A DNA stretch of 52,192 bases from the sequence record SRR22947725_2243; one strand, 5' to 3'. Shown here piece after piece: positions 1 to 52,192 of the stretch; the stretch's first letter is position 1; every line of letters starts with the position of its first letter. Both the position numbers and the translations under genes were made by a program. Under the pieces are notes generated by a model, which was not told the DNA's origin, searched no databases, and saw only the letters and a list, made by a program, of their open reading frames with translations.

Positions 1-61
1 AGGAGAAGTCTAAAGAATTTCTTTCTTCTGGTGCCGAGATATACTTACCTGAAAATAAAAA

Positions 62-265
62 GTGACTGTTTTTGTAAATGATGAGCCCAAGAAAATAGAT
101 TTTGGACTATCATTAAAATCTTTTCTTTTGCAAATAGATATGGTTGATCTTTCGGGGTGGGCGATTGCTTTAAATGAAGTCGTCGTGCCCGAAGGTGAAA
201 TCGGGGGCAAAAATTTATCGGATGGCGATCGTTTAATTCTTATACAAGCGACGCAAGGCGGATGA
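62..265 (+). CDS. thiS: Sulfur carrier protein ThiS
   Basis: 67 aa ubiquitin-like ORF ending in ATQGG (C-terminal GG), at the head of a thiamine cluster; GTG start. Confidence 0.93.
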   Translation: MTVFVNDEPKKIDFGLSLKSFLLQIDMVDLSGWAIALNEVVVPEGEIGGKNLSDGDRLILIQATQGG

Positions 266-918
266 GTGATTTGCCTAGCATCATTTTAATTTCTCCTTCT
301 TCTCAGAAGTCTGGGGAAATTGAGTTGTTATCTAGGTTTTTCGATGCGGGCTTAATGAGATATCATTTAAGAAAGCCCGATTGGACTGCTGACGAGTTAT
401 CCGAATTCCTTGATCAAGTTCCCGATCAACATTTACCAAAGATTGTGGTCCATCGTTGTCCCAGTTTGCTGAATGATTTTCCACTTGCTGGGTATCATCA
501 TAGATCTACTGAATCATTACTTGATGTTGAAGGAAGTCGCAGTCGTTCCCTTCACCAAATAAGTGAATTAAAAAACCTGGAAAGTTCCGTGGACTACGCT
601 TTTTTTGGCCCCGTGTATCATTCAATTTCGAAAAAAGGATACACTCCCAAAATATCTTTGAGCGAGATATTCGCTTTTTTTAATTCGGGTAAGTTAAATG
701 AGTTAGTAAAGGTGCCCAAAATATACGCACTGGGTGGAATCAGGAGAAAGAAAATAAAAAAACTTGCGGATATCGGATTTTATGGAGTTGCACTTCTTGG
801 TTCAGTGTGGGGCAGTCGCGACCCGCTTCATTCTTTAAACGAATTCCTCAAGATGGATATTGAATTCCTGTTGAATAACAGACTGCAAACTCAAGAAAAT
901 GCCTCGATTCAAACTTGA
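262..918 (+). CDS. Thiamine phosphate synthase-like (TMP-TENI family) protein, divergent paralog
   Basis: HLRKP, SRSLH, DYAFFGPVYHSISKKGY and YALGGI motifs of the TMP-TENI barrel; ATGA overlap with thiS. Confidence 0.8.
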   Translation: MSDLPSIILISPSSQKSGEIELLSRFFDAGLMRYHLRKPDWTADELSEFLDQVPDQHLPKIVVHRCPSLLNDFPLAGYHHRSTESLLDVEGSRSRSLHQISELKNLESSVDYAFFGPVYHSISKKGYTPKISLSEIFAFFNSGKLNELVKVPKIYALGGIRRKKIKKLADIGFYGVALLGSVWGSRDPLHSLNEFLKMDIEFLLNNRLQTQENASIQT

Positions 919-933
919 GCTAGTTTTTTCCTG

Positions 934-1575
934 ATGAATCAATTCGGGCCATTAATTTGTATAACAACTGATTCGAGTGCATTAGCCCATCATGAGCAAG
1001 TTGACATTTTGATTAGTAGGGGAGCAAGATTTATTCAGATAAGAACGAAGTTATTGGATCAACGCGAAACACTTTTACAGGTTGAAAAAGCTTATCATTA
1101 TGCCGAACAAAGCGGCGTTGTTTTAATCATAAATGATTTTGTCGAGATCGCTCGTATTTCAGCTATCTCTGGAGTCCACTTGGGTTCTGGTGATTGCTCG
1201 GCATTAGATGCCAGGAAATTACTCGGAGAAGATGCAATTATTGGCTCCACTGTACATAATCTTAATGATGCAATCCAAGTCAGTGAAGAAGGAGTCAGTA
1301 ATTATGTTGGCTTGGGTCCTTATCGAAAATCAAAAACAAAACATGATTTGGACCCCATTTTATCGGAAAAAATTATTTTAGAAATAATGAAAGTTCTATC
1401 AGGTATACCCGTTTTTATGATTGGTGGTATTGAATTAAGAGACTGTGACTTAGTTTCTCACTTTGACTTAGCAGGAATTGCGTTATGTTCCGCATTATCA
1501 GGAGAGGGAGAGTATGCATCTTTTGTTCCTGACTTTATTAGTCAATTAAACTCAGTAGAACGAGAAGTAGCATGA
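934..1575 (+). CDS. thiE: Thiamine phosphate synthase
   Basis: IQIRTK, IIND, GVHLG, IIGST, YVGLGP, IGGI motifs. Confidence 0.88.
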
Positions 1576-2351
1576 GTGAAAAAAATGATAGCTTACCATT
1601 AGGTAATTTCGAGTTCGAATCTCGCTTGTTCGTGGGAACGGGGAAATTTGAATCGGGTGAATTGCTCGGCCAATCACTCTCTGCAAGTGGTTCACAGATG
1701 GTTACCGTTGCGATGAAAAGGGCTAACCCAAAAGCGAAAGAAGATTCGATTCTTGATTTTATCGATTCAAAATTCACCAAGATTTTACCAAATACTTCTG
1801 GTGTTCGAGATGCAAAAGAAGCTATCTTTGTTGCCCAGATGGCGAGAGAGGCACTTCAGACAAACTGGTTGAAGTTAGAAATTCATCCGGATCCAAAATA
1901 TTTAATGCCTGATCCTATCGCCACTCTTGAGGCGACCAAAGAGTTGGCAAGTGAAGGTTTTATTGTCCTACCATATTGTCATGCGGATCCAGTTTTGTGT
2001 AAAAAACTCGAAGATGCAGGTGCTGCTGCCGTTATGCCGCTTGGTTCACCTATTGGAAGTAATCAGGGCCTTGAGACTCGAGAGTTTCTACGAATCATAA
2101 TCGAACAGTCATCCGTTCCCGTCGTGGTAGATGCGGGAATTGGTGCTCCCTCGCAAGCCGCCGAAGCAATGGAAATGGGAGCAAGTGCCGTTCTTGTAAA
2201 CACTGCCATAGCAGTGGCTCGTGATCCAGTTGCAATGGCTACTGCATTCAGTAAATCAGTTCAAGCAGGTAGGATGGCACATTTAGCCGGTATGGGTAAG
2301 GTGAGGAATAAAGCGATCGCCACTTCTCCATTAACTAGTTTTCTTTCCTGA
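1572..2351 (+). CDS. thiG: Thiazole synthase
   Basis: [44 protein letters not shown] motifs. Confidence 0.97.
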
Positions 2352-2359
2352 TTATTGGT

Positions 2360-3553
2360 ATGGATTCTTTTTCTGATCAATTTGAAAAAATGAATTGGGC
2401 TGAAGTTTCAGCAAAAATTAATTCTACTAATAGTAAAAATATCGAAAGGGCTCTTGAGGGAGGGGGAGAAGGAGGAATGGATGATCTTGCTGCATTGCTT
2501 TCTCCATTAGCAAATAAGGAATACCTCGAGGATATGGCCCAGCTAGCCAATCGGTTGACGATGCAGAGGTTTGGAAAAGCGATTCGCTTGTTTGCTCCTA
2601 TTTATCTATCAAACGAATGTAATAATGTTTGTGATTATTGCGGTTTTAGTATGGGGAATGATATCGCCCGTAAAACACTGTCTCCCGCTGAGATTCTTCG
2701 TGAGATAGGAATATTAAGAAAGCTCCAATTTGACCATGTTTTATTGGTTACAGGAGAATCCTCACAAAAGGTGGGTGTGGATTATCTGTATGATTCAATT
2801 AGCGTCCTGAATGAGTACTTTTCAAATGTTTCAATGGAGGTTCAGCCTCTCAAGAGTGATGAATATAGTTATTTGATTAGTGCTGGTTTGCACGCGGTTT
2901 TAGTTTATCAGGAAACCTATGAAAAAAAGAGTTATTCCAGGCACCACATAAAGGGAAAGAAGAGAAATTTTGATTGGAGGTTAAACACACCGGATCGTCT
3001 TGGTCGGACTGGAATTAATAAGATTGGGTTGGGTTGTCTATATGGACTGACCGACGACTGGAGAACAGATTCTTTTTTTGCCGGAATGCATTTAGACTAT
3101 TTAGAAAAAAAATATTGGCAGACTTCATTTTCAATGTCATTTCCCCGTATCCGCCCCTTTGAAGGGGAACTTCAACCCGCAGTCGATTTAAAAGATCGAG
3201 ACTTAGTTCAATTACTGTGTGCTTTTAGAATATTTAACCACGAACTTGAATTAAGTTTATCCACACGGGAGAGTCCCGCCTTGAGGGAAAACTTATTGCC
3301 TTTGGGGGTCACTACAATGAGTGCAGGTTCTAAAACGAATCCTGGTGGTTATGCAGGGAATGTTGAGTCGCTCGAACAATTTTCAATCTCAGACGAAAGA
3401 ACTCCCCCAGAAATCGCTACAATGTTACGTTCTCGTGGATATGAACCAGTTTGGAAAGATTGGGATTCTTCCTATCAGTGTCAGGGTGAAGTACATTCAG
3501 CAAAAAAGCTTTCATTTGAACAGTCTACAGAAAATGCAATACTCGCTTCTTAA
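2360..3553 (+). CDS. thiH: 2-iminoacetate synthase (radical SAM tyrosine lyase)
   Basis: CNNVCDYCGF radical SAM motif, YQETY, SFPRIRP, SLSTRE, SAGSKTNPGGY, PVWKDWD. Confidence 0.96.
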   Translation: MDSFSDQFEKMNWAEVSAKINSTNSKNIERALEGGGEGGMDDLAALLSPLANKEYLEDMAQLANRLTMQRFGKAIRLFAPIYLSNECNNVCDYCGFSMGNDIARKTLSPAEILREIGILRKLQFDHVLLVTGESSQKVGVDYLYDSISVLNEYFSNVSMEVQPLKSDEYSYLISAGLHAVLVYQETYEKKSYSRHHIKGKKRNFDWRLNTPDRLGRTGINKIGLGCLYGLTDDWRTDSFFAGMHLDYLEKKYWQTSFSMSFPRIRPFEGELQPAVDLKDRDLVQLLCAFRIFNHELELSLSTRESPALRENLLPLGVTTMSAGSKTNPGGYAGNVESLEQFSISDERTPPEIATMLRSRGYEPVWKDWDSSYQCQGEVHSAKKLSFEQSTENAILAS

Positions 3554-3576
3554 GTATATTTGAAAATATCGATTTA

Positions 3577-4713
3577 GTGGACAACATGGAATTTTCAACG
3601 GATGAGAAAAGGCAATATCAGAGACATTTTTCTTTGCCTGGTTTTGGCAGTAAAGGGCAAGATCTTCTGAAGAGGGCATCGGTTTTAGTGATTGGTGCTG
3701 GCGGCCTTGGGTGTCCCGTTTTGCAATATTTAACTGCTGCAGGAGTTGGAGAGATCGGAATTGTGGATGAAGACATCGTTGAATTTTCAAATTTACAAAG
3801 ACAGGTCTTATATTCTCACGAAGATATTGGGAAATTAAAAGTCGAAGTAGCATCTACTAAACTCAAACAGTTAAATCCATATATTAAGATAAGTAGCTTT
3901 GCGGTTCGATTTAATGCCTCAAATGCGAAGACCTTGATCGATAACTTTGATATCGTTATCGATGGGACAGATAACTTTGATTCACGCTATTTGATCAATG
4001 ACGCCTGTGTACTTTTTGATAAGGTTTTAATTTATGGAGCGATCAATCAGTTTAATGGTCAGGTAAGTGTTTTTAATTTACAAAATGGACCGACTTATCG
4101 TTGTCTATTTCCCCATCCACCTAGTGGGAATGCACTTCCTAGTTGTTCTGAGATTGGTGTTCTTGGTGTTCTACCCGGTATAATTGGTAATTTTCAAGCG
4201 TTGGAAGCAATCAAGGTGATCACTGGGGTAGGGGAGGTTTTAAACGGCAAAGTTTTGCTTTATGATGCGTTGAACCAAAAGAGTCAGATTGTTACAGTAA
4301 ATCCAATTCAAAAAAGTCGTGAAATATACCAATTATCAGACCAGGTTACCCCGTGTCCGACCCACTCCAAAATTAAAACTGATCCAATGATTACTGAGAT
4401 TGAACCTAAAGTATTTTCCGAGATGATTGAGAAACAAGAAGATTTATTTGTTTTAGATGTGCGAGAAGATTGGGAACGCGAAGTGGCGATGATAGCTCCC
4501 TCTATTCATATTCCATTAGGAGAATTCTCCTCTTCTTCTGGTCCTGAATTACCAAGTGAAATTTCTCGTGACAACAATATTGTAATTTATTGCAAGGCGG
4601 GAGTTCGGAGTCGAATGGCTTGTGAGGTACTGCAAGAAAAAGGTTATAAAAAGCTACATAATTTATCCGGTGGAATTTTAAAGTGGGAAGCCGATGGATT
4701 TCCATTTGCTTAA
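3577..4713 (+). CDS. thiF: ThiF/MoeB adenylyltransferase with C-terminal rhodanese domain (MoeZ-like)
   Basis: GAGGLG, SNLQRQ, DGTDNF, rhodanese DVRE..E and YCKAGVRS; start may be ATG 3586. Confidence 0.88.
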   Translation: MDNMEFSTDEKRQYQRHFSLPGFGSKGQDLLKRASVLVIGAGGLGCPVLQYLTAAGVGEIGIVDEDIVEFSNLQRQVLYSHEDIGKLKVEVASTKLKQLNPYIKISSFAVRFNASNAKTLIDNFDIVIDGTDNFDSRYLINDACVLFDKVLIYGAINQFNGQVSVFNLQNGPTYRCLFPHPPSGNALPSCSEIGVLGVLPGIIGNFQALEAIKVITGVGEVLNGKVLLYDALNQKSQIVTVNPIQKSREIYQLSDQVTPCPTHSKIKTDPMITEIEPKVFSEMIEKQEDLFVLDVREDWEREVAMIAPSIHIPLGEFSSSSGPELPSEISRDNNIVIYCKAGVRSRMACEVLQEKGYKKLHNLSGGILKWEADGFPFA

Positions 4714-5453
4714 TGCCTAACTTATTAGTCATAGGTGGAACTGATAGCTCTGGAGGGGCAGGGGTATCGGCAGATATTGAAACCATAACATATTTAGGAG
4801 GTAGGTGCCTGCCGATCATCACCGCGGTGACTGCACAGGGAAATAATGGACTGTTTCATTCTCATGCAATTCCACCTTCAATATTAGCGAATCAATTAGA
4901 CTCAATTGACGAACAAAAAATAGATGCAGTTAAGATTGGTATGATCCCCAATCATGAATCGATAGAGGTTGTTGCCAGTTATTTAAAAAAAATAGAATCC
5001 ACATCTATTATACTGGATCCTGTTATTAAAAGTTCTTCCGGTTATTCATTAATTTCTGATTCCGCTGCAAAGAGTTTACGAGATTTATTATTTCCGAATG
5101 TTTCCTTGGTCACTCCGAATTTATTTGAAGCTAAATTTTTTACTGAAGAAAATTATACTAATCATGATCAATATGCTACACTGGCAGATCAATTGATAAA
5201 GTCGGGAGCGAATGCAGTTCTTCTAAAGGGAGGGCACCTTGATGGTCCCCGATGTGAAGACATTTTCCTGTCTTCCAATGGAGAGAGGAGTACTATGGTG
5301 CATGATAGAATACCGACTGGCACAGAGGTCAGGGGGACCGGTTGCCGCTTAGCCAGTTCCATCTGTTACTACTTAGCGATTAAGGAGCCTATGTCCAAGG
5401 CAATCAGCCTTGGAGTTAATTACCTTCAGGGCTATATTTCCAAAAATATATAA
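4713..5453 (+). CDS. thiD: Hydroxymethylpyrimidine/phosphomethylpyrimidine kinase
   Basis: GGTDSSGGAGVSAD, KIGM, DPV, TPNLFEA, KGGH, RGTGC; start placed at ATG 4713 (TAATG overlap with the thiF stop). Confidence 0.92.
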   Translation: MPNLLVIGGTDSSGGAGVSADIETITYLGGRCLPIITAVTAQGNNGLFHSHAIPPSILANQLDSIDEQKIDAVKIGMIPNHESIEVVASYLKKIESTSIILDPVIKSSSGYSLISDSAAKSLRDLLFPNVSLVTPNLFEAKFFTEENYTNHDQYATLADQLIKSGANAVLLKGGHLDGPRCEDIFLSSNGERSTMVHDRIPTGTEVRGTGCRLASSICYYLAIKEPMSKAISLGVNYLQGYISKNI

Positions 5454-5463
5454 TTGGATTTAA

Positions 5464-6099
5464 TTATCGCCCCAATGCTTTTCGAATGAGTTCCTCTGTT
5501 GATGCATTTTTACCAATATCATCGGACGCCTTTCGAATAGCTTGATCTGCGTCCGTCGCTTTATAACCTAGAGTCAGTAGTGCGGATACCGCATCGTGAT
5601 AAGAGCCAAACCCTACCCCCTCAACCGTTTCAGTTGAGATGCTTTCACTACTGCCACCAGTTGTTGGTACAGGGGCTTGTGTTATGACTCCTTTAGGCAA
5701 CACTTTGTCTTTTAATTCAACAACGATTCGTTCCGCAGTTTTTTTCCCGAGGCCTTGGGCTTTTGAAAGCATGCCAATATCTCCACTTGCAATTGAAGTT
5801 TTTAACATTGGTAAGGAAAGTGATCCCAGTAAATTTAAGGCGATTCTTGGCCCGATTCCGGAAACTTTATCTACGATCATTCGGAAAAAATCCCGGGATT
5901 CGCGGTCCATGAAACCATAGAGTGTTTGTGAGTCTTCCCGGTAAGTTGCCTGAGTATACAGTTTGATTTCCTTACCCAGGGGGGGAAGTTTTTCCGATGT
6001 GGTAAGAGGGATATTAACTTGGTATCCAATTCCTCCAACTTGAATAACGGCCATATTTAACTGGCACTCAATTAATTCTCCTTTAATAAATGCGATCAT
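5464..6099 (-). CDS. ruvA: Holliday junction branch migration protein RuvA
   Basis: MIAFIKG, GIGY, LYGF, VSGIGPRIA, GLGKKTAERIVVELKDK, ALLTLGY. Confidence 0.96.
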   Translation of the reverse strand: MIAFIKGELIECQLNMAVIQVGGIGYQVNIPLTTSEKLPPLGKEIKLYTQATYREDSQTLYGFMDRESRDFFRMIVDKVSGIGPRIALNLLGSLSLPMLKTSIASGDIGMLSKAQGLGKKTAERIVVELKDKVLPKGVITQAPVPTTGGSSESISTETVEGVGFGSYHDAVSALLTLGYKATDADQAIRKASDDIGKNASTEELIRKALGR

Positions 6100-6111
6100 A
6101 GGGGGTAATTT

Positions 6112-6852
6112 TTAAGCAGTAAGTCCAAGGACATCCTGCATGGAATAAAGATTTGCGGGTTGATTCACAACCCATTTTGCAGCTTTTAATGCACCTGCGG
6201 CAAAAATGACTCGGTCTGTTGCTCGATGGGTAAGCTCAATTCGCTCGCCCATACCTGCAAACATTACCGTATGCTCGCCCACGATGTCTCCTCCCCGTAA
6301 TGCATGAGACCCAATTTCATTCACCTTTCGCTCACCTGGCATACCTTCTCGTCCATGAGATACATCCTTATCGCTTGCATTCCTTGATTCTTTAAGAATT
6401 TCTAAAAGTCGATCTGCAGTACCACTCGGTGCGTCTTTTTTTAGACGATGGTGCATTTCAATCACTTCAGGATCGAATCCTGAGTTTAAATCTAATACTT
6501 TTGCCGCTTGTTGAGTTAAGAAAAATAGAAGGTTTACCCCCGTGGAAAAGTTCCCAGCCCAGACCATTGGGATAAAATGAGATAACTGTTCAATTGCATG
6601 ACGATCCTCTTTACTATGACCAGTTGTCCCAATAACCATGGGTTTGTTATGCTCTTTTGCTAACTGTGCGAGTGAGAGCGTTGCATCGCGAAGGGAGAAA
6701 TCAATCACAACATCACAATGCTCAATTCCATCTTCTGGTTTATCTCCTAAATCAATGGGATAGCTAACCGTACAACCATGATCAGAAGAAATTGACTGAA
6801 TCGCACTCCCCATTCGCCCCTTTGCTCCACTTAATAATATTTTTAAACTCAT
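6112..6852 (-). CDS. dapB: 4-hydroxy-tetrahydrodipicolinate reductase
   Basis: GAKGRMG, IDFS, IGTTG, EMHHRLKKDAPSGTA, RGGDIVGEH. Confidence 0.97.
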   Translation of the reverse strand: MSLKILLSGAKGRMGSAIQSISSDHGCTVSYPIDLGDKPEDGIEHCDVVIDFSLRDATLSLAQLAKEHNKPMVIGTTGHSKEDRHAIEQLSHFIPMVWAGNFSTGVNLLFFLTQQAAKVLDLNSGFDPEVIEMHHRLKKDAPSGTADRLLEILKESRNASDKDVSHGREGMPGERKVNEIGSHALRGGDIVGEHTVMFAGMGERIELTHRATDRVIFAAGALKAAKWVVNQPANLYSMQDVLGLTA

Positions 6853-6857
6853 TGTAA

Positions 6858-7751
6858 TTAGATTTTCAATTCTAGATTGTGAGCAATTTCTTTTAATAAT
6901 TCAAAATTACTGGCAGTGGGAGGCGTGAGTGGTAACCTAGCTTCTGCGGATTGGATAATACCTTTTAATTGTAGAAGAGTTTTAATGGGGACTGGATTGG
7001 GTTCCATAAAAATATCGCAAAAGAATGAATAGTTTTTTGCATGAATTTCCCGAGCTTGTTTATAATTATCTTTGATTGCAAGTTCTACTAATTGAGATAC
7101 CTCATTGGGAATAATATTAGAGGCCACACTAATTACTCCTTTTGCACCGCATGCCATAAACGGAAGAGTAAGCCCATCATCCCCAGAAAGGACGACGAAA
7201 TTGGAATCGAGTGATCCCACGCTTTCAGAAACTTTCGAGGAGCGCCCACCCGCTTCCTTCAATGCACAGACATTCGGGTATTTTTCATATAATCTGGCAA
7301 TAGTATTAGTTGAAATTTCGATCCCGCAACGAGAAGGGATGGAGTAGAGTATAATTGGCTTTTCAGTAGATTCTGCCAATGCACTGAAATGAGCAATTAA
7401 TCCTTCCTGGCTTGGTTTATTATAATATGGGGCAACTAATAAAAATGCATCTGCACCAGCTTGGTCTGCTTTTTGCGTTAATTCGAGTGCTTCTTGTGTC
7501 GAATTTGCTCCCGTTCCCGCAATTACCGGAATTTTTCCATCCACAATTTCTACAGTATTTTTTATTACCTGTAGGTGTTCTTCCTCGGATAGAGTAGGGG
7601 ATTCTCCCGTCGTACCGCAGGGCACGAGCCCTGATATCCCTGAAGATAACTGTGCGTTTACTAGGCGTTCGAGGTCAGTATAAGATACCGAGCCATCTTT
7701 CATTGGTGTGATTAAAGCAGTGTGTGCTCCGTGAAGTAGTTTCTTGTCCAT
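6858..7751 (-). CDS. dapA: 4-hydroxy-tetrahydrodipicolinate synthase
   Basis: TALITP, GTTGES, PYYNKP, LYSIPSR, KEA, SGDD, NPVPIK; start placed at ATG 7751 (MDKKLLHG). Confidence 0.96.
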   Translation of the reverse strand: MDKKLLHGAHTALITPMKDGSVSYTDLERLVNAQLSSGISGLVPCGTTGESPTLSEEEHLQVIKNTVEIVDGKIPVIAGTGANSTQEALELTQKADQAGADAFLLVAPYYNKPSQEGLIAHFSALAESTEKPIILYSIPSRCGIEISTNTIARLYEKYPNVCALKEAGGRSSKVSESVGSLDSNFVVLSGDDGLTLPFMACGAKGVISVASNIIPNEVSQLVELAIKDNYKQAREIHAKNYSFFCDIFMEPNPVPIKTLLQLKGIIQSAEARLPLTPPTASNFELLKEIAHNLELKI

Positions 7752-7836
7752 TTGAAATAAATATGTGAGAAAGGATGATTCCCGTCTTTTACACATGTTC
7801 TTTCTCCACAGGATTTTTTCTGTGGTCAACTTTTTA

Positions 7837-9639
7837 ATGGTGGAAACTCAAAGGATTCGTAATTTTTGTATTATAGCGCACGTCGATCATGGCAAGACAA
7901 CCTTGTCTGATAGGCTACTTGAGAGTACCCAAACGGTAATGGCTCGAGAAATGAAAGATCAGCTGTTGGATTCAATGGATTTGGAGCGAGAACGTGGTAT
8001 TACCATCAAGTGTCATCCCGTTTCTATGAATTATCAGTATAAAGACGGAGAGGAATATCTTTTTAATCTTATCGATACTCCTGGGCATGTTGATTTTTCT
8101 TATGAAGTATCTCGTAGCTTGGCTGCTTGTGAGGGGGCTTTGTTATTAGTCGATGCCTCACAGGGAGTGGAGGCACAAACATTGGCAAATGCTCAACTTG
8201 CAGAGGCACAGGGGCTTACCATTATTCCAGTAATTAATAAAGTTGATTTGCCCAGTGCAGATGTAGATCGAGTATCCAAACAAATTGAAGATATTTTGGC
8301 TATTCCCGCAGAAGAAGCAATCTTAGCAAGCGGAAAGTCAGGAATAGGGGTAGAGGAAATCCTGGAAGCTGTGGTGGAACGTTTGCCTGCACCAAGGTGG
8401 ACGGACTATCAACAGCCTCGTGCTCTTGTTTTTGATAATCAATTTGATTCTTTTAAGGGGGTAATTTGTTACATACGAGTCTTCTCTGGTTGTTTTAACA
8501 AAAATGCAAATTTGTTATTAATGAGCGAGGATAGGAAAACTCCAATTAAAGAAGTGGGCAAATTTTGTCCTCAGCCTGTCCCCATGAAAAGTTTAAATGT
8601 GGGAGAGGTGGGCTATATTGTAACCGGCATTCGAGATGTCACCGAAATCAAAATTGGTGATACTCTTACTCTTGCGGATACTCCAGCCAAGGAAATGTTA
8701 CCAGGATATAAAGAAGTTCGCCCTATGGTTTTTAGCGGTCTTTACCCTTTAGATACCTCAGACTATGAAAAGCTAAAAAAAAGCGTGGGCAAGCTTCGGT
8801 TAAATGATGCGGCATTTACCTTTCAATCCGAGACTTCAGTTGCTCTCGGGTTTGGATTTCGATGTGGTTTCTTGGGGCTTCTCCATATGGAGATTATTCA
8901 GGAACGCCTGCGCCGAGAATATGATATTGATTTAATATCAACATATCCAAGTGTTGTGTATCGGGTGCATTTAACAGTAGGAGGGGTGATCGAGGTCGAT
9001 AATCCATTAGATCTCCCTGATATTACAGAGATTCTTAAAATCGAAGAACCCACAATTCTTGCTCGAATTCACGCACCGAATCATTGTATTGGTGACTTGC
9101 TCACTCTTGTGACAGAAAAAAGAGGATCTTGTAGTGATACTGAAACAATCGATGAGACTCGAGTAATGATGACTTGTAACCTCCCTTTAAATGAAATTTT
9201 GGTTGATTTTAATGATCGGTTAAAAAGTGTTACCCATGGCTATGGTTCTATGGACTATGATATGGCGGATTATGTTGAATCCTCTCTTGTACGAATGGAA
9301 ATTCTTGTAAACGCCGAACCAGTAGATGCTTTTTCAACTATTGTACACAAGGATAAGGCCGAGAACCGGGGTAGGGTGCTATGTTCTAAATTAAAGGATA
9401 TCCTGCCTCGACAATTATTTAAGATCGCCCTGCAAGCATCGGTGGGAGGGAAATTTATTGCCCGTGAGACTATCAGTGCAATGCGTAAAGATGTTACGGC
9501 CAAATGTTACGGTGGGGATATCTCTCGTAAAAGAAAATTGTTAGAAAAACAAAAAGAAGGAAAGAAGCGAATGAAACAGATTGGTAATGTGAACATTCCT
9601 CAGGAAGCATTCGTGCAAATTTTGAAAAGCTCAACCTGA
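7837..9639 (+). CDS. lepA: Translation elongation factor 4 (LepA)
   Basis: IRNFCIIAHVDHGKTTL, ERERGITIK, DTPGHVDF, NKVD, KCYGGDISRKRKLLEKQK; start placed at ATG 7837. Confidence 0.98.
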   Translation: MVETQRIRNFCIIAHVDHGKTTLSDRLLESTQTVMAREMKDQLLDSMDLERERGITIKCHPVSMNYQYKDGEEYLFNLIDTPGHVDFSYEVSRSLAACEGALLLVDASQGVEAQTLANAQLAEAQGLTIIPVINKVDLPSADVDRVSKQIEDILAIPAEEAILASGKSGIGVEEILEAVVERLPAPRWTDYQQPRALVFDNQFDSFKGVICYIRVFSGCFNKNANLLLMSEDRKTPIKEVGKFCPQPVPMKSLNVGEVGYIVTGIRDVTEIKIGDTLTLADTPAKEMLPGYKEVRPMVFSGLYPLDTSDYEKLKKSVGKLRLNDAAFTFQSETSVALGFGFRCGFLGLLHMEIIQERLRREYDIDLISTYPSVVYRVHLTVGGVIEVDNPLDLPDITEILKIEEPTILARIHAPNHCIGDLLTLVTEKRGSCSDTETIDETRVMMTCNLPLNEILVDFNDRLKSVTHGYGSMDYDMADYVESSLVRMEILVNAEPVDAFSTIVHKDKAENRGRVLCSKLKDILPRQLFKIALQASVGGKFIARETISAMRKDVTAKCYGGDISRKRKLLEKQKEGKKRMKQIGNVNIPQEAFVQILKSST

Positions 9640-9649
9640 TCAATTATTT

Positions 9650-11038
9650 ATGACCGAGAAAATAAAAGCGAAAAGATCTCAGAAAAAGGGTGCGAAAGAA
9701 ATTCTACGCCTTGGGCAAAAAGCCCTAGACTACAGAAGGGATATATTGAGTATTGATCAAGTTACAAGATTAGAGTCTGCAACTAGTGAGTTAAAAAATG
9801 TTTTGGGAAATAAGACAATTTATATAGACGAACTCGAAGAAAAAGCAGAAAAAGTAGACATTGAATTAAAAGAATCTGGTGGACTCTACTATCACAAGAA
9901 AGGGTGGGTTGAAAATGTGGAGATGCTTATGGTGGCGGCCATTGTGGTGATTGGAATCAGAAGCTTTTTTTTACAGCCTTTCATTATTCCCACTAATTCA
10001 ATGTATCCTTCCTTTTTTGGCATGCAGCCCAACTTATATGAAGAGGAAAATGAGGTTCCTAGCTTACTGGAAAGAAGTATAGATAAAGTCCTCTTGGGGG
10101 CATCGCATTATCGATTAAATGTTGAAAGTGCAGGAAATTTATATTTGGTTTTGCAAAATGGGGGAAGTTTCCGATTTGCCGAAGCCACTTTTCCGAATGG
10201 TCGATTCTTTCTATTTCCCAATACGGTTAAAGAATATGTTTTTGAAGTGGGAGGAAAAGAACATACACTCCAAGTTCCTGCTGAATTCGATTTTGATACC
10301 TTGATCGCAAAAAAATTCGCGGGGATTGAGAGTTTACGTGACCTCCCTTTGATCGTAAGCCAAGACCAAGGGTTTACCGGGAATAGACTAAAATTATCCG
10401 ATCAGAATTATCAAAAAGGAGATGTAGCAATCGCGTTTGATATTTTATTGGGAGATGCCTTATTCGTGGATCGAATGTCTTATAATTTTATTACGCCTAA
10501 ATCGGGAGATCCTGCCGTTTTCCGCACCGGTTCAATTGATGAATTTAACAGAAAGATTGGTACACCGGTCCGAAATTTTATTGGGGAAGATAAATATTAT
10601 ATTAAACGCTTAATTGGAGAACCCGGTGATCGTTTAGAGATGAAAGTTCCTGACTCAATCTTCACAAACGGAACGGATGTTCGTAAAGGAGTACCCGGAG
10701 TTCTTTACCGTAATGAGAAACCAATTTCAGGAAAAGTTGCTTTTGATGAAAATCGAAAACATGCAGAAAGTTTATCAAATGATCCCAATGCCAAGAACCC
10801 GATGAATTATCCTGGTTACCGATCAGAAGGCTTACTTTCGAACCGCGAAGTTATTACTGTCCCTCAAAAAGACGATGTAACAAACCCTACTGGATTTAAT
10901 GGATATTTTATGATGGGAGATAATTCAACTGATAGTTTAGATGGTCGTGCTTGGGGATTTGTACCTGAAAACGAAATTATTGGACGTGCGTTTGTCGTTT
11001 ATTATCCATTTACAAAGAGATGGGGTTTCTCCAACTAA
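9650..11038 (+). CDS. lepB: Signal peptidase I
   Basis: PFIIPTNSMYP (Ser), YIKRLIGEPGD (Lys), MMGDNSTDSLDGRAWGFVP; follows lepA; carries large insertions. Confidence 0.92.
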   Translation: MTEKIKAKRSQKKGAKEILRLGQKALDYRRDILSIDQVTRLESATSELKNVLGNKTIYIDELEEKAEKVDIELKESGGLYYHKKGWVENVEMLMVAAIVVIGIRSFFLQPFIIPTNSMYPSFFGMQPNLYEEENEVPSLLERSIDKVLLGASHYRLNVESAGNLYLVLQNGGSFRFAEATFPNGRFFLFPNTVKEYVFEVGGKEHTLQVPAEFDFDTLIAKKFAGIESLRDLPLIVSQDQGFTGNRLKLSDQNYQKGDVAIAFDILLGDALFVDRMSYNFITPKSGDPAVFRTGSIDEFNRKIGTPVRNFIGEDKYYIKRLIGEPGDRLEMKVPDSIFTNGTDVRKGVPGVLYRNEKPISGKVAFDENRKHAESLSNDPNAKNPMNYPGYRSEGLLSNREVITVPQKDDVTNPTGFNGYFMMGDNSTDSLDGRAWGFVPENEIIGRAFVVYYPFTKRWGFSN

Positions 11039-11109
11039 TACATCCCTGTAGACATTATAGCAGTATGACATATTTCGCACAATATGGATTATGTCTAATT
11101 GCATAATCT

Positions 11110-12681
11110 GTGAGTTCCCTTAGGCATTTACCAAGTTGGTTAGATTCTCGTAGTTCGGGAGTCTTACTCCATGTCACATCATTGCCAGGTGATTTTGGGA
11201 TTGGGAATTTAGGGAAGTCTTCATTCGAATTTATCGATTTTTTAAATGTGGCTGGATTTAGATTTTGGCAAATTTGTCCAGTAGGTCCAACTGGTTATGG
11301 TGACTCCCCGTACCAAGTATTTTCCTCTTCTGCAGGAAACCCCTATTTGATTGATTGGCATGCTCTTATTGATTTAAAAATGATAAGGCTTGATGATCTA
11401 GGTTCACTACAGAGTAATCCGGATCATGATGTAAATTATGGTCATCTTTATGAACATTTTTATACCGCTGCCTCAATTGCCTTTTCTAATTTTGTGCAAA
11501 GTGGTGAAAGTATTGAATCTAAATACGGAAAGTTTGATCTTTTTATTGAAGAAAATAAAAGTTGGTTGGAGCCCTACTGCTGTTATCAGGCCCTCAAGAA
11601 GTCCGCTCTGAATAAGCCTTGGTGGCAATGGGATAAGAATGTTAGGAAATTTAGTGCATCGATTTTAGAGGGTTTATCGAGTGCACAGCTTGAAACTTAT
11701 AATCTTCATTTATTTCTCCAATATATATTTTTCTCACAGTGGAAGGAGTTACGGACTTATGCTCACAAAAAAGAAGTTCAAATCCTTGGGGATTTGCCAA
11801 TCTATGTTGCTCCAGACTCATCTGATGTGTGGGAAAAGCCTGAACTTTTTCAAGTGGATACAAACGGAGCGGGATTTTCGCATGTAGCAGGAGTTCCTCC
11901 AGACTATTTTAATGAAGATGGTCAATATTGGGGAAATCCACTGTACGACTGGCCCGTTCACAAGGCAGACGGTTACCAATGGTGGATTAAGCGTTTGGAG
12001 TCGCAATTATCCCTTTTTGATGTGGTTCGAATTGATCACTTTAGGGGATTTCATGATTATTGGAGTATTCCGGCAGATACTTCAGATGCAAAGGCAGGTA
12101 AATGGGAGAACGGTCCTGGAATTGATTTTTGGAATGTGGTTGCAAAATATTTCCCTACCCTCCCCTTTTTAGCTGAAGATTTAGGTTTGATCACCAAGGG
12201 GGTTCGATCTCTTCGAGAAAGCGCTGGATTACCGGGAATGGCAGTTTTACAGTTTGCATTCGATGGCGATCCTGAAAATCTTTATCTACCGCATAACTTA
12301 TCCCCGGACCTCGTTCTCTACACAGGTACTCATGATAATGATACTACCTGTGGTTGGTATCATTCAACTGATGATGAAATTCGCGGGAATTTTAGGAGTT
12401 ACTTTAATATTCCGGGCGATTTCCCATCTTGGGATATGTTAAGGATGGCATACCGTACGACTGCTCAATTGGTGATCATTCCAATGCAGGATTTGCTCAG
12501 TCTGGGTTCTGAAGCACGCCTCAATGAACCAGGCCATTCATTTGGAAATTGGACATGGCGAATGAGTCCATGGCAACTTAAGAGTATTTCAGTTGAATGT
12601 TCTGCATATCTAAGAAATCAAGCTGAAATATCAGGTAGACTAGCAAAGAAGAGTGTCGCTTCGATCGCAAAATTATCCTAG
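11110..12681 (+). CDS. malQ: 4-alpha-glucanotransferase (amylomaltase, GH77)
   Basis: RSSGVLLHVTSLPG, GDLPIYV, AGVPPDYF, WGNPLY, RIDHFRGF, AEDLG, YTGTHDNDT. Confidence 0.96.
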   Translation: MSSLRHLPSWLDSRSSGVLLHVTSLPGDFGIGNLGKSSFEFIDFLNVAGFRFWQICPVGPTGYGDSPYQVFSSSAGNPYLIDWHALIDLKMIRLDDLGSLQSNPDHDVNYGHLYEHFYTAASIAFSNFVQSGESIESKYGKFDLFIEENKSWLEPYCCYQALKKSALNKPWWQWDKNVRKFSASILEGLSSAQLETYNLHLFLQYIFFSQWKELRTYAHKKEVQILGDLPIYVAPDSSDVWEKPELFQVDTNGAGFSHVAGVPPDYFNEDGQYWGNPLYDWPVHKADGYQWWIKRLESQLSLFDVVRIDHFRGFHDYWSIPADTSDAKAGKWENGPGIDFWNVVAKYFPTLPFLAEDLGLITKGVRSLRESAGLPGMAVLQFAFDGDPENLYLPHNLSPDLVLYTGTHDNDTTCGWYHSTDDEIRGNFRSYFNIPGDFPSWDMLRMAYRTTAQLVIIPMQDLLSLGSEARLNEPGHSFGNWTWRMSPWQLKSISVECSAYLRNQAEISGRLAKKSVASIAKLS

Positions 12682-12704
12682 ATTAATCACTTCACAGGCT
12701 TAAT

Positions 12705-14474
12705 TTGAAAAGACTATTTCCATACTTTCTATTAATAAAGCCCTATTGGTTTGCCTTCCTTATTGCATTGGTATGTGGCGTCATTTATGGAGTATCAAGT
12801 GGATTTGGTCTGCCTTATATGATCGATCAAGTCTTTCCTATAATATTTCCTGGTGAAAAATTGGATGTGCGGTTAAGCACATGGGAATTATTTATGTATA
12901 TTTCTTGGTTCCCCCTTGTCTTTATCATTCGCGGTACAAGTAGCTATTTTAATTCTTACTTTATTAATTATTGTGGAATCCGGGTACTTGAGAAAATCAG
13001 ATTTCAGGTCTTCGGAAAGCTTCAGCGCCTACCTATTTCTTTCTTTCATCGCAATCAGGAGGGTGACCTTCTTAGTCGAATGATCTCAGACACTGGTCAG
13101 TTACAGGCTGCCATCCTACAGGTCAGTAATGATTTAATCAAACAGCCTATCACTTTTATCGGAGCGATTACTGCATTAATTGTAATGGCTGTTCAGCGTG
13201 AAGGTATGGCATTTGTTCTCTTATGCCTACTTGTAATTCCAATCTGCGTATTTCCCATTCGCAGGATTGGTGAGTTACTTTTAAACAAAGCACTCAACAT
13301 GCAAGAAAAAGCGGGGAACTTGACGTCAATTTTGAGTGAAAATCTATCTGCTTACAAAGAAGTTCGAGCCTTTAATCTCGAAAGTCGAGAAAAGGAAAGA
13401 TTTTTAAATGTTTCCGAGAATTTTATCGATGCCCGAATGAAGGTGATCAAATACTCACATATGCTGACACCACTTATTGAAATTATTACGGCAGTTGGAA
13501 TTTCAGCAGCAATTTTTCAAGCATCTAGAAAATCAATACAATTAGATGCGGTAGTACCTGTAATTGTAGCACTTTACATGTCTTATGAGCCGGTTAAGAA
13601 ATTAGGCGGTATTCATACCTCGATTAAACAGGCCCTCGCTTCTCTGGAAAGATTGGAAGAAATTCTTGAAACTGATGAAAGTATTTCTAATCCAACAGAA
13701 CCTACGGAAATCAAAATGATAAGAGGTGAACTAGAATTTAATAATGTTTCATACTCCTACTCCAATCGTGAGGAGGAACTAAATGAAATTCCTGCCTTAA
13801 TTGATATCAATTTAAAAATATCCTCCGGTGAAGTAGTTGCCATAGTGGGCCCCAGCGGAGGAGGTAAAAGCACTCTTGCTGGGTTATTGCCAAGATTTTA
13901 TGATCCCGAAAAGGGATCCGTTTTATTAGATGGAATGAACTTACGTGATCTTTCTCTTCACGATGTTCGAGATGCAGTGGCCCTAGTGCCACAAAAACCG
14001 TTCCTTTTCGATCTTGATGTGGAGAAGAATATTGAACTTGGTAAATCAAAATATACTGATGCCACGATTAATGAGGTTTGCCAATTAGCTTATGCGGATG
14101 AGTTTATCAATGAATTTGAACAAGGTTATCAGGAACGCCTTGGAGAAAAAGGAAGCCGATTATCAGGTGGACAACTTCAACGCCTCGCTCTTGCCCGTGC
14201 TTTTTTCAAAAATTCCCCGTTATTGGTTCTGGATGAAGCAACCTCGGCTTTAGACGCGGAAAACGAAGATAAAATTCACGAGGCAATGGCACAGTTGATT
14301 AAAGGTAAGACCACCCTGCTAATCGCTCACCGCTTTAGTTCTTTAAAATTGGCATCCAGAATACTCGTCATGGATAAAGGCAGAATTATCGCGGATGGAC
14401 CACATGACGAAGTTTACAAAAACTGTGACTTGTATCGTACTTTGTACGACCAACAAAACGAGGGATTATCCTAA
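12705..14474 (+). CDS. ABC exporter, fused permease/ATPase (MsbA-like)
   Basis: N-terminal TM helices; Walker A GPSGGGKST, LSGGQ signature, LDEATSALD, IAHR. Confidence 0.9.
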   Translation: MKRLFPYFLLIKPYWFAFLIALVCGVIYGVSSGFGLPYMIDQVFPIIFPGEKLDVRLSTWELFMYISWFPLVFIIRGTSSYFNSYFINYCGIRVLEKIRFQVFGKLQRLPISFFHRNQEGDLLSRMISDTGQLQAAILQVSNDLIKQPITFIGAITALIVMAVQREGMAFVLLCLLVIPICVFPIRRIGELLLNKALNMQEKAGNLTSILSENLSAYKEVRAFNLESREKERFLNVSENFIDARMKVIKYSHMLTPLIEIITAVGISAAIFQASRKSIQLDAVVPVIVALYMSYEPVKKLGGIHTSIKQALASLERLEEILETDESISNPTEPTEIKMIRGELEFNNVSYSYSNREEELNEIPALIDINLKISSGEVVAIVGPSGGGKSTLAGLLPRFYDPEKGSVLLDGMNLRDLSLHDVRDAVALVPQKPFLFDLDVEKNIELGKSKYTDATINEVCQLAYADEFINEFEQGYQERLGEKGSRLSGGQLQRLALARAFFKNSPLLVLDEATSALDAENEDKIHEAMAQLIKGKTTLLIAHRFSSLKLASRILVMDKGRIIADGPHDEVYKNCDLYRTLYDQQNEGLS

Positions 14475-14481
14475 GGGTAGT

Positions 14482-15021
14482 TTAGCGATTCTTTCCTCGG
14501 AGTATCCTCATTAATTCAAGACCATCACTCGGTGGTCCTTCCGGGAAATTTTCTGTAGGCTTGAGTGTTACAGGAAGAATTGATCGAAAAAACGCCAGTG
14601 AATTGGCACAGAACCAACTTACCATAATAATCTCGAGCCAGGTTGGTATAATAATTGAAAAAATGACCCAGCCTGAAACTGTGCTCATTAACAATGATGC
14701 AACTGGGCCCATGGCTATTATGGTGAAAAGTTTTACTGGAGATAGATTTTTTGTCTGATAACCGGTAAAGCCTTCCCTTCCGCTAAGAAAACTTAGTTCC
14801 CAGTATATCCTACCAGAGGTTATTTTCCATGATTTACTTTTATTTCCCACACGGATCAAAAGGACATCTTTAGTTAAAAAGAAAGCGGGGACAAGATGGC
14901 CTAACTCATGAATAAAAGTGGCAAAGGAACGAAACAAGACAAGTCCAATCCACGCCGAAATAATCCACGGTAGTCCCTCCCAGCTTAAGTAATTAATACT
15001 ATTTGCAATATATAATATCAT
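14482..15021 (-). CDS. Short M50 (site-2 protease)-family membrane metallopeptidase
   Basis: HELGH in a TM helix, MGP motif and C-terminal SDG third-ligand motif. Confidence 0.7.
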   Translation of the reverse strand: MILYIANSINYLSWEGLPWIISAWIGLVLFRSFATFIHELGHLVPAFFLTKDVLLIRVGNKSKSWKITSGRIYWELSFLSGREGFTGYQTKNLSPVKLFTIIAMGPVASLLMSTVSGWVIFSIIIPTWLEIIMVSWFCANSLAFFRSILPVTLKPTENFPEGPPSDGLELMRILRGKNR

Positions 15022-15087
15022 TTTAAAACGATTGAACTTGCTCGAAAAGATTCATTTTATAAGTTTATGCACATTGACTGATAAAGA

Positions 15088-15546
15088 ATGTTTCGTTTTC
15101 TTATGCAAGCCTTCTCGGGCAAGAAGCTCCATGTTCGCGTTCCTCACACCAAAGGACTGCCCTTGACTGATGAAAATAAATTTGGGGAAGAAGCGGAATC
15201 CAGCCAATGGATTGGCGTTGATCTTGATGGTACTTTAGCGGAAGCAGGACCCTGGCAAGGTTTTGAGCATATCGGCAAGCCGGTACCTAATATGATGAAG
15301 CGTTTAAAGATATGGATAGAGATGGGCTATCGTGTAAAGATCGTTACTGCCCGTGCCCAAGATCCAGAAAAGGCAATTCCCCCCATTCGCAAATGGCTTC
15401 AAAAGCAAGGGTTGCCAGATCTTGAGATTACTAATGCAAAGGATATGGATATGATAGAGCTTTGGGATGATCGTTGCGTCCAGGTTATTCCCAATACTGG
15501 TAATCCCGTTGGTCCTGCATCCGATCCTTACAGAAATAAAAGCTAA
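15088..15546 (+). CDS. Small cap-less HAD-superfamily hydrolase-like protein
   Basis: WIGVDLDGTLA (DxD motif I), IVTAR (motif II), K, WDDR (motif IV). Confidence 0.7.
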   Translation: MFRFLMQAFSGKKLHVRVPHTKGLPLTDENKFGEEAESSQWIGVDLDGTLAEAGPWQGFEHIGKPVPNMMKRLKIWIEMGYRVKIVTARAQDPEKAIPPIRKWLQKQGLPDLEITNAKDMDMIELWDDRCVQVIPNTGNPVGPASDPYRNKS

Positions 15547-15650
15547 ATTTATTTACAAATTGGGTGATTCTTAATCGCTATACAATTCGGTTAAGTTGTG
15601 GCTCGGCTCATTTCCCTTTGGTCTAGTCAGTAGTTAATTGGGCAAAATTT

Positions 15651-16000
15651 AATCGATTAGGAATTTTACTTTTTTTAGTATGTGCAGTCCATTTTCTGCC
15701 TTCCCAACACGATTAGCACTTTTATCCCTTTATCGCCGTTTCCTTCATAGTGGGAGGAGGCAAAGGAGTCATTTTTTCAACGATTACTTTCTTGATTGCT
15801 GGCCCTACCCTATTTTGTGGATATTAAAAAAATCGTAAGTTTCGCATTCCTGCGATTTTTACTTTGGGATTACTATTTCTTGTCCTTGCCCCAGGTACTC
15901 TTGGCCATTCAGGGGGAGTAGGTACTTTACATTTTATTTCCTACTTTAGCGGGTTTTTCATTAGGGTTAGGACATTGGCTTTAAGCTTAGGCCTTGTAAG
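15651..16000 (+). pseudogene. Decayed MerC-family membrane protein
   Basis: NRLGILLFLVCAVHF at 15651, then frameshift(s), ...LIAGPTLFCGY*KNRKFRIPAIFTLGLLFLVLA with an in-frame TAA at 15825-15827; resembles the MerC-domain pattern D.LGI..S.LCA.HC...GY..HR...P...GL..L; boundaries approximate. Confidence 0.6.
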
Positions 16001-16133
16001 TCCAGTCCTTGATGCATTGTGCACGCTGAAAAAAATCAGTGTCCTAATTAGGTCCTGTTGCTTTACTAAACCATTGATTGAGATAGTTTGTCTATATTTG
16101 ACCCTCCCTTGTTAAGTATTTAATGTTGAGATA

Positions 16134-16583
16134 ATGCTTGTCTATTCTCTGCTACGTTTATTCTTCATCTTTTTATCTACAATGTGCCTGGATGGAAAAC
16201 CGAGTATTGTTTTCTCTTTGATCGATGATAATGGTTGGACTGATCTTGGGTATCTGGAGTCAAATTACGATGAGAGTGCAAATATTGACAATGATACTCA
16301 TCCCGCCAATATCTTTAAAATCGTAGATACCACAGCGTTCAACTACCCTCCCCGCCCGGACTGCTTGATGTCTGGACAATATTCTTCAAGGCTAAGGCTT
16401 TATACAATAACTAGTTTATATCCTCTCGTAAGTGGGAGTCTCAAAGATATTCGAAGTAAAAATACTTCACTACTCACTGAAGGCAAAATTCTCATTGCTG
16501 CCACTCCTACTACAGATTGCGGTTCCAAGATTACTAATCCCTTTCTCATTCCTAAGCAAAAGAGGAGGAAACAGTACTCGTGA
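16134..16583 (+). pseudogene. Truncated, degenerate sulfatase remnant
   Basis: KPSIVFSLIDDNGWTDLGY...ANID and NYPPRPDCLMSGQY match the sulfatase N-terminus, but the CxPxR motif is lost and the ORF is only 149 aa. Confidence 0.72.
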
Positions 16584-17344
16584 TGAATTGGTGGGGAAAA
16601 CTTATTGGGACCGGTGTAGGAATGCTTGGCGGGCCGATCGGTTTGATTGCCGGTGCTGCCCTGGGACACCTTTATGATGAGGATGATCCAACTCCTCAGG
16701 ATGAGCGTAAGGCTCGTATACTTTATCTCGCTTATTTTTTTTCCTGTGCTGCTAAAGTAGCGAAGGCAGACGGAGGTATTTCCGCAAATGAAATTGAAGT
16801 TACTGAATCATTAATACAAAGAATGGGGCTTGATGAGAAAACCGCGGAATTTGCCAAAAATGTATTTCGAAAAGCGAAGACCAGTCGACGCTCAGTCGAT
16901 GAAGATCTCAAAGAGGCGGGTCGCCTGATCGGATATGATCCGATCGTTGGACAGTCTTTTCTTGGGGGTCTTTTCGAAATTATTCGTTCCAATGGAAATA
17001 AACTTAACGAATTACAAGTTCGCTTTCTACTATACGGAGAAGAACGCCTTAAACTTAAACCGGGAACAGTTCGTTCATGGATACGCGGTGGGTATGCTCC
17101 ACCCCGGCAGGATCCTTCAGTTGACAGTTTATCCCTAGAAGGTGCCTACAACGCATTGGGCTTAAAGCAGGAGTGTAGTGAGAGGGAGCTCAAGAAAGCG
17201 TATCGTGCTAAAGCCGGAGACTTTCACCCAGATAAGTTAAAGAGCAAAAACTTACCGCAAGAGTTTTTAAACTTTGCTAATGATCAATTAACAAAAATTA
17301 ATCAAGCTTATGAAGTGATAAGCAAGGCTCGTGGGATCAATTAA
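16580..17344 (+). CDS. djlA: Co-chaperone DjlA (TerB-like + J domain)
   Basis: WWGKLIG..G...GGPIG..GA.LGH N-terminus, AKADG, C-terminal J domain with HPD; start may be ATG 16583. Confidence 0.9.
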   Translation: MMNWWGKLIGTGVGMLGGPIGLIAGAALGHLYDEDDPTPQDERKARILYLAYFFSCAAKVAKADGGISANEIEVTESLIQRMGLDEKTAEFAKNVFRKAKTSRRSVDEDLKEAGRLIGYDPIVGQSFLGGLFEIIRSNGNKLNELQVRFLLYGEERLKLKPGTVRSWIRGGYAPPRQDPSVDSLSLEGAYNALGLKQECSERELKKAYRAKAGDFHPDKLKSKNLPQEFLNFANDQLTKINQAYEVISKARGIN

Positions 17345-18014
17345 TAATAAGACCATCCCGGATCGAAATAATTTTGTCACATCGATTGGCGATCTCTTCA
17401 TTATGTGTAACCATTAATACAGCGATGTTCTGTTCCCTTGCTAGATTTTGTAACAGTTCGAAAACATTTTCAGAATTTGCAGAATCTAAATTGCCTGTGG
17501 GTTCATCAGCAAGTAACAATGCGGGAGAATTAACTAATGCCCGGGCAATTGCCACCCGTTGTTGTTCTCCACCAGATAGCTTGTTAGCAAAACGCTCCCT
17601 TTTGCTTTCTAAACCGAGTTTACAAAGTACATCACTTGCTTTTTCTAAGGCAATTTTTTTAGACAACCCTTTTTTTTGAGCTGGAAGAGACACATTTTCA
17701 ACTGCTGTTAATTCTTTTATTAAAAAATGAAATTGAAAAACAAAACCAATGGATTGGTTCCTTAGCATCGTTCGCTGTTCTTCATTCGATTTGGACATCT
17801 CTTTACCATCTATTATTATTTCTCCGGAGTCAGGTTGATCGAGTAAACCTAGTAAATAAAGAAGTGTGCTTTTGCCACATCCAGAGGGTCCTACAATTGA
17901 TGTTAACTCTCCTGCACTTGCTTCAAAGGAAACACCTCTAAGTGCATTTACTCTTTCATCTCCTTCTAAAAATGAATGGCTTAGGTCATGAACTTGTAAT
18001 AAGGGAATATCCAC
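17337..18014 (-). CDS. ABC transporter ATP-binding protein (LolD/MacB family)
   Basis: GPSGCGKST, GFVFQFHFL, LSGGEQQRVAIARAL, ADEPTGNLD, VTH. Confidence 0.9.
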   Translation of the reverse strand: MDIPLLQVHDLSHSFLEGDERVNALRGVSFEASAGELTSIVGPSGCGKSTLLYLLGLLDQPDSGEIIIDGKEMSKSNEEQRTMLRNQSIGFVFQFHFLIKELTAVENVSLPAQKKGLSKKIALEKASDVLCKLGLESKRERFANKLSGGEQQRVAIARALVNSPALLLADEPTGNLDSANSENVFELLQNLAREQNIAVLMVTHNEEIANRCDKIISIRDGLIIN

Positions 18015-19261
18015 TATATGCTTTCCCTAATAATTTTTGCCGGTTCAATTTTTGATGCTCTACGTGCAGGAATCCAACTGGCAACGCTCACAAATAGAGT
18101 GGCTAGTAAAACGGCACTCAAGTAATGTGAAATATCCCAATTTACCGCAAATTTGTCAGTGGAAAAAATTCCTCGTACACTTAATGGAATCTGTGAAATA
18201 ATGTAAGTTACGATCGCGCCTGAAATAACTCCTAATATGATTCCTGCAATCAGTACAATGGTACCTTGCCAGAGGAATACAGAAGATACGTCTCGGGGAG
18301 AAAACCCAATCGACCTGAGAATTGCAATATCTCGGGTCTTCTCTATTACCATAATCGCAAACACATTAAACATGCCTAATCCAGATAGTAAGAGGATACA
18401 GGAAACAGTTATCGCTGATGAAATTCGCAAGGCTTTAAATACATCCAACCAAACCTTTTCTCTTTCTTGCCAGCTAACAGTTCTATGTCCAATTGATTCT
18501 TGAATTTGTTTAGCAACATCCGGTGCATTATTTACATTTGATAACGCTAGTTGAAGTATAGAGCCTCCAAATCTCTTTCCAATTAAAGATCTTGCCGTTG
18601 AAAGATCAATATAGATACGTTTTTTATCAATCTCGCTCGCACCAGTTTCAAATATTCCAGAAACCCGTAATTGAAAGTTTTTCTTGGTTCCAACTAAGTT
18701 GACCCGTTCACCTAATTTAATATTAAGCCTTTGCGCGATCCGATAGCCTATCAAAATACCCATGCGATCTTTCTCAAAATTTTCAATCGATCCTTGAATC
18801 AATTGATTTTCAATATTTGAGACTTTAATGTGATCTTGAATTCTTAATCCATGCACTTGAACTGATTGACCACGAGAGTGAGAATTTAGTCTCCCAATAG
18901 TTTCGAGGATTTCAGAGATACCAATAACTGAAGGGAAATTCGAAAGGGACTCGATTATTTCTGCAGGATGGTCGATGCCTTCAATAAATCGAGAATTCTC
19001 CCTGTTTTTGAAAATAAAATGGGTTTTACCATCAGTTGATACTTTATTGATGGTCGACTCATTATCCTGAAATCTATCCGAAATGCGAATCGCCCCACTA
19101 GTACCTAAGATTGTATCAATAAAAACCTTTTGAAAGCCGGAGGTTTGTGCCTGACTAACAATAAAAAAAGCAATTCCAAATACTATCCCAAGTAAACTCA
19201 TCATCATCGTTCGCTTGCGCGAAAAAACATAACGCAATGCTAATTGACGAGATGGGCTCAC
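18014..19261 (-). CDS. ABC transporter permease (LolC/E-FtsX-MacB family)
   Basis: N-terminal TM, large periplasmic domain, EKTRDIAILRSIG, three C-terminal TMs, PARRASKIEP. Confidence 0.88.
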   Translation of the reverse strand: MSPSRQLALRYVFSRKRTMMMSLLGIVFGIAFFIVSQAQTSGFQKVFIDTILGTSGAIRISDRFQDNESTINKVSTDGKTHFIFKNRENSRFIEGIDHPAEIIESLSNFPSVIGISEILETIGRLNSHSRGQSVQVHGLRIQDHIKVSNIENQLIQGSIENFEKDRMGILIGYRIAQRLNIKLGERVNLVGTKKNFQLRVSGIFETGASEIDKKRIYIDLSTARSLIGKRFGGSILQLALSNVNNAPDVAKQIQESIGHRTVSWQEREKVWLDVFKALRISSAITVSCILLLSGLGMFNVFAIMVIEKTRDIAILRSIGFSPRDVSSVFLWQGTIVLIAGIILGVISGAIVTYIISQIPLSVRGIFSTDKFAVNWDISHYLSAVLLATLFVSVASWIPARRASKIEPAKIIRESI

Positions 19262-19267
19262 AAATCT

Positions 19268-20395
19268 TTAATGGATATGATTGGTTAGAATTGGCTTTAC
19301 CTTTTGCCCGTCGTTTAAAATATGCGGTGTCTCATATACTACAATATCACCGACTTTTAGTCCTTCCAAAATCTCTATACTTTTTAAGTTTCTAGCACCA
19401 ATCTTTACCGATCTTATAAACGCTTTTCCTTCCCTTACCACAAAAACAGAATTACCGATCAAGGACTTACTAGGAAGAAGTAAACGATCTTCTTTTTTAC
19501 TTTTTATTATTTCAACTCTTCCAGACATACCCGGTTGAACCATTTGAGTTGATTGCAGAGGTTCAAGATAGAGAAGTCTTCTTCCTGTGGAAGCATTTAC
19601 TGTCGGGGAAAGTCTGGAAACCTTTGCCTCTATGATTTGATTACCCCTTGAAAACAGAGATACTGCAGCAGTTAAACCCTCTTTAATTCCCACAAAATCA
19701 TCCTCATCTAACGATGCTACGATTAGCCGTTCATTTGAGATTATGGTTCCCAAATTATAGCCAAAAGAAATTAACTCCCCTCCTGACACATTAGAATTTA
19801 TCAATTGACCATCGATAGGACTTCTAATGGTCATTTTTTTAATTTGAGCTTTTAAATCTTCGATTCTAATTGAATGATTAATTAGTTTCTCGCTATCTGA
19901 AATTTTTTCTTGTTCAACTTCAATTTCTAAACGAGTTACAATATTCTTTTTCCTTTTTAGTTCAGCTAAGGTTATTTTTTCTGCATTAAAAAGTGCGGTT
20001 GATGCATTCAGTTCCTCTTTCTCAATTTCTAAGGTATTTGCGAATATGGAACCTTCATTAATTCTCTGCTCGAAATGATTTTTTTCCATTAAAGCTTTTT
20101 TAAGGCTACGATTTAAATCACTTATGTCCAATTGAACAAGAATCTGTCCTTTAACAACCGGAATCGCTTTGCTTAGTGGCTTTATGGCAACGAATTGCAC
20201 TAGACCTTGGGCATGAGATTTTAATTGAAAAGTCTGCTCTGCCAGAATTTGAATATTGCCAGTAACTGAATCTTTCATCGTTCCTTTAATTACTTTAGCA
20301 CAGAGCAATCTCTCCCCCTTAGACACGATAAAAAAACTAAAACCTGCGATTCCTAACAATAAACCTATAATGACTATCGATTTTATTTTAATCAT
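19268..20395 (-). CDS. Periplasmic adaptor (membrane fusion protein)
   Basis: N-terminal anchor, VVKGQILVQLD, coiled hairpin, IRSPIDG, PGMS, GLKVGDIVV. Confidence 0.85.
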   Translation of the reverse strand: MIKIKSIVIIGLLLGIAGFSFFIVSKGERLLCAKVIKGTMKDSVTGNIQILAEQTFQLKSHAQGLVQFVAIKPLSKAIPVVKGQILVQLDISDLNRSLKKALMEKNHFEQRINEGSIFANTLEIEKEELNASTALFNAEKITLAELKRKKNIVTRLEIEVEQEKISDSEKLINHSIRIEDLKAQIKKMTIRSPIDGQLINSNVSGGELISFGYNLGTIISNERLIVASLDEDDFVGIKEGLTAAVSLFSRGNQIIEAKVSRLSPTVNASTGRRLLYLEPLQSTQMVQPGMSGRVEIIKSKKEDRLLLPSKSLIGNSVFVVREGKAFIRSVKIGARNLKSIEILEGLKVGDIVVYETPHILNDGQKVKPILTNHIH

Positions 20396-21726
20396 TTCGG
20401 ATATTGTAGATGGAATTCGTATTTTTCTTTTACCTGAAAATAGGAAAAGACTGCTTGTATTAGACTTAACCTAGCTTTGGAAAGATCAAGTTTTGAGGAA
20501 AAATAGCTGCTATATGTTATTTGATTAATATCAAATTCAAGTTGGCTTTTTTCAAACCGGTTATTTGCAGTTGAAACAAGTTGCCTGGCAATATCAATTT
20601 GTTTTGCCAGGTTAAACATTTGTGATTGCAGACTATTCATTTCCAACCGAAGTCTTTTAGTATTACTTTCAAGTTGGATTTCAAACTGACGTTTTTTTGC
20701 TAATGCCAGTGATTTCATTCCCTTAGTGTAGGAAGAATCCCAAAGTGCCCAGTTAGCCTCAACACCTATAAGTAAGTTATTTCGTCTTACGGAATCTGCT
20801 TTGTTTGGCAGATCAATCTGATCCTGATAGAATCCACCGACTAAGTTAACTTTTGGTTTGAGATTCGAATCTGCTATTTTAACATTTTCTTTTTCTATGC
20901 TTATTTGACTTTTAAGTTCTTCAAGATTTTCAGATGAAATAGAACCAACCAGTTGTGGAATTCTTTTCCCAAACTCATGTTTATTGTAGAAGCTTTCAAA
21001 TTTCTCCGGGATATCAATTACTATTTCATTGTAGTAGCCTGTATCATGTTTGAAGTACGCTTTTTTGGATATTAAAAGACGATTAAATTCGGCAATTTTA
21101 ATAGATTGTTCTAGCTTTTCTATTGTTGCTTGACTGACCATTAATTCGGTAGCGAAGCCTAATTCTTTTCTTTTGATTAAGTCTTCTTCATTCTGTTCGC
21201 TTAGGGAGAGTGCATCTTTAGCAAGTTTTAATTGAAAATTCAAAAGCACAAGTTCCATAAACTCTGATTTTATCTGCGAAATTAAATTAGATTTTATCGC
21301 GTTAGTTTTCCTAACACCATATTCGGCTGACAGTTCTGCGATTCGACTCTTTGCCTTCAAACCTCCCCAATGATAAATTGGTTTTTTAACATAAATTGAA
21401 CCAACTGTTCGATAGCTTTGATCATAAGCTTGTCCCGGTCGATTTTCATGGATTGAATATCCACTTACATTCAAGTTAACTGATAAACCTTTTGCTGATT
21501 CAGCAACCATTTTATTTGAATTCGCTACCTTGCCCAGTTGTTTAGATTCACTAATCAAGGGTGCATTGTCATCCAAACTCTGAAAAATTACTGTTAAAAC
21601 AGGAAAGTAGGTTTCGATATCTTCCTCCGAGTGAAATAATTTTTTTCTATCTCCATAGACTGCCAAGGAGTAGGAAATCAACACAAGGAAGAGAATAAAA
21701 CGTGTTATACTAGTAAAAGAACTCAA
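20392..21726 (-). CDS. TolC-family outer membrane efflux protein
   Basis: Signal peptide, two helical repeats with PIY and P.V.L...GVEANWALWD strands; adjacent to MFP and ABC genes. Confidence 0.78.
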   Translation of the reverse strand: MSSFTSITRFILFLVLISYSLAVYGDRKKLFHSEEDIETYFPVLTVIFQSLDDNAPLISESKQLGKVANSNKMVAESAKGLSVNLNVSGYSIHENRPGQAYDQSYRTVGSIYVKKPIYHWGGLKAKSRIAELSAEYGVRKTNAIKSNLISQIKSEFMELVLLNFQLKLAKDALSLSEQNEEDLIKRKELGFATELMVSQATIEKLEQSIKIAEFNRLLISKKAYFKHDTGYYNEIVIDIPEKFESFYNKHEFGKRIPQLVGSISSENLEELKSQISIEKENVKIADSNLKPKVNLVGGFYQDQIDLPNKADSVRRNNLLIGVEANWALWDSSYTKGMKSLALAKKRQFEIQLESNTKRLRLEMNSLQSQMFNLAKQIDIARQLVSTANNRFEKSQLEFDINQITYSSYFSSKLDLSKARLSLIQAVFSYFQVKEKYEFHLQYPK

Positions 21727-21794
21727 TTTTGCAGGTTAAACCTAAAGTTACTAATACTCAATCAGAATGAATTTGAATCTTATACAATTTAGTT

Positions 21795-22469
21795 CTAATT
21801 TTTGGAGGAACTTGTCAGATAAATGGACTGAAGAGCTTCGCCAATCCATTGATCTTTTTGATCATCGGTGTCTGATCTGATCGTTGCTACTTCATCTGTT
21901 GTTATTTCCCCAAAGTCATTTCCCCAAGCCTGCCTAACATAAGTTACTACATTAGCAATTTCTCTGTCGTCAATAGGAACCGCTGCCATATTGACTGCAG
22001 CAGATGTACCGTATTTTTCACCTTTAACAGTAATTTCTCCTTTTAATCCCTTTAAAATGATCTTAGTGATTAAAGCCGGATTTGCAGAAACCCATTCTGA
22101 ATCTGCTAATGGAGGATATTGATTTGGAATACCAAGACCGTTTGCTTGGTGACAAGAAGCACACCGAAGAGCAAAAATCTTTTTACCGGAGTCATATTTT
22201 CTTTCTAATCTCTGAGTTTCCTTTTCTTCATCCGATAATTCTACAATTTCTTGTGGAGGGTGAATTTGAAAACCATTTGTTGAATGTGCTAATTGTATCG
22301 AACAAACAAAGATCAAGCACCCAAACATAAATACGAAAATAAGGGGTGCGATAAGGAAACCCTGAGTGGGGGGATGTTTTTCACGATTAAGTTCCGAATG
22401 AACTTCAACCATATCATCATCATTCATTACATTACTATCTTCTAAGCTTTTTTTTGTCTTATTACTCAT
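21795..22469 (-). CDS. Membrane-anchored monoheme cytochrome c
   Basis: One TM segment, CASCHQANG.G...YPPLA.S.WV, distal Met (VNMAA), IANVVTYVRQAWGN. Confidence 0.9.
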   Translation of the reverse strand: MSNKTKKSLEDSNVMNDDDMVEVHSELNREKHPPTQGFLIAPLIFVFMFGCLIFVCSIQLAHSTNGFQIHPPQEIVELSDEEKETQRLERKYDSGKKIFALRCASCHQANGLGIPNQYPPLADSEWVSANPALITKIILKGLKGEITVKGEKYGTSAAVNMAAVPIDDREIANVVTYVRQAWGNDFGEITTDEVATIRSDTDDQKDQWIGEALQSIYLTSSSKN

Positions 22470-23578
22470 TTATCGGAATTTAGTTCTGCAGCAGTCCACA
22501 TTTGCATTTGTCCCCGATCTTTGACGAAGTCCCTTACATTAGCTACTTCCTCTGGGCTTACAGCAGATGCAGAATTACCCCAATCATTTCTAATGTATGT
22601 CAGTACATCAGCAATTTGCTGATCTGTTAAAGAACCTGGTGGTACTCCCGGGGCTATCATAACACCATTGTATTTATCACCATTAACTTCAATTTCTCCC
22701 ATTAAACCATGCATGCTAATTTTAATTATTCTTTCCTTGTCACCGAGCACCCAGTCAGAATCTGCAAGTGGAGGGAATGCACCTGGTAGACCTAAACCAG
22801 TGGGTTGATGGCAGGATACACACCCTCCCCCGCCTGGACCGACTTTTGTGTAAATTTCTTTTCCGGATGAAATTTGGTCCGCTAACCAAGTCGGTAATTG
22901 AGTTGAGGTCGTTGGGGCTGCAACAAGTTCCGATGCATCCGTTTCCTCCTCCTCCACGAAACTCATCTCAGGCAATTCATAATCTTGACGAAGTTCTTGA
23001 AGGTAAGCTACAATACGGTTTGCTTTAATTCGTGGTTTTACGAGTCTTGTTCTGTTATCTTCTGAGATAATTTGTATAGAGCCAGATACATTAGAGTCCT
23101 TAATGTCATAGAGAAAAGGGCTCGGCGGACAAATTGATTTTTCATTTAAAGATTGTGGTTCGAAAAGGTGTTGGTGCAACCATTCATCCGAATATTCTCT
23201 CATTCCAAGGTTCGCTAAATCAGGACCTACTCTAGTATTTCCTATATTTACTTCATTCTGCAAAATATAATCTCTCGCGACCGAAGGTCTTTTTCCCCAA
23301 CCTCTTTCCACATCAAAACCAGCTTCAACTAATCGGACTTGTTGAGTATGGCATGTGGCACAACCAAGAGATAGATATTCGACGGCACCTTGTTGAGCAA
23401 CACCAGAAAACGCAACAGGATATAAATCAGAATCCTCTGGTATATTTCCATCCTCGTTTAAAACAGATGAAGTGGGAGATAAATCTCCAAATTGCTTGCG
23501 GGCACCTACTACAAAGGCAAGCCAAGCAACTGCGAGTGTGGTGAAAATTCCAAATGAAAATTTAAAAATATTATTCAT
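22466..23578 (-). CDS. cbb3 subunit II (CcoO)-like domain fused to a second cytochrome c (diheme)
   Basis: GCATCHTQQVR, RVGPDLA, WLHQHLFEP typical of CcoO; second domain CVSCHQ..G.GLPGAFPPL...YNGVM. Confidence 0.85.
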   Translation of the reverse strand: MNNIFKFSFGIFTTLAVAWLAFVVGARKQFGDLSPTSSVLNEDGNIPEDSDLYPVAFSGVAQQGAVEYLSLGCATCHTQQVRLVEAGFDVERGWGKRPSVARDYILQNEVNIGNTRVGPDLANLGMREYSDEWLHQHLFEPQSLNEKSICPPSPFLYDIKDSNVSGSIQIISEDNRTRLVKPRIKANRIVAYLQELRQDYELPEMSFVEEEETDASELVAAPTTSTQLPTWLADQISSGKEIYTKVGPGGGGCVSCHQPTGLGLPGAFPPLADSDWVLGDKERIIKISMHGLMGEIEVNGDKYNGVMIAPGVPPGSLTDQQIADVLTYIRNDWGNSASAVSPEEVANVRDFVKDRGQMQMWTAAELNSDK

Positions 23579-24987
23579 ACTGTAGAAGCCTTAGATGCAA
23601 ACTTTTTACTTCTTCCCGTATTTTCAAAAGGGTTAGGGACAAGAACCTTCCAAATATTGATTACAAACACCAATTGTGAAAAGCCTAGTATGATAAATGA
23701 AATTTCGGTGATTAGAAAATAGGGTTGAATTGAAGCAATAACAGAGTTTGTCCAGTCAAGAGCAGGTTGTTGGGCCAAAACACCATGAGTTAAACCACCA
23801 ATTAGATAAGCCAGTAACAGCATCATGACACCCAAGGCTGAGGTCCAAAAATGGAATGATTTTGCAGATTTGGTAATTTCTTTTCCTGTAATTTTGGGAA
23901 GCATGTGATACACCGCACCAAAAACAATCATACTGAAAAATCCATAAACGCGTTGGTTGAAGTGAAACTCATTAATGATAGAAAATTGGGTCAATTTGGC
24001 TACTGAAGGAAGCGAAAAGATAACCCCAATGTAACTTGATATTGTATATGAGAGAGTACCGAAAATAACAAATCTAAGGGGTAAACTACTCCATACTTTA
24101 TCTATATCTTTAAATGCAGTGGCATGAAAATTTGTTGAGGCAACAGCTATGGGGAAAATCATTGCAATGCTCATAACTGTCCCAATAGCAGGTATCCACA
24201 TTGGTACAGGTCCACCTTCTAAGTGATGCACGACAGACCAAGGGGCAAGAGTTGCTATACACCAAAACCCAAAAATTGCTAAATAATACTTATCGATTGG
24301 CTTACCAATAATCGAAGGAATTATGTAATAAGCTACACCGAGAGCAAAAGGCGTGAGCCAAAGCCAAATTAAATTTTGTCCAAACCACATTGAAAGAACA
24401 CTCTGAACCGTTCCTGGTGAAGGATTAATTTCAAGACCATTCCAAGCGATTAAGAAAAGTGCAGGGAACCACAAGATGGCAGCAAGTATGAACCATTGGG
24501 GGGCAATCGTGTCTGGGTATTTACGAGAGCGATGGAGCACAATAATCAAGCAAGTAATGATTGCGTATGAGATAAAAAGCAGTGGCCAAACCTCATTAGG
24601 CATTTCAAGCATTTCATGAGAATTCATGTGTCCATCCAAAATACCAAGGAGACCAAATGTTATTCCGAGATTCCATAATACTCCTGATGTAATAAGCAAT
24701 ACTCGTCCTCTAACCTCAGCTTGGGATAATCTAGCAATAATCCATATGCTTATTGCAAAAATTGAATTTCCACCCCAACCATAAACAAAGGCATTTGCTT
24801 GAGCTATTTTCACTTTTCCGTAAGTGAAGTATTCGAAAGATGAAAGAAAAAAAGGATCTGTTAATTTAGCAGCGGCAATGTAAGCGAGGAGTGCGGCGGC
24901 AAGTAACCACAAACCGGCAGAGGCAATAAAGAAAGAAACCACCCATTTTGCGGACTTGTCTATCACTTGTTCGTCAGTAAGTTTCAC
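23575..24987 (-). CDS. Heme-copper oxidase subunit I homolog (cbb3 CcoN-like), degenerate active site
   Basis: About 12 TM helices, collinear with CcoN motifs (TYG...NA, WFGQN, YYIIP, HHL, LRF, YHMLPK, HFW), but key His/Tyr residues replaced. Confidence 0.85.
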   Translation of the reverse strand: MKLTDEQVIDKSAKWVVSFFIASAGLWLLAAALLAYIAAAKLTDPFFLSSFEYFTYGKVKIAQANAFVYGWGGNSIFAISIWIIARLSQAEVRGRVLLITSGVLWNLGITFGLLGILDGHMNSHEMLEMPNEVWPLLFISYAIITCLIIVLHRSRKYPDTIAPQWFILAAILWFPALFLIAWNGLEINPSPGTVQSVLSMWFGQNLIWLWLTPFALGVAYYIIPSIIGKPIDKYYLAIFGFWCIATLAPWSVVHHLEGGPVPMWIPAIGTVMSIAMIFPIAVASTNFHATAFKDIDKVWSSLPLRFVIFGTLSYTISSYIGVIFSLPSVAKLTQFSIINEFHFNQRVYGFFSMIVFGAVYHMLPKITGKEITKSAKSFHFWTSALGVMMLLLAYLIGGLTHGVLAQQPALDWTNSVIASIQPYFLITEISFIILGFSQLVFVINIWKVLVPNPFENTGRSKKFASKASTV

Positions 24988-24994
24988 TTTTGGA

Positions 24995-25294
24995 TTATTG
25001 GTCTTTATTTGGTTTGGGACGGTAAGATTCAGTAATTTTTTTCATTACTGATTCGAGGCTAGAATTTTTTTCGTTATGGAAATTAATAATTTTTGATTCA
25101 AAAATATTAGAATCATTTTTGAACTCCATGATTTTTTTACTTCTTTGGTCCGAAATCATACTTTGGGATTCAACATTATTTTCCTCATCAAAATACACTT
25201 GAAATAAAAAATAAGCTGATACCAAAATGATACCAATGATAAGTGAGAAAAACACACTACATCCATCTGCACGCTGTAATTTAGGATCACTCAT
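24995..25294 (-). CDS. Small single-TM protein, possible ActG-like accessory subunit
   Basis: 99 aa, one TM, overlaps the actF stop, sits where actG occurs in ACIII operons. Confidence 0.55.
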   Translation of the reverse strand: MSDPKLQRADGCSVFFSLIIGIILVSAYFLFQVYFDEENNVESQSMISDQRSKKIMEFKNDSNIFESKIINFHNEKNSSLESVMKKITESYRPKPNKDQ

Positions 25295-26564
25295 GATGGT
25301 TTAAAGAGTCTAAAATTCTTGGGTCTCTCACGGGAATTAACTCAGCAACGTTTGAATTGAAGCTTTGTCGTACGGCACGCACACATAAACATCCAACCCC
25401 TATTAGGGTGGAAATCCCCCAAAATAAATGGAATCCAAGTACAGGACGGGCTTCGTATCCGACATATGCACCAGGAACAATCTCACGCCCCGGAATAATG
25501 TTCCAGTACAGGTCAAGCAGATGAAAAGCTAATATCCAAAGTGCAATAAAAGCAATTCGACCCCCGTTGATTTTATTCTTGTAGAAAAGTAAGTAGAGAA
25601 AAGGAAAGAAAAAGTGTCCAAAAATTAATCCCATGCTTACCCAAAACCAAGCTGAAGTTTCTCCTGTATTGGGGTTAATTTCTCTAATATTATACCAAAA
25701 TGTTTCTTCTGGAATGTTCGCACTGTAGATCAAGAAATATTGAGAAAAGCTAATATATGCCCAAAAAACGGTAAATGCTAAGGAAAGACAGGCTAGATCA
25801 TATTGATGGGCCTGTTTGTAAATACCGGTGAGGGTACCCTTTTTGAGAAGGAAAAGGCATCCCAAGATGGTGATTGCGAGTGCAGCTCTTATTCCCGATG
25901 AAAAAAACCAAACTCCATACATTGTGGAGAACCATTGATATTCTAAACTCATGAACATGTCAAAAGCACCAAAGGTGAGAGCCAATGCCGTAGCGGGAAT
26001 ACCTATCGCTGAGACTTTCATACCGAGATGTGACCATTTTGGGTCACCATCTTGGTCTTGTGTAAACGAAACTTTTCTCATCCAATAGCTAAGACCGCAA
26101 AAAACTGCGAAGTATAAAATGATCCGTAAACTAAAAAAATAAAGGTTCAAATAGCCCGCTTTCTTTTGATGGAGAACATCTGTTGCAACAGTTATACCAT
26201 CAACTGTTGGACTATCTGGGTTGATCCAAGACCATAAAATGCCAGCGTTATCTCCCCCAAATAAAGCCACAAGTAATAGAGGAGCAATGCAAAGACCTAA
26301 CCACGGAAAAGCCGCAAGTCCATGCTCCAATTGTCTCCTTACCACTGGTGTCCATCTCGAATTAAAAACTCTGAAAATCATGACTAACATTAACATCCCA
26401 ATTGCAATGCTTAGCCAAAACGAGCAACCCCATAACCATCCAAGGAAGGGTGCTTTATCACCGCTTGAAAGTCCCAAGAATAATCCAACTAAACCAATTG
26501 CTAATCCAAGAACAGCACCGGCAAGTAATTTTAAATCAGTATCTTTTTTGGCAACCTCACTCAT
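25287..26564 (-). CDS. actF: Alternative complex III subunit F
   Basis: Polytopic membrane protein with K..YLN..FF..R, D..MSLE..WFSTMYG, FWAYISFSQY.LI..ANIPEET.WY; position in the act operon. Confidence 0.88.
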   Translation of the reverse strand: MSEVAKKDTDLKLLAGAVLGLAIGLVGLFLGLSSGDKAPFLGWLWGCSFWLSIAIGMLMLVMIFRVFNSRWTPVVRRQLEHGLAAFPWLGLCIAPLLLVALFGGDNAGILWSWINPDSPTVDGITVATDVLHQKKAGYLNLYFFSLRIILYFAVFCGLSYWMRKVSFTQDQDGDPKWSHLGMKVSAIGIPATALALTFGAFDMFMSLEYQWFSTMYGVWFFSSGIRAALAITILGCLFLLKKGTLTGIYKQAHQYDLACLSLAFTVFWAYISFSQYFLIYSANIPEETFWYNIREINPNTGETSAWFWVSMGLIFGHFFFPFLYLLFYKNKINGGRIAFIALWILAFHLLDLYWNIIPGREIVPGAYVGYEARPVLGFHLFWGISTLIGVGCLCVRAVRQSFNSNVAELIPVRDPRILDSLNHHE

Positions 26565-27223
26565 GATTTCTTATCAATTCCATTGGTAGCATCGCTCACA
26601 TAGCTTTGTAGTGCTCGTAAGTATAGTACAATTGCCCATCGCTCACGAGGAGTGAGTTTGTCTTTCAGTCCAAGCATTATCCCGGAAGCAGAACCCATTG
26701 CAATTGCATTGTAGATTTGTCCGTCCGACCATGGTGCTGCTGATTCTAAGTAAGATCCGGATTGAGATGAATCTGACAGGTTACGCGGTGCTAACCCAAA
26801 ATAAGAGGTGACTCCTTTTCCATCTCCATAATCGCCGTGGCAAACAGAACAGTGAATATCATATTTCTCTCTTCCCAAACGCATCAAATCGATATTAATA
26901 CCTAATTCATTAGGTATTTTACTGAGCCATTTCCCATTTGAATCCTTACCAGTTTTGATCGAATCAATGAGAAACTTAGGTGTGGCAGAAAAAACATTGT
27001 TTTGAGTAATTAAGTTACCACGAATGGCAGTACCAATAACAGGTAAACGATCCGCCCGATTGTCCCCAAAAAAAGGATTTTTGGTTTGTGACTTGTATTT
27101 AGCTTGCCTGTCCATGTCAGGAAAGACCTCAATTGGAGTATTTTCAGTGAAGTCTCCACGAAATCCCAAAATGGAAATGATACTTCCTACAACAATAATA
27201 AATATCGGAATGAAATATTTCAT
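26561..27223 (-). CDS. actE: Alternative complex III subunit E (monoheme cytochrome c)
   Basis: FPDMDRQAKYK.Q..N.FF.D.R.DR.PV.GT, CSVCHG, ERWAIVLYLRALQ. Confidence 0.88.
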   Translation of the reverse strand: MKYFIPIFIIVVGSIISILGFRGDFTENTPIEVFPDMDRQAKYKSQTKNPFFGDNRADRLPVIGTAIRGNLITQNNVFSATPKFLIDSIKTGKDSNGKWLSKIPNELGINIDLMRLGREKYDIHCSVCHGDYGDGKGVTSYFGLAPRNLSDSSQSGSYLESAAPWSDGQIYNAIAMGSASGIMLGLKDKLTPRERWAIVLYLRALQSYVSDATNGIDKKS

Positions 27224-27774
27224 TGATCAATAGGTTCACGAATTACAGTTATTGATTTCCCGCCAATAGTTTTGAGAAACTTAGGGGTATCCTCATCATC
27301 AAATTTAGCATCTTCGATCTCGATCACTATCATATATTTATCATCTCCTGTCCTTCCAAAAGAAGGATGCTCAAAAATTGGATGGTTGTGTTGAGGTAAA
27401 CGATTCAGGAAAAACATGCCAAAAAGGGTACCAAAAGCAGCAAATAGTATTGTCAACTCGTAGAATACAGGAAACGGATAAATCATGCTGAAATAAGGCT
27501 TCCCACCGACTATCAGTGGATAATCAAATGCATTCATGTACCAAACAATTAAAATACCTGTGAAAAAACCAGTAACTCCTCCTGCAAGAGTAAAGCATGG
27601 CACTTTAGATCGCCCTACCCCCATTTGCGCATCTAATCCATGCACAGGAATAGGAGTATAACATTCCCAATCCTTAAAACCTTCTTCTCGTACTTTACCT
27701 GCTGCATCAAATAAATCTTTTGCCGAGTTAAAAGTTGCAGCTACTCCATATTTAATATCCATGAGTTTACTCAT
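27220..27774 (-). CDS. actD: Alternative complex III subunit D (DUF3341)
   Basis: YTPIPVHGLD, DYPLIVGGKP, P..YELTILFAA. Confidence 0.9.
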   Translation of the reverse strand: MSKLMDIKYGVAATFNSAKDLFDAAGKVREEGFKDWECYTPIPVHGLDAQMGVGRSKVPCFTLAGGVTGFFTGILIVWYMNAFDYPLIVGGKPYFSMIYPFPVFYELTILFAAFGTLFGMFFLNRLPQHNHPIFEHPSFGRTGDDKYMIVIEIEDAKFDDEDTPKFLKTIGGKSITVIREPIDQ

Positions 27775-27780
27775 AACAAA

Positions 27781-29202
27781 TTAATGCTTACCTCCATGGG
27801 GATCAGCAGCAGGCATTACTGATTTAACTTCTGCCATTGGCATAAGAGGTAGGAAACGAAGAAAGAGAAGAAAAAGTACAGAAAAGAAACCAAATGTTCC
27901 AACAAATGTAAAGATGTCTACTATTGAAGGAGAATAATAACCCCAACTTGAAGGTAAAAAATCACGCGATAGAGTGGTGTTTGCAATCACAAATCTCTCA
28001 AACCACATTCCAATGTTTACAAAGATGGAAATAATCCAAACCAATGGAATGTTGTTCTTGATAGCTTTGAACCAGAAAAGCTGCGGGCAAATAACATTGC
28101 ATGAAACCATAATCCAATAAGCCCACCAATAATTTCCGAATGCACGATTTATAAATGCAAATCCTTCATAGGAATTGGCTCCATACCATGCAATAAAGAA
28201 CTCCATCGCATAAGCATATCCAACCATACTTCCAGTGGCCAATATGATCTTACACATGTTATCAATGTGCTTTTCAGTGATGAGGTCATGGAGCCGAAAA
28301 ATAGCTCTCAAAGGCAGTAATAAGGTAAGCACCATTCCAAAACCAGAGAAAATGGCACCCGCTACAAAATACGGTGGGAAAATTGTGGTATGCCAACCAG
28401 GTAAATTTGCGACTGCAAAGTCGAATGAAACGATCGTATGTACAGACAAGACTAAAGGAGTTGAAAGTCCTGCAAGTAACAAATATGCCATTTCAAAATT
28501 TCGCCAATGGTTATTTGCATTTCGCCAACCCATAGCAAGAACACCATAAAAATATTTCCTCCAAGTTTCTTTTGCTCGATCCCTTAGTACGGCAAGATCA
28601 GGAATCATTCCCATGTACCAAAATAAAATTGAAACGGTTGCGTAGGTTGAAACTGCAAATACATCCCATTCAAGAGGACTTCGGAATTGTGGCCAAATAG
28701 CATTAGCGTTTGGTATGGGAAATAACCACCATGCAAACCAAACCCGTCCCACGTGGAATAAGGGAAAGATGCCAGCACACAACACGGCAAATACAGTCAT
28801 GGCTTCAGATGCCCGATTAATTGATGTTCTCCATTGTTGCTTCAAGAGGCAAAGAACGGCTGAAATAAGTGTTCCAGCGTGTCCAATTCCTATCCAAAAA
28901 ACGAAATTTACAATTGCCCAACCCCAATTTACCGGATTGTTGTTACCCCATACACCAACTCCAGTGGAAACGAGATAGATTAATCCCATACCGGTGAAAC
29001 TTGCTACACAAAGTGCAGTTATAAAACAATACCACCACCAAGTCGGGGTTTTTTGCTCTACGATTCCACAAATCTTTTCAGTGACCCAACGAAAACTTCT
29101 GTTGTTTAATACTAATGGAACATCCTCCCATTTCGCAGGATTAACCTTCTTCATTAGTTCGGGAGCTATTTCATCCCCGTGCTCTTTAATATCAGACGAC
29201 AT
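27781..29202 (-). CDS. actC: Alternative complex III subunit C (NrfD/PsrC family, quinol site)
   Basis: [87 protein letters not shown]. Confidence 0.95.
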
Positions 29203-32200
29203 TTAGTGAGATTCTCCTTCACTTCCATGATCATCATATGCATCTTCGCCGTGGTGAACAGGATGTGCTTTGTCATGGTATTCACGAGCAGAATGAGGAG
29301 AAGATGCGAAATCAGGCATATTATGATTTGGATTCCGGACTTTAGCCAAAAATGTGGTCCTCGGACGTGTGTTAAGATAACCCAAAACTGAATAGTCACG
29401 CGGATTATTCTTAAGACGACTCACTTCGCTATCCGGATCAGATAAATCTCCAAAACTTATACTATCACTTGGGCAAACTTGTTGGCAAGCTGTTTTGATT
29501 GTACCGTCGGGCACTTTAATATCACTTTCTTTTAACACAATATCTGCTCCATCCTTACCAGTTTCTAATAAAGCTTTTCTTTGTGCCTTTATTTTAACTT
29601 GGATTTTCGACTCTTGTATCCTTTGAACACAATAGGTACATTTTTCCATTACTCCGCGCATACGGACGGTGACATCTGGATTTTTGCCCATATCTGGAAG
29701 TGGGTCATTTTTCTTACCCAAAGGTCCTTTATACAGTTCATCGGTTTGGCGTTTATTCCAATCGAAAAAGTTAAACCTTCTCACCTTGTAAGGACAATTA
29801 TTCGCACAATAGCGGGTACCGACGCATCGGTTGTAAGCCATTGCATTAAGACCTTCTTCATCATGCACAGTTGCATTTACGGGGCATACTGTTTCGCATG
29901 GTGCGGTTTCACAATGCATGCAGGCAACACCTTGGAATGAAACTTGAACATCGGACGGTAATTCTGCCCCATCTCGTGCTGTTGAACTAAAATATCGATC
30001 CAACCTGATCCAATGCATTTCTCGACCTCTCAAAACTTGGTCTTTTCCTACAATTGGAATGTTATTTTCACTCTGGCATGCAACGACGCAGGCACTACAA
30101 CCTGTGCATTGATTTAAATCAATTGCCATACCCCACTGGTGTAAACCGGGGGTTTCAGATTTCTCATAATTATGATCCGGGTGCTCATAAGAAGAATTTC
30201 CCCGTGGAGTAGTTTGAGCTTTAAATTTAAGATCAGCCTCTTGGTCTTTTCCCCAAATTTTAGGTGAATGGGATTCAGCTCCCATGTGAGAAGCAAATGC
30301 TTCGTCGGAAATATACTCCTCTGCGTTCCCCTCTCGTACAATTGCTCTTCCTTCCATGGACCAATGTTCTTGTACATTTGCGAGTGTTTCAAATTCACCA
30401 GTAGGTTGAATAGAAACATTGGATACGATTCGGTCGAAATTATTACCGAGTAGAGGATAGGCATTATATCCAGTCCCGTTGCCTACTCGACCAACTTCTG
30501 TCCTACCAAGTCCAAGACTTGCAATAATACTACAATCAGCTAACCCGGGCTGAACATAGAGAGGACCTTCAATGGTTTGATCTTCACTTAATGAAAGTGT
30601 AACAATAGGTGCTTTTTGCTTACCATGATCAAAGTTAGCCGCATCCGGTGCAATTTCACCATTCTTGTTTAGCATTGTAGGTTCTGGAAGAAGACCTAAG
30701 GACGGATATTTTTCTTCAAGGGTCTTGGCTAATGCTGGGCTTATTAAAAGAGCATTATCCCAAGTCAATTTGGAGATAGGGTCAGGACATTCCTGCATCC
30801 AACCATTGTTTGTGTAACGACCGTCCCATGCATGAAAATCTGGGATCAGTAAGACTTCTAAACTATCTAAAGTGGGCGGTTTTGGTATCTGTTCTTTATA
30901 TTTACTTAATTCTGAAAGCGGAATTTCCTTCGAATAGTAAGTTGGCATTTGTTTTTCAACACCCAGTCTTAAGAAATCTTCATAAGAATCAGTAGAAGAG
31001 CGTTTTTCTTGGAGAGATTTTACAAAGTCATGGGTATTTTGAGAAGAACCTAACAACAATTGGAGTAACTCTAAATCTGCCATCGTTTCAAAAAGGGGAG
31101 CAAGCAAGGGTTGGACAGGAACAATTCCGGTTCCATCCCATGTCTCTCCTTCATCCCAAGATTCTAAATAATGGGACTGACCAATATGATAATCGCAAAT
31201 AGAAGTAGTTTCATTTACCGAATCACCGAGGTGGATTTTATTTGAAATCTTATCTGATAAATTTTCCCAGTCCAATGAGCTTGCATTGTGAACAGGGTTA
31301 CCACCTAAAAATATAAGTGTTTTTACATTATCTTTACCAATTTCTTCCTGTAGGGACAACAAGTTTGAGGCTGGTTTATCAGTAACCTGATATTGCACCG
31401 TTCGCCCGATACAACCTAGTGCTTGGTTGATAGCATAGCAAAGTAAATGAACTTCTGCGGGTAAATGACTGCCGGGTAAAATAACACTTGATTTGTGCTT
31501 GGAACATAGATCAACCGCACACTCCCTGATCCATTTTGCATGGGTTTTTAATACATTACCTCTTTCTTGAAGCCGTGTGACCTCGGCTTTAGATCCACTT
31601 TTTCTGATTGTGAAAATTTCTGCGGCAAGCAAGTTAGCAAATGCAATAAACTGAGAAGATTCGAGGCGTAACCTGTGATCTGCCACTCCACCCGTAATCG
31701 TCAGGTCAGACTCCACGCTGTAAAGACGATTCATCTTTTGGGCGTCCTTGGCAGAGAGAACTTTCCTCCCTTTCATTAACGCACGGGTATTCGCAAGTGA
31801 AAATGGTTCTCGGTTTCCTAGGAAATCACAATCCAATGATAACACACGAGATGCCTTACCCAAATTGGGAATCAACCGCAGGCCGCCATCTGTTCCAATT
31901 GCATTACCTAATTTGTTTTCGGGGGAAGTGAGATCAATTGCTTCATGTTCCGTCCAAATAACACCCTTTTCAATTAACAACTCAGAAAGAACTTTTCTTG
32001 CAGTTGAACTTGATTTTTCAGCAAGGATCGCAACCTTACCTTCTTTCATCAGGTTAACCAAATCTTCTTTGACTTGATCCGAAGAAATGACATCCCAAGA
32101 GTCTTCATTTTCTTTAGATCGTTTAAGAGAAGTCTTGCTTCTGTCGGGATCGTAGAGATCTAAGACGCTAGCTTGTGCGTAAATAGAAGTACCACCACCG

Positions 32201-32586
32201 TTGGGGATGTAACTAGGGTTTCCTTCGATTTTAGTTGGACGACCTTCGTGACTTTCAACAATTAACGGTGTGTGACCTTGTGCACTAGGCATTGAGGTTG
32301 CGTAGTAATTGGGTACGCCGGGGATAAGTTCCTCAGGACTTTTACCATAAGGCAATATAGTATGTTCTGGTCTTCTACAACCTGTCATGCCCAATCCTGC
32401 AAGACCGAACGAAGCGGCCATTAATTTCATGAATCCTCGTCTTTGGACGCCTTCGAGCATGCTAGCTCCTTCCGGGAATTCTCTTTCTACCCAATTTTTA
32501 AAACTTGGCTTGCAAGCTAGATCATCGAGACTTTTCCAGTAACGCTTTCCGTTCTCTAAGGTTTCTTCGGTCACTTGTTTAATCAT
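29203..32586 (-). CDS. actB: Alternative complex III subunit B (molybdopterin-oxidoreductase-like domain + Fe-S domain)
   Basis: YWKSL, EREFPEGA, Tat motif RRGFMKLM...GC, EGRPTKIEGN, Fe-S motifs CTGCSACVVAC, CMHC..APC..VC, CVGTRYCANNC, CTYC...CQQVC; start placed at ATG 32586 (ATGA overlap with actA). Confidence 0.95.
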   Translation of the reverse strand: MIKQVTEETLENGKRYWKSLDDLACKPSFKNWVEREFPEGASMLEGVQRRGFMKLMAASFGLAGLGMTGCRRPEHTILPYGKSPEELIPGVPNYYATSMPSAQGHTPLIVESHEGRPTKIEGNPSYIPNGGGTSIYAQASVLDLYDPDRSKTSLKRSKENEDSWDVISSDQVKEDLVNLMKEGKVAILAEKSSSTARKVLSELLIEKGVIWTEHEAIDLTSPENKLGNAIGTDGGLRLIPNLGKASRVLSLDCDFLGNREPFSLANTRALMKGRKVLSAKDAQKMNRLYSVESDLTITGGVADHRLRLESSQFIAFANLLAAEIFTIRKSGSKAEVTRLQERGNVLKTHAKWIRECAVDLCSKHKSSVILPGSHLPAEVHLLCYAINQALGCIGRTVQYQVTDKPASNLLSLQEEIGKDNVKTLIFLGGNPVHNASSLDWENLSDKISNKIHLGDSVNETTSICDYHIGQSHYLESWDEGETWDGTGIVPVQPLLAPLFETMADLELLQLLLGSSQNTHDFVKSLQEKRSSTDSYEDFLRLGVEKQMPTYYSKEIPLSELSKYKEQIPKPPTLDSLEVLLIPDFHAWDGRYTNNGWMQECPDPISKLTWDNALLISPALAKTLEEKYPSLGLLPEPTMLNKNGEIAPDAANFDHGKQKAPIVTLSLSEDQTIEGPLYVQPGLADCSIIASLGLGRTEVGRVGNGTGYNAYPLLGNNFDRIVSNVSIQPTGEFETLANVQEHWSMEGRAIVREGNAEEYISDEAFASHMGAESHSPKIWGKDQEADLKFKAQTTPRGNSSYEHPDHNYEKSETPGLHQWGMAIDLNQCTGCSACVVACQSENNIPIVGKDQVLRGREMHWIRLDRYFSSTARDGAELPSDVQVSFQGVACMHCETAPCETVCPVNATVHDEEGLNAMAYNRCVGTRYCANNCPYKVRRFNFFDWNKRQTDELYKGPLGKKNDPLPDMGKNPDVTVRMRGVMEKCTYCVQRIQESKIQVKIKAQRKALLETGKDGADIVLKESDIKVPDGTIKTACQQVCPSDSISFGDLSDPDSEVSRLKNNPRDYSVLGYLNTRPRTTFLAKVRNPNHNMPDFASSPHSAREYHDKAHPVHHGEDAYDDHGSEGESH

Positions 32587-33323
32587 CGGTGGCATCCAGT
32601 ACAGCTTAGGGGAGGATTAACACCCCATTTATTTTTGATATCCAGTCCAGCGTGAAATTGCGTAATGTGAGAATCTTCTTCCTCTTTCGATGCAATAGAC
32701 CAAGCTAAGTTAGTGACTTCATTCATCGGGCGAAGTGATTTCTCAGGGTTTCGATGGCATTCTAAACAAAATGCCATGCTGAGAGGTTTGTCGTGATGGA
32801 CAACTTCCATCTGGTCAATTCTGCCATGACATTCCACGCAACTCACTCCGCGGTTCACATGTATCGCATGATTGAAATAAACATAATCTGGAGCCTTGTG
32901 TATTCGAACCCATGGTACAGAGGGTCCCTCGTTTAAAATTCCATCATCATTCAAGTCTTCCCCTTCGGACAGCTTGCCGTCCTTATTTTCATCCTCTCCG
33001 AAATAAGAATCACGAATTGGAGCGAGTAAAGGGGAATCCGCTTTAATGTTCTTATGGCAGGACATACAGACATTAGCAGATGGGATGTTGGCATGTGACG
33101 ATTTATCAACGCCGTGATGGCAATAACGACAATCGAGACCCAATTGACCAGCATGAAAACTGTGGTCGTAAGAAACCGGTTGAGTAGGTTGATACCCAAC
33201 TCTTGTATATTTTGGTGTTGCATAGTAAGTGATGCCTGCGGTTACTGTGCCTCCAATAATACCCAAAGATAAGATAACTTTAACTGGTATCGTATTTACC
33301 CATCTAGGAAAAAGATTTCTCAT
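32583..33323 (-). CDS. actA: Alternative complex III subunit A (pentaheme cytochrome c)
   Basis: Five CxxCH motifs (CRYCH, CMSCH, CVECH, CLECH, CTGCH), GYQP.QP..Y.H..HAG, PDYVYFNH, N-terminal TM. Confidence 0.94.
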   Translation of the reverse strand: MRNLFPRWVNTIPVKVILSLGIIGGTVTAGITYYATPKYTRVGYQPTQPVSYDHSFHAGQLGLDCRYCHHGVDKSSHANIPSANVCMSCHKNIKADSPLLAPIRDSYFGEDENKDGKLSEGEDLNDDGILNEGPSVPWVRIHKAPDYVYFNHAIHVNRGVSCVECHGRIDQMEVVHHDKPLSMAFCLECHRNPEKSLRPMNEVTNLAWSIASKEEEDSHITQFHAGLDIKNKWGVNPPLSCTGCHR

Positions 33324-33579
33324 GTCAGATAGCGTAAGCCTCGCAATAAAATCCGAGAGGTTTTAAACCATTCTGGGCGAGAGAAATGGTGGGGAGATAA
33401 CAAATAAATGAAGCGGGCTTAAACACTCCAAATAAACTACAAATATGAACTGTGCCTTACAATACCAAACATTTTAGCTGCAAACTATTAACTAGGCTTA
33501 ATTTCGGGTATTAGATCTGCTTAACGAATTCGACTCTTGCATTCTCGTAAACAAATGACGAAATGCTGTATTACAAATT

Positions 33580-35796
33580 TTGAAAACATTATCGCAAAGA
33601 AGTGATTTAGTAGTAATAGGTTCCGGTTTAGCAGGGATTTGTGCTGCGGTGAGTGCGTCCAGGGAGGGTGCTACTGTTTGCTTGATCGAGTCAAGGTCTT
33701 GTATTGGTGGAAGAATAGGAAAAGAAATTCAATTTCCGTATGATTTTGAAGGCACGACCAATTATGCTTACCAACGGGAGACAGGAATTTTAGATGAAAT
33801 TAAAACGACTATTTACCAGGAAAACCAAGAAGGTAATTATTGTGGTCAGGAAAGAGCATTGATTAGTTGGATTAGGAAACAGGAAAGAGTCGAGTTATTT
33901 TTAGAAACCCAACTTTTCGAGGTGAAAAAAAATTCGGCAGGGGATAAAATTGAATCAATTATTGCCATATCTAGCCAGCGTGGAGACCGTATCATTTTTC
34001 GTGCGCCCTACTTCATAGACTGTTCCGGAAACGGTACTTTATCTCAATTGGCAAATGCTCCAGGAGAAACAGGGTTAGATAAAAGGGAATACGAGAAATC
34101 TTCTGCCTCATCTACTCCGGTTACATTTCGAGCTGCTGCCAGTATGCAGTTAACAGTCTCTGCAAAACCGATTCCCTTTAAGTTGCCCTCCTGGGTTTCT
34201 TTAAAATGGGAGGAAAACCATCAGTCTGCGAAACTTGATTTACTCGAATCTTTAGATAAACAAATCCAGGGAGTCCATAATGTGGAATGGTTAGGCAAAG
34301 CAAAAAACGAACTCTCTGTTAATTCTGCTGATTTAATCTGGTCTGCATGGGATTATTTAAAAAATCGCTCTCCCATGGCTGAGCGAGCTCAAAATTGGTT
34401 CTTGGAAGATTTTTCTCCGCTCACCCTAAGTTCTCAAGGTTTTAGAGCAACCGGAGATTATATCATTACGCCTGAGGACATGGAGTCGGGGAAGCATTTT
34501 TATGATTCAGTTGCTTTAGGTCGTGCTCCACTTGATGTAGCTGATTCTCTTTTATGCTCGCCTCGAGGTAAGATCGCCCTCCCCCAACCTTTTGAAATTC
34601 CATTACGTGCTCTTTATTCCAGTAAGGTCAAAAACTTGTTTTTCGCGGGAGAGCATTCTTCTGCAACAAGTCGCGCATCAGCAAGTTTTTCACATCCACC
34701 TACTTCAGCACAGATGGGAGAGGCTGTGGGAGTATGTGCTGCATTTTGTATTTCTAAAAATAGACTTCCTCGAACGGTTGCCAAAGTTGGTAACGTTCAT
34801 GCACTACAAAAAAGATTAATGCGGGTTAATCATAACTGTAGTCTTTTGCCCATAGAAGATTCAGATAACTTGATTCCCGAATCCAAGGTCATCGCTTCCA
34901 CAACCTTGGGCAGTTTTGTAGGAAAGAGTACCGCAGAGAAGCTCGATTCTTGCCCGCTCGAGGGATTGATTCAATTTCCCGTTTCATCGAGTTCGATTGA
35001 TGAAATTTATTTGTATTTAGAAAGCAGTGAAGACTGTACTGTAGAATTCCGTCTCCTTGAATGCTCCTCCAGTTTAAGTACTACGCCAGGAAGTTGTTTG
35101 GTTTCCAGTTCGCAAAAAATAAAAAAAGGCGGGGCACGATGGGAGAAAATTGCATTGGAGTCTCCTGTTGCAAAAAAAGGGTGGCATTTCATCGAATTCA
35201 CCAACAATCAAAAAGTTATTTTTTACGAACAATCAAACACCGCGGTGGGGCTACTTTTTCATCGGTCTATTAAAGAAAGTAAATCGGGTTTTCTAAATCC
35301 ATACTCTCGCTATTTGCCGAGTCTGCCTCACTCCCCTCACCTCTCCAGTTCGCTTGCATTAGAAGTTTTTCCTCAGCAGCATGTTTACGATGTGGGAAAT
35401 GTGATAAATGACAAAATACGCCCAGACCATTTACCCAATTTATGGATCTCTGAAGAAACTGACTTTCGCTTTCCTGAGTATCTCGAATTTCATTGGGAAG
35501 AACCTCTGGATGTCTCCTCAGTCGAGATTATCTGGGATGCTACTCTTGAATTTTTATTTCCCTCTCGACCCCAATCTTTTGCACATCCCATTGTACCCTC
35601 GATTGTGAAAGAATATAAACTATATTACATGAATGATGTTGGTCATTGGGAAGAACTTTTGGAAGTCACTAATAATGAATTCGGATTTTCTCGCCACTCT
35701 TTTGAAACTGTAAAAACCCGTGCGATTGAAATTGAAATAATCCAGACTCACGGTTTAAATCGAGCACAAGTATATCAAGTCCGTGCCTACTCATGA
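33580..35796 (+). CDS. FAD-dependent oxidoreductase-family protein with C-terminal beta-sandwich (discoidin-like) region
   Basis: DLVVIGSGLAG..AA..A.R.G dinucleotide fold, FIDCSGNG, IPLRALYS..VKNLFFAG. Confidence 0.75.
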   Translation: MKTLSQRSDLVVIGSGLAGICAAVSASREGATVCLIESRSCIGGRIGKEIQFPYDFEGTTNYAYQRETGILDEIKTTIYQENQEGNYCGQERALISWIRKQERVELFLETQLFEVKKNSAGDKIESIIAISSQRGDRIIFRAPYFIDCSGNGTLSQLANAPGETGLDKREYEKSSASSTPVTFRAAASMQLTVSAKPIPFKLPSWVSLKWEENHQSAKLDLLESLDKQIQGVHNVEWLGKAKNELSVNSADLIWSAWDYLKNRSPMAERAQNWFLEDFSPLTLSSQGFRATGDYIITPEDMESGKHFYDSVALGRAPLDVADSLLCSPRGKIALPQPFEIPLRALYSSKVKNLFFAGEHSSATSRASASFSHPPTSAQMGEAVGVCAAFCISKNRLPRTVAKVGNVHALQKRLMRVNHNCSLLPIEDSDNLIPESKVIASTTLGSFVGKSTAEKLDSCPLEGLIQFPVSSSSIDEIYLYLESSEDCTVEFRLLECSSSLSTTPGSCLVSSSQKIKKGGARWEKIALESPVAKKGWHFIEFTNNQKVIFYEQSNTAVGLLFHRSIKESKSGFLNPYSRYLPSLPHSPHLSSSLALEVFPQQHVYDVGNVINDKIRPDHLPNLWISEETDFRFPEYLEFHWEEPLDVSSVEIIWDATLEFLFPSRPQSFAHPIVPSIVKEYKLYYMNDVGHWEELLEVTNNEFGFSRHSFETVKTRAIEIEIIQTHGLNRAQVYQVRAYS

Positions 35797-35857
35797 AATT
35801 AATCAGTTTGCATTCCTTTGATTTGCCTTACATGTTTGAAAACATAACTAACCAATT

Positions 35858-37219
35858 TTGCCCATGAATGCCCTTGCCGTACTCTTTCGCTTATTAAGTC
35901 TGCTTTCAGTTGCTGGTCTCGCCGCATACCTTTGGATATTGTCCGAGACCAAAAAAACGCAAAATAATGTTTTCCTAGATAAACAAGTAAGAAATGGCTA
36001 CTCAATCTTACAGTCTGCAAAAGAGGCACAATGGAAAGATATTTCGACAAAACGAAGTGCTTTTAATGAAGTTTTTGACGATAACCAACCTGTTGGTTTG
36101 AATGACGAAAACCCGCTGGCTGATGCACTTTCTAATTTGCGAACTGCAGAAGATGGAATTTTGAGAAACCCAGATTATCGTGATGCCTTGGATGAACACT
36201 CAAAAGAATTTGGAGCGGGTACTTTTATTTGGGACTCGGAAGCAAAGAAATGGAAGGTAAACCCTTCGGTTAAAGCGGATTCAATTGCTAGTTTAAAAGA
36301 TCCTTTCTCCGATGAAAAACTTTTCCCCAAAGAAGATGTGCAAAAAGAAGATGGTTCCATTATTCCGGGTGTGTCTCGAGAAAATCGTCTTCGAACCTTG
36401 CTTGGAATGTTTTACAAAGACAGGCACGAAAAATTTTCTGAAATCGGAAAAATGAGAGCCAAGATCGTTGAGCGAGATGAAGCACTTCGTGAATCGCAAA
36501 ACCTCTTTGATAAGATGAAAGAACAAAAGGAAGAGTGGGAAAGAAAATCTGGAGAGTTTGAAGTTAAACTGGGCCAAGTCGAGGCGGATTTAACTGCTGA
36601 GAAAGCAGACAGGAAGTCAGAAAAGGAGGCTGCTGACCAACAGATTGGAGTACTTAACAATAACATTGCAGGGTTAGAACAGCAGAAATTGGACAACGAA
36701 AAAGCACATATTGCTCAAATTGATGCTATGAAGGTTGAGCAAGGGGAGAAAATTAAAGCCCTTGGTAAAGAAATTACACTTGCGGATGCCTCAGGCTACA
36801 AAAGAGGAATTGATGAAATGATGGCAAAGCAGACTGGAGGAGAAAGTGTGGACGGGGATTCAGAATTATCGAGCAATCCATTTACTGCAGAATCGGACGG
36901 CCCCCCCGTTTTACAGAATGGTGCGGTTGAAGGCATCACTGAGATGAAAGAAATTAGTGATTTTGGGGTGACATCTACAATTGCCAGGATTGACAGCCGT
37001 TCAGGGATGCTCATGTTACCGATTGGTACCGATCGTGGAATGGCAGCAGGTGAAATCTTTACTCTATGGAAAGGGAAACAAGAAGCCGCTCGAATAAAAG
37101 TACAAAGTAGCCAAAAAGGATTTGCACTTGCTTACATTCTACCTCGTTTTGGAGAACCTAATCGATTGCGTCCTGGTGATATTATCCAAATTGTTCCCAC
37201 TAAAAAGAAAACTCTTTAA
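35858..37219 (+). CDS. Membrane-anchored coiled-coil hypothetical protein
   Basis: N-terminal TM, long E/K/Q-rich heptad region, C-terminal IG...G...G..F...A.I.V...A.ILP...PGD beta domain; start may be ATG 35864. Confidence 0.7.
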   Translation: MPMNALAVLFRLLSLLSVAGLAAYLWILSETKKTQNNVFLDKQVRNGYSILQSAKEAQWKDISTKRSAFNEVFDDNQPVGLNDENPLADALSNLRTAEDGILRNPDYRDALDEHSKEFGAGTFIWDSEAKKWKVNPSVKADSIASLKDPFSDEKLFPKEDVQKEDGSIIPGVSRENRLRTLLGMFYKDRHEKFSEIGKMRAKIVERDEALRESQNLFDKMKEQKEEWERKSGEFEVKLGQVEADLTAEKADRKSEKEAADQQIGVLNNNIAGLEQQKLDNEKAHIAQIDAMKVEQGEKIKALGKEITLADASGYKRGIDEMMAKQTGGESVDGDSELSSNPFTAESDGPPVLQNGAVEGITEMKEISDFGVTSTIARIDSRSGMLMLPIGTDRGMAAGEIFTLWKGKQEAARIKVQSSQKGFALAYILPRFGEPNRLRPGDIIQIVPTKKKTL

Positions 37220-37228
37220 TTTATCGTA

Positions 37229-37390
37229 ATGAAAAAAATCATCTCAATTATTTCAGTTATTGGAATTAGTCTCTTTTTATCAGGTTGCTTTACCGCTTCC
37301 CCTGACGATTCCAAAATGCCTCAAGGTCGTCCCGCAAGTTGGGAGTATAGTTTACCGGGTGGTTTTGACCGTGGTGGTTTCAACCGGTAA
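37229..37390 (+). CDS. Small lipoprotein (53 aa; not in the ORF track)
   Basis: MKKIISIISVIGISLFLSGCFTASPDDSKMPQGRPASWEYSLPGGFDRGGFNR*: basic N-terminus, hydrophobic core, LSGC lipobox; fills the gap between co-directional genes. Confidence 0.8.
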   Translation: MKKIISIISVIGISLFLSGCFTASPDDSKMPQGRPASWEYSLPGGFDRGGFNR

Positions 37391-37414
37391 GTCAAGAATC
37401 TCGATCTCAGTTCC

Positions 37415-38116
37415 ATGAAAGTGAGCGATGCTCACGGTAGGTTGTGGTTAGTGGCAACTCCCATTGGTAATCTAAAAGATTTTTCCCCACGTGGTGCTGA
37501 AGTGTTAGCACAAGTTGATCAAATCGCTTGTGAGGATACTCGTATTACAAAAAGGCTGCTTAACTTTTTAGATTTAAACAAACCTCTTGTCTCCTACCGC
37601 GAGGAGAATGAAAAAGTTAAATCGCTTGAACTTGTTGAATTAATTGAATCCGGTCAATCGATAGCGCTTGTTTCTGATGCCGGTTATCCCGGTATTAGTG
37701 ATCCTGGATTCCGGCTGGTGCGAGAATGCAGAAGGCGGAAAATTGAAGTTTGCCCTATACCGGGAGCCAATGCGGCAATCACTACTTTGGCCGCCTCTGG
37801 CTTGCCTACGCATCAATTTCTTTATCTTGGTTTTTTACCCAAAAAATCGGCCGCCGCCCAAAGGGTTTTTGAGCAATGGAAGGAATTTGAAGGCTCTATC
37901 GTTATTTATGAGTCAAAGTATCGAATTGAGAAGACTTTACTGGGGATTCAAGAAACCTTAGGTCCAGAACGATTTATTTGCATATCGAGAGAACTTACAA
38001 AAATTCATGAAACCTTTTATGTAGGAACTGTGGTGGAGGTTTTGGAAAGAATGAAAACGAGCAGTTCCAAAGGAGAGTTTACACTGGTTATCGGCCCGGA
38101 CGGATACAGCTTGTAA
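37415..38116 (+). CDS. rsmI: 16S rRNA C1402 2'-O-methyltransferase
   Basis: LVATPIGNL.D, ACEDTR, LVSDAG.PGISDPG, GFLP, YES..R, RELTKIHE, KGEF. Confidence 0.96.
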   Translation: MKVSDAHGRLWLVATPIGNLKDFSPRGAEVLAQVDQIACEDTRITKRLLNFLDLNKPLVSYREENEKVKSLELVELIESGQSIALVSDAGYPGISDPGFRLVRECRRRKIEVCPIPGANAAITTLAASGLPTHQFLYLGFLPKKSAAAQRVFEQWKEFEGSIVIYESKYRIEKTLLGIQETLGPERFICISRELTKIHETFYVGTVVEVLERMKTSSSKGEFTLVIGPDGYSL

Positions 38117-38132
38117 TCAAAATATTACTCGG

Positions 38133-39074
38133 ATGAATATTGCGGTCTTAGATATCGGTTCCAATACCACTAAAATTTTAATCGCGGCAAAAAATAAGGC
38201 CGGCAAACTGGAGTCGGTCGCCGAAAAAAGTTACCCCTGTCGTTTGGGTACCGCTTTATCACAAGAACGCCCAGTTCTTTCTGTTGTATTGATGGAAGCT
38301 ACGATCAAAGTAATTGATCAACTTCTATTATTTGCCAGTCCATTCTCCCCAGTTAAAACCCGTATTGTTGCAACAGAAGCACTTCGCCGAATGGAAAATG
38401 CGAATCTGTTAATTAAAGAAGTGCAACATCTATTTTCTTTAAATATAGAGATTTTGAGTGGTTCAGAAGAAGCTTTTTTTATCGCCAGTGGATTATTAAC
38501 AGATCCCGCCTTTGAGGAGGTTTCCCAATTTTGTGCTGTCGATTTAGGTGGGGGGAGTCTGGAAATTATGCGGATTCGTAATGGGGCATGTGAAAGTGTG
38601 AAGAGTCTTCCTCTGGGAGCTGTTGTGCTTGCGGAGGAATTCCTCGGTAATTTGGAGAACAAACCGGCTCAAGAGGATAGGATTAGATTACAGAATTATG
38701 TCTCTACCACTTTGGCAGATAGTTGTACGGCTTTGCTTCAGGACTGTTCACACCTTGTGGGTTCAGGAGGGTCAATCGTATTTCTCAGACAACTGATTTC
38801 TTCTACGAATCAACTCGATTTTGAGAAACAATCTAAACTCACTGAAGATTCAATTAAAGTAATCTCAAGAAAAATGAATGGATTAGATTTGGCATCCCGT
38901 TGTCAGGAGTTTCCCCTTCTGCCTGCCGATCGTGCAGATGTTTTTCCCTCTGCCATCCTAGTTATCTTAGAACTTTTGAAATTTTGTCAATTAACCAGCA
39001 TTACTCATTCTTTTCACAACTTACGCTATGGTGTCGCGGAAAGTATAATGAGTTCGGTTTCCACTTCAAAATGA
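38133..39074 (+). CDS. ppx: Ppx/GppA-family exopolyphosphatase (short form)
   Basis: DIGSNT, ATEALR, LSGSEEA, DLGGGSLE, SLPLGAV, RADV, LRYG. Confidence 0.85.
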   Translation: MNIAVLDIGSNTTKILIAAKNKAGKLESVAEKSYPCRLGTALSQERPVLSVVLMEATIKVIDQLLLFASPFSPVKTRIVATEALRRMENANLLIKEVQHLFSLNIEILSGSEEAFFIASGLLTDPAFEEVSQFCAVDLGGGSLEIMRIRNGACESVKSLPLGAVVLAEEFLGNLENKPAQEDRIRLQNYVSTTLADSCTALLQDCSHLVGSGGSIVFLRQLISSTNQLDFEKQSKLTEDSIKVISRKMNGLDLASRCQEFPLLPADRADVFPSAILVILELLKFCQLTSITHSFHNLRYGVAESIMSSVSTSK

Positions 39075-39111
39075 AGGTTAAAAAAAGAGTCACCGTTATT
39101 TCTCGTCCCAA

Positions 39112-41427
39112 TTATCCGATAATTTTCCAAACCTGCAGGCAAAGAGGTGGCATAGTACCAAGTATTGAATCACTTTCTCCTAGCAAAATAGTTTCCTTTT
39201 TGCCGTAACAGATTGCAGGTAAAGGAATATTAATTTCCTGTTCACTAGGGTTTACTAAGAGGAGCAAACAATAGGACACACTGACATTATTTTCCGCAAA
39301 AATAATGTGGGCTATTGTATCATGTGGGCCTTTTACACTGATATATCGATCTTCTGCAATAAAATGATAGGGTCGGAAAAGTTCACCCTCTTTGGAACTG
39401 CGTAATGAAATGAGCTCTTTTGTCCAATTATGGAAATCTTGAGTTTCCCTAAAAAGGTTGTAGTCGAGGGCATTTAAGTCGCCTCTTTGATAGGTGTTTT
39501 GAACGCCATTTTTACTTCGTAAGTAGTCCTGTCCAGATGCAATCATCGGTATCCCAGGTGAGAGGAGCAGTAATCCTATGGCTAGTTTCGCCTGGGCGAT
39601 TACTGGAGCAGGAGGTCGGTCGTTTTTCCAGTCATCTGGGGAGCAAAGTCGATCGATAAAGGTAAGGTCATCGTGAGACTCAAGGTAATTAATGGATTGC
39701 CACGGATGAGTATTTTGCTCGTCCAACCTTCCCTTGAGTAAATTAATAATTTCGCATTGCTTTCCATTCCCTCGGACAAAGTGAAGGAGTTTTTCGCGAC
39801 AATTATCACTCCATAAACTATATCCCGTCTGATTTATTTTTTCAGGCAAACGACCCCTAAAACTCCAGGGTTCGGCAATTAATATTATGTCGGGCTTTAC
39901 TTTTAGTAACTCGTCCTCAATTTCAGACAGAAGATTGATTCCTAAGAGTTCACCAAGATCAAATCGAAATCCATCAACATCAAAATCATTGATCATCGAG
40001 ACCAAACTATCAATCACTAGTCTTCGTACCGCACCAGACTCTGCATTAATATCATTTCCACAACCACTATGGTTATTCAGGTTTCCATTTTCATCCGTTG
40101 AGAAATAAAGTTCACGATCCAGAAATGAGAGGTGGGACGGAACTCCGACATGGTTATAAACCACATCAATGATAACGGCTAGTTCTGCCTCATGGAACCG
40201 GTCGACAAGACTCTTAAATTCGTGTACGGCAGAACCATCTTTTGCATTACTTGCATAGGCAGACGAGGGTGCAAAAAAATTAACTGACATGTACCCCCAA
40301 TGGTACTCCTCCTTTGTGCGGGCATCAAATTCATGAATGGGTTGGATTTCGATAGCATTTACCCCCAGCTTGCGAAGATAGCAATCTTCAGATTGGAGCC
40401 ATTTCGAAAGCCCGCGAAACTCCATTCTTTCCATTTCAGATAAAGGAATAGGAGCATTTGTAAGTAGATCTCGAATGTGGGTTTCGAGAATGATTAGGTC
40501 TTGTTTTTGGGGTGTGCGAAAGGAGTGTTTTTTTTCTGATTGTTGAACTGTTAACGCGAGACCAGGCCCATTCCTTCCGTCCATTGCACGGGCATAGGGG
40601 TCCACAACTTCTTTTTCGAAAAGCTCGGATTCTCCCTTTCTTGTAACCTGGTGAACCGAGTATTTGTAGGGCAATCCTTCGCAATTATCCAAAAGAGTAA
40701 TTTCCCAACAACCATCATGCATCCGAGTCATCGGATACCGCTCCATTCCTTTCTCTCTATATAAAAGTAAATCCACTGTAACCGCTCGGGGAGCAAAAAC
40801 TCGAAATGAACTACCTTCCAAAGTTTGCTCATAACCAAATTTCCCACTTGGAACCACGTTTATCCATCGATCTAAGTTTTCTTTTCGGGGACCCTCCATT
40901 AGCTCAAAACACAGAATGTCCTGCCCCGTTCTTTGAGGATTAAAAATAAAATTTCTCGATCCAATCTCGTTTATCTCACTTCTTGAAATCGGGTCATTTG
41001 GTTCCAACCAGACTTTCCTTTCAGTGACGAATTTAAAGGAGAATGTCTTTAGTTCCAAAGCAACTTTCCAATCGATTGATAATTGTATGATATTTACTTC
41101 CGAATTTTTTGGTAGTAATTCCCATTGCGGTTCTCCAATTGCTTCTGCCCAACCATTAAAATCTGTGGCGAGGAATATTCTTTCTTTACTCAGTTCCAGC
41201 GAGGCGTAGTCATTTTTATTAACCAAAAAATGGACCTCTCCTCCTCTCTTAACATAACCTCCCAATCGTGCCGATTTTTCACTCTCAATAACTGAGAATG
41301 TGGAGCCAATCATCCCCGATTCTTCCACCAAATCTTCGGGTAAGCGCCCACCGTCCCAATCTTTTTCCAAAAAGACTAAGCCTTTGTTAATAGTTTCCAT
41401 GCAAACATGCCCACCTCGAGAATACAT
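39112..41427 (-). CDS. GH13 pullulanase/glycogen-debranching-type enzyme with N-terminal CBM48-like domains
   Basis: FRVFAP, DPYARA, YHWGY, DVVYNH, SGCGND, DGFRFDL, AEPW, YLESHD; start uncertain. Confidence 0.87.
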   Translation of the reverse strand: MYSRGGHVCMETINKGLVFLEKDWDGGRLPEDLVEESGMIGSTFSVIESEKSARLGGYVKRGGEVHFLVNKNDYASLELSKERIFLATDFNGWAEAIGEPQWELLPKNSEVNIIQLSIDWKVALELKTFSFKFVTERKVWLEPNDPISRSEINEIGSRNFIFNPQRTGQDILCFELMEGPRKENLDRWINVVPSGKFGYEQTLEGSSFRVFAPRAVTVDLLLYREKGMERYPMTRMHDGCWEITLLDNCEGLPYKYSVHQVTRKGESELFEKEVVDPYARAMDGRNGPGLALTVQQSEKKHSFRTPQKQDLIILETHIRDLLTNAPIPLSEMERMEFRGLSKWLQSEDCYLRKLGVNAIEIQPIHEFDARTKEEYHWGYMSVNFFAPSSAYASNAKDGSAVHEFKSLVDRFHEAELAVIIDVVYNHVGVPSHLSFLDRELYFSTDENGNLNNHSGCGNDINAESGAVRRLVIDSLVSMINDFDVDGFRFDLGELLGINLLSEIEDELLKVKPDIILIAEPWSFRGRLPEKINQTGYSLWSDNCREKLLHFVRGNGKQCEIINLLKGRLDEQNTHPWQSINYLESHDDLTFIDRLCSPDDWKNDRPPAPVIAQAKLAIGLLLLSPGIPMIASGQDYLRSKNGVQNTYQRGDLNALDYNLFRETQDFHNWTKELISLRSSKEGELFRPYHFIAEDRYISVKGPHDTIAHIIFAENNVSVSYCLLLLVNPSEQEINIPLPAICYGKKETILLGESDSILGTMPPLCLQVWKIIG

Positions 41428-41514
41428 AGCCTTATTGTCTTATCTACTCTTTCGCTCGAGCCAATCGAAAAATTTTGCTCCTTTTAAAAGAATTTACTAG
41501 TACCTATTGTCGAA

Positions 41515-42639
41515 ATGAATGATTCTTCCGATAAACCAATTCTTGTCGCCCTATCGGGCGGGGTTGATAGTGCGGTTTCTGCCTTATTGCTCAAAGAGCA
41601 GGGCTACACTATTTCGGGAGTTTATGTCCGAACCTGGGAGCATGAGGATGATTTACTCGGCGATTGCCCCGGCGCTCGTGATTTAAAGGATGCGCGTTTG
41701 GTAGCGGAATTAATTGGTATTCCATTTTCCGTGGTAAACTTTATTGATTTTTACCAAAATGAAGTGGTTTTACCTATGGTGCGAGGCTATGAAAATGGAA
41801 TTACTCCCAATCCTGATATTTTATGTAATCGAGCGATGAAATTTGGAGCATTACTAGAATACGCGGAAGAAAATGGTTTTTCTTCCCTTGCCACGGGGCA
41901 TTATTGTAGAAGAGTAAAAAATTCAAATTCCACCGCAGAATTGTGGGAGGGAATAGATAAAAATAAGGATCAGTCTTATTTCCTTGCCCGCATTACTCGG
42001 AATCAACTTGAAAGAGCCCGCTTTCCTCTGGGGGAGATTACAAAGCCAGAAGTTCGTGAAATTGCGAAGAAATATGAGCTTCCCGTTGCAGAGAAAAAAG
42101 ACAGTCAAGGTATTTGCTTTCTTGGAAAAGTAAAAATAGGAGAATTCTTATCTAATTTTCTCGACGACCAGCCTGGTGAGATTGTAACGACCGAGGGGCG
42201 AGTTGTTGGTAGGCATAAAGGTTTACACCGATATACCTTAGGTCAGAGACGCGGGATTGGGGTGCCATCCAACACAGATAATGAAAATTTTGTAGTCACG
42301 GGAAAGAATGAAGGCGAAAATCAGCTAATTGTTGCTTTTGATCACGAAAATGAACCTACATTATGGGGGCGTAAGTATGAAATTGAATCCCTGTCCTTCC
42401 TTACGGAAAACCATCCGACCGAACCGATTCAATTATTGGGAAAACCCCGTTATCGAGATGCTTCCGTTCCCCTACTCTACCGTCCAATCAATTCCACGAA
42501 AGCGGAAATTATTTTTGAGCGACCCCAACGGGCTTTAACTCCAGGTCAAGTCTTGGCACTCTATGATGGAGAAAGGCTCATTGGAGGGGGGACTTACTGC
42601 TTAAGCTCTCTTGGTCGAGCAGATCAAAGCATTGAATAA
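41515..42639 (+). CDS. mnmA: tRNA-specific 2-thiouridylase
   Basis: SGGVDSAV, TPNPDILCN..MKF, ATGHY, KDQSYFL, KKDSQGICF, TLGQRRG, TPGQ. Confidence 0.97.
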   Translation: MNDSSDKPILVALSGGVDSAVSALLLKEQGYTISGVYVRTWEHEDDLLGDCPGARDLKDARLVAELIGIPFSVVNFIDFYQNEVVLPMVRGYENGITPNPDILCNRAMKFGALLEYAEENGFSSLATGHYCRRVKNSNSTAELWEGIDKNKDQSYFLARITRNQLERARFPLGEITKPEVREIAKKYELPVAEKKDSQGICFLGKVKIGEFLSNFLDDQPGEIVTTEGRVVGRHKGLHRYTLGQRRGIGVPSNTDNENFVVTGKNEGENQLIVAFDHENEPTLWGRKYEIESLSFLTENHPTEPIQLLGKPRYRDASVPLLYRPINSTKAEIIFERPQRALTPGQVLALYDGERLIGGGTYCLSSLGRADQSIE

Positions 42640-42702
42640 AGGTTTCAGCTTGATTCATCTCTTTTTATATATCAAAACTATTCTAGTTCAATAATTACCA
42701 TT

Positions 42703-43404
42703 ATGCGCCTGCGTCTTTCTAAAAAAACTAGAAAAAAATTACCGATCAAAGATGATCAGATTCCTTTAAAGACAAAGGAAAATCTTGAAGAGTATCTTCA
42801 ATCGGCAATTTCTTTTTTGCAAACCCAGCAAAATGTGCTGGAGAGAACAGTCGAAATTCTTGAAGAAATTACCACATTGGCACCCACCATGAAAGCCGAT
42901 GTGATTCGTTCGGTTTCGCGGGAGGAAGAGGTAGCTTCACGAAAGCAATTTAAGGTGCTCAGGCAGGAATTAAACTGGCTCTCTAGTCTCGAGTTTAATC
43001 AGCGTAATTTATTCAGTCAGAATGCTCAGGACACCGCATTCAAGCTTTTCAAGGAAGCGGGGCCAAGCGCTCCGGTTATTAAGCAACATGCAGCACCTCA
43101 CTATCTTGAACCTCTTCAGCATGATGAAGACGAGGTGAATGAAAAAACGGTTCAAAATTGCTTACAAGCTCTTCAGGAAATGCTTGGACAGGCAGATGCC
43201 GCGGAAACGGATCTTCAGACGAGCTTCAAAGCTCTCGCCGCTGACCCAGGTGCACATAAAAAACTGAAATTCCTGGAAGAACGTGTAAAAACATGGGTTT
43301 CCGAGGTAATTGATGGGCAAGATGGATTATCAGTTCAGGCAAACTTGATTACTAAGCGAGTGGATGGATTGGTTCAGGGCTTACAGGGTTTGATTCAAGA
43401 ATGA
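42703..43404 (+). CDS. Divergent flagellin-like helical protein
   Basis: QSAISFLQTQ..VL.....IL.....LA and F..L..EL......FN...LF resemble the flagellin N-terminal D1 helices; C-terminal LSVQAN resembles the flagellin D0 tail. Confidence 0.55.
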   Translation: MRLRLSKKTRKKLPIKDDQIPLKTKENLEEYLQSAISFLQTQQNVLERTVEILEEITTLAPTMKADVIRSVSREEEVASRKQFKVLRQELNWLSSLEFNQRNLFSQNAQDTAFKLFKEAGPSAPVIKQHAAPHYLEPLQHDEDEVNEKTVQNCLQALQEMLGQADAAETDLQTSFKALAADPGAHKKLKFLEERVKTWVSEVIDGQDGLSVQANLITKRVDGLVQGLQGLIQE

Positions 43405-43619
43405 ATAGCGATCAGACTTTTTCTTCTCCCGCACCTGGGGGAAAGGGAAAAGAGTTCCTTGGTATTCATTTTGTGAAGTGCGGAACTTATGGCCGCATTT
43501 ACAAAAATCAACAAGGTACCGCATATTCTGGTCATTGTCCCCGTTGCATGCACCCGATTCGGGTCAGAATTGCACCAGGAGGTACTGGGAATCGTTTTTT
43601 TAAATGCTTTTGTCCCTAA
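43401..43619 (+). CDS. Small Cys-containing (Zn-ribbon-like) hypothetical protein
   Basis: FLGIHF..C..YGRIY.N....AY.G.CPRC...RVRI..GGT..RFF; ATGA overlap with the upstream gene. Confidence 0.65.
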   Translation: MNSDQTFSSPAPGGKGKEFLGIHFVKCGTYGRIYKNQQGTAYSGHCPRCMHPIRVRIAPGGTGNRFFKCFCP

Positions 43620-43648
43620 TGCAAATGGGGTGCCTTGCCAGATAGCTA

Positions 43649-44110
43649 ATGATCTCCTCTGCTGTCGGTCTTATTACGCGAGGTCACAGAATTGCCTCGG
43701 GACAACATCGAGATGTTCGTTTTCCACAGGGTACTTTGGCAATGCAATCCCCCTTTTTTAAGCAAAACGGTTTTGATATAACTCGTTTTTTCAAAGGTAC
43801 TTTGAATATTTCATTACAGGATGCTGATTTCAAGTTAGGACGGCCTCGATATTTTTTTCCGCTCGTTCAATGGTCTACTGATTTACCTCCCGAAAATTTT
43901 TCGTTTTATCAATGCTCTCTTTCAATGAATGGGTGTTCGATTATCTATGAATCTTTTGTCTACTGGCCTCATCCCTCCACCAAGCCCGAATTTAAACAGG
44001 ACCCTTCAGTATTAGAGGTAATTGCACCCTTTATTGAAGAAGCCCATTATGGAGATGAAATTACCATTACTGCCGATTCTTCGAGCATTAATTTCTCGGC
44101 CAATATTTGA
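43649..44110 (+). CDS. Hypothetical protein, possibly CTP-dependent riboflavin kinase-like fold
   Basis: G....G...AS N-terminus, FFKGTLNI motif, LEVIAP...YGD.I C-terminus. Confidence 0.5.
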   Translation: MISSAVGLITRGHRIASGQHRDVRFPQGTLAMQSPFFKQNGFDITRFFKGTLNISLQDADFKLGRPRYFFPLVQWSTDLPPENFSFYQCSLSMNGCSIIYESFVYWPHPSTKPEFKQDPSVLEVIAPFIEEAHYGDEITITADSSSINFSANI

Positions 44111-44199
44111 AAATTATATAAAAATATTTCCCCAGAATATTTTTTTCGGGTTTTACTTGTTTTTAATTCATTTAAAGCGTACGAATTACCGCGTTCACT

Positions 44200-46956
44200 A
44201 TGATTAAAAATCCTACTTTTGCCTCCCGTTGGAATGTCGACGAAATTGACCGTCAATACGCCCTTTGGCTTGATTCTCCTTCGTCAGTATCTACGGAGTG
44301 GCAATATTTCTTTGAAGGCTTTCATTTAGGGAGCGAGCATGACGGTCTCCCCGACCGAGATGACGCACCTAGTCCAATTGCATCTCCGGATAGAGAGGTG
44401 GGAGAAAAACATGCTCGTCTCTACGGTGCCATTTATTCTTTCCGCGATATCGGTCATACACAGGGTACTTTTGATCCCTTAAGTGATGAGATTAAAGAAA
44501 ACCCCCGGTTAAGTTTGGAAAGACTGGGCTTTGACCCTAATGATTTGAACGAAGTTCATTTTACTGGTAATTATTTAGGTGGTGTTCGAATGTCGATTGG
44601 TGAAATTTTAGACCGATTAAAAAAGACATACTGTGGCAATATAGGCGTAGAATATCTTCATTTGCAGACCACTGAGAAACGGCGTTGGATACAGTCTAAG
44701 ATCGAACCTAAGATGAATGTTCCTTCGTTCAATCATGATGAAAAACTTAGGATTCTTCGAAAAATAATTCAAGCCGAAGAATTTGAAAATTTTCTTCATA
44801 CCCGTTATGTCGGGCAAAAACGTTTTTCCTTGGAGGGCGGAGAAACCCTCATTACTGCCTTGGACTCAATTTTTCAAAAATGCCCTGATGAGGGAGTCGA
44901 AGAAATTGTAATGGGAATGGCCCATCGTGGACGATTAAATGTGCTCGCCAATGTGATGGGGAAATCCCACGAATTTATTTTTCGTGAATTCTCTGAGAAT
45001 TTTGTTCCAGACGGTGCACATGGAAGCGGAGATGTAAAATATCATTTAGGATATGAGTCTGTACGGACCACTTCCAGCGGTCAGCAGGTTGTCATTCATT
45101 TATCGCCCAATCCAAGTCACTTAGAAGCAGTAAATGGTGTGGTTGAAGGAAAAGTGCGTGCTCGTCAGCGTCTCCGCGGGGATAAGGATCGCAGTCGCGT
45201 CCTTCCCATTCTCATACATGGCGATGCTGCCATGGCGGGACAGGGAGTTGTTTCAGAGGTATTTAATTTTTCCAAACTACCAGGATATCGCACAGGCGGG
45301 ACAGTTCATGTGGTGGTGAATAATCAGATCGGTTTTACTACAGACCCGACAGAGGCCCGTTCCAGTTTATACTGCACAGACGTGGCAAAAGTGATTGAGG
45401 CACCCATTTTTCATGTGAACGGAAATGATCCCCTTGCAGTTGCTATGGTCGCGGAAATCGCATTGGAGTATCGTCAGAAATTCCGGGAGGATGTGGTGAT
45501 CGATGTGAATTGTTATCGAAAGCATGGTCATAATGAAGCCGATGACCCCGCGTTCACACAACCCCTGCTTTACAAAAAAATCAAGGCTATGCCGGGAATC
45601 TCTAATGTATTTTCCAAGGAACTGGTAAGTGCGGGGGATCTCAATCAAGAGGAGTGTGATGAAATTCACAAACGCTTACGTCGTCATTTGGACGCTTCTT
45701 TAGAAAAAGTGAAAACGGTTAAGAAATCGAGCACCTTTGAGGGGTCCGTTGCGGTGAAGCAAATTCCCTACGACTTTACACCAGTTTCAACCGCGGTCGA
45801 GAAGAAGGACTTAGAAAAAGTGGTTCGTGCACTGTCGACTTGCCCGGAAGGTTTTAACCTAAATCCAAAAATCAAAAGGCAGGTCGATGCGAAGGCAAAG
45901 AATTTCAAATCCGGATTAGGGATTGATTGGGGTTTTGCTGAACTGTTGGCCTTCGGTTCATTAATGTTAGATGGTACTCCTATCCGACTTTCTGGACAGG
46001 ATAGTGAACGGGGTACTTTTAGTCATCGTCATGCAGTTTGGTATGACAGTAAGGACCGAACGCGATATGTTCCTTTATTGAATATGGAAGACCGGCAGGG
46101 ACAATTTTGTGTCTACAATTCCCTCTTATCTGAAGCGGCGGTATTAGCTTTTGACTACGGTTATTCGCTTGATTATCCAAGCATGCTCTCGATTTGGGAA
46201 GCTCAGTTTGGAGATTTTGTCAATGGAGCCCAGGTCATTATTGATCAATTTATAATGAGTGCGGAGGATAAATGGGGGGCGGTTTCAGATATCGTTCTTT
46301 TATTACCACATGGCTTCGAAGGCCAAGGTCCTGAGCACAGTTCTGCCCGACTGGAACGATTTCTTCAGGGCTGTGCAGAAGACAACATTGTTGTGGCAAA
46401 TTTAAGTACCCCAGCACAATATTTTCATGCTCTTCGCCGTCAGAAGAAAAAAGAGTATGCAAAACCATTAGTCATCATGGCACCAAAGAGCCTACTTCGA
46501 AATAAATTGTGCATCTCGGAAGTGAAAGACTTGGTCAAGGGAAGTTTTGAAGAATTCTTACCCGATCCAACACCCGCAAAAAAGACAGAAAACTTAATTT
46601 TGTGTTCGGGTAAAGTGTACTATGACCTACTTGAAGCCAGGGAGGGAATTCGGAATTCAAAATCCACGATTATACGAGTCGAGCAGTTTTATCCATTTGA
46701 TAAAGCGAAGTTTCAAGAAGTCGTTGCACCTTATGCCAAGGCAAAACGTATCGTTTGGTGCCAAGAAGAACCCTACAACATGGGAGCATGGAACTTTCTT
46801 TTCCCTATCTTTGAAGAAATGCTCGGTCGACGACCTTACTTTGCCGGTAGAACTGCCACTGCTAGCCCGGCAACTGGATCTTTGACCTTACACAAGATTG
46901 AACAGGCTGCACTGGTTGCAGACGCCCTAGATCAAACACAAACTTCTCATACTTAA
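44200..46956 (+). CDS. sucA: 2-oxoglutarate dehydrogenase E1
   Basis: [70 protein letters not shown]. Confidence 0.98.
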
Positions 46957-46967
46957 TTTTTTTAGTT

Positions 46968-48278
46968 ATGCCTATTGATGTAAAAATCCCCGCACTTGGT
47001 GAATCAATCTCCTCTGGTGTTCTATCCGCTTGGAAGGTATCGGAGGGAACTTATGTTGAGATCGATCAACCAATATACGAATTAGAAACGGATAAAATTA
47101 CCCAGGAAGGGCTTGCTGAAGTGGCCGGAGTAATTTCATTTTTAGCGAAAGAAGGTGATGAAGTTGAGATCGGAGCAACGATTGCCAATATTGATGAATC
47201 CGCGGATAATTCAAACTCCTCAGCATCGGAGCCAAAGCCACAAGCACAAGAGCCTGTAGTTGAAGTGCCTGCTACTACTACTGTGGCACCCCCTGAGAGC
47301 ATGGATGCCCCCTCCCCTTCCTTGCCCTCTCAAGACGAATCTGACCCAAAGGTGGATGACTCGATTCCCGCCCCGTTACCTCTTTCCCCTGCTGTCCGGA
47401 AAATCCTGGCTGAGACTGATATTGACCCCACCACAATTTCAGGAACTGGAAAAGACGGTCGTATTACGAAAGCCGATGTACTTGCTGCTAAAAGTGCTGA
47501 ACCTTCGCCCTCAGTGGCAGCCCCTTCTACTCCGGTGAGCCCTCCAAAGGCAGCACCGGTTACTCCTGCCTCTGTTGATAGTCGAAGCACCCGCCGGCCT
47601 CTTTCTCCAATCCGTAGGAAAATTGCCTCACGATTGGTGGAGGCACAGCAAACCGCCGCCATTTTATCGACCTTTAATGAGGTTGATCTTTCCGCCATCA
47701 TGGCATTACGAAAAAAGCATCAAGATTCTTTCGTAAAACAAAATGGAGTGAAACTCGGGTTTATGTCATTTTTTGTAAAGGGCGTGGTTCATGCCCTTCG
47801 TGCCGTTCCGCAGATCAATGCTCGGATGGAAGGAAATGAATTGGTTGAAAACCATTATTTTGATATCGGAGTCGCAGTCGGCACGAAGAAGGGACTGGTT
47901 GTACCCGTGTTACGGGATTGTGACCAACTTGGCTTTGCCGAAATTGAGCAATCTATTGTTCAGTACGCTGAGAAAGCTCGAACTGGAGGGATTACCCTTC
48001 AGGATATGCAGGGTGGTTGCTTTACTATCACTAATGGGGGTATTTACGGTTCCCTTTTATCGACTCCGATTATTAATCCGCCCCAGAGTGGTATATTGGG
48101 AATGCATTCGATCCAAGAACGGCCAGTCGCCGTGAATGGAGAGGTGGTAATTCGTCCGATGATGTATACGGCACTGTCCTATGACCACCGAGTGGTGGAC
48201 GGAAAAGAAGCAGTTACCTTTTTGGTGAAGTTGAAGGAAGCGATGGAAGACCCTGCTCGCTTGGCCTTGGGGATTTAA
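46968..48278 (+). CDS. sucB: Dihydrolipoyl succinyltransferase E2
   Basis: Lipoyl ETDK, Pro/Ala linkers, E3-binding [28 protein letters not shown]. Confidence 0.97.
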
Positions 48279-48281
48279 GTT

Positions 48282-49688
48282 ATGAGCAAGGAAGAAAACT
48301 TTGATGTCTTAGTGGTAGGTGCCGGACCTGGAGGCTATGTTTGTGCCATTCGATGTGCCCAATTAGGATTAAAGACTGGGTTGATTGAGAAAAATCCTCG
48401 ATTAGGAGGAACCTGCCTCAATGTCGGGTGCATCCCGAGCAAAGCTCTTCTTCACTCCACTGAGATTTATCATGAACTCCTTCATTCCGCCGAGTCCCAT
48501 GGTATCGTGGCGAAAGGAATAAGCCATGATATTTCGAAATTGATGAAAAAAAAGGATGCGGTTGTGGACCAACTCGGAAAAGGCGTAGCCGCCTTGGTCA
48601 AAAAGAAAGGTGTCACACTGATACCAGGAACTGCAACACTTTTACCGGAGGGTAAAGTGGAGGTGACTCATCAGGATTCCTCTCAGACTCTAACAGCAAA
48701 TGAGATTATTTTAGCAACTGGTTCCAAGCCGGTTGAACTTCCATTTCTCCCCTTTGATGGCACTAAAATTGTCCATAGTGACCACGGCATTGCATTTGAA
48801 AAAGTACCGAAAAAAATGGTGGTTGTGGGAGGCGGTGCGATTGGTCTTGAACTTGGCTGCGTTTGGTCGCGTCTTGGGGCAGAGGTTACTATTATTGAGT
48901 TTCTTCCTGAGATTTGTCCACAACTCGATTTAGAGGTGGCAAAGGTAGCAAGAAAAATCTTGGAAAAACAGGGTCTCCAATTTTCACTTTCAACCAAGGT
49001 AACTGCCGCAAAGAATACCAAAACCGGAACTACTTTATCATTAGAGTCGGAGGGAAAAGAATCCTCGGTCTCAGCGGATCGGGTTCTCGTCGCGGTAGGT
49101 CGTGCACCCTGTGCGGATGGCTTAGGCTTAGAGAATATTGGAGTGCAAACGGATGATAAAGGTCGTGTACTGGTTGATGCGAGTTTCTCGACTAATATCG
49201 CAGGTGTTCGTGCCATTGGTGATTTGATCCCCGGGCCCATGCTAGCTCACAAAGCAGAGGAGGACGGTGTTGCCTGCGCTGAGATTATTGCGGGACAGTC
49301 CGGACATGTGAACTATGATCTCGTCCCCGGAGTTATTTATGTCGATCCAGAAATTGCCAATATTGGCCTAAGTGAGGCCCAGGCAAAAGCGAAAAATATA
49401 CCGGTTCGAGCCGGTTCTTTTCCATTAGCTGCAAACGGTCGCGCTCTGGCAACGGGAGCAACCGATGGTATTGTGAAAGTGGTTGCACATGCAGAAACCG
49501 ATCGATTGCTCGGAGTCCAAATTGTGGCTCGAAGTGCTTCGGAATTGATCGCGTCGGCCGTAGCTCATATGGAATATGGAGGTTCAGCCGAGGACTTAGC
49601 CCGTACCATTCACGCACACCCCACCCTTTCGGAATCCCTGAAGGAAGCTGCTCTTTCAGTCGACGGTCGCGGTCTTCATAGTTTTTAA
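48282..49688 (+). CDS. lpdA: Dihydrolipoyl dehydrogenase E3
   Basis: GAGPGGY, GGTCLNVGCIPSK, GGGAIGLE, MLAHKA, HAHPTLSE. Confidence 0.97.
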   Translation: MSKEENFDVLVVGAGPGGYVCAIRCAQLGLKTGLIEKNPRLGGTCLNVGCIPSKALLHSTEIYHELLHSAESHGIVAKGISHDISKLMKKKDAVVDQLGKGVAALVKKKGVTLIPGTATLLPEGKVEVTHQDSSQTLTANEIILATGSKPVELPFLPFDGTKIVHSDHGIAFEKVPKKMVVVGGGAIGLELGCVWSRLGAEVTIIEFLPEICPQLDLEVAKVARKILEKQGLQFSLSTKVTAAKNTKTGTTLSLESEGKESSVSADRVLVAVGRAPCADGLGLENIGVQTDDKGRVLVDASFSTNIAGVRAIGDLIPGPMLAHKAEEDGVACAEIIAGQSGHVNYDLVPGVIYVDPEIANIGLSEAQAKAKNIPVRAGSFPLAANGRALATGATDGIVKVVAHAETDRLLGVQIVARSASELIASAVAHMEYGGSAEDLARTIHAHPTLSESLKEAALSVDGRGLHSF

Positions 49689-49722
49689 ATCACTCCAGTA
49701 AAATGGAATTACCAGGGATAGA

Positions 49723-51120
49723 TTATTTGATCGGAATCCGATTCTCTTTCTCATCTAATTTCCACGCCTCTTCAATTTGAATACTGTAAGTGGTAAAGTC
49801 TAGGTCTTTTACTAGATCACTTTTTGTCATTCTTTTATTTTTTATTTCGGCCACTTTAACCCTTGTTAAATGACCCACTATAATCACTGTGGAAGAATTT
49901 GAGTCTGACAATCGGAGTTGGTAGCCAAGACCATCGGGTAGCGTTGATTTTCCACGCATTGTTTCGTTCAGTCTAACAAATTCAATAGCGGTATCAGTTT
50001 TCTTGATTATCCTAACTTTACCTAATGTTTTCCCCTTCGAGGTAAACAAATAAGTAGGTTCTGAACTACCCCAAAGTCGGGGGAGATATTCACTGATTAA
50101 GCCCTTTTGAAATTGAGGAATCGCTTGCGTCTGGGCTCTCCCGGAAGAGGTTCGATTTGTTTGAGTGGAATTTTCCGAACCAGCTGCTTTCCGCTTTTTC
50201 TCTGTAATGATTATATCCTCATTTTGCTCAATTTGTTCGGTACGAAGGGGGGAAACTACCGAATCTTCTATTATTGGTTTCGGTGAGGGATCCACTACCT
50301 TTTCTTTTTTTACTGATAATTCCGCACCCAGTTCATTTGTGTGAAGCATGATTGAATGATCTACGCCCAGGTTTTGTATTTTTGATAAGGTTTCGGACTG
50401 AACTCGAGGGGGGGCACTCCTATTAGCAGATGATGGGACTGGTGAAACAACAGAAGTGGAATCTTCCACTGAGTTGAAAGGTGTTGGGTCCGAGTACGCA
50501 AGTACATCGCCAATAGAGAGGGAATTATTTAAATCCCTTTTCATGGCCTCAACTTCAATGGTTGACCGTTGGGTGAGTATTTGGACTACTCCTTCTTGAG
50601 CCTGGTTTTCAAGAGCTAAATTAAGTGCAAGTTCCTCTTCAATATCAATTGCATCTGTCGTTGTCCCTTCAAGTTCGCCCTGTTCGCTGGTACTTTTTTG
50701 CTCGCGATTGAGGGTGATTTCGGCGGTTGATAAATGATCTGAGTCAGTCACGGATAAAATTAGGAATGCACAAGCCGCAATGCCTAAAGGGACCCAAAAA
50801 AGAAAATGGTCTGATTTTTTATCTTTGGGTAGGGAAGACTTTTGCTTTTCTAGCGTTTGAGTTTCCTCTTTTTCTACTAGTCCAAGGATTGTATTTCTCC
50901 GTTTTTGGCTTAATCGAAGTTCTCCTTCTTCTAGGTCAGGTAGAGGTTCCTTCGTGGACTGTTCAACCAATCTAATTGTGTCAGTCAAAACTCTTTCCAT
51001 TTCCTGCAATTGTGGGTTTTCAGAAATGAGCCTTTGAATGAAAAGCTTTTTATCGTTATCAACTTCGCCCAGCAGGTACGAAATAATTTCTTCTTCACTA
51101 ATATCTAAATCATTATTCAT
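49723..51120 (-). CDS. Putative membrane anti-sigma factor with large extracytoplasmic region
   Basis: N-terminal EEIISYLLGE anti-sigma-like helix, one TM (WVPLGIAACAFLIL), ATGA coupling to the ECF sigma gene. Confidence 0.65.
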   Translation of the reverse strand: MNNDLDISEEEIISYLLGEVDNDKKLFIQRLISENPQLQEMERVLTDTIRLVEQSTKEPLPDLEEGELRLSQKRRNTILGLVEKEETQTLEKQKSSLPKDKKSDHFLFWVPLGIAACAFLILSVTDSDHLSTAEITLNREQKSTSEQGELEGTTTDAIDIEEELALNLALENQAQEGVVQILTQRSTIEVEAMKRDLNNSLSIGDVLAYSDPTPFNSVEDSTSVVSPVPSSANRSAPPRVQSETLSKIQNLGVDHSIMLHTNELGAELSVKKEKVVDPSPKPIIEDSVVSPLRTEQIEQNEDIIITEKKRKAAGSENSTQTNRTSSGRAQTQAIPQFQKGLISEYLPRLWGSSEPTYLFTSKGKTLGKVRIIKKTDTAIEFVRLNETMRGKSTLPDGLGYQLRLSDSNSSTVIIVGHLTRVKVAEIKNKRMTKSDLVKDLDFTTYSIQIEEAWKLDEKENRIPIK

Positions 51121-51644
51121 CGGAAAAAATCTTCTGCTTTTAATTCACTACTTAATTCTTTTATGATGTGGTGTAATTTATAACCTACATTACTCACACT
51201 TAATCCGGTAATTTTTGAAATTTCATTATAACTTTTTTGCTGATCGAACTTAAGCGTTATAAGCTCTTTTGATTCTTTGGGTAATAATGAAATGGCATGA
51301 CTTACACGATCGACAGCTTCTTTTTTTTCAAGGTTTTTAACTAAAATACTTTCAGTCGTACGGTTAAATGAATCGAGGAAGTCTAATTGCTCTTCATCAG
51401 TTGTACGCTGTAATCGACCATTTTTTCGAAGAAATGAAATACAAAGATTTCGAAGTGTTTTGTAGAGCCAGGCCTTGGGTTGTAGGATTTTTTCGTCCTG
51501 TTTAAAAAAACGCAGAAAAGTGTCCTGTACTAAATCCTGTGCTTCCTCACGATCGTGAACAATTTGAAATGCATAATTCATTAATGGTTCTTCTAGTTTT
51601 TCAAACCATTCCTTCAATTGACTTTCAGTTTCGTCACATTTCAT
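51117..51644 (-). CDS. ECF (sigma-70 family) RNA polymerase sigma factor
   Basis: EAQDLVQDTFLR, AWLY...RN.C (region 2); LP...ELI.LKF....SY.EIS...G (region 4). Confidence 0.92.
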   Translation of the reverse strand: MKCDETESQLKEWFEKLEEPLMNYAFQIVHDREEAQDLVQDTFLRFFKQDEKILQPKAWLYKTLRNLCISFLRKNGRLQRTTDEEQLDFLDSFNRTTESILVKNLEKKEAVDRVSHAISLLPKESKELITLKFDQQKSYNEISKITGLSVSNVGYKLHHIIKELSSELKAEDFFR

Positions 51645-51757
51645 ATTTTGATTAGAACCTGAAGTATGAAATGAGAAGGAGAAGGTTTAAAATATTTAAT
51701 TTCACTGAGGAAGACGAAAAGAACTACTAATCCTTAGAAAGTTTATCAAATATCGAA

Positions 51758-52192
51758 TTAATTTTCAAATAGTGCCTTCATTCTTTGCAGTCCAATTCGC
51801 AATGTTTCTTTTGGATCGATTTTCCACCATGATTCACTAAATAATTCGAGGCTTACTGTCCCATCATATCCCATTTCTTTCAAAGCAGTAGTTTCTGCTT
51901 TTAGGTCGATTTGGCCATCCCCTGGCATGACACGGTCCGGGTCTGTCTGAGTCCCTGCTGGTTTAACGGGGTCTGCATCATCAATGTGATAGTGACTTAT
52001 CTTGTCTACTGGAATAGATCGTAATTCTGATTCGGTGGATCCGCTATTCCAATTGTGAAATGCATCGATGATCAAGGTGGCGTCTTCATCATCAGTGACT
52101 TGAACGATTTCCCATGCTTTGCTTAAAGTATGCACCGATTGAAAGAAGCTAATATATTCAAAGGTAGGCCGAATTCCTTCCTCTCGGCCAAT
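51758..52192 (-). CDS. Sugar phosphate isomerase/epimerase (xylose isomerase-like TIM barrel), 5' end outside window
   Basis: Frame is open to the window edge (IGREEGIRPTFEYI...); DAFH, HYHIDD, RVMPGDG.ID, GYDG.VSLELF. Confidence 0.85.
   Translation of the reverse strand: MGREEGIRPTFEYISFFQSVHTLSKAWEIVQVTDDEDATLIIDAFHNWNSGSTESELRSIPVDKISHYHIDDADPVKPAGTQTDPDRVMPGDGQIDLKAETTALKEMGYDGTVSLELFSESWWKIDPKETLRIGLQRMKALFEN

Follow-up and report, generated by a model that had tools for sequence, protein, structure and literature searches.

The window, that is, the whole stretch of 52,192 nt from sequence record SRR22947725_2243 that we analyzed, hosts an alternative complex III (ACIII) operon that also includes a CcoN-like gene; all genes described here lie on the minus strand. 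ActA, a multihaem cytochrome c (32583..33323; Pfam Cytochrome_C7 and Cytochrom_CIII) whose homologues in the sister genus have five CxxCH motifs, is followed by ActB (29203..32595), in which molybdopterin-like and 4Fe-4S domains are fused (Pfam Fer4 families; NCBIfam QrcC-like, 2.6e-51; TAT-variant signal TIGR04519). Then come the NrfD-like quinol-binding membrane subunit ActC (27781..29202; Pfam NrfD, 6.5e-23), ActD (27220..27774; Pfam ActD PF11821, 1e-62), a monohaem cytochrome c at the ActE position (26561..27223; Pfam Cytochrome_CBB3 and Cytochrom_C, one CxxCH) and the ACIII membrane subunit ActF (25287..26564), which matches R. marinus ActF (6f0k_F; phmmer, 1.1e-46). A small ORF of 99 aa with one hydrophobic stretch (24995..25294) separates actF from the CcoN-like gene and has no match in Pfam or NCBIfam. 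Close relatives with a locus long enough to include this position have a homologue there, and one sister-genus locus has a weak one.

The CcoN-like gene (23575..24987) encodes 470 aa from a GTG start with no internal stop, and its stop overlaps by 4 bases the start of the next gene, which encodes a CcoO-like subunit to which a second class-I cytochrome c domain is fused (22466..23578; 370 aa, two CxxCH, Pfam FixO, 6.9e-16, and Cytochrom_C). In a PDB sequence search, this subunit resembles CcoO (3mk7_B, 2.4e-10) along residues 57-158 and, along residues 224-349, the cytochrome c domain of Cu nitrite reductases (5e-24) as well as Thermus c552 (7e-16). At the position typical of CcoP lies a membrane-anchored monohaem cytochrome c (21795..22469; 224 aa, one CxxCH, Pfam Cytochrom_C, 4e-12, and Cytochrome_CBB3, 1.5e-07). 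In related loci, too, its gene stays downstream of the CcoO-like one.

The order actABCDEF, small ORF, CcoN-like gene, CcoO-like gene with two haem-c motifs and cytochrome c gene recurs in all 56 close-relative loci, as far as their contigs reach. The same core order is found in 12 loci from complete genomes, in 12 loci of another ligand-poor clade, in 31 further loci and in 28 out of 29 canonical loci, the remaining one being cut. Partner subunits retain their haem motifs in all lineages compared. The second haem-c domain on the CcoO-like subunit was gained in the window's clade alone, canonical CcoO-like subunits having one haem-c motif. No gene for the cbb3 assembly factor FixH (PF05751) scored above the cut-off in any of 151 Opitutales genomes; since these include carriers of canonical copies, FixH is uninformative as a marker of cofactor assembly.

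The CcoN-like protein and its former ligands

The protein matches Pfam COX1 (PF00115) along residues 17-429 (E 2.2e-42, 145.9 bits, cut-off 34.8) and scores 127.6 bits with the NCBIfam ccoN equivalog TIGR00780, whose cut-off is 583.15. Its best PDB sequence match is P. stutzeri CcoN (3mk7_A; phmmer, E 5.5e-34; query 17-449 on chain 14-459). An earlier note made from the sequence had described an intact, full-length CcoN homologue, and these matches confirm it; operon and alignment also agree with its placement of a C-family subunit I homologue within a Verrucomicrobiota ACIII operon. The AlphaFold2 model (pLDDT 93.1, pTM 0.92) displays the complete subunit I fold with 12 transmembrane helices, and Foldseek aligns it to seven CcoN chains at TM 0.88-0.90 and an rmsd of approximately 2 A (3mk7, 9g6b, 8smr, 6xkw).

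To describe the sites we take P. stutzeri His60 and His347 to be the ligands of the low-spin haem, His207, His257 and His258 those of CuB, Tyr251 the cross-link residue and His345 the proximal ligand of the high-spin haem b3. In the phmmer alignment with 3mk7_A, Gln63 lies on His60 and Asn344 on His347, so that both axial His of the low-spin haem are absent. At the CuB site Gln204 lies on His207, and two of the three His are kept (His254 and His255 on His257 and His258); Ala248 replaces Tyr251. The proximal ligand of the high-spin haem is retained, with His342 on His345. Its neighbor Glu323, presumably the hydrogen-bond partner of the proximal His, is occupied by Ile320, and Arg437, which we assume to be a haem-propionate partner, by Thr. 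MAFFT alignments with canonical relatives return the same ligand columns, and the replaced and retained residues thus stand as originally read. Their codon coordinates also follow from the ORF start, as residue n begins at 24987-3(n-1).

A proper alignment could have placed other His at the ligand positions, and none stands in. The whole protein has ten His (120, 124, 152, 254, 255, 288, 342, 361, 379 and 401). Helix II of CcoN bears the first low-spin haem ligand, and the corresponding model helix (56-88) contains none of these ten. In addition, canonically conserved glycines near the sites are now Trp208, Val252, Arg346 and Phe431, a change that suggests that the pockets are filled. Six His and the Tyr are held necessary for O2 or NO reduction by haem-copper oxidases. 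Given that four of these seven residues are absent, we agree with the earlier conclusion that the protein should be unable to work as a conventional oxidase or NO reductase.

Conservation, selection and relatives

The same seven residues (Gln63, Gln204, Ala248, His254, His255, His342 and Asn344) are common to 49 of the 50 full-length copies in the window's clade, which come from various marine Opitutales species; at each of the seven positions the codons vary synonymously. Ala248, His255 and His342 occur in all 50 copies and His254 in 49, the sole deviation there being Asn254 in one species (L077). The 24 pairs of these copies with unsaturated dS, out of 1,225, give a median NG86 dN/dS of 0.033 (0.013-0.057), dS being saturated in the rest. 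Canonical copies fall in the same range (0.013-0.036 in three close pairs with dN<0.05); canonical pairs at larger divergence (0.2-0.39, dS under 1) were set aside as artefacts of saturation and codon bias. The conserved pattern of two Gln, one Asn, the His pair and His342, together with a low dN/dS, is what the earlier note had proposed to look for. That the seven residues are invariant does not by itself prove special selection, and we rejected this argument: 230 of 444 columns (52%) are equally invariant in the window's clade, and thus the invariance of the His alone proves little.

Among the 51 related loci left uncut by contig ends (56 related loci in all), 49 have an intact reading frame, the exceptions being one gene split over two frames (L087) and one run-on C-terminus (L062), each 1 of 56. 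Such strong purifying selection (dN/dS around 0.03) indicates that the gene is not a decaying allele. Close relatives with all six His had been named as the finding that would speak for decay or artefact. Relatives with the full set do exist, as all 29 at 37-43% identity, in other Opitutales families, have six His and the Tyr; at 69-98% identity, however, all relatives are derived, and even species at only 69% identity show the same residues. A slowly decaying pseudogene, or an error of assembly or of sequencing, could draw on the canonical relatives within the same order and on the two aberrant loci, but is refuted by the intact frames, the low dN/dS and the shared state, and we consider it hardly credible.

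To place the window's clade, we sampled 301 Verrucomicrobiota genomes, 68 of which have an ACIII-linked CcoN module. Six His and the Tyr are present in 41 of the 68 typed copies, and 27 have lost ligands. When counted by eye, 26 of these 27 keep 0-2 His, whereas the window's clade keeps three, all from the former binuclear center, and is therefore an intermediate. Among the full-length proteins of the best 150 cluster representatives (n = 129), 74 have none of the six His, 38 have one and 11 have two, and the window's clade is the least dismantled form seen, except for one representative with four His (P0124). The positions of these three His vary freely in other ligand-poor lineages.

The sister genus, which belongs to the same family, has the first losses in common with the window's clade and is without the last three His as well, with the gene intact and in the same operon. 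Its proteins are 69-71% identical to the nearest cluster representative (P0123). They join the window's clade with support 100 in both trees (FastTree, 145 rows; IQ-TREE quick, 53 rows), neither of which resolves the backbone well enough to count separate ligand losses. The window's clade and the sister genus alike keep 64 of 127 canonically conserved positions. Twenty-one canonical residues are kept in the window's clade and lost in the sister genus, namely the three His and 18 more, including Thr212, Tyr314, Ser273, Ser318, His288 and Trp242; Thr212 and Tyr314 are, we assume, equivalents of cbb3 proton-channel residues. The reverse case comprises 15 residues, mostly conservative swaps.

These comparisons weaken the proposal that Gln, Gln and Asn at ligand positions are a sign of selection for new chemistry. 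In the genetic code, one base change suffices to turn a His codon into one for Gln or Asn, position 63 is Ser, Phe or Cys in the sister genus, and half of the columns are as invariant as these. The wider picture, with dozens of lineages holding 0-2 His at the same operon position, favors a structural relic. A reduced haem or metal site, or a sensor, is possible in the window's clade.

Candidate roles

Our best explanation, with a probability of roughly 0.55, is that the CcoN-like protein has little or no redox activity left and serves as a scaffold for a haem-c relay that leads from ACIII to a caa3 oxidase. Here we infer a loss of activity, a physical binding and an electron route. A C-family (cbb3-type) catalytic subunit, genetically welded to ACIII in Verrucomicrobiota, would have ended as an evolutionary relic. 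The ancestor of the marine Opitutales family would have lost the low-spin haem b ligands, one CuB His, the cross-link Tyr, the Glu next to the proximal His and one Arg. From what is known of haem-copper oxidases, a protein that has neither the low-spin haem nor the Tyr-His cofactor should have no conventional O2 or NO reduction cycle. It may instead serve as a membrane platform that docks, next to ACIII, the dihaem CcoO-like subunit and the monohaem cytochrome c. Menaquinol electrons would pass via the ActA and ActE haems into the three extra c haems, and would leave these for a terminal caa3-type oxidase encoded elsewhere. That 74 of the 129 relatives keep none of the six His indicates that cofactors are not needed for function elsewhere.

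The genome-level statements on caa3 rest on the nearest genome (G001), 86% complete and with 76% of sampled words in common. On a contig other than that of its ACIII operon it encodes SCO1, CtaB, COX2, COX1 (529.5 bits), COX3, COX4 and Caa3_CtaG, with CuA and a C-terminal haem-c motif in COX2. Across 61 genomes of the family, PF00115 usually returns one A-type match and one weak CcoN-like match, and caa3 is the only complete haem-copper oxidase found in the family. PMC5928083 describes oxidase clusters located behind ACIII clusters, and supercomplexes of ACIII and caa3 in which electrons are transferred directly.

Against the scaffold, His254, His255, His342 and 18 further residues are kept despite saturated dS, which looks like a site still under selection. 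Moreover, the window's clade has an extra CcoO haem-c domain for which a mere relic has no obvious need, and 12 helices are a costly anchor for subunits that own membrane helices. As the main rival we weighed a reading in which one high-spin haem sits on His342, facing a reduced distal pocket of His254, His255 and Gln204 that may or may not hold a metal, and is slowly fed by the lengthened haem-c wire in a non-classical role. Peroxide or NO detoxification, gas binding or a sensing that tunes ACIII are candidates. We regard this reading as possible, if unlikely. It would account for the three His staying fixed (49, 50 and 50 of 50 copies) where other ligand-poor lineages vary, and for the 21 canonical residues, polar ones of the former active site included, that were lost only in the sister genus, compared with 15 in reverse. 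It is consistent with the gain of the haem-c domain in this clade only and with the retention of Glu125 and Glu128, whose P. stutzeri equivalents, by the 3mk7_A alignment, we take to form the Ca/propionate site. However, the low-spin haem, which is the electron donor to the active site, is without both ligands, the Glu323 and Arg437 positions (P. stutzeri numbering) are Ile and Thr, and the four replaced glycines suggest filled pockets. Over half of the columns are just as invariant, one species has Asn254, and the sister genus manages without the site in the same operon. Carried further, the same reading makes the protein a new kind of enzyme or gas sensor derived from haem-copper oxidases, with a haem on His342, neither low-spin haem nor Tyr radical, and a three-haem-c wire from ACIII feeding it, and with the binding of peroxide, NO or O2 as examples of its task; this we hold doubtful. 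That the window's clade would be a long-frozen intermediate, and that the sister genus would have moved on to a fully empty shell, appears to us equally doubtful.

We consider it improbable that the protein is a cofactor-poor 12-helix bundle with a non-redox membrane function of its own, either as a proton or ion pathway or as a stabilizer or regulator of the ActC/ActF arm, to which the cytochromes would be secondary. Such a function would fit the very strong constraint over the whole length (dN/dS around 0.03), the 64 canonical positions shared with the sister genus and the position of the gene, always directly after actF in the loci of relatives. Conversely, Ser237, whose canonical Ser is presumably a channel residue, has become Ala, and we know of no precedent for a haem-copper oxidase subunit I that moves ions without a redox center. 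A proposal, made in PMC5928083, that ACIII pumps protons through ActC and ActF counts in favor.

It is very improbable that the protein still works as an O2 or NO reductase, with haems and copper bound by other residues. Its relatives are named accordingly in databases and the fold is intact, but helix II is devoid of His, replacements affect four of the seven defining residues and the ccoN model score is far below its cut-off (127.6 against 583 bits). All O2 and NO reductase families of haem-copper oxidases that PMC11214002 describes keep their haem ligands, the most deviant, gNOR, changing a single active-site His. Despite the oxidase name, O2 respiration by the CcoN-like protein is thus very unlikely, judging from its residues.

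Meaning and comparison with known systems

Full-text searches outside the ACIII reviews of subscription journals turned up no paper on a ligand-poor CcoN next to ACIII. The presence of a cbb3 gene is often taken as a sign of high-affinity, low-oxygen respiration. Yet 27 of the 68 sampled ACIII-linked Verrucomicrobiota copies lack most ligands, and relatives are named 'cbb3-type cytochrome c oxidase subunit I'. Since caa3 is the only complete haem-copper oxidase found, metabolic reconstructions may overstate the oxygen affinity of this abundant marine Opitutales family. The protein would be a pseudo-enzyme of membrane bioenergetics, on which selection is no weaker than on its active relatives. 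One family contains two consecutive steps of the dismantling, which makes the order of events readable. The protein also raises a testable question, namely which needs of ACIII, other than catalysis, its oxidase partner serves.

The cbb3 CcoN subunits (P. stutzeri 3MK7 and 5DJQ; 9G6B, 8SMR and 6XKW) share with the protein the fold, the proximal His, two CuB His and the arrangement in which a CcoO-like haem-c subunit and then a membrane cytochrome c follow. They differ in sequence (approximately 24% identity), in having both low-spin ligands, the third CuB His, the Tyr, Glu323 and Arg437, and in their ccoNOQP operon, whereas the CcoN-like gene lies within an ACIII operon. Closer than P. stutzeri CcoN are the canonical ACIII-linked C-family oxidases of other Opitutales and of Verrucomicrobiota, which occupy the same operon position at 37-43% identity; unlike the window's clade, these have six His and the Tyr (41 of 68) and one haem-c motif on the CcoO-like subunit instead of two. 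Other ligand-poor Verrucomicrobiota CcoN proteins behind ACIII share operon, fold family, database name and haem-competent partners, but keep 0-2 His rather than three and lack the second CcoO haem-c domain.

More distant is cNOR NorB/NorC (3O0R), with a related fold (Foldseek TM 0.79) and a haem-c partner subunit in both. NorB, as PMC11214002 describes it, keeps six His and adds a Glu for FeB, and the CcoN-like protein is without three of the six. Finally, for the supercomplexes of ACIII and caa3 in Rhodothermus marinus and Flavobacterium johnsoniae, PMC5928083 describes oxidase genes behind those for ACIII, and a direct transfer of electrons from ACIII haems to a cytochrome c domain borne by the oxidase. 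The caa3 of the nearest genome has such a cytochrome c domain. The neighbor of ACIII in those systems is a working A-family enzyme; here it is a ligand-poor C-family shell, and caa3 lies on another contig.

Ligand positions and predicted fold

The CcoN-like gene (23575-24987, minus strand) is an intact open reading frame with a GTG start, encoding 470 residues. The protein scores 145.9 bits on the Pfam COX1 family (PF00115; cut-off 34.8, E = 2.2e-42) and only 127.6 bits on TIGR00780, the NCBI CcoN equivalog model, whose cut-off is 583. By sequence, its closest solved structure is 3mk7_A, the CcoN of the Pseudomonas stutzeri cbb3 oxidase (E = 5.5e-34). In the HMMER alignment to P. stutzeri, Gln63 and Asn344 take the places of His60 and His347, the haem b ligands, and Gln204 and Ala248 those of His207, a CuB ligand, and Tyr251, the cross-link tyrosine. 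His254 and His255 coincide with His257 and His258, the other CuB ligands, and His342 with His345, the haem b3 ligand. In addition, Ile320 replaces Glu323 and Thr427 replaces Arg437, which adjoin the proximal histidine and face the haem propionates, respectively, and Lys58 and Lys60 stand for Arg55 and Arg57. MAFFT alignments with canonical relatives, which have all six histidines and the tyrosine, return identical columns. None of the ten histidines of the protein (120, 124, 152, 254, 255, 288, 342, 361, 379 and 401) lies in helix II (residues 56-88 of the model), and therefore no realignment could rescue the bis-His low-spin haem site. The earlier note had described by eye a full-length frame with these ligand replacements. 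Alignment to PF00115 and CcoN references proves it right in every detail, and the possibility it had raised, of other histidines at the ligand positions, is contradicted by the histidine-free helix II.

The AlphaFold2 model, built from an 84-row alignment, has a mean pLDDT of 93.1, a pTM of 0.92 and helices as expected. When compared to the PDB with Foldseek, it ranks seven CcoN chains at the top (TM 0.88-0.90, rmsd 1.7-2.8 Å, 21-24% identity), followed by NorB of cNOR (TM 0.79-0.81) and then by A- and B-family subunits I. The model thus predicts that the CcoN fold is retained.

Constraint and stepwise loss within one family

A word-indexed protein search returned 120 relatives, which we aligned with the query by MAFFT. 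The residues at the seven sites are identical in 82 of the 121 rows; 10 further rows are fragments consistent with this state, one has Asn at position 254, 12 are canonical and the remainder have different ligand-poor states. A scan of species-representative genomes identified 56 loci with 70-98% identity to the CcoN-like protein, all of them in MAGs or single-cell genomes of marine Opitutales or Opitutia; one of these genomes bears the title Candidatus Chordibacter forsetii. A single intact frame spans the protein in 49 loci and five are truncated by contig ends; of the other two, L087 carries the gene in two overlapping frames and L062 has a C-terminal run-on, its frame reaching 569 residues. 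All seven residues are common to 49 of 50 copies (the 49 intact loci and the window), the sole exception being locus L077, with Asn for His254. The deviations in these three loci may reflect genuine variation or faulty assembly. Each of the seven codons varies synonymously (CAA/CAG, four GCN codons, AAT/AAC and CAT/CAC).

Nei-Gojobori dN/dS, measured only for pairs with 0.05 < dS < 1.5 (24 out of 1,225), has a median of 0.033 and a range of 0.013-0.057. The dS of the remaining pairs falls outside these bounds, nearly always through saturation, and their proteins are still at least 69% identical. Since three canonical pairs of comparable closeness gave similar values (0.013, 0.028 and 0.036), the ligand-poor protein is under constraint equal to that of its active relatives. 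The pattern is therefore conserved at dN/dS well below 1, which was the check set by the earlier note, and the intact frames, the synonymous codon variation and the low dN/dS show that this is no decaying allele. The note's reading of Gln, Gln and Asn as a sign of selection for a new role gains no support from the invariance, because 230 of 444 columns in the window's clade are as invariant as the seven sites. This shows constraint on the whole protein rather than special selection for the three amides.

In our trees, the window's clade is joined to two proteins, P0123 and P0272, with a support of 100, the rest of the backbone being unresolved. Both come from another genus of the same family, g150 (genomes G302 and G307). 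This sister genus and the window's clade have in common Gln204, Ala248, Asn344, Trp208 and Gln334, as well as the loss of Glu323 and Arg437 (P. stutzeri numbering). The sister genus is additionally devoid of His254, His255 and His342, and its residue 63 is Ser, Phe or Cys; its operon follows the window's order, including the downstream efflux genes, but only one haem-c motif is present in its CcoO-like protein. It follows from the shared states that the tyrosine, one CuB ligand and the site of the low-spin haem were already lost in the common ancestor. Among the 127 positions at least 90% conserved across 38 canonical sequences, 64 are kept and 27 lost in both groups. A further 21 are kept in the window's clade only (the three histidines, Thr212, Tyr314, Ser273, Ser318, His288, Trp242, Tyr348 and others) and 15 in the sister genus only, mostly conservative swaps. 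The sister genus later emptied the remaining site, whereas the window's clade has long held on to the half-site and several surrounding polar residues, and its CcoO has gained a haem-c domain. The intermediate three-His state, the two-step order of loss within one family and the gain of a second haem-c domain by CcoO are the new elements of this picture.

The operon and its ACIII-linked relatives

The gene belongs to a ten-gene operon on the minus strand, with gene ends overlapping or nearly abutting. It is preceded by the alternative complex III (ACIII) genes ActA (32583-33323), ActB (29203-32595), ActC (27781-29202), ActD (27220-27774), a cytochrome c at the ActE position (26561-27223) and ActF (25287-26564; match to 6f0k_F at 1.1e-46). 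Between actF and the CcoN-like gene lies an ORF of 99 residues (24995-25294), which contains a single hydrophobic stretch and matches no family. The window's clade keeps it at this junction, and one sister-genus locus has a weak counterpart; other lineages have a gap of 300-700 bases there. It may encode a small subunit resembling ActG or CcoQ. Downstream, a CcoO-like protein of 370 residues (22466-23578) with two CxxCH motifs is followed by a cytochrome c of 224 residues. Residues 57-158 of the CcoO-like protein match CcoO (3mk7_B, 2.4e-10), and residues 224-349 are most similar to the fused cytochrome c domain of copper nitrite reductases (5e-24) and to Thermus c552 (7e-16). This second haem-c domain is seen only in the window's clade, whose CcoO-like proteins have two CxxCH motifs where the others have one.

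Directly after the cytochrome c gene lie TolC-, HlyD-, MacB/LolCE- and LolD-like ABC genes (17337-21726, minus strand). The window's gene order extends through these efflux genes in all 56 loci, as far as contigs reach, and their position is also kept in the sister genus. Divergent from actA is a 738-residue FAD-dependent oxidoreductase (33580-35796, plus strand; PF12831, 4.9e-56), whose C-terminus weakly matches F5/8 type C. The housekeeping genes found elsewhere in the window (thiamine synthesis, RuvA, DapA/B, LepA, 2-oxoglutarate dehydrogenase) indicate chromosomal DNA.

We then searched the protein against 301 Verrucomicrobiota genomes, 92 of which match at E <= 1e-10. The 68 with a best match at E <= 1e-57 were all typed: G001, whose copy is identical to the window's, plus 29 loci, 7 further genomes and 31 loci. 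Five additional loci belonged to genomes in this tally and were not counted again. The six histidines and the tyrosine are complete in 41 of the 68 and incomplete in 27; by eye, the window's type keeps three histidines and the other 26 ligand-poor copies keep 0-2. Scanning with a single protein from the largest ligand-poor clade gave 12 loci, all in ACIII order to the contig limits and mostly titled as the Verrucomicrobiota lineages Pedosphaera, Limisphaerales and Chthoniobacterales. Three of the 12 (L101, L104 and L110) lie on contigs titled as Haliangiales, Akkermansia muciniphila and Bifidobacteriaceae MAGs, and the other-phylum titles are probably due to mis-binning. Wherever the DNA extends, actF lies upstream and CcoO-like and cytochrome c genes downstream (12/12 and 31/31 loci). 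In the 29 canonical loci, ActF is upstream in 28 (the contig of L022 is cut) and CcoO-like downstream in 29. The CxxCH motifs of the partners are retained in canonical as well as ligand-poor operons. The ACIII-linked copy is single in every genome examined, and the ligand-poor forms are therefore in-place replacements of canonical ones rather than added paralogues.

An exhaustive HMMER search of cluster representatives yielded 1,476 proteins at E <= 0.001, 271 of them at E <= 1e-30. Among the 129 full-length proteins of the best 150, none of the six histidines is kept in 74, one in 38, two in 11, three in one (the window's type), four in one and six in four. Where named, these relatives are called 'cbb3-type cytochrome c oxidase subunit I' and come from Opitutales, Opitutaceae, Prosthecobacter and Verrucomicrobiota. 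Two proteins alphaproteobacterial by name, P0104 (Roseixanthobacter) and P0106 (Pelagibacterium), are canonical CcoN. At 32-33% identity they lie nearer to the query than P. stutzeri CcoN does (about 24%), and the range of the ACIII-linked C-family subtype may thus exceed Verrucomicrobiota.

Terminal oxidase and possible role

Genome context was taken from G001, the nearest genome (76% of sampled words shared with the window, 86% complete), which carries a protein 100% identical to the CcoN-like protein. G001 has two PF00115 matches, the CcoN-like gene and an A-family COX1 (531 bits) neighboured by SCO1/SenC, CtaB, COX2, COX3, COX4 and Caa3_CtaG; its COX2 has a CuA motif and a C-terminal CxxCH, and is thus of caa3 type. 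PF00115 is matched in 59 of 61 family genomes, usually by one A-type protein at ~530 bits and a weak CcoN-like one at ~140 bits. Many other Opitutales show an additional weaker match in an open frame of ~800 residues, taken to be a putative fused CcoNO oxidase. In one family genome (G349:C1:4575-5840), two TGA stops interrupt the A-type COX1 match, and a further stop-bearing fragment follows it; this may point to a defective oxidase gene or to faulty assembly.

Haem-copper O2 and NO reductases require a low-spin haem to feed the binuclear centre, and O2 reductases additionally require the His-Tyr cofactor. With four of the seven defining residues gone, we infer that conventional catalysis is excluded, in agreement with the earlier note, which had held that the protein is neither a conventional oxidase nor an NO reductase. 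We class it among the pseudo-enzymes of the haem-copper oxidase superfamily. Its enzyme-like conservation, its place between actF and haem-keeping cytochromes and the dozens of His-less lineages lead us to favour, with a probability of roughly 0.55, a non-catalytic membrane platform for a haem-c relay from ACIII to the caa3 oxidase. The platform would keep this short relay in place at ACIII, and the relay would pass electrons to the oxidase, whose subunit II bears its own cytochrome c domain.

The main rival concerns the window's clade only, where one haem or metal might still be bound and used. The retained His342, His254 and His255, the polar residues kept along with them and the extra haem-c domain give this reading some weight. 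However, Glu323 and Arg437 (P. stutzeri numbering) are lost, and canonically conserved glycines have become Trp208, Val252, Arg346 and Phe431, which looks like filling of the pocket; we give this rival about half the weight of the platform. An ion-related or conformational role for ACIII that needs no redox chemistry is unlikely, a working oxidase is very improbable given the missing ligands, and a pseudogene, at odds with the constraint on the gene, is the least credible of all.

Full-text searches of the openly accessible literature found no ligand-poor CcoN described beside ACIII; in a 2026 Opitutales isolate genome paper, the three genes after actABCDEF are listed simply as cytochrome c oxidase (PMC13274419). 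Every known haem-copper reductase family is described as keeping its haem ligands, and one as changing a single active-site histidine (PMC11214002). For R. marinus and F. johnsoniae, ACIII-oxidase supercomplexes with direct haem-to-haem transfer are described (PMC5928083).
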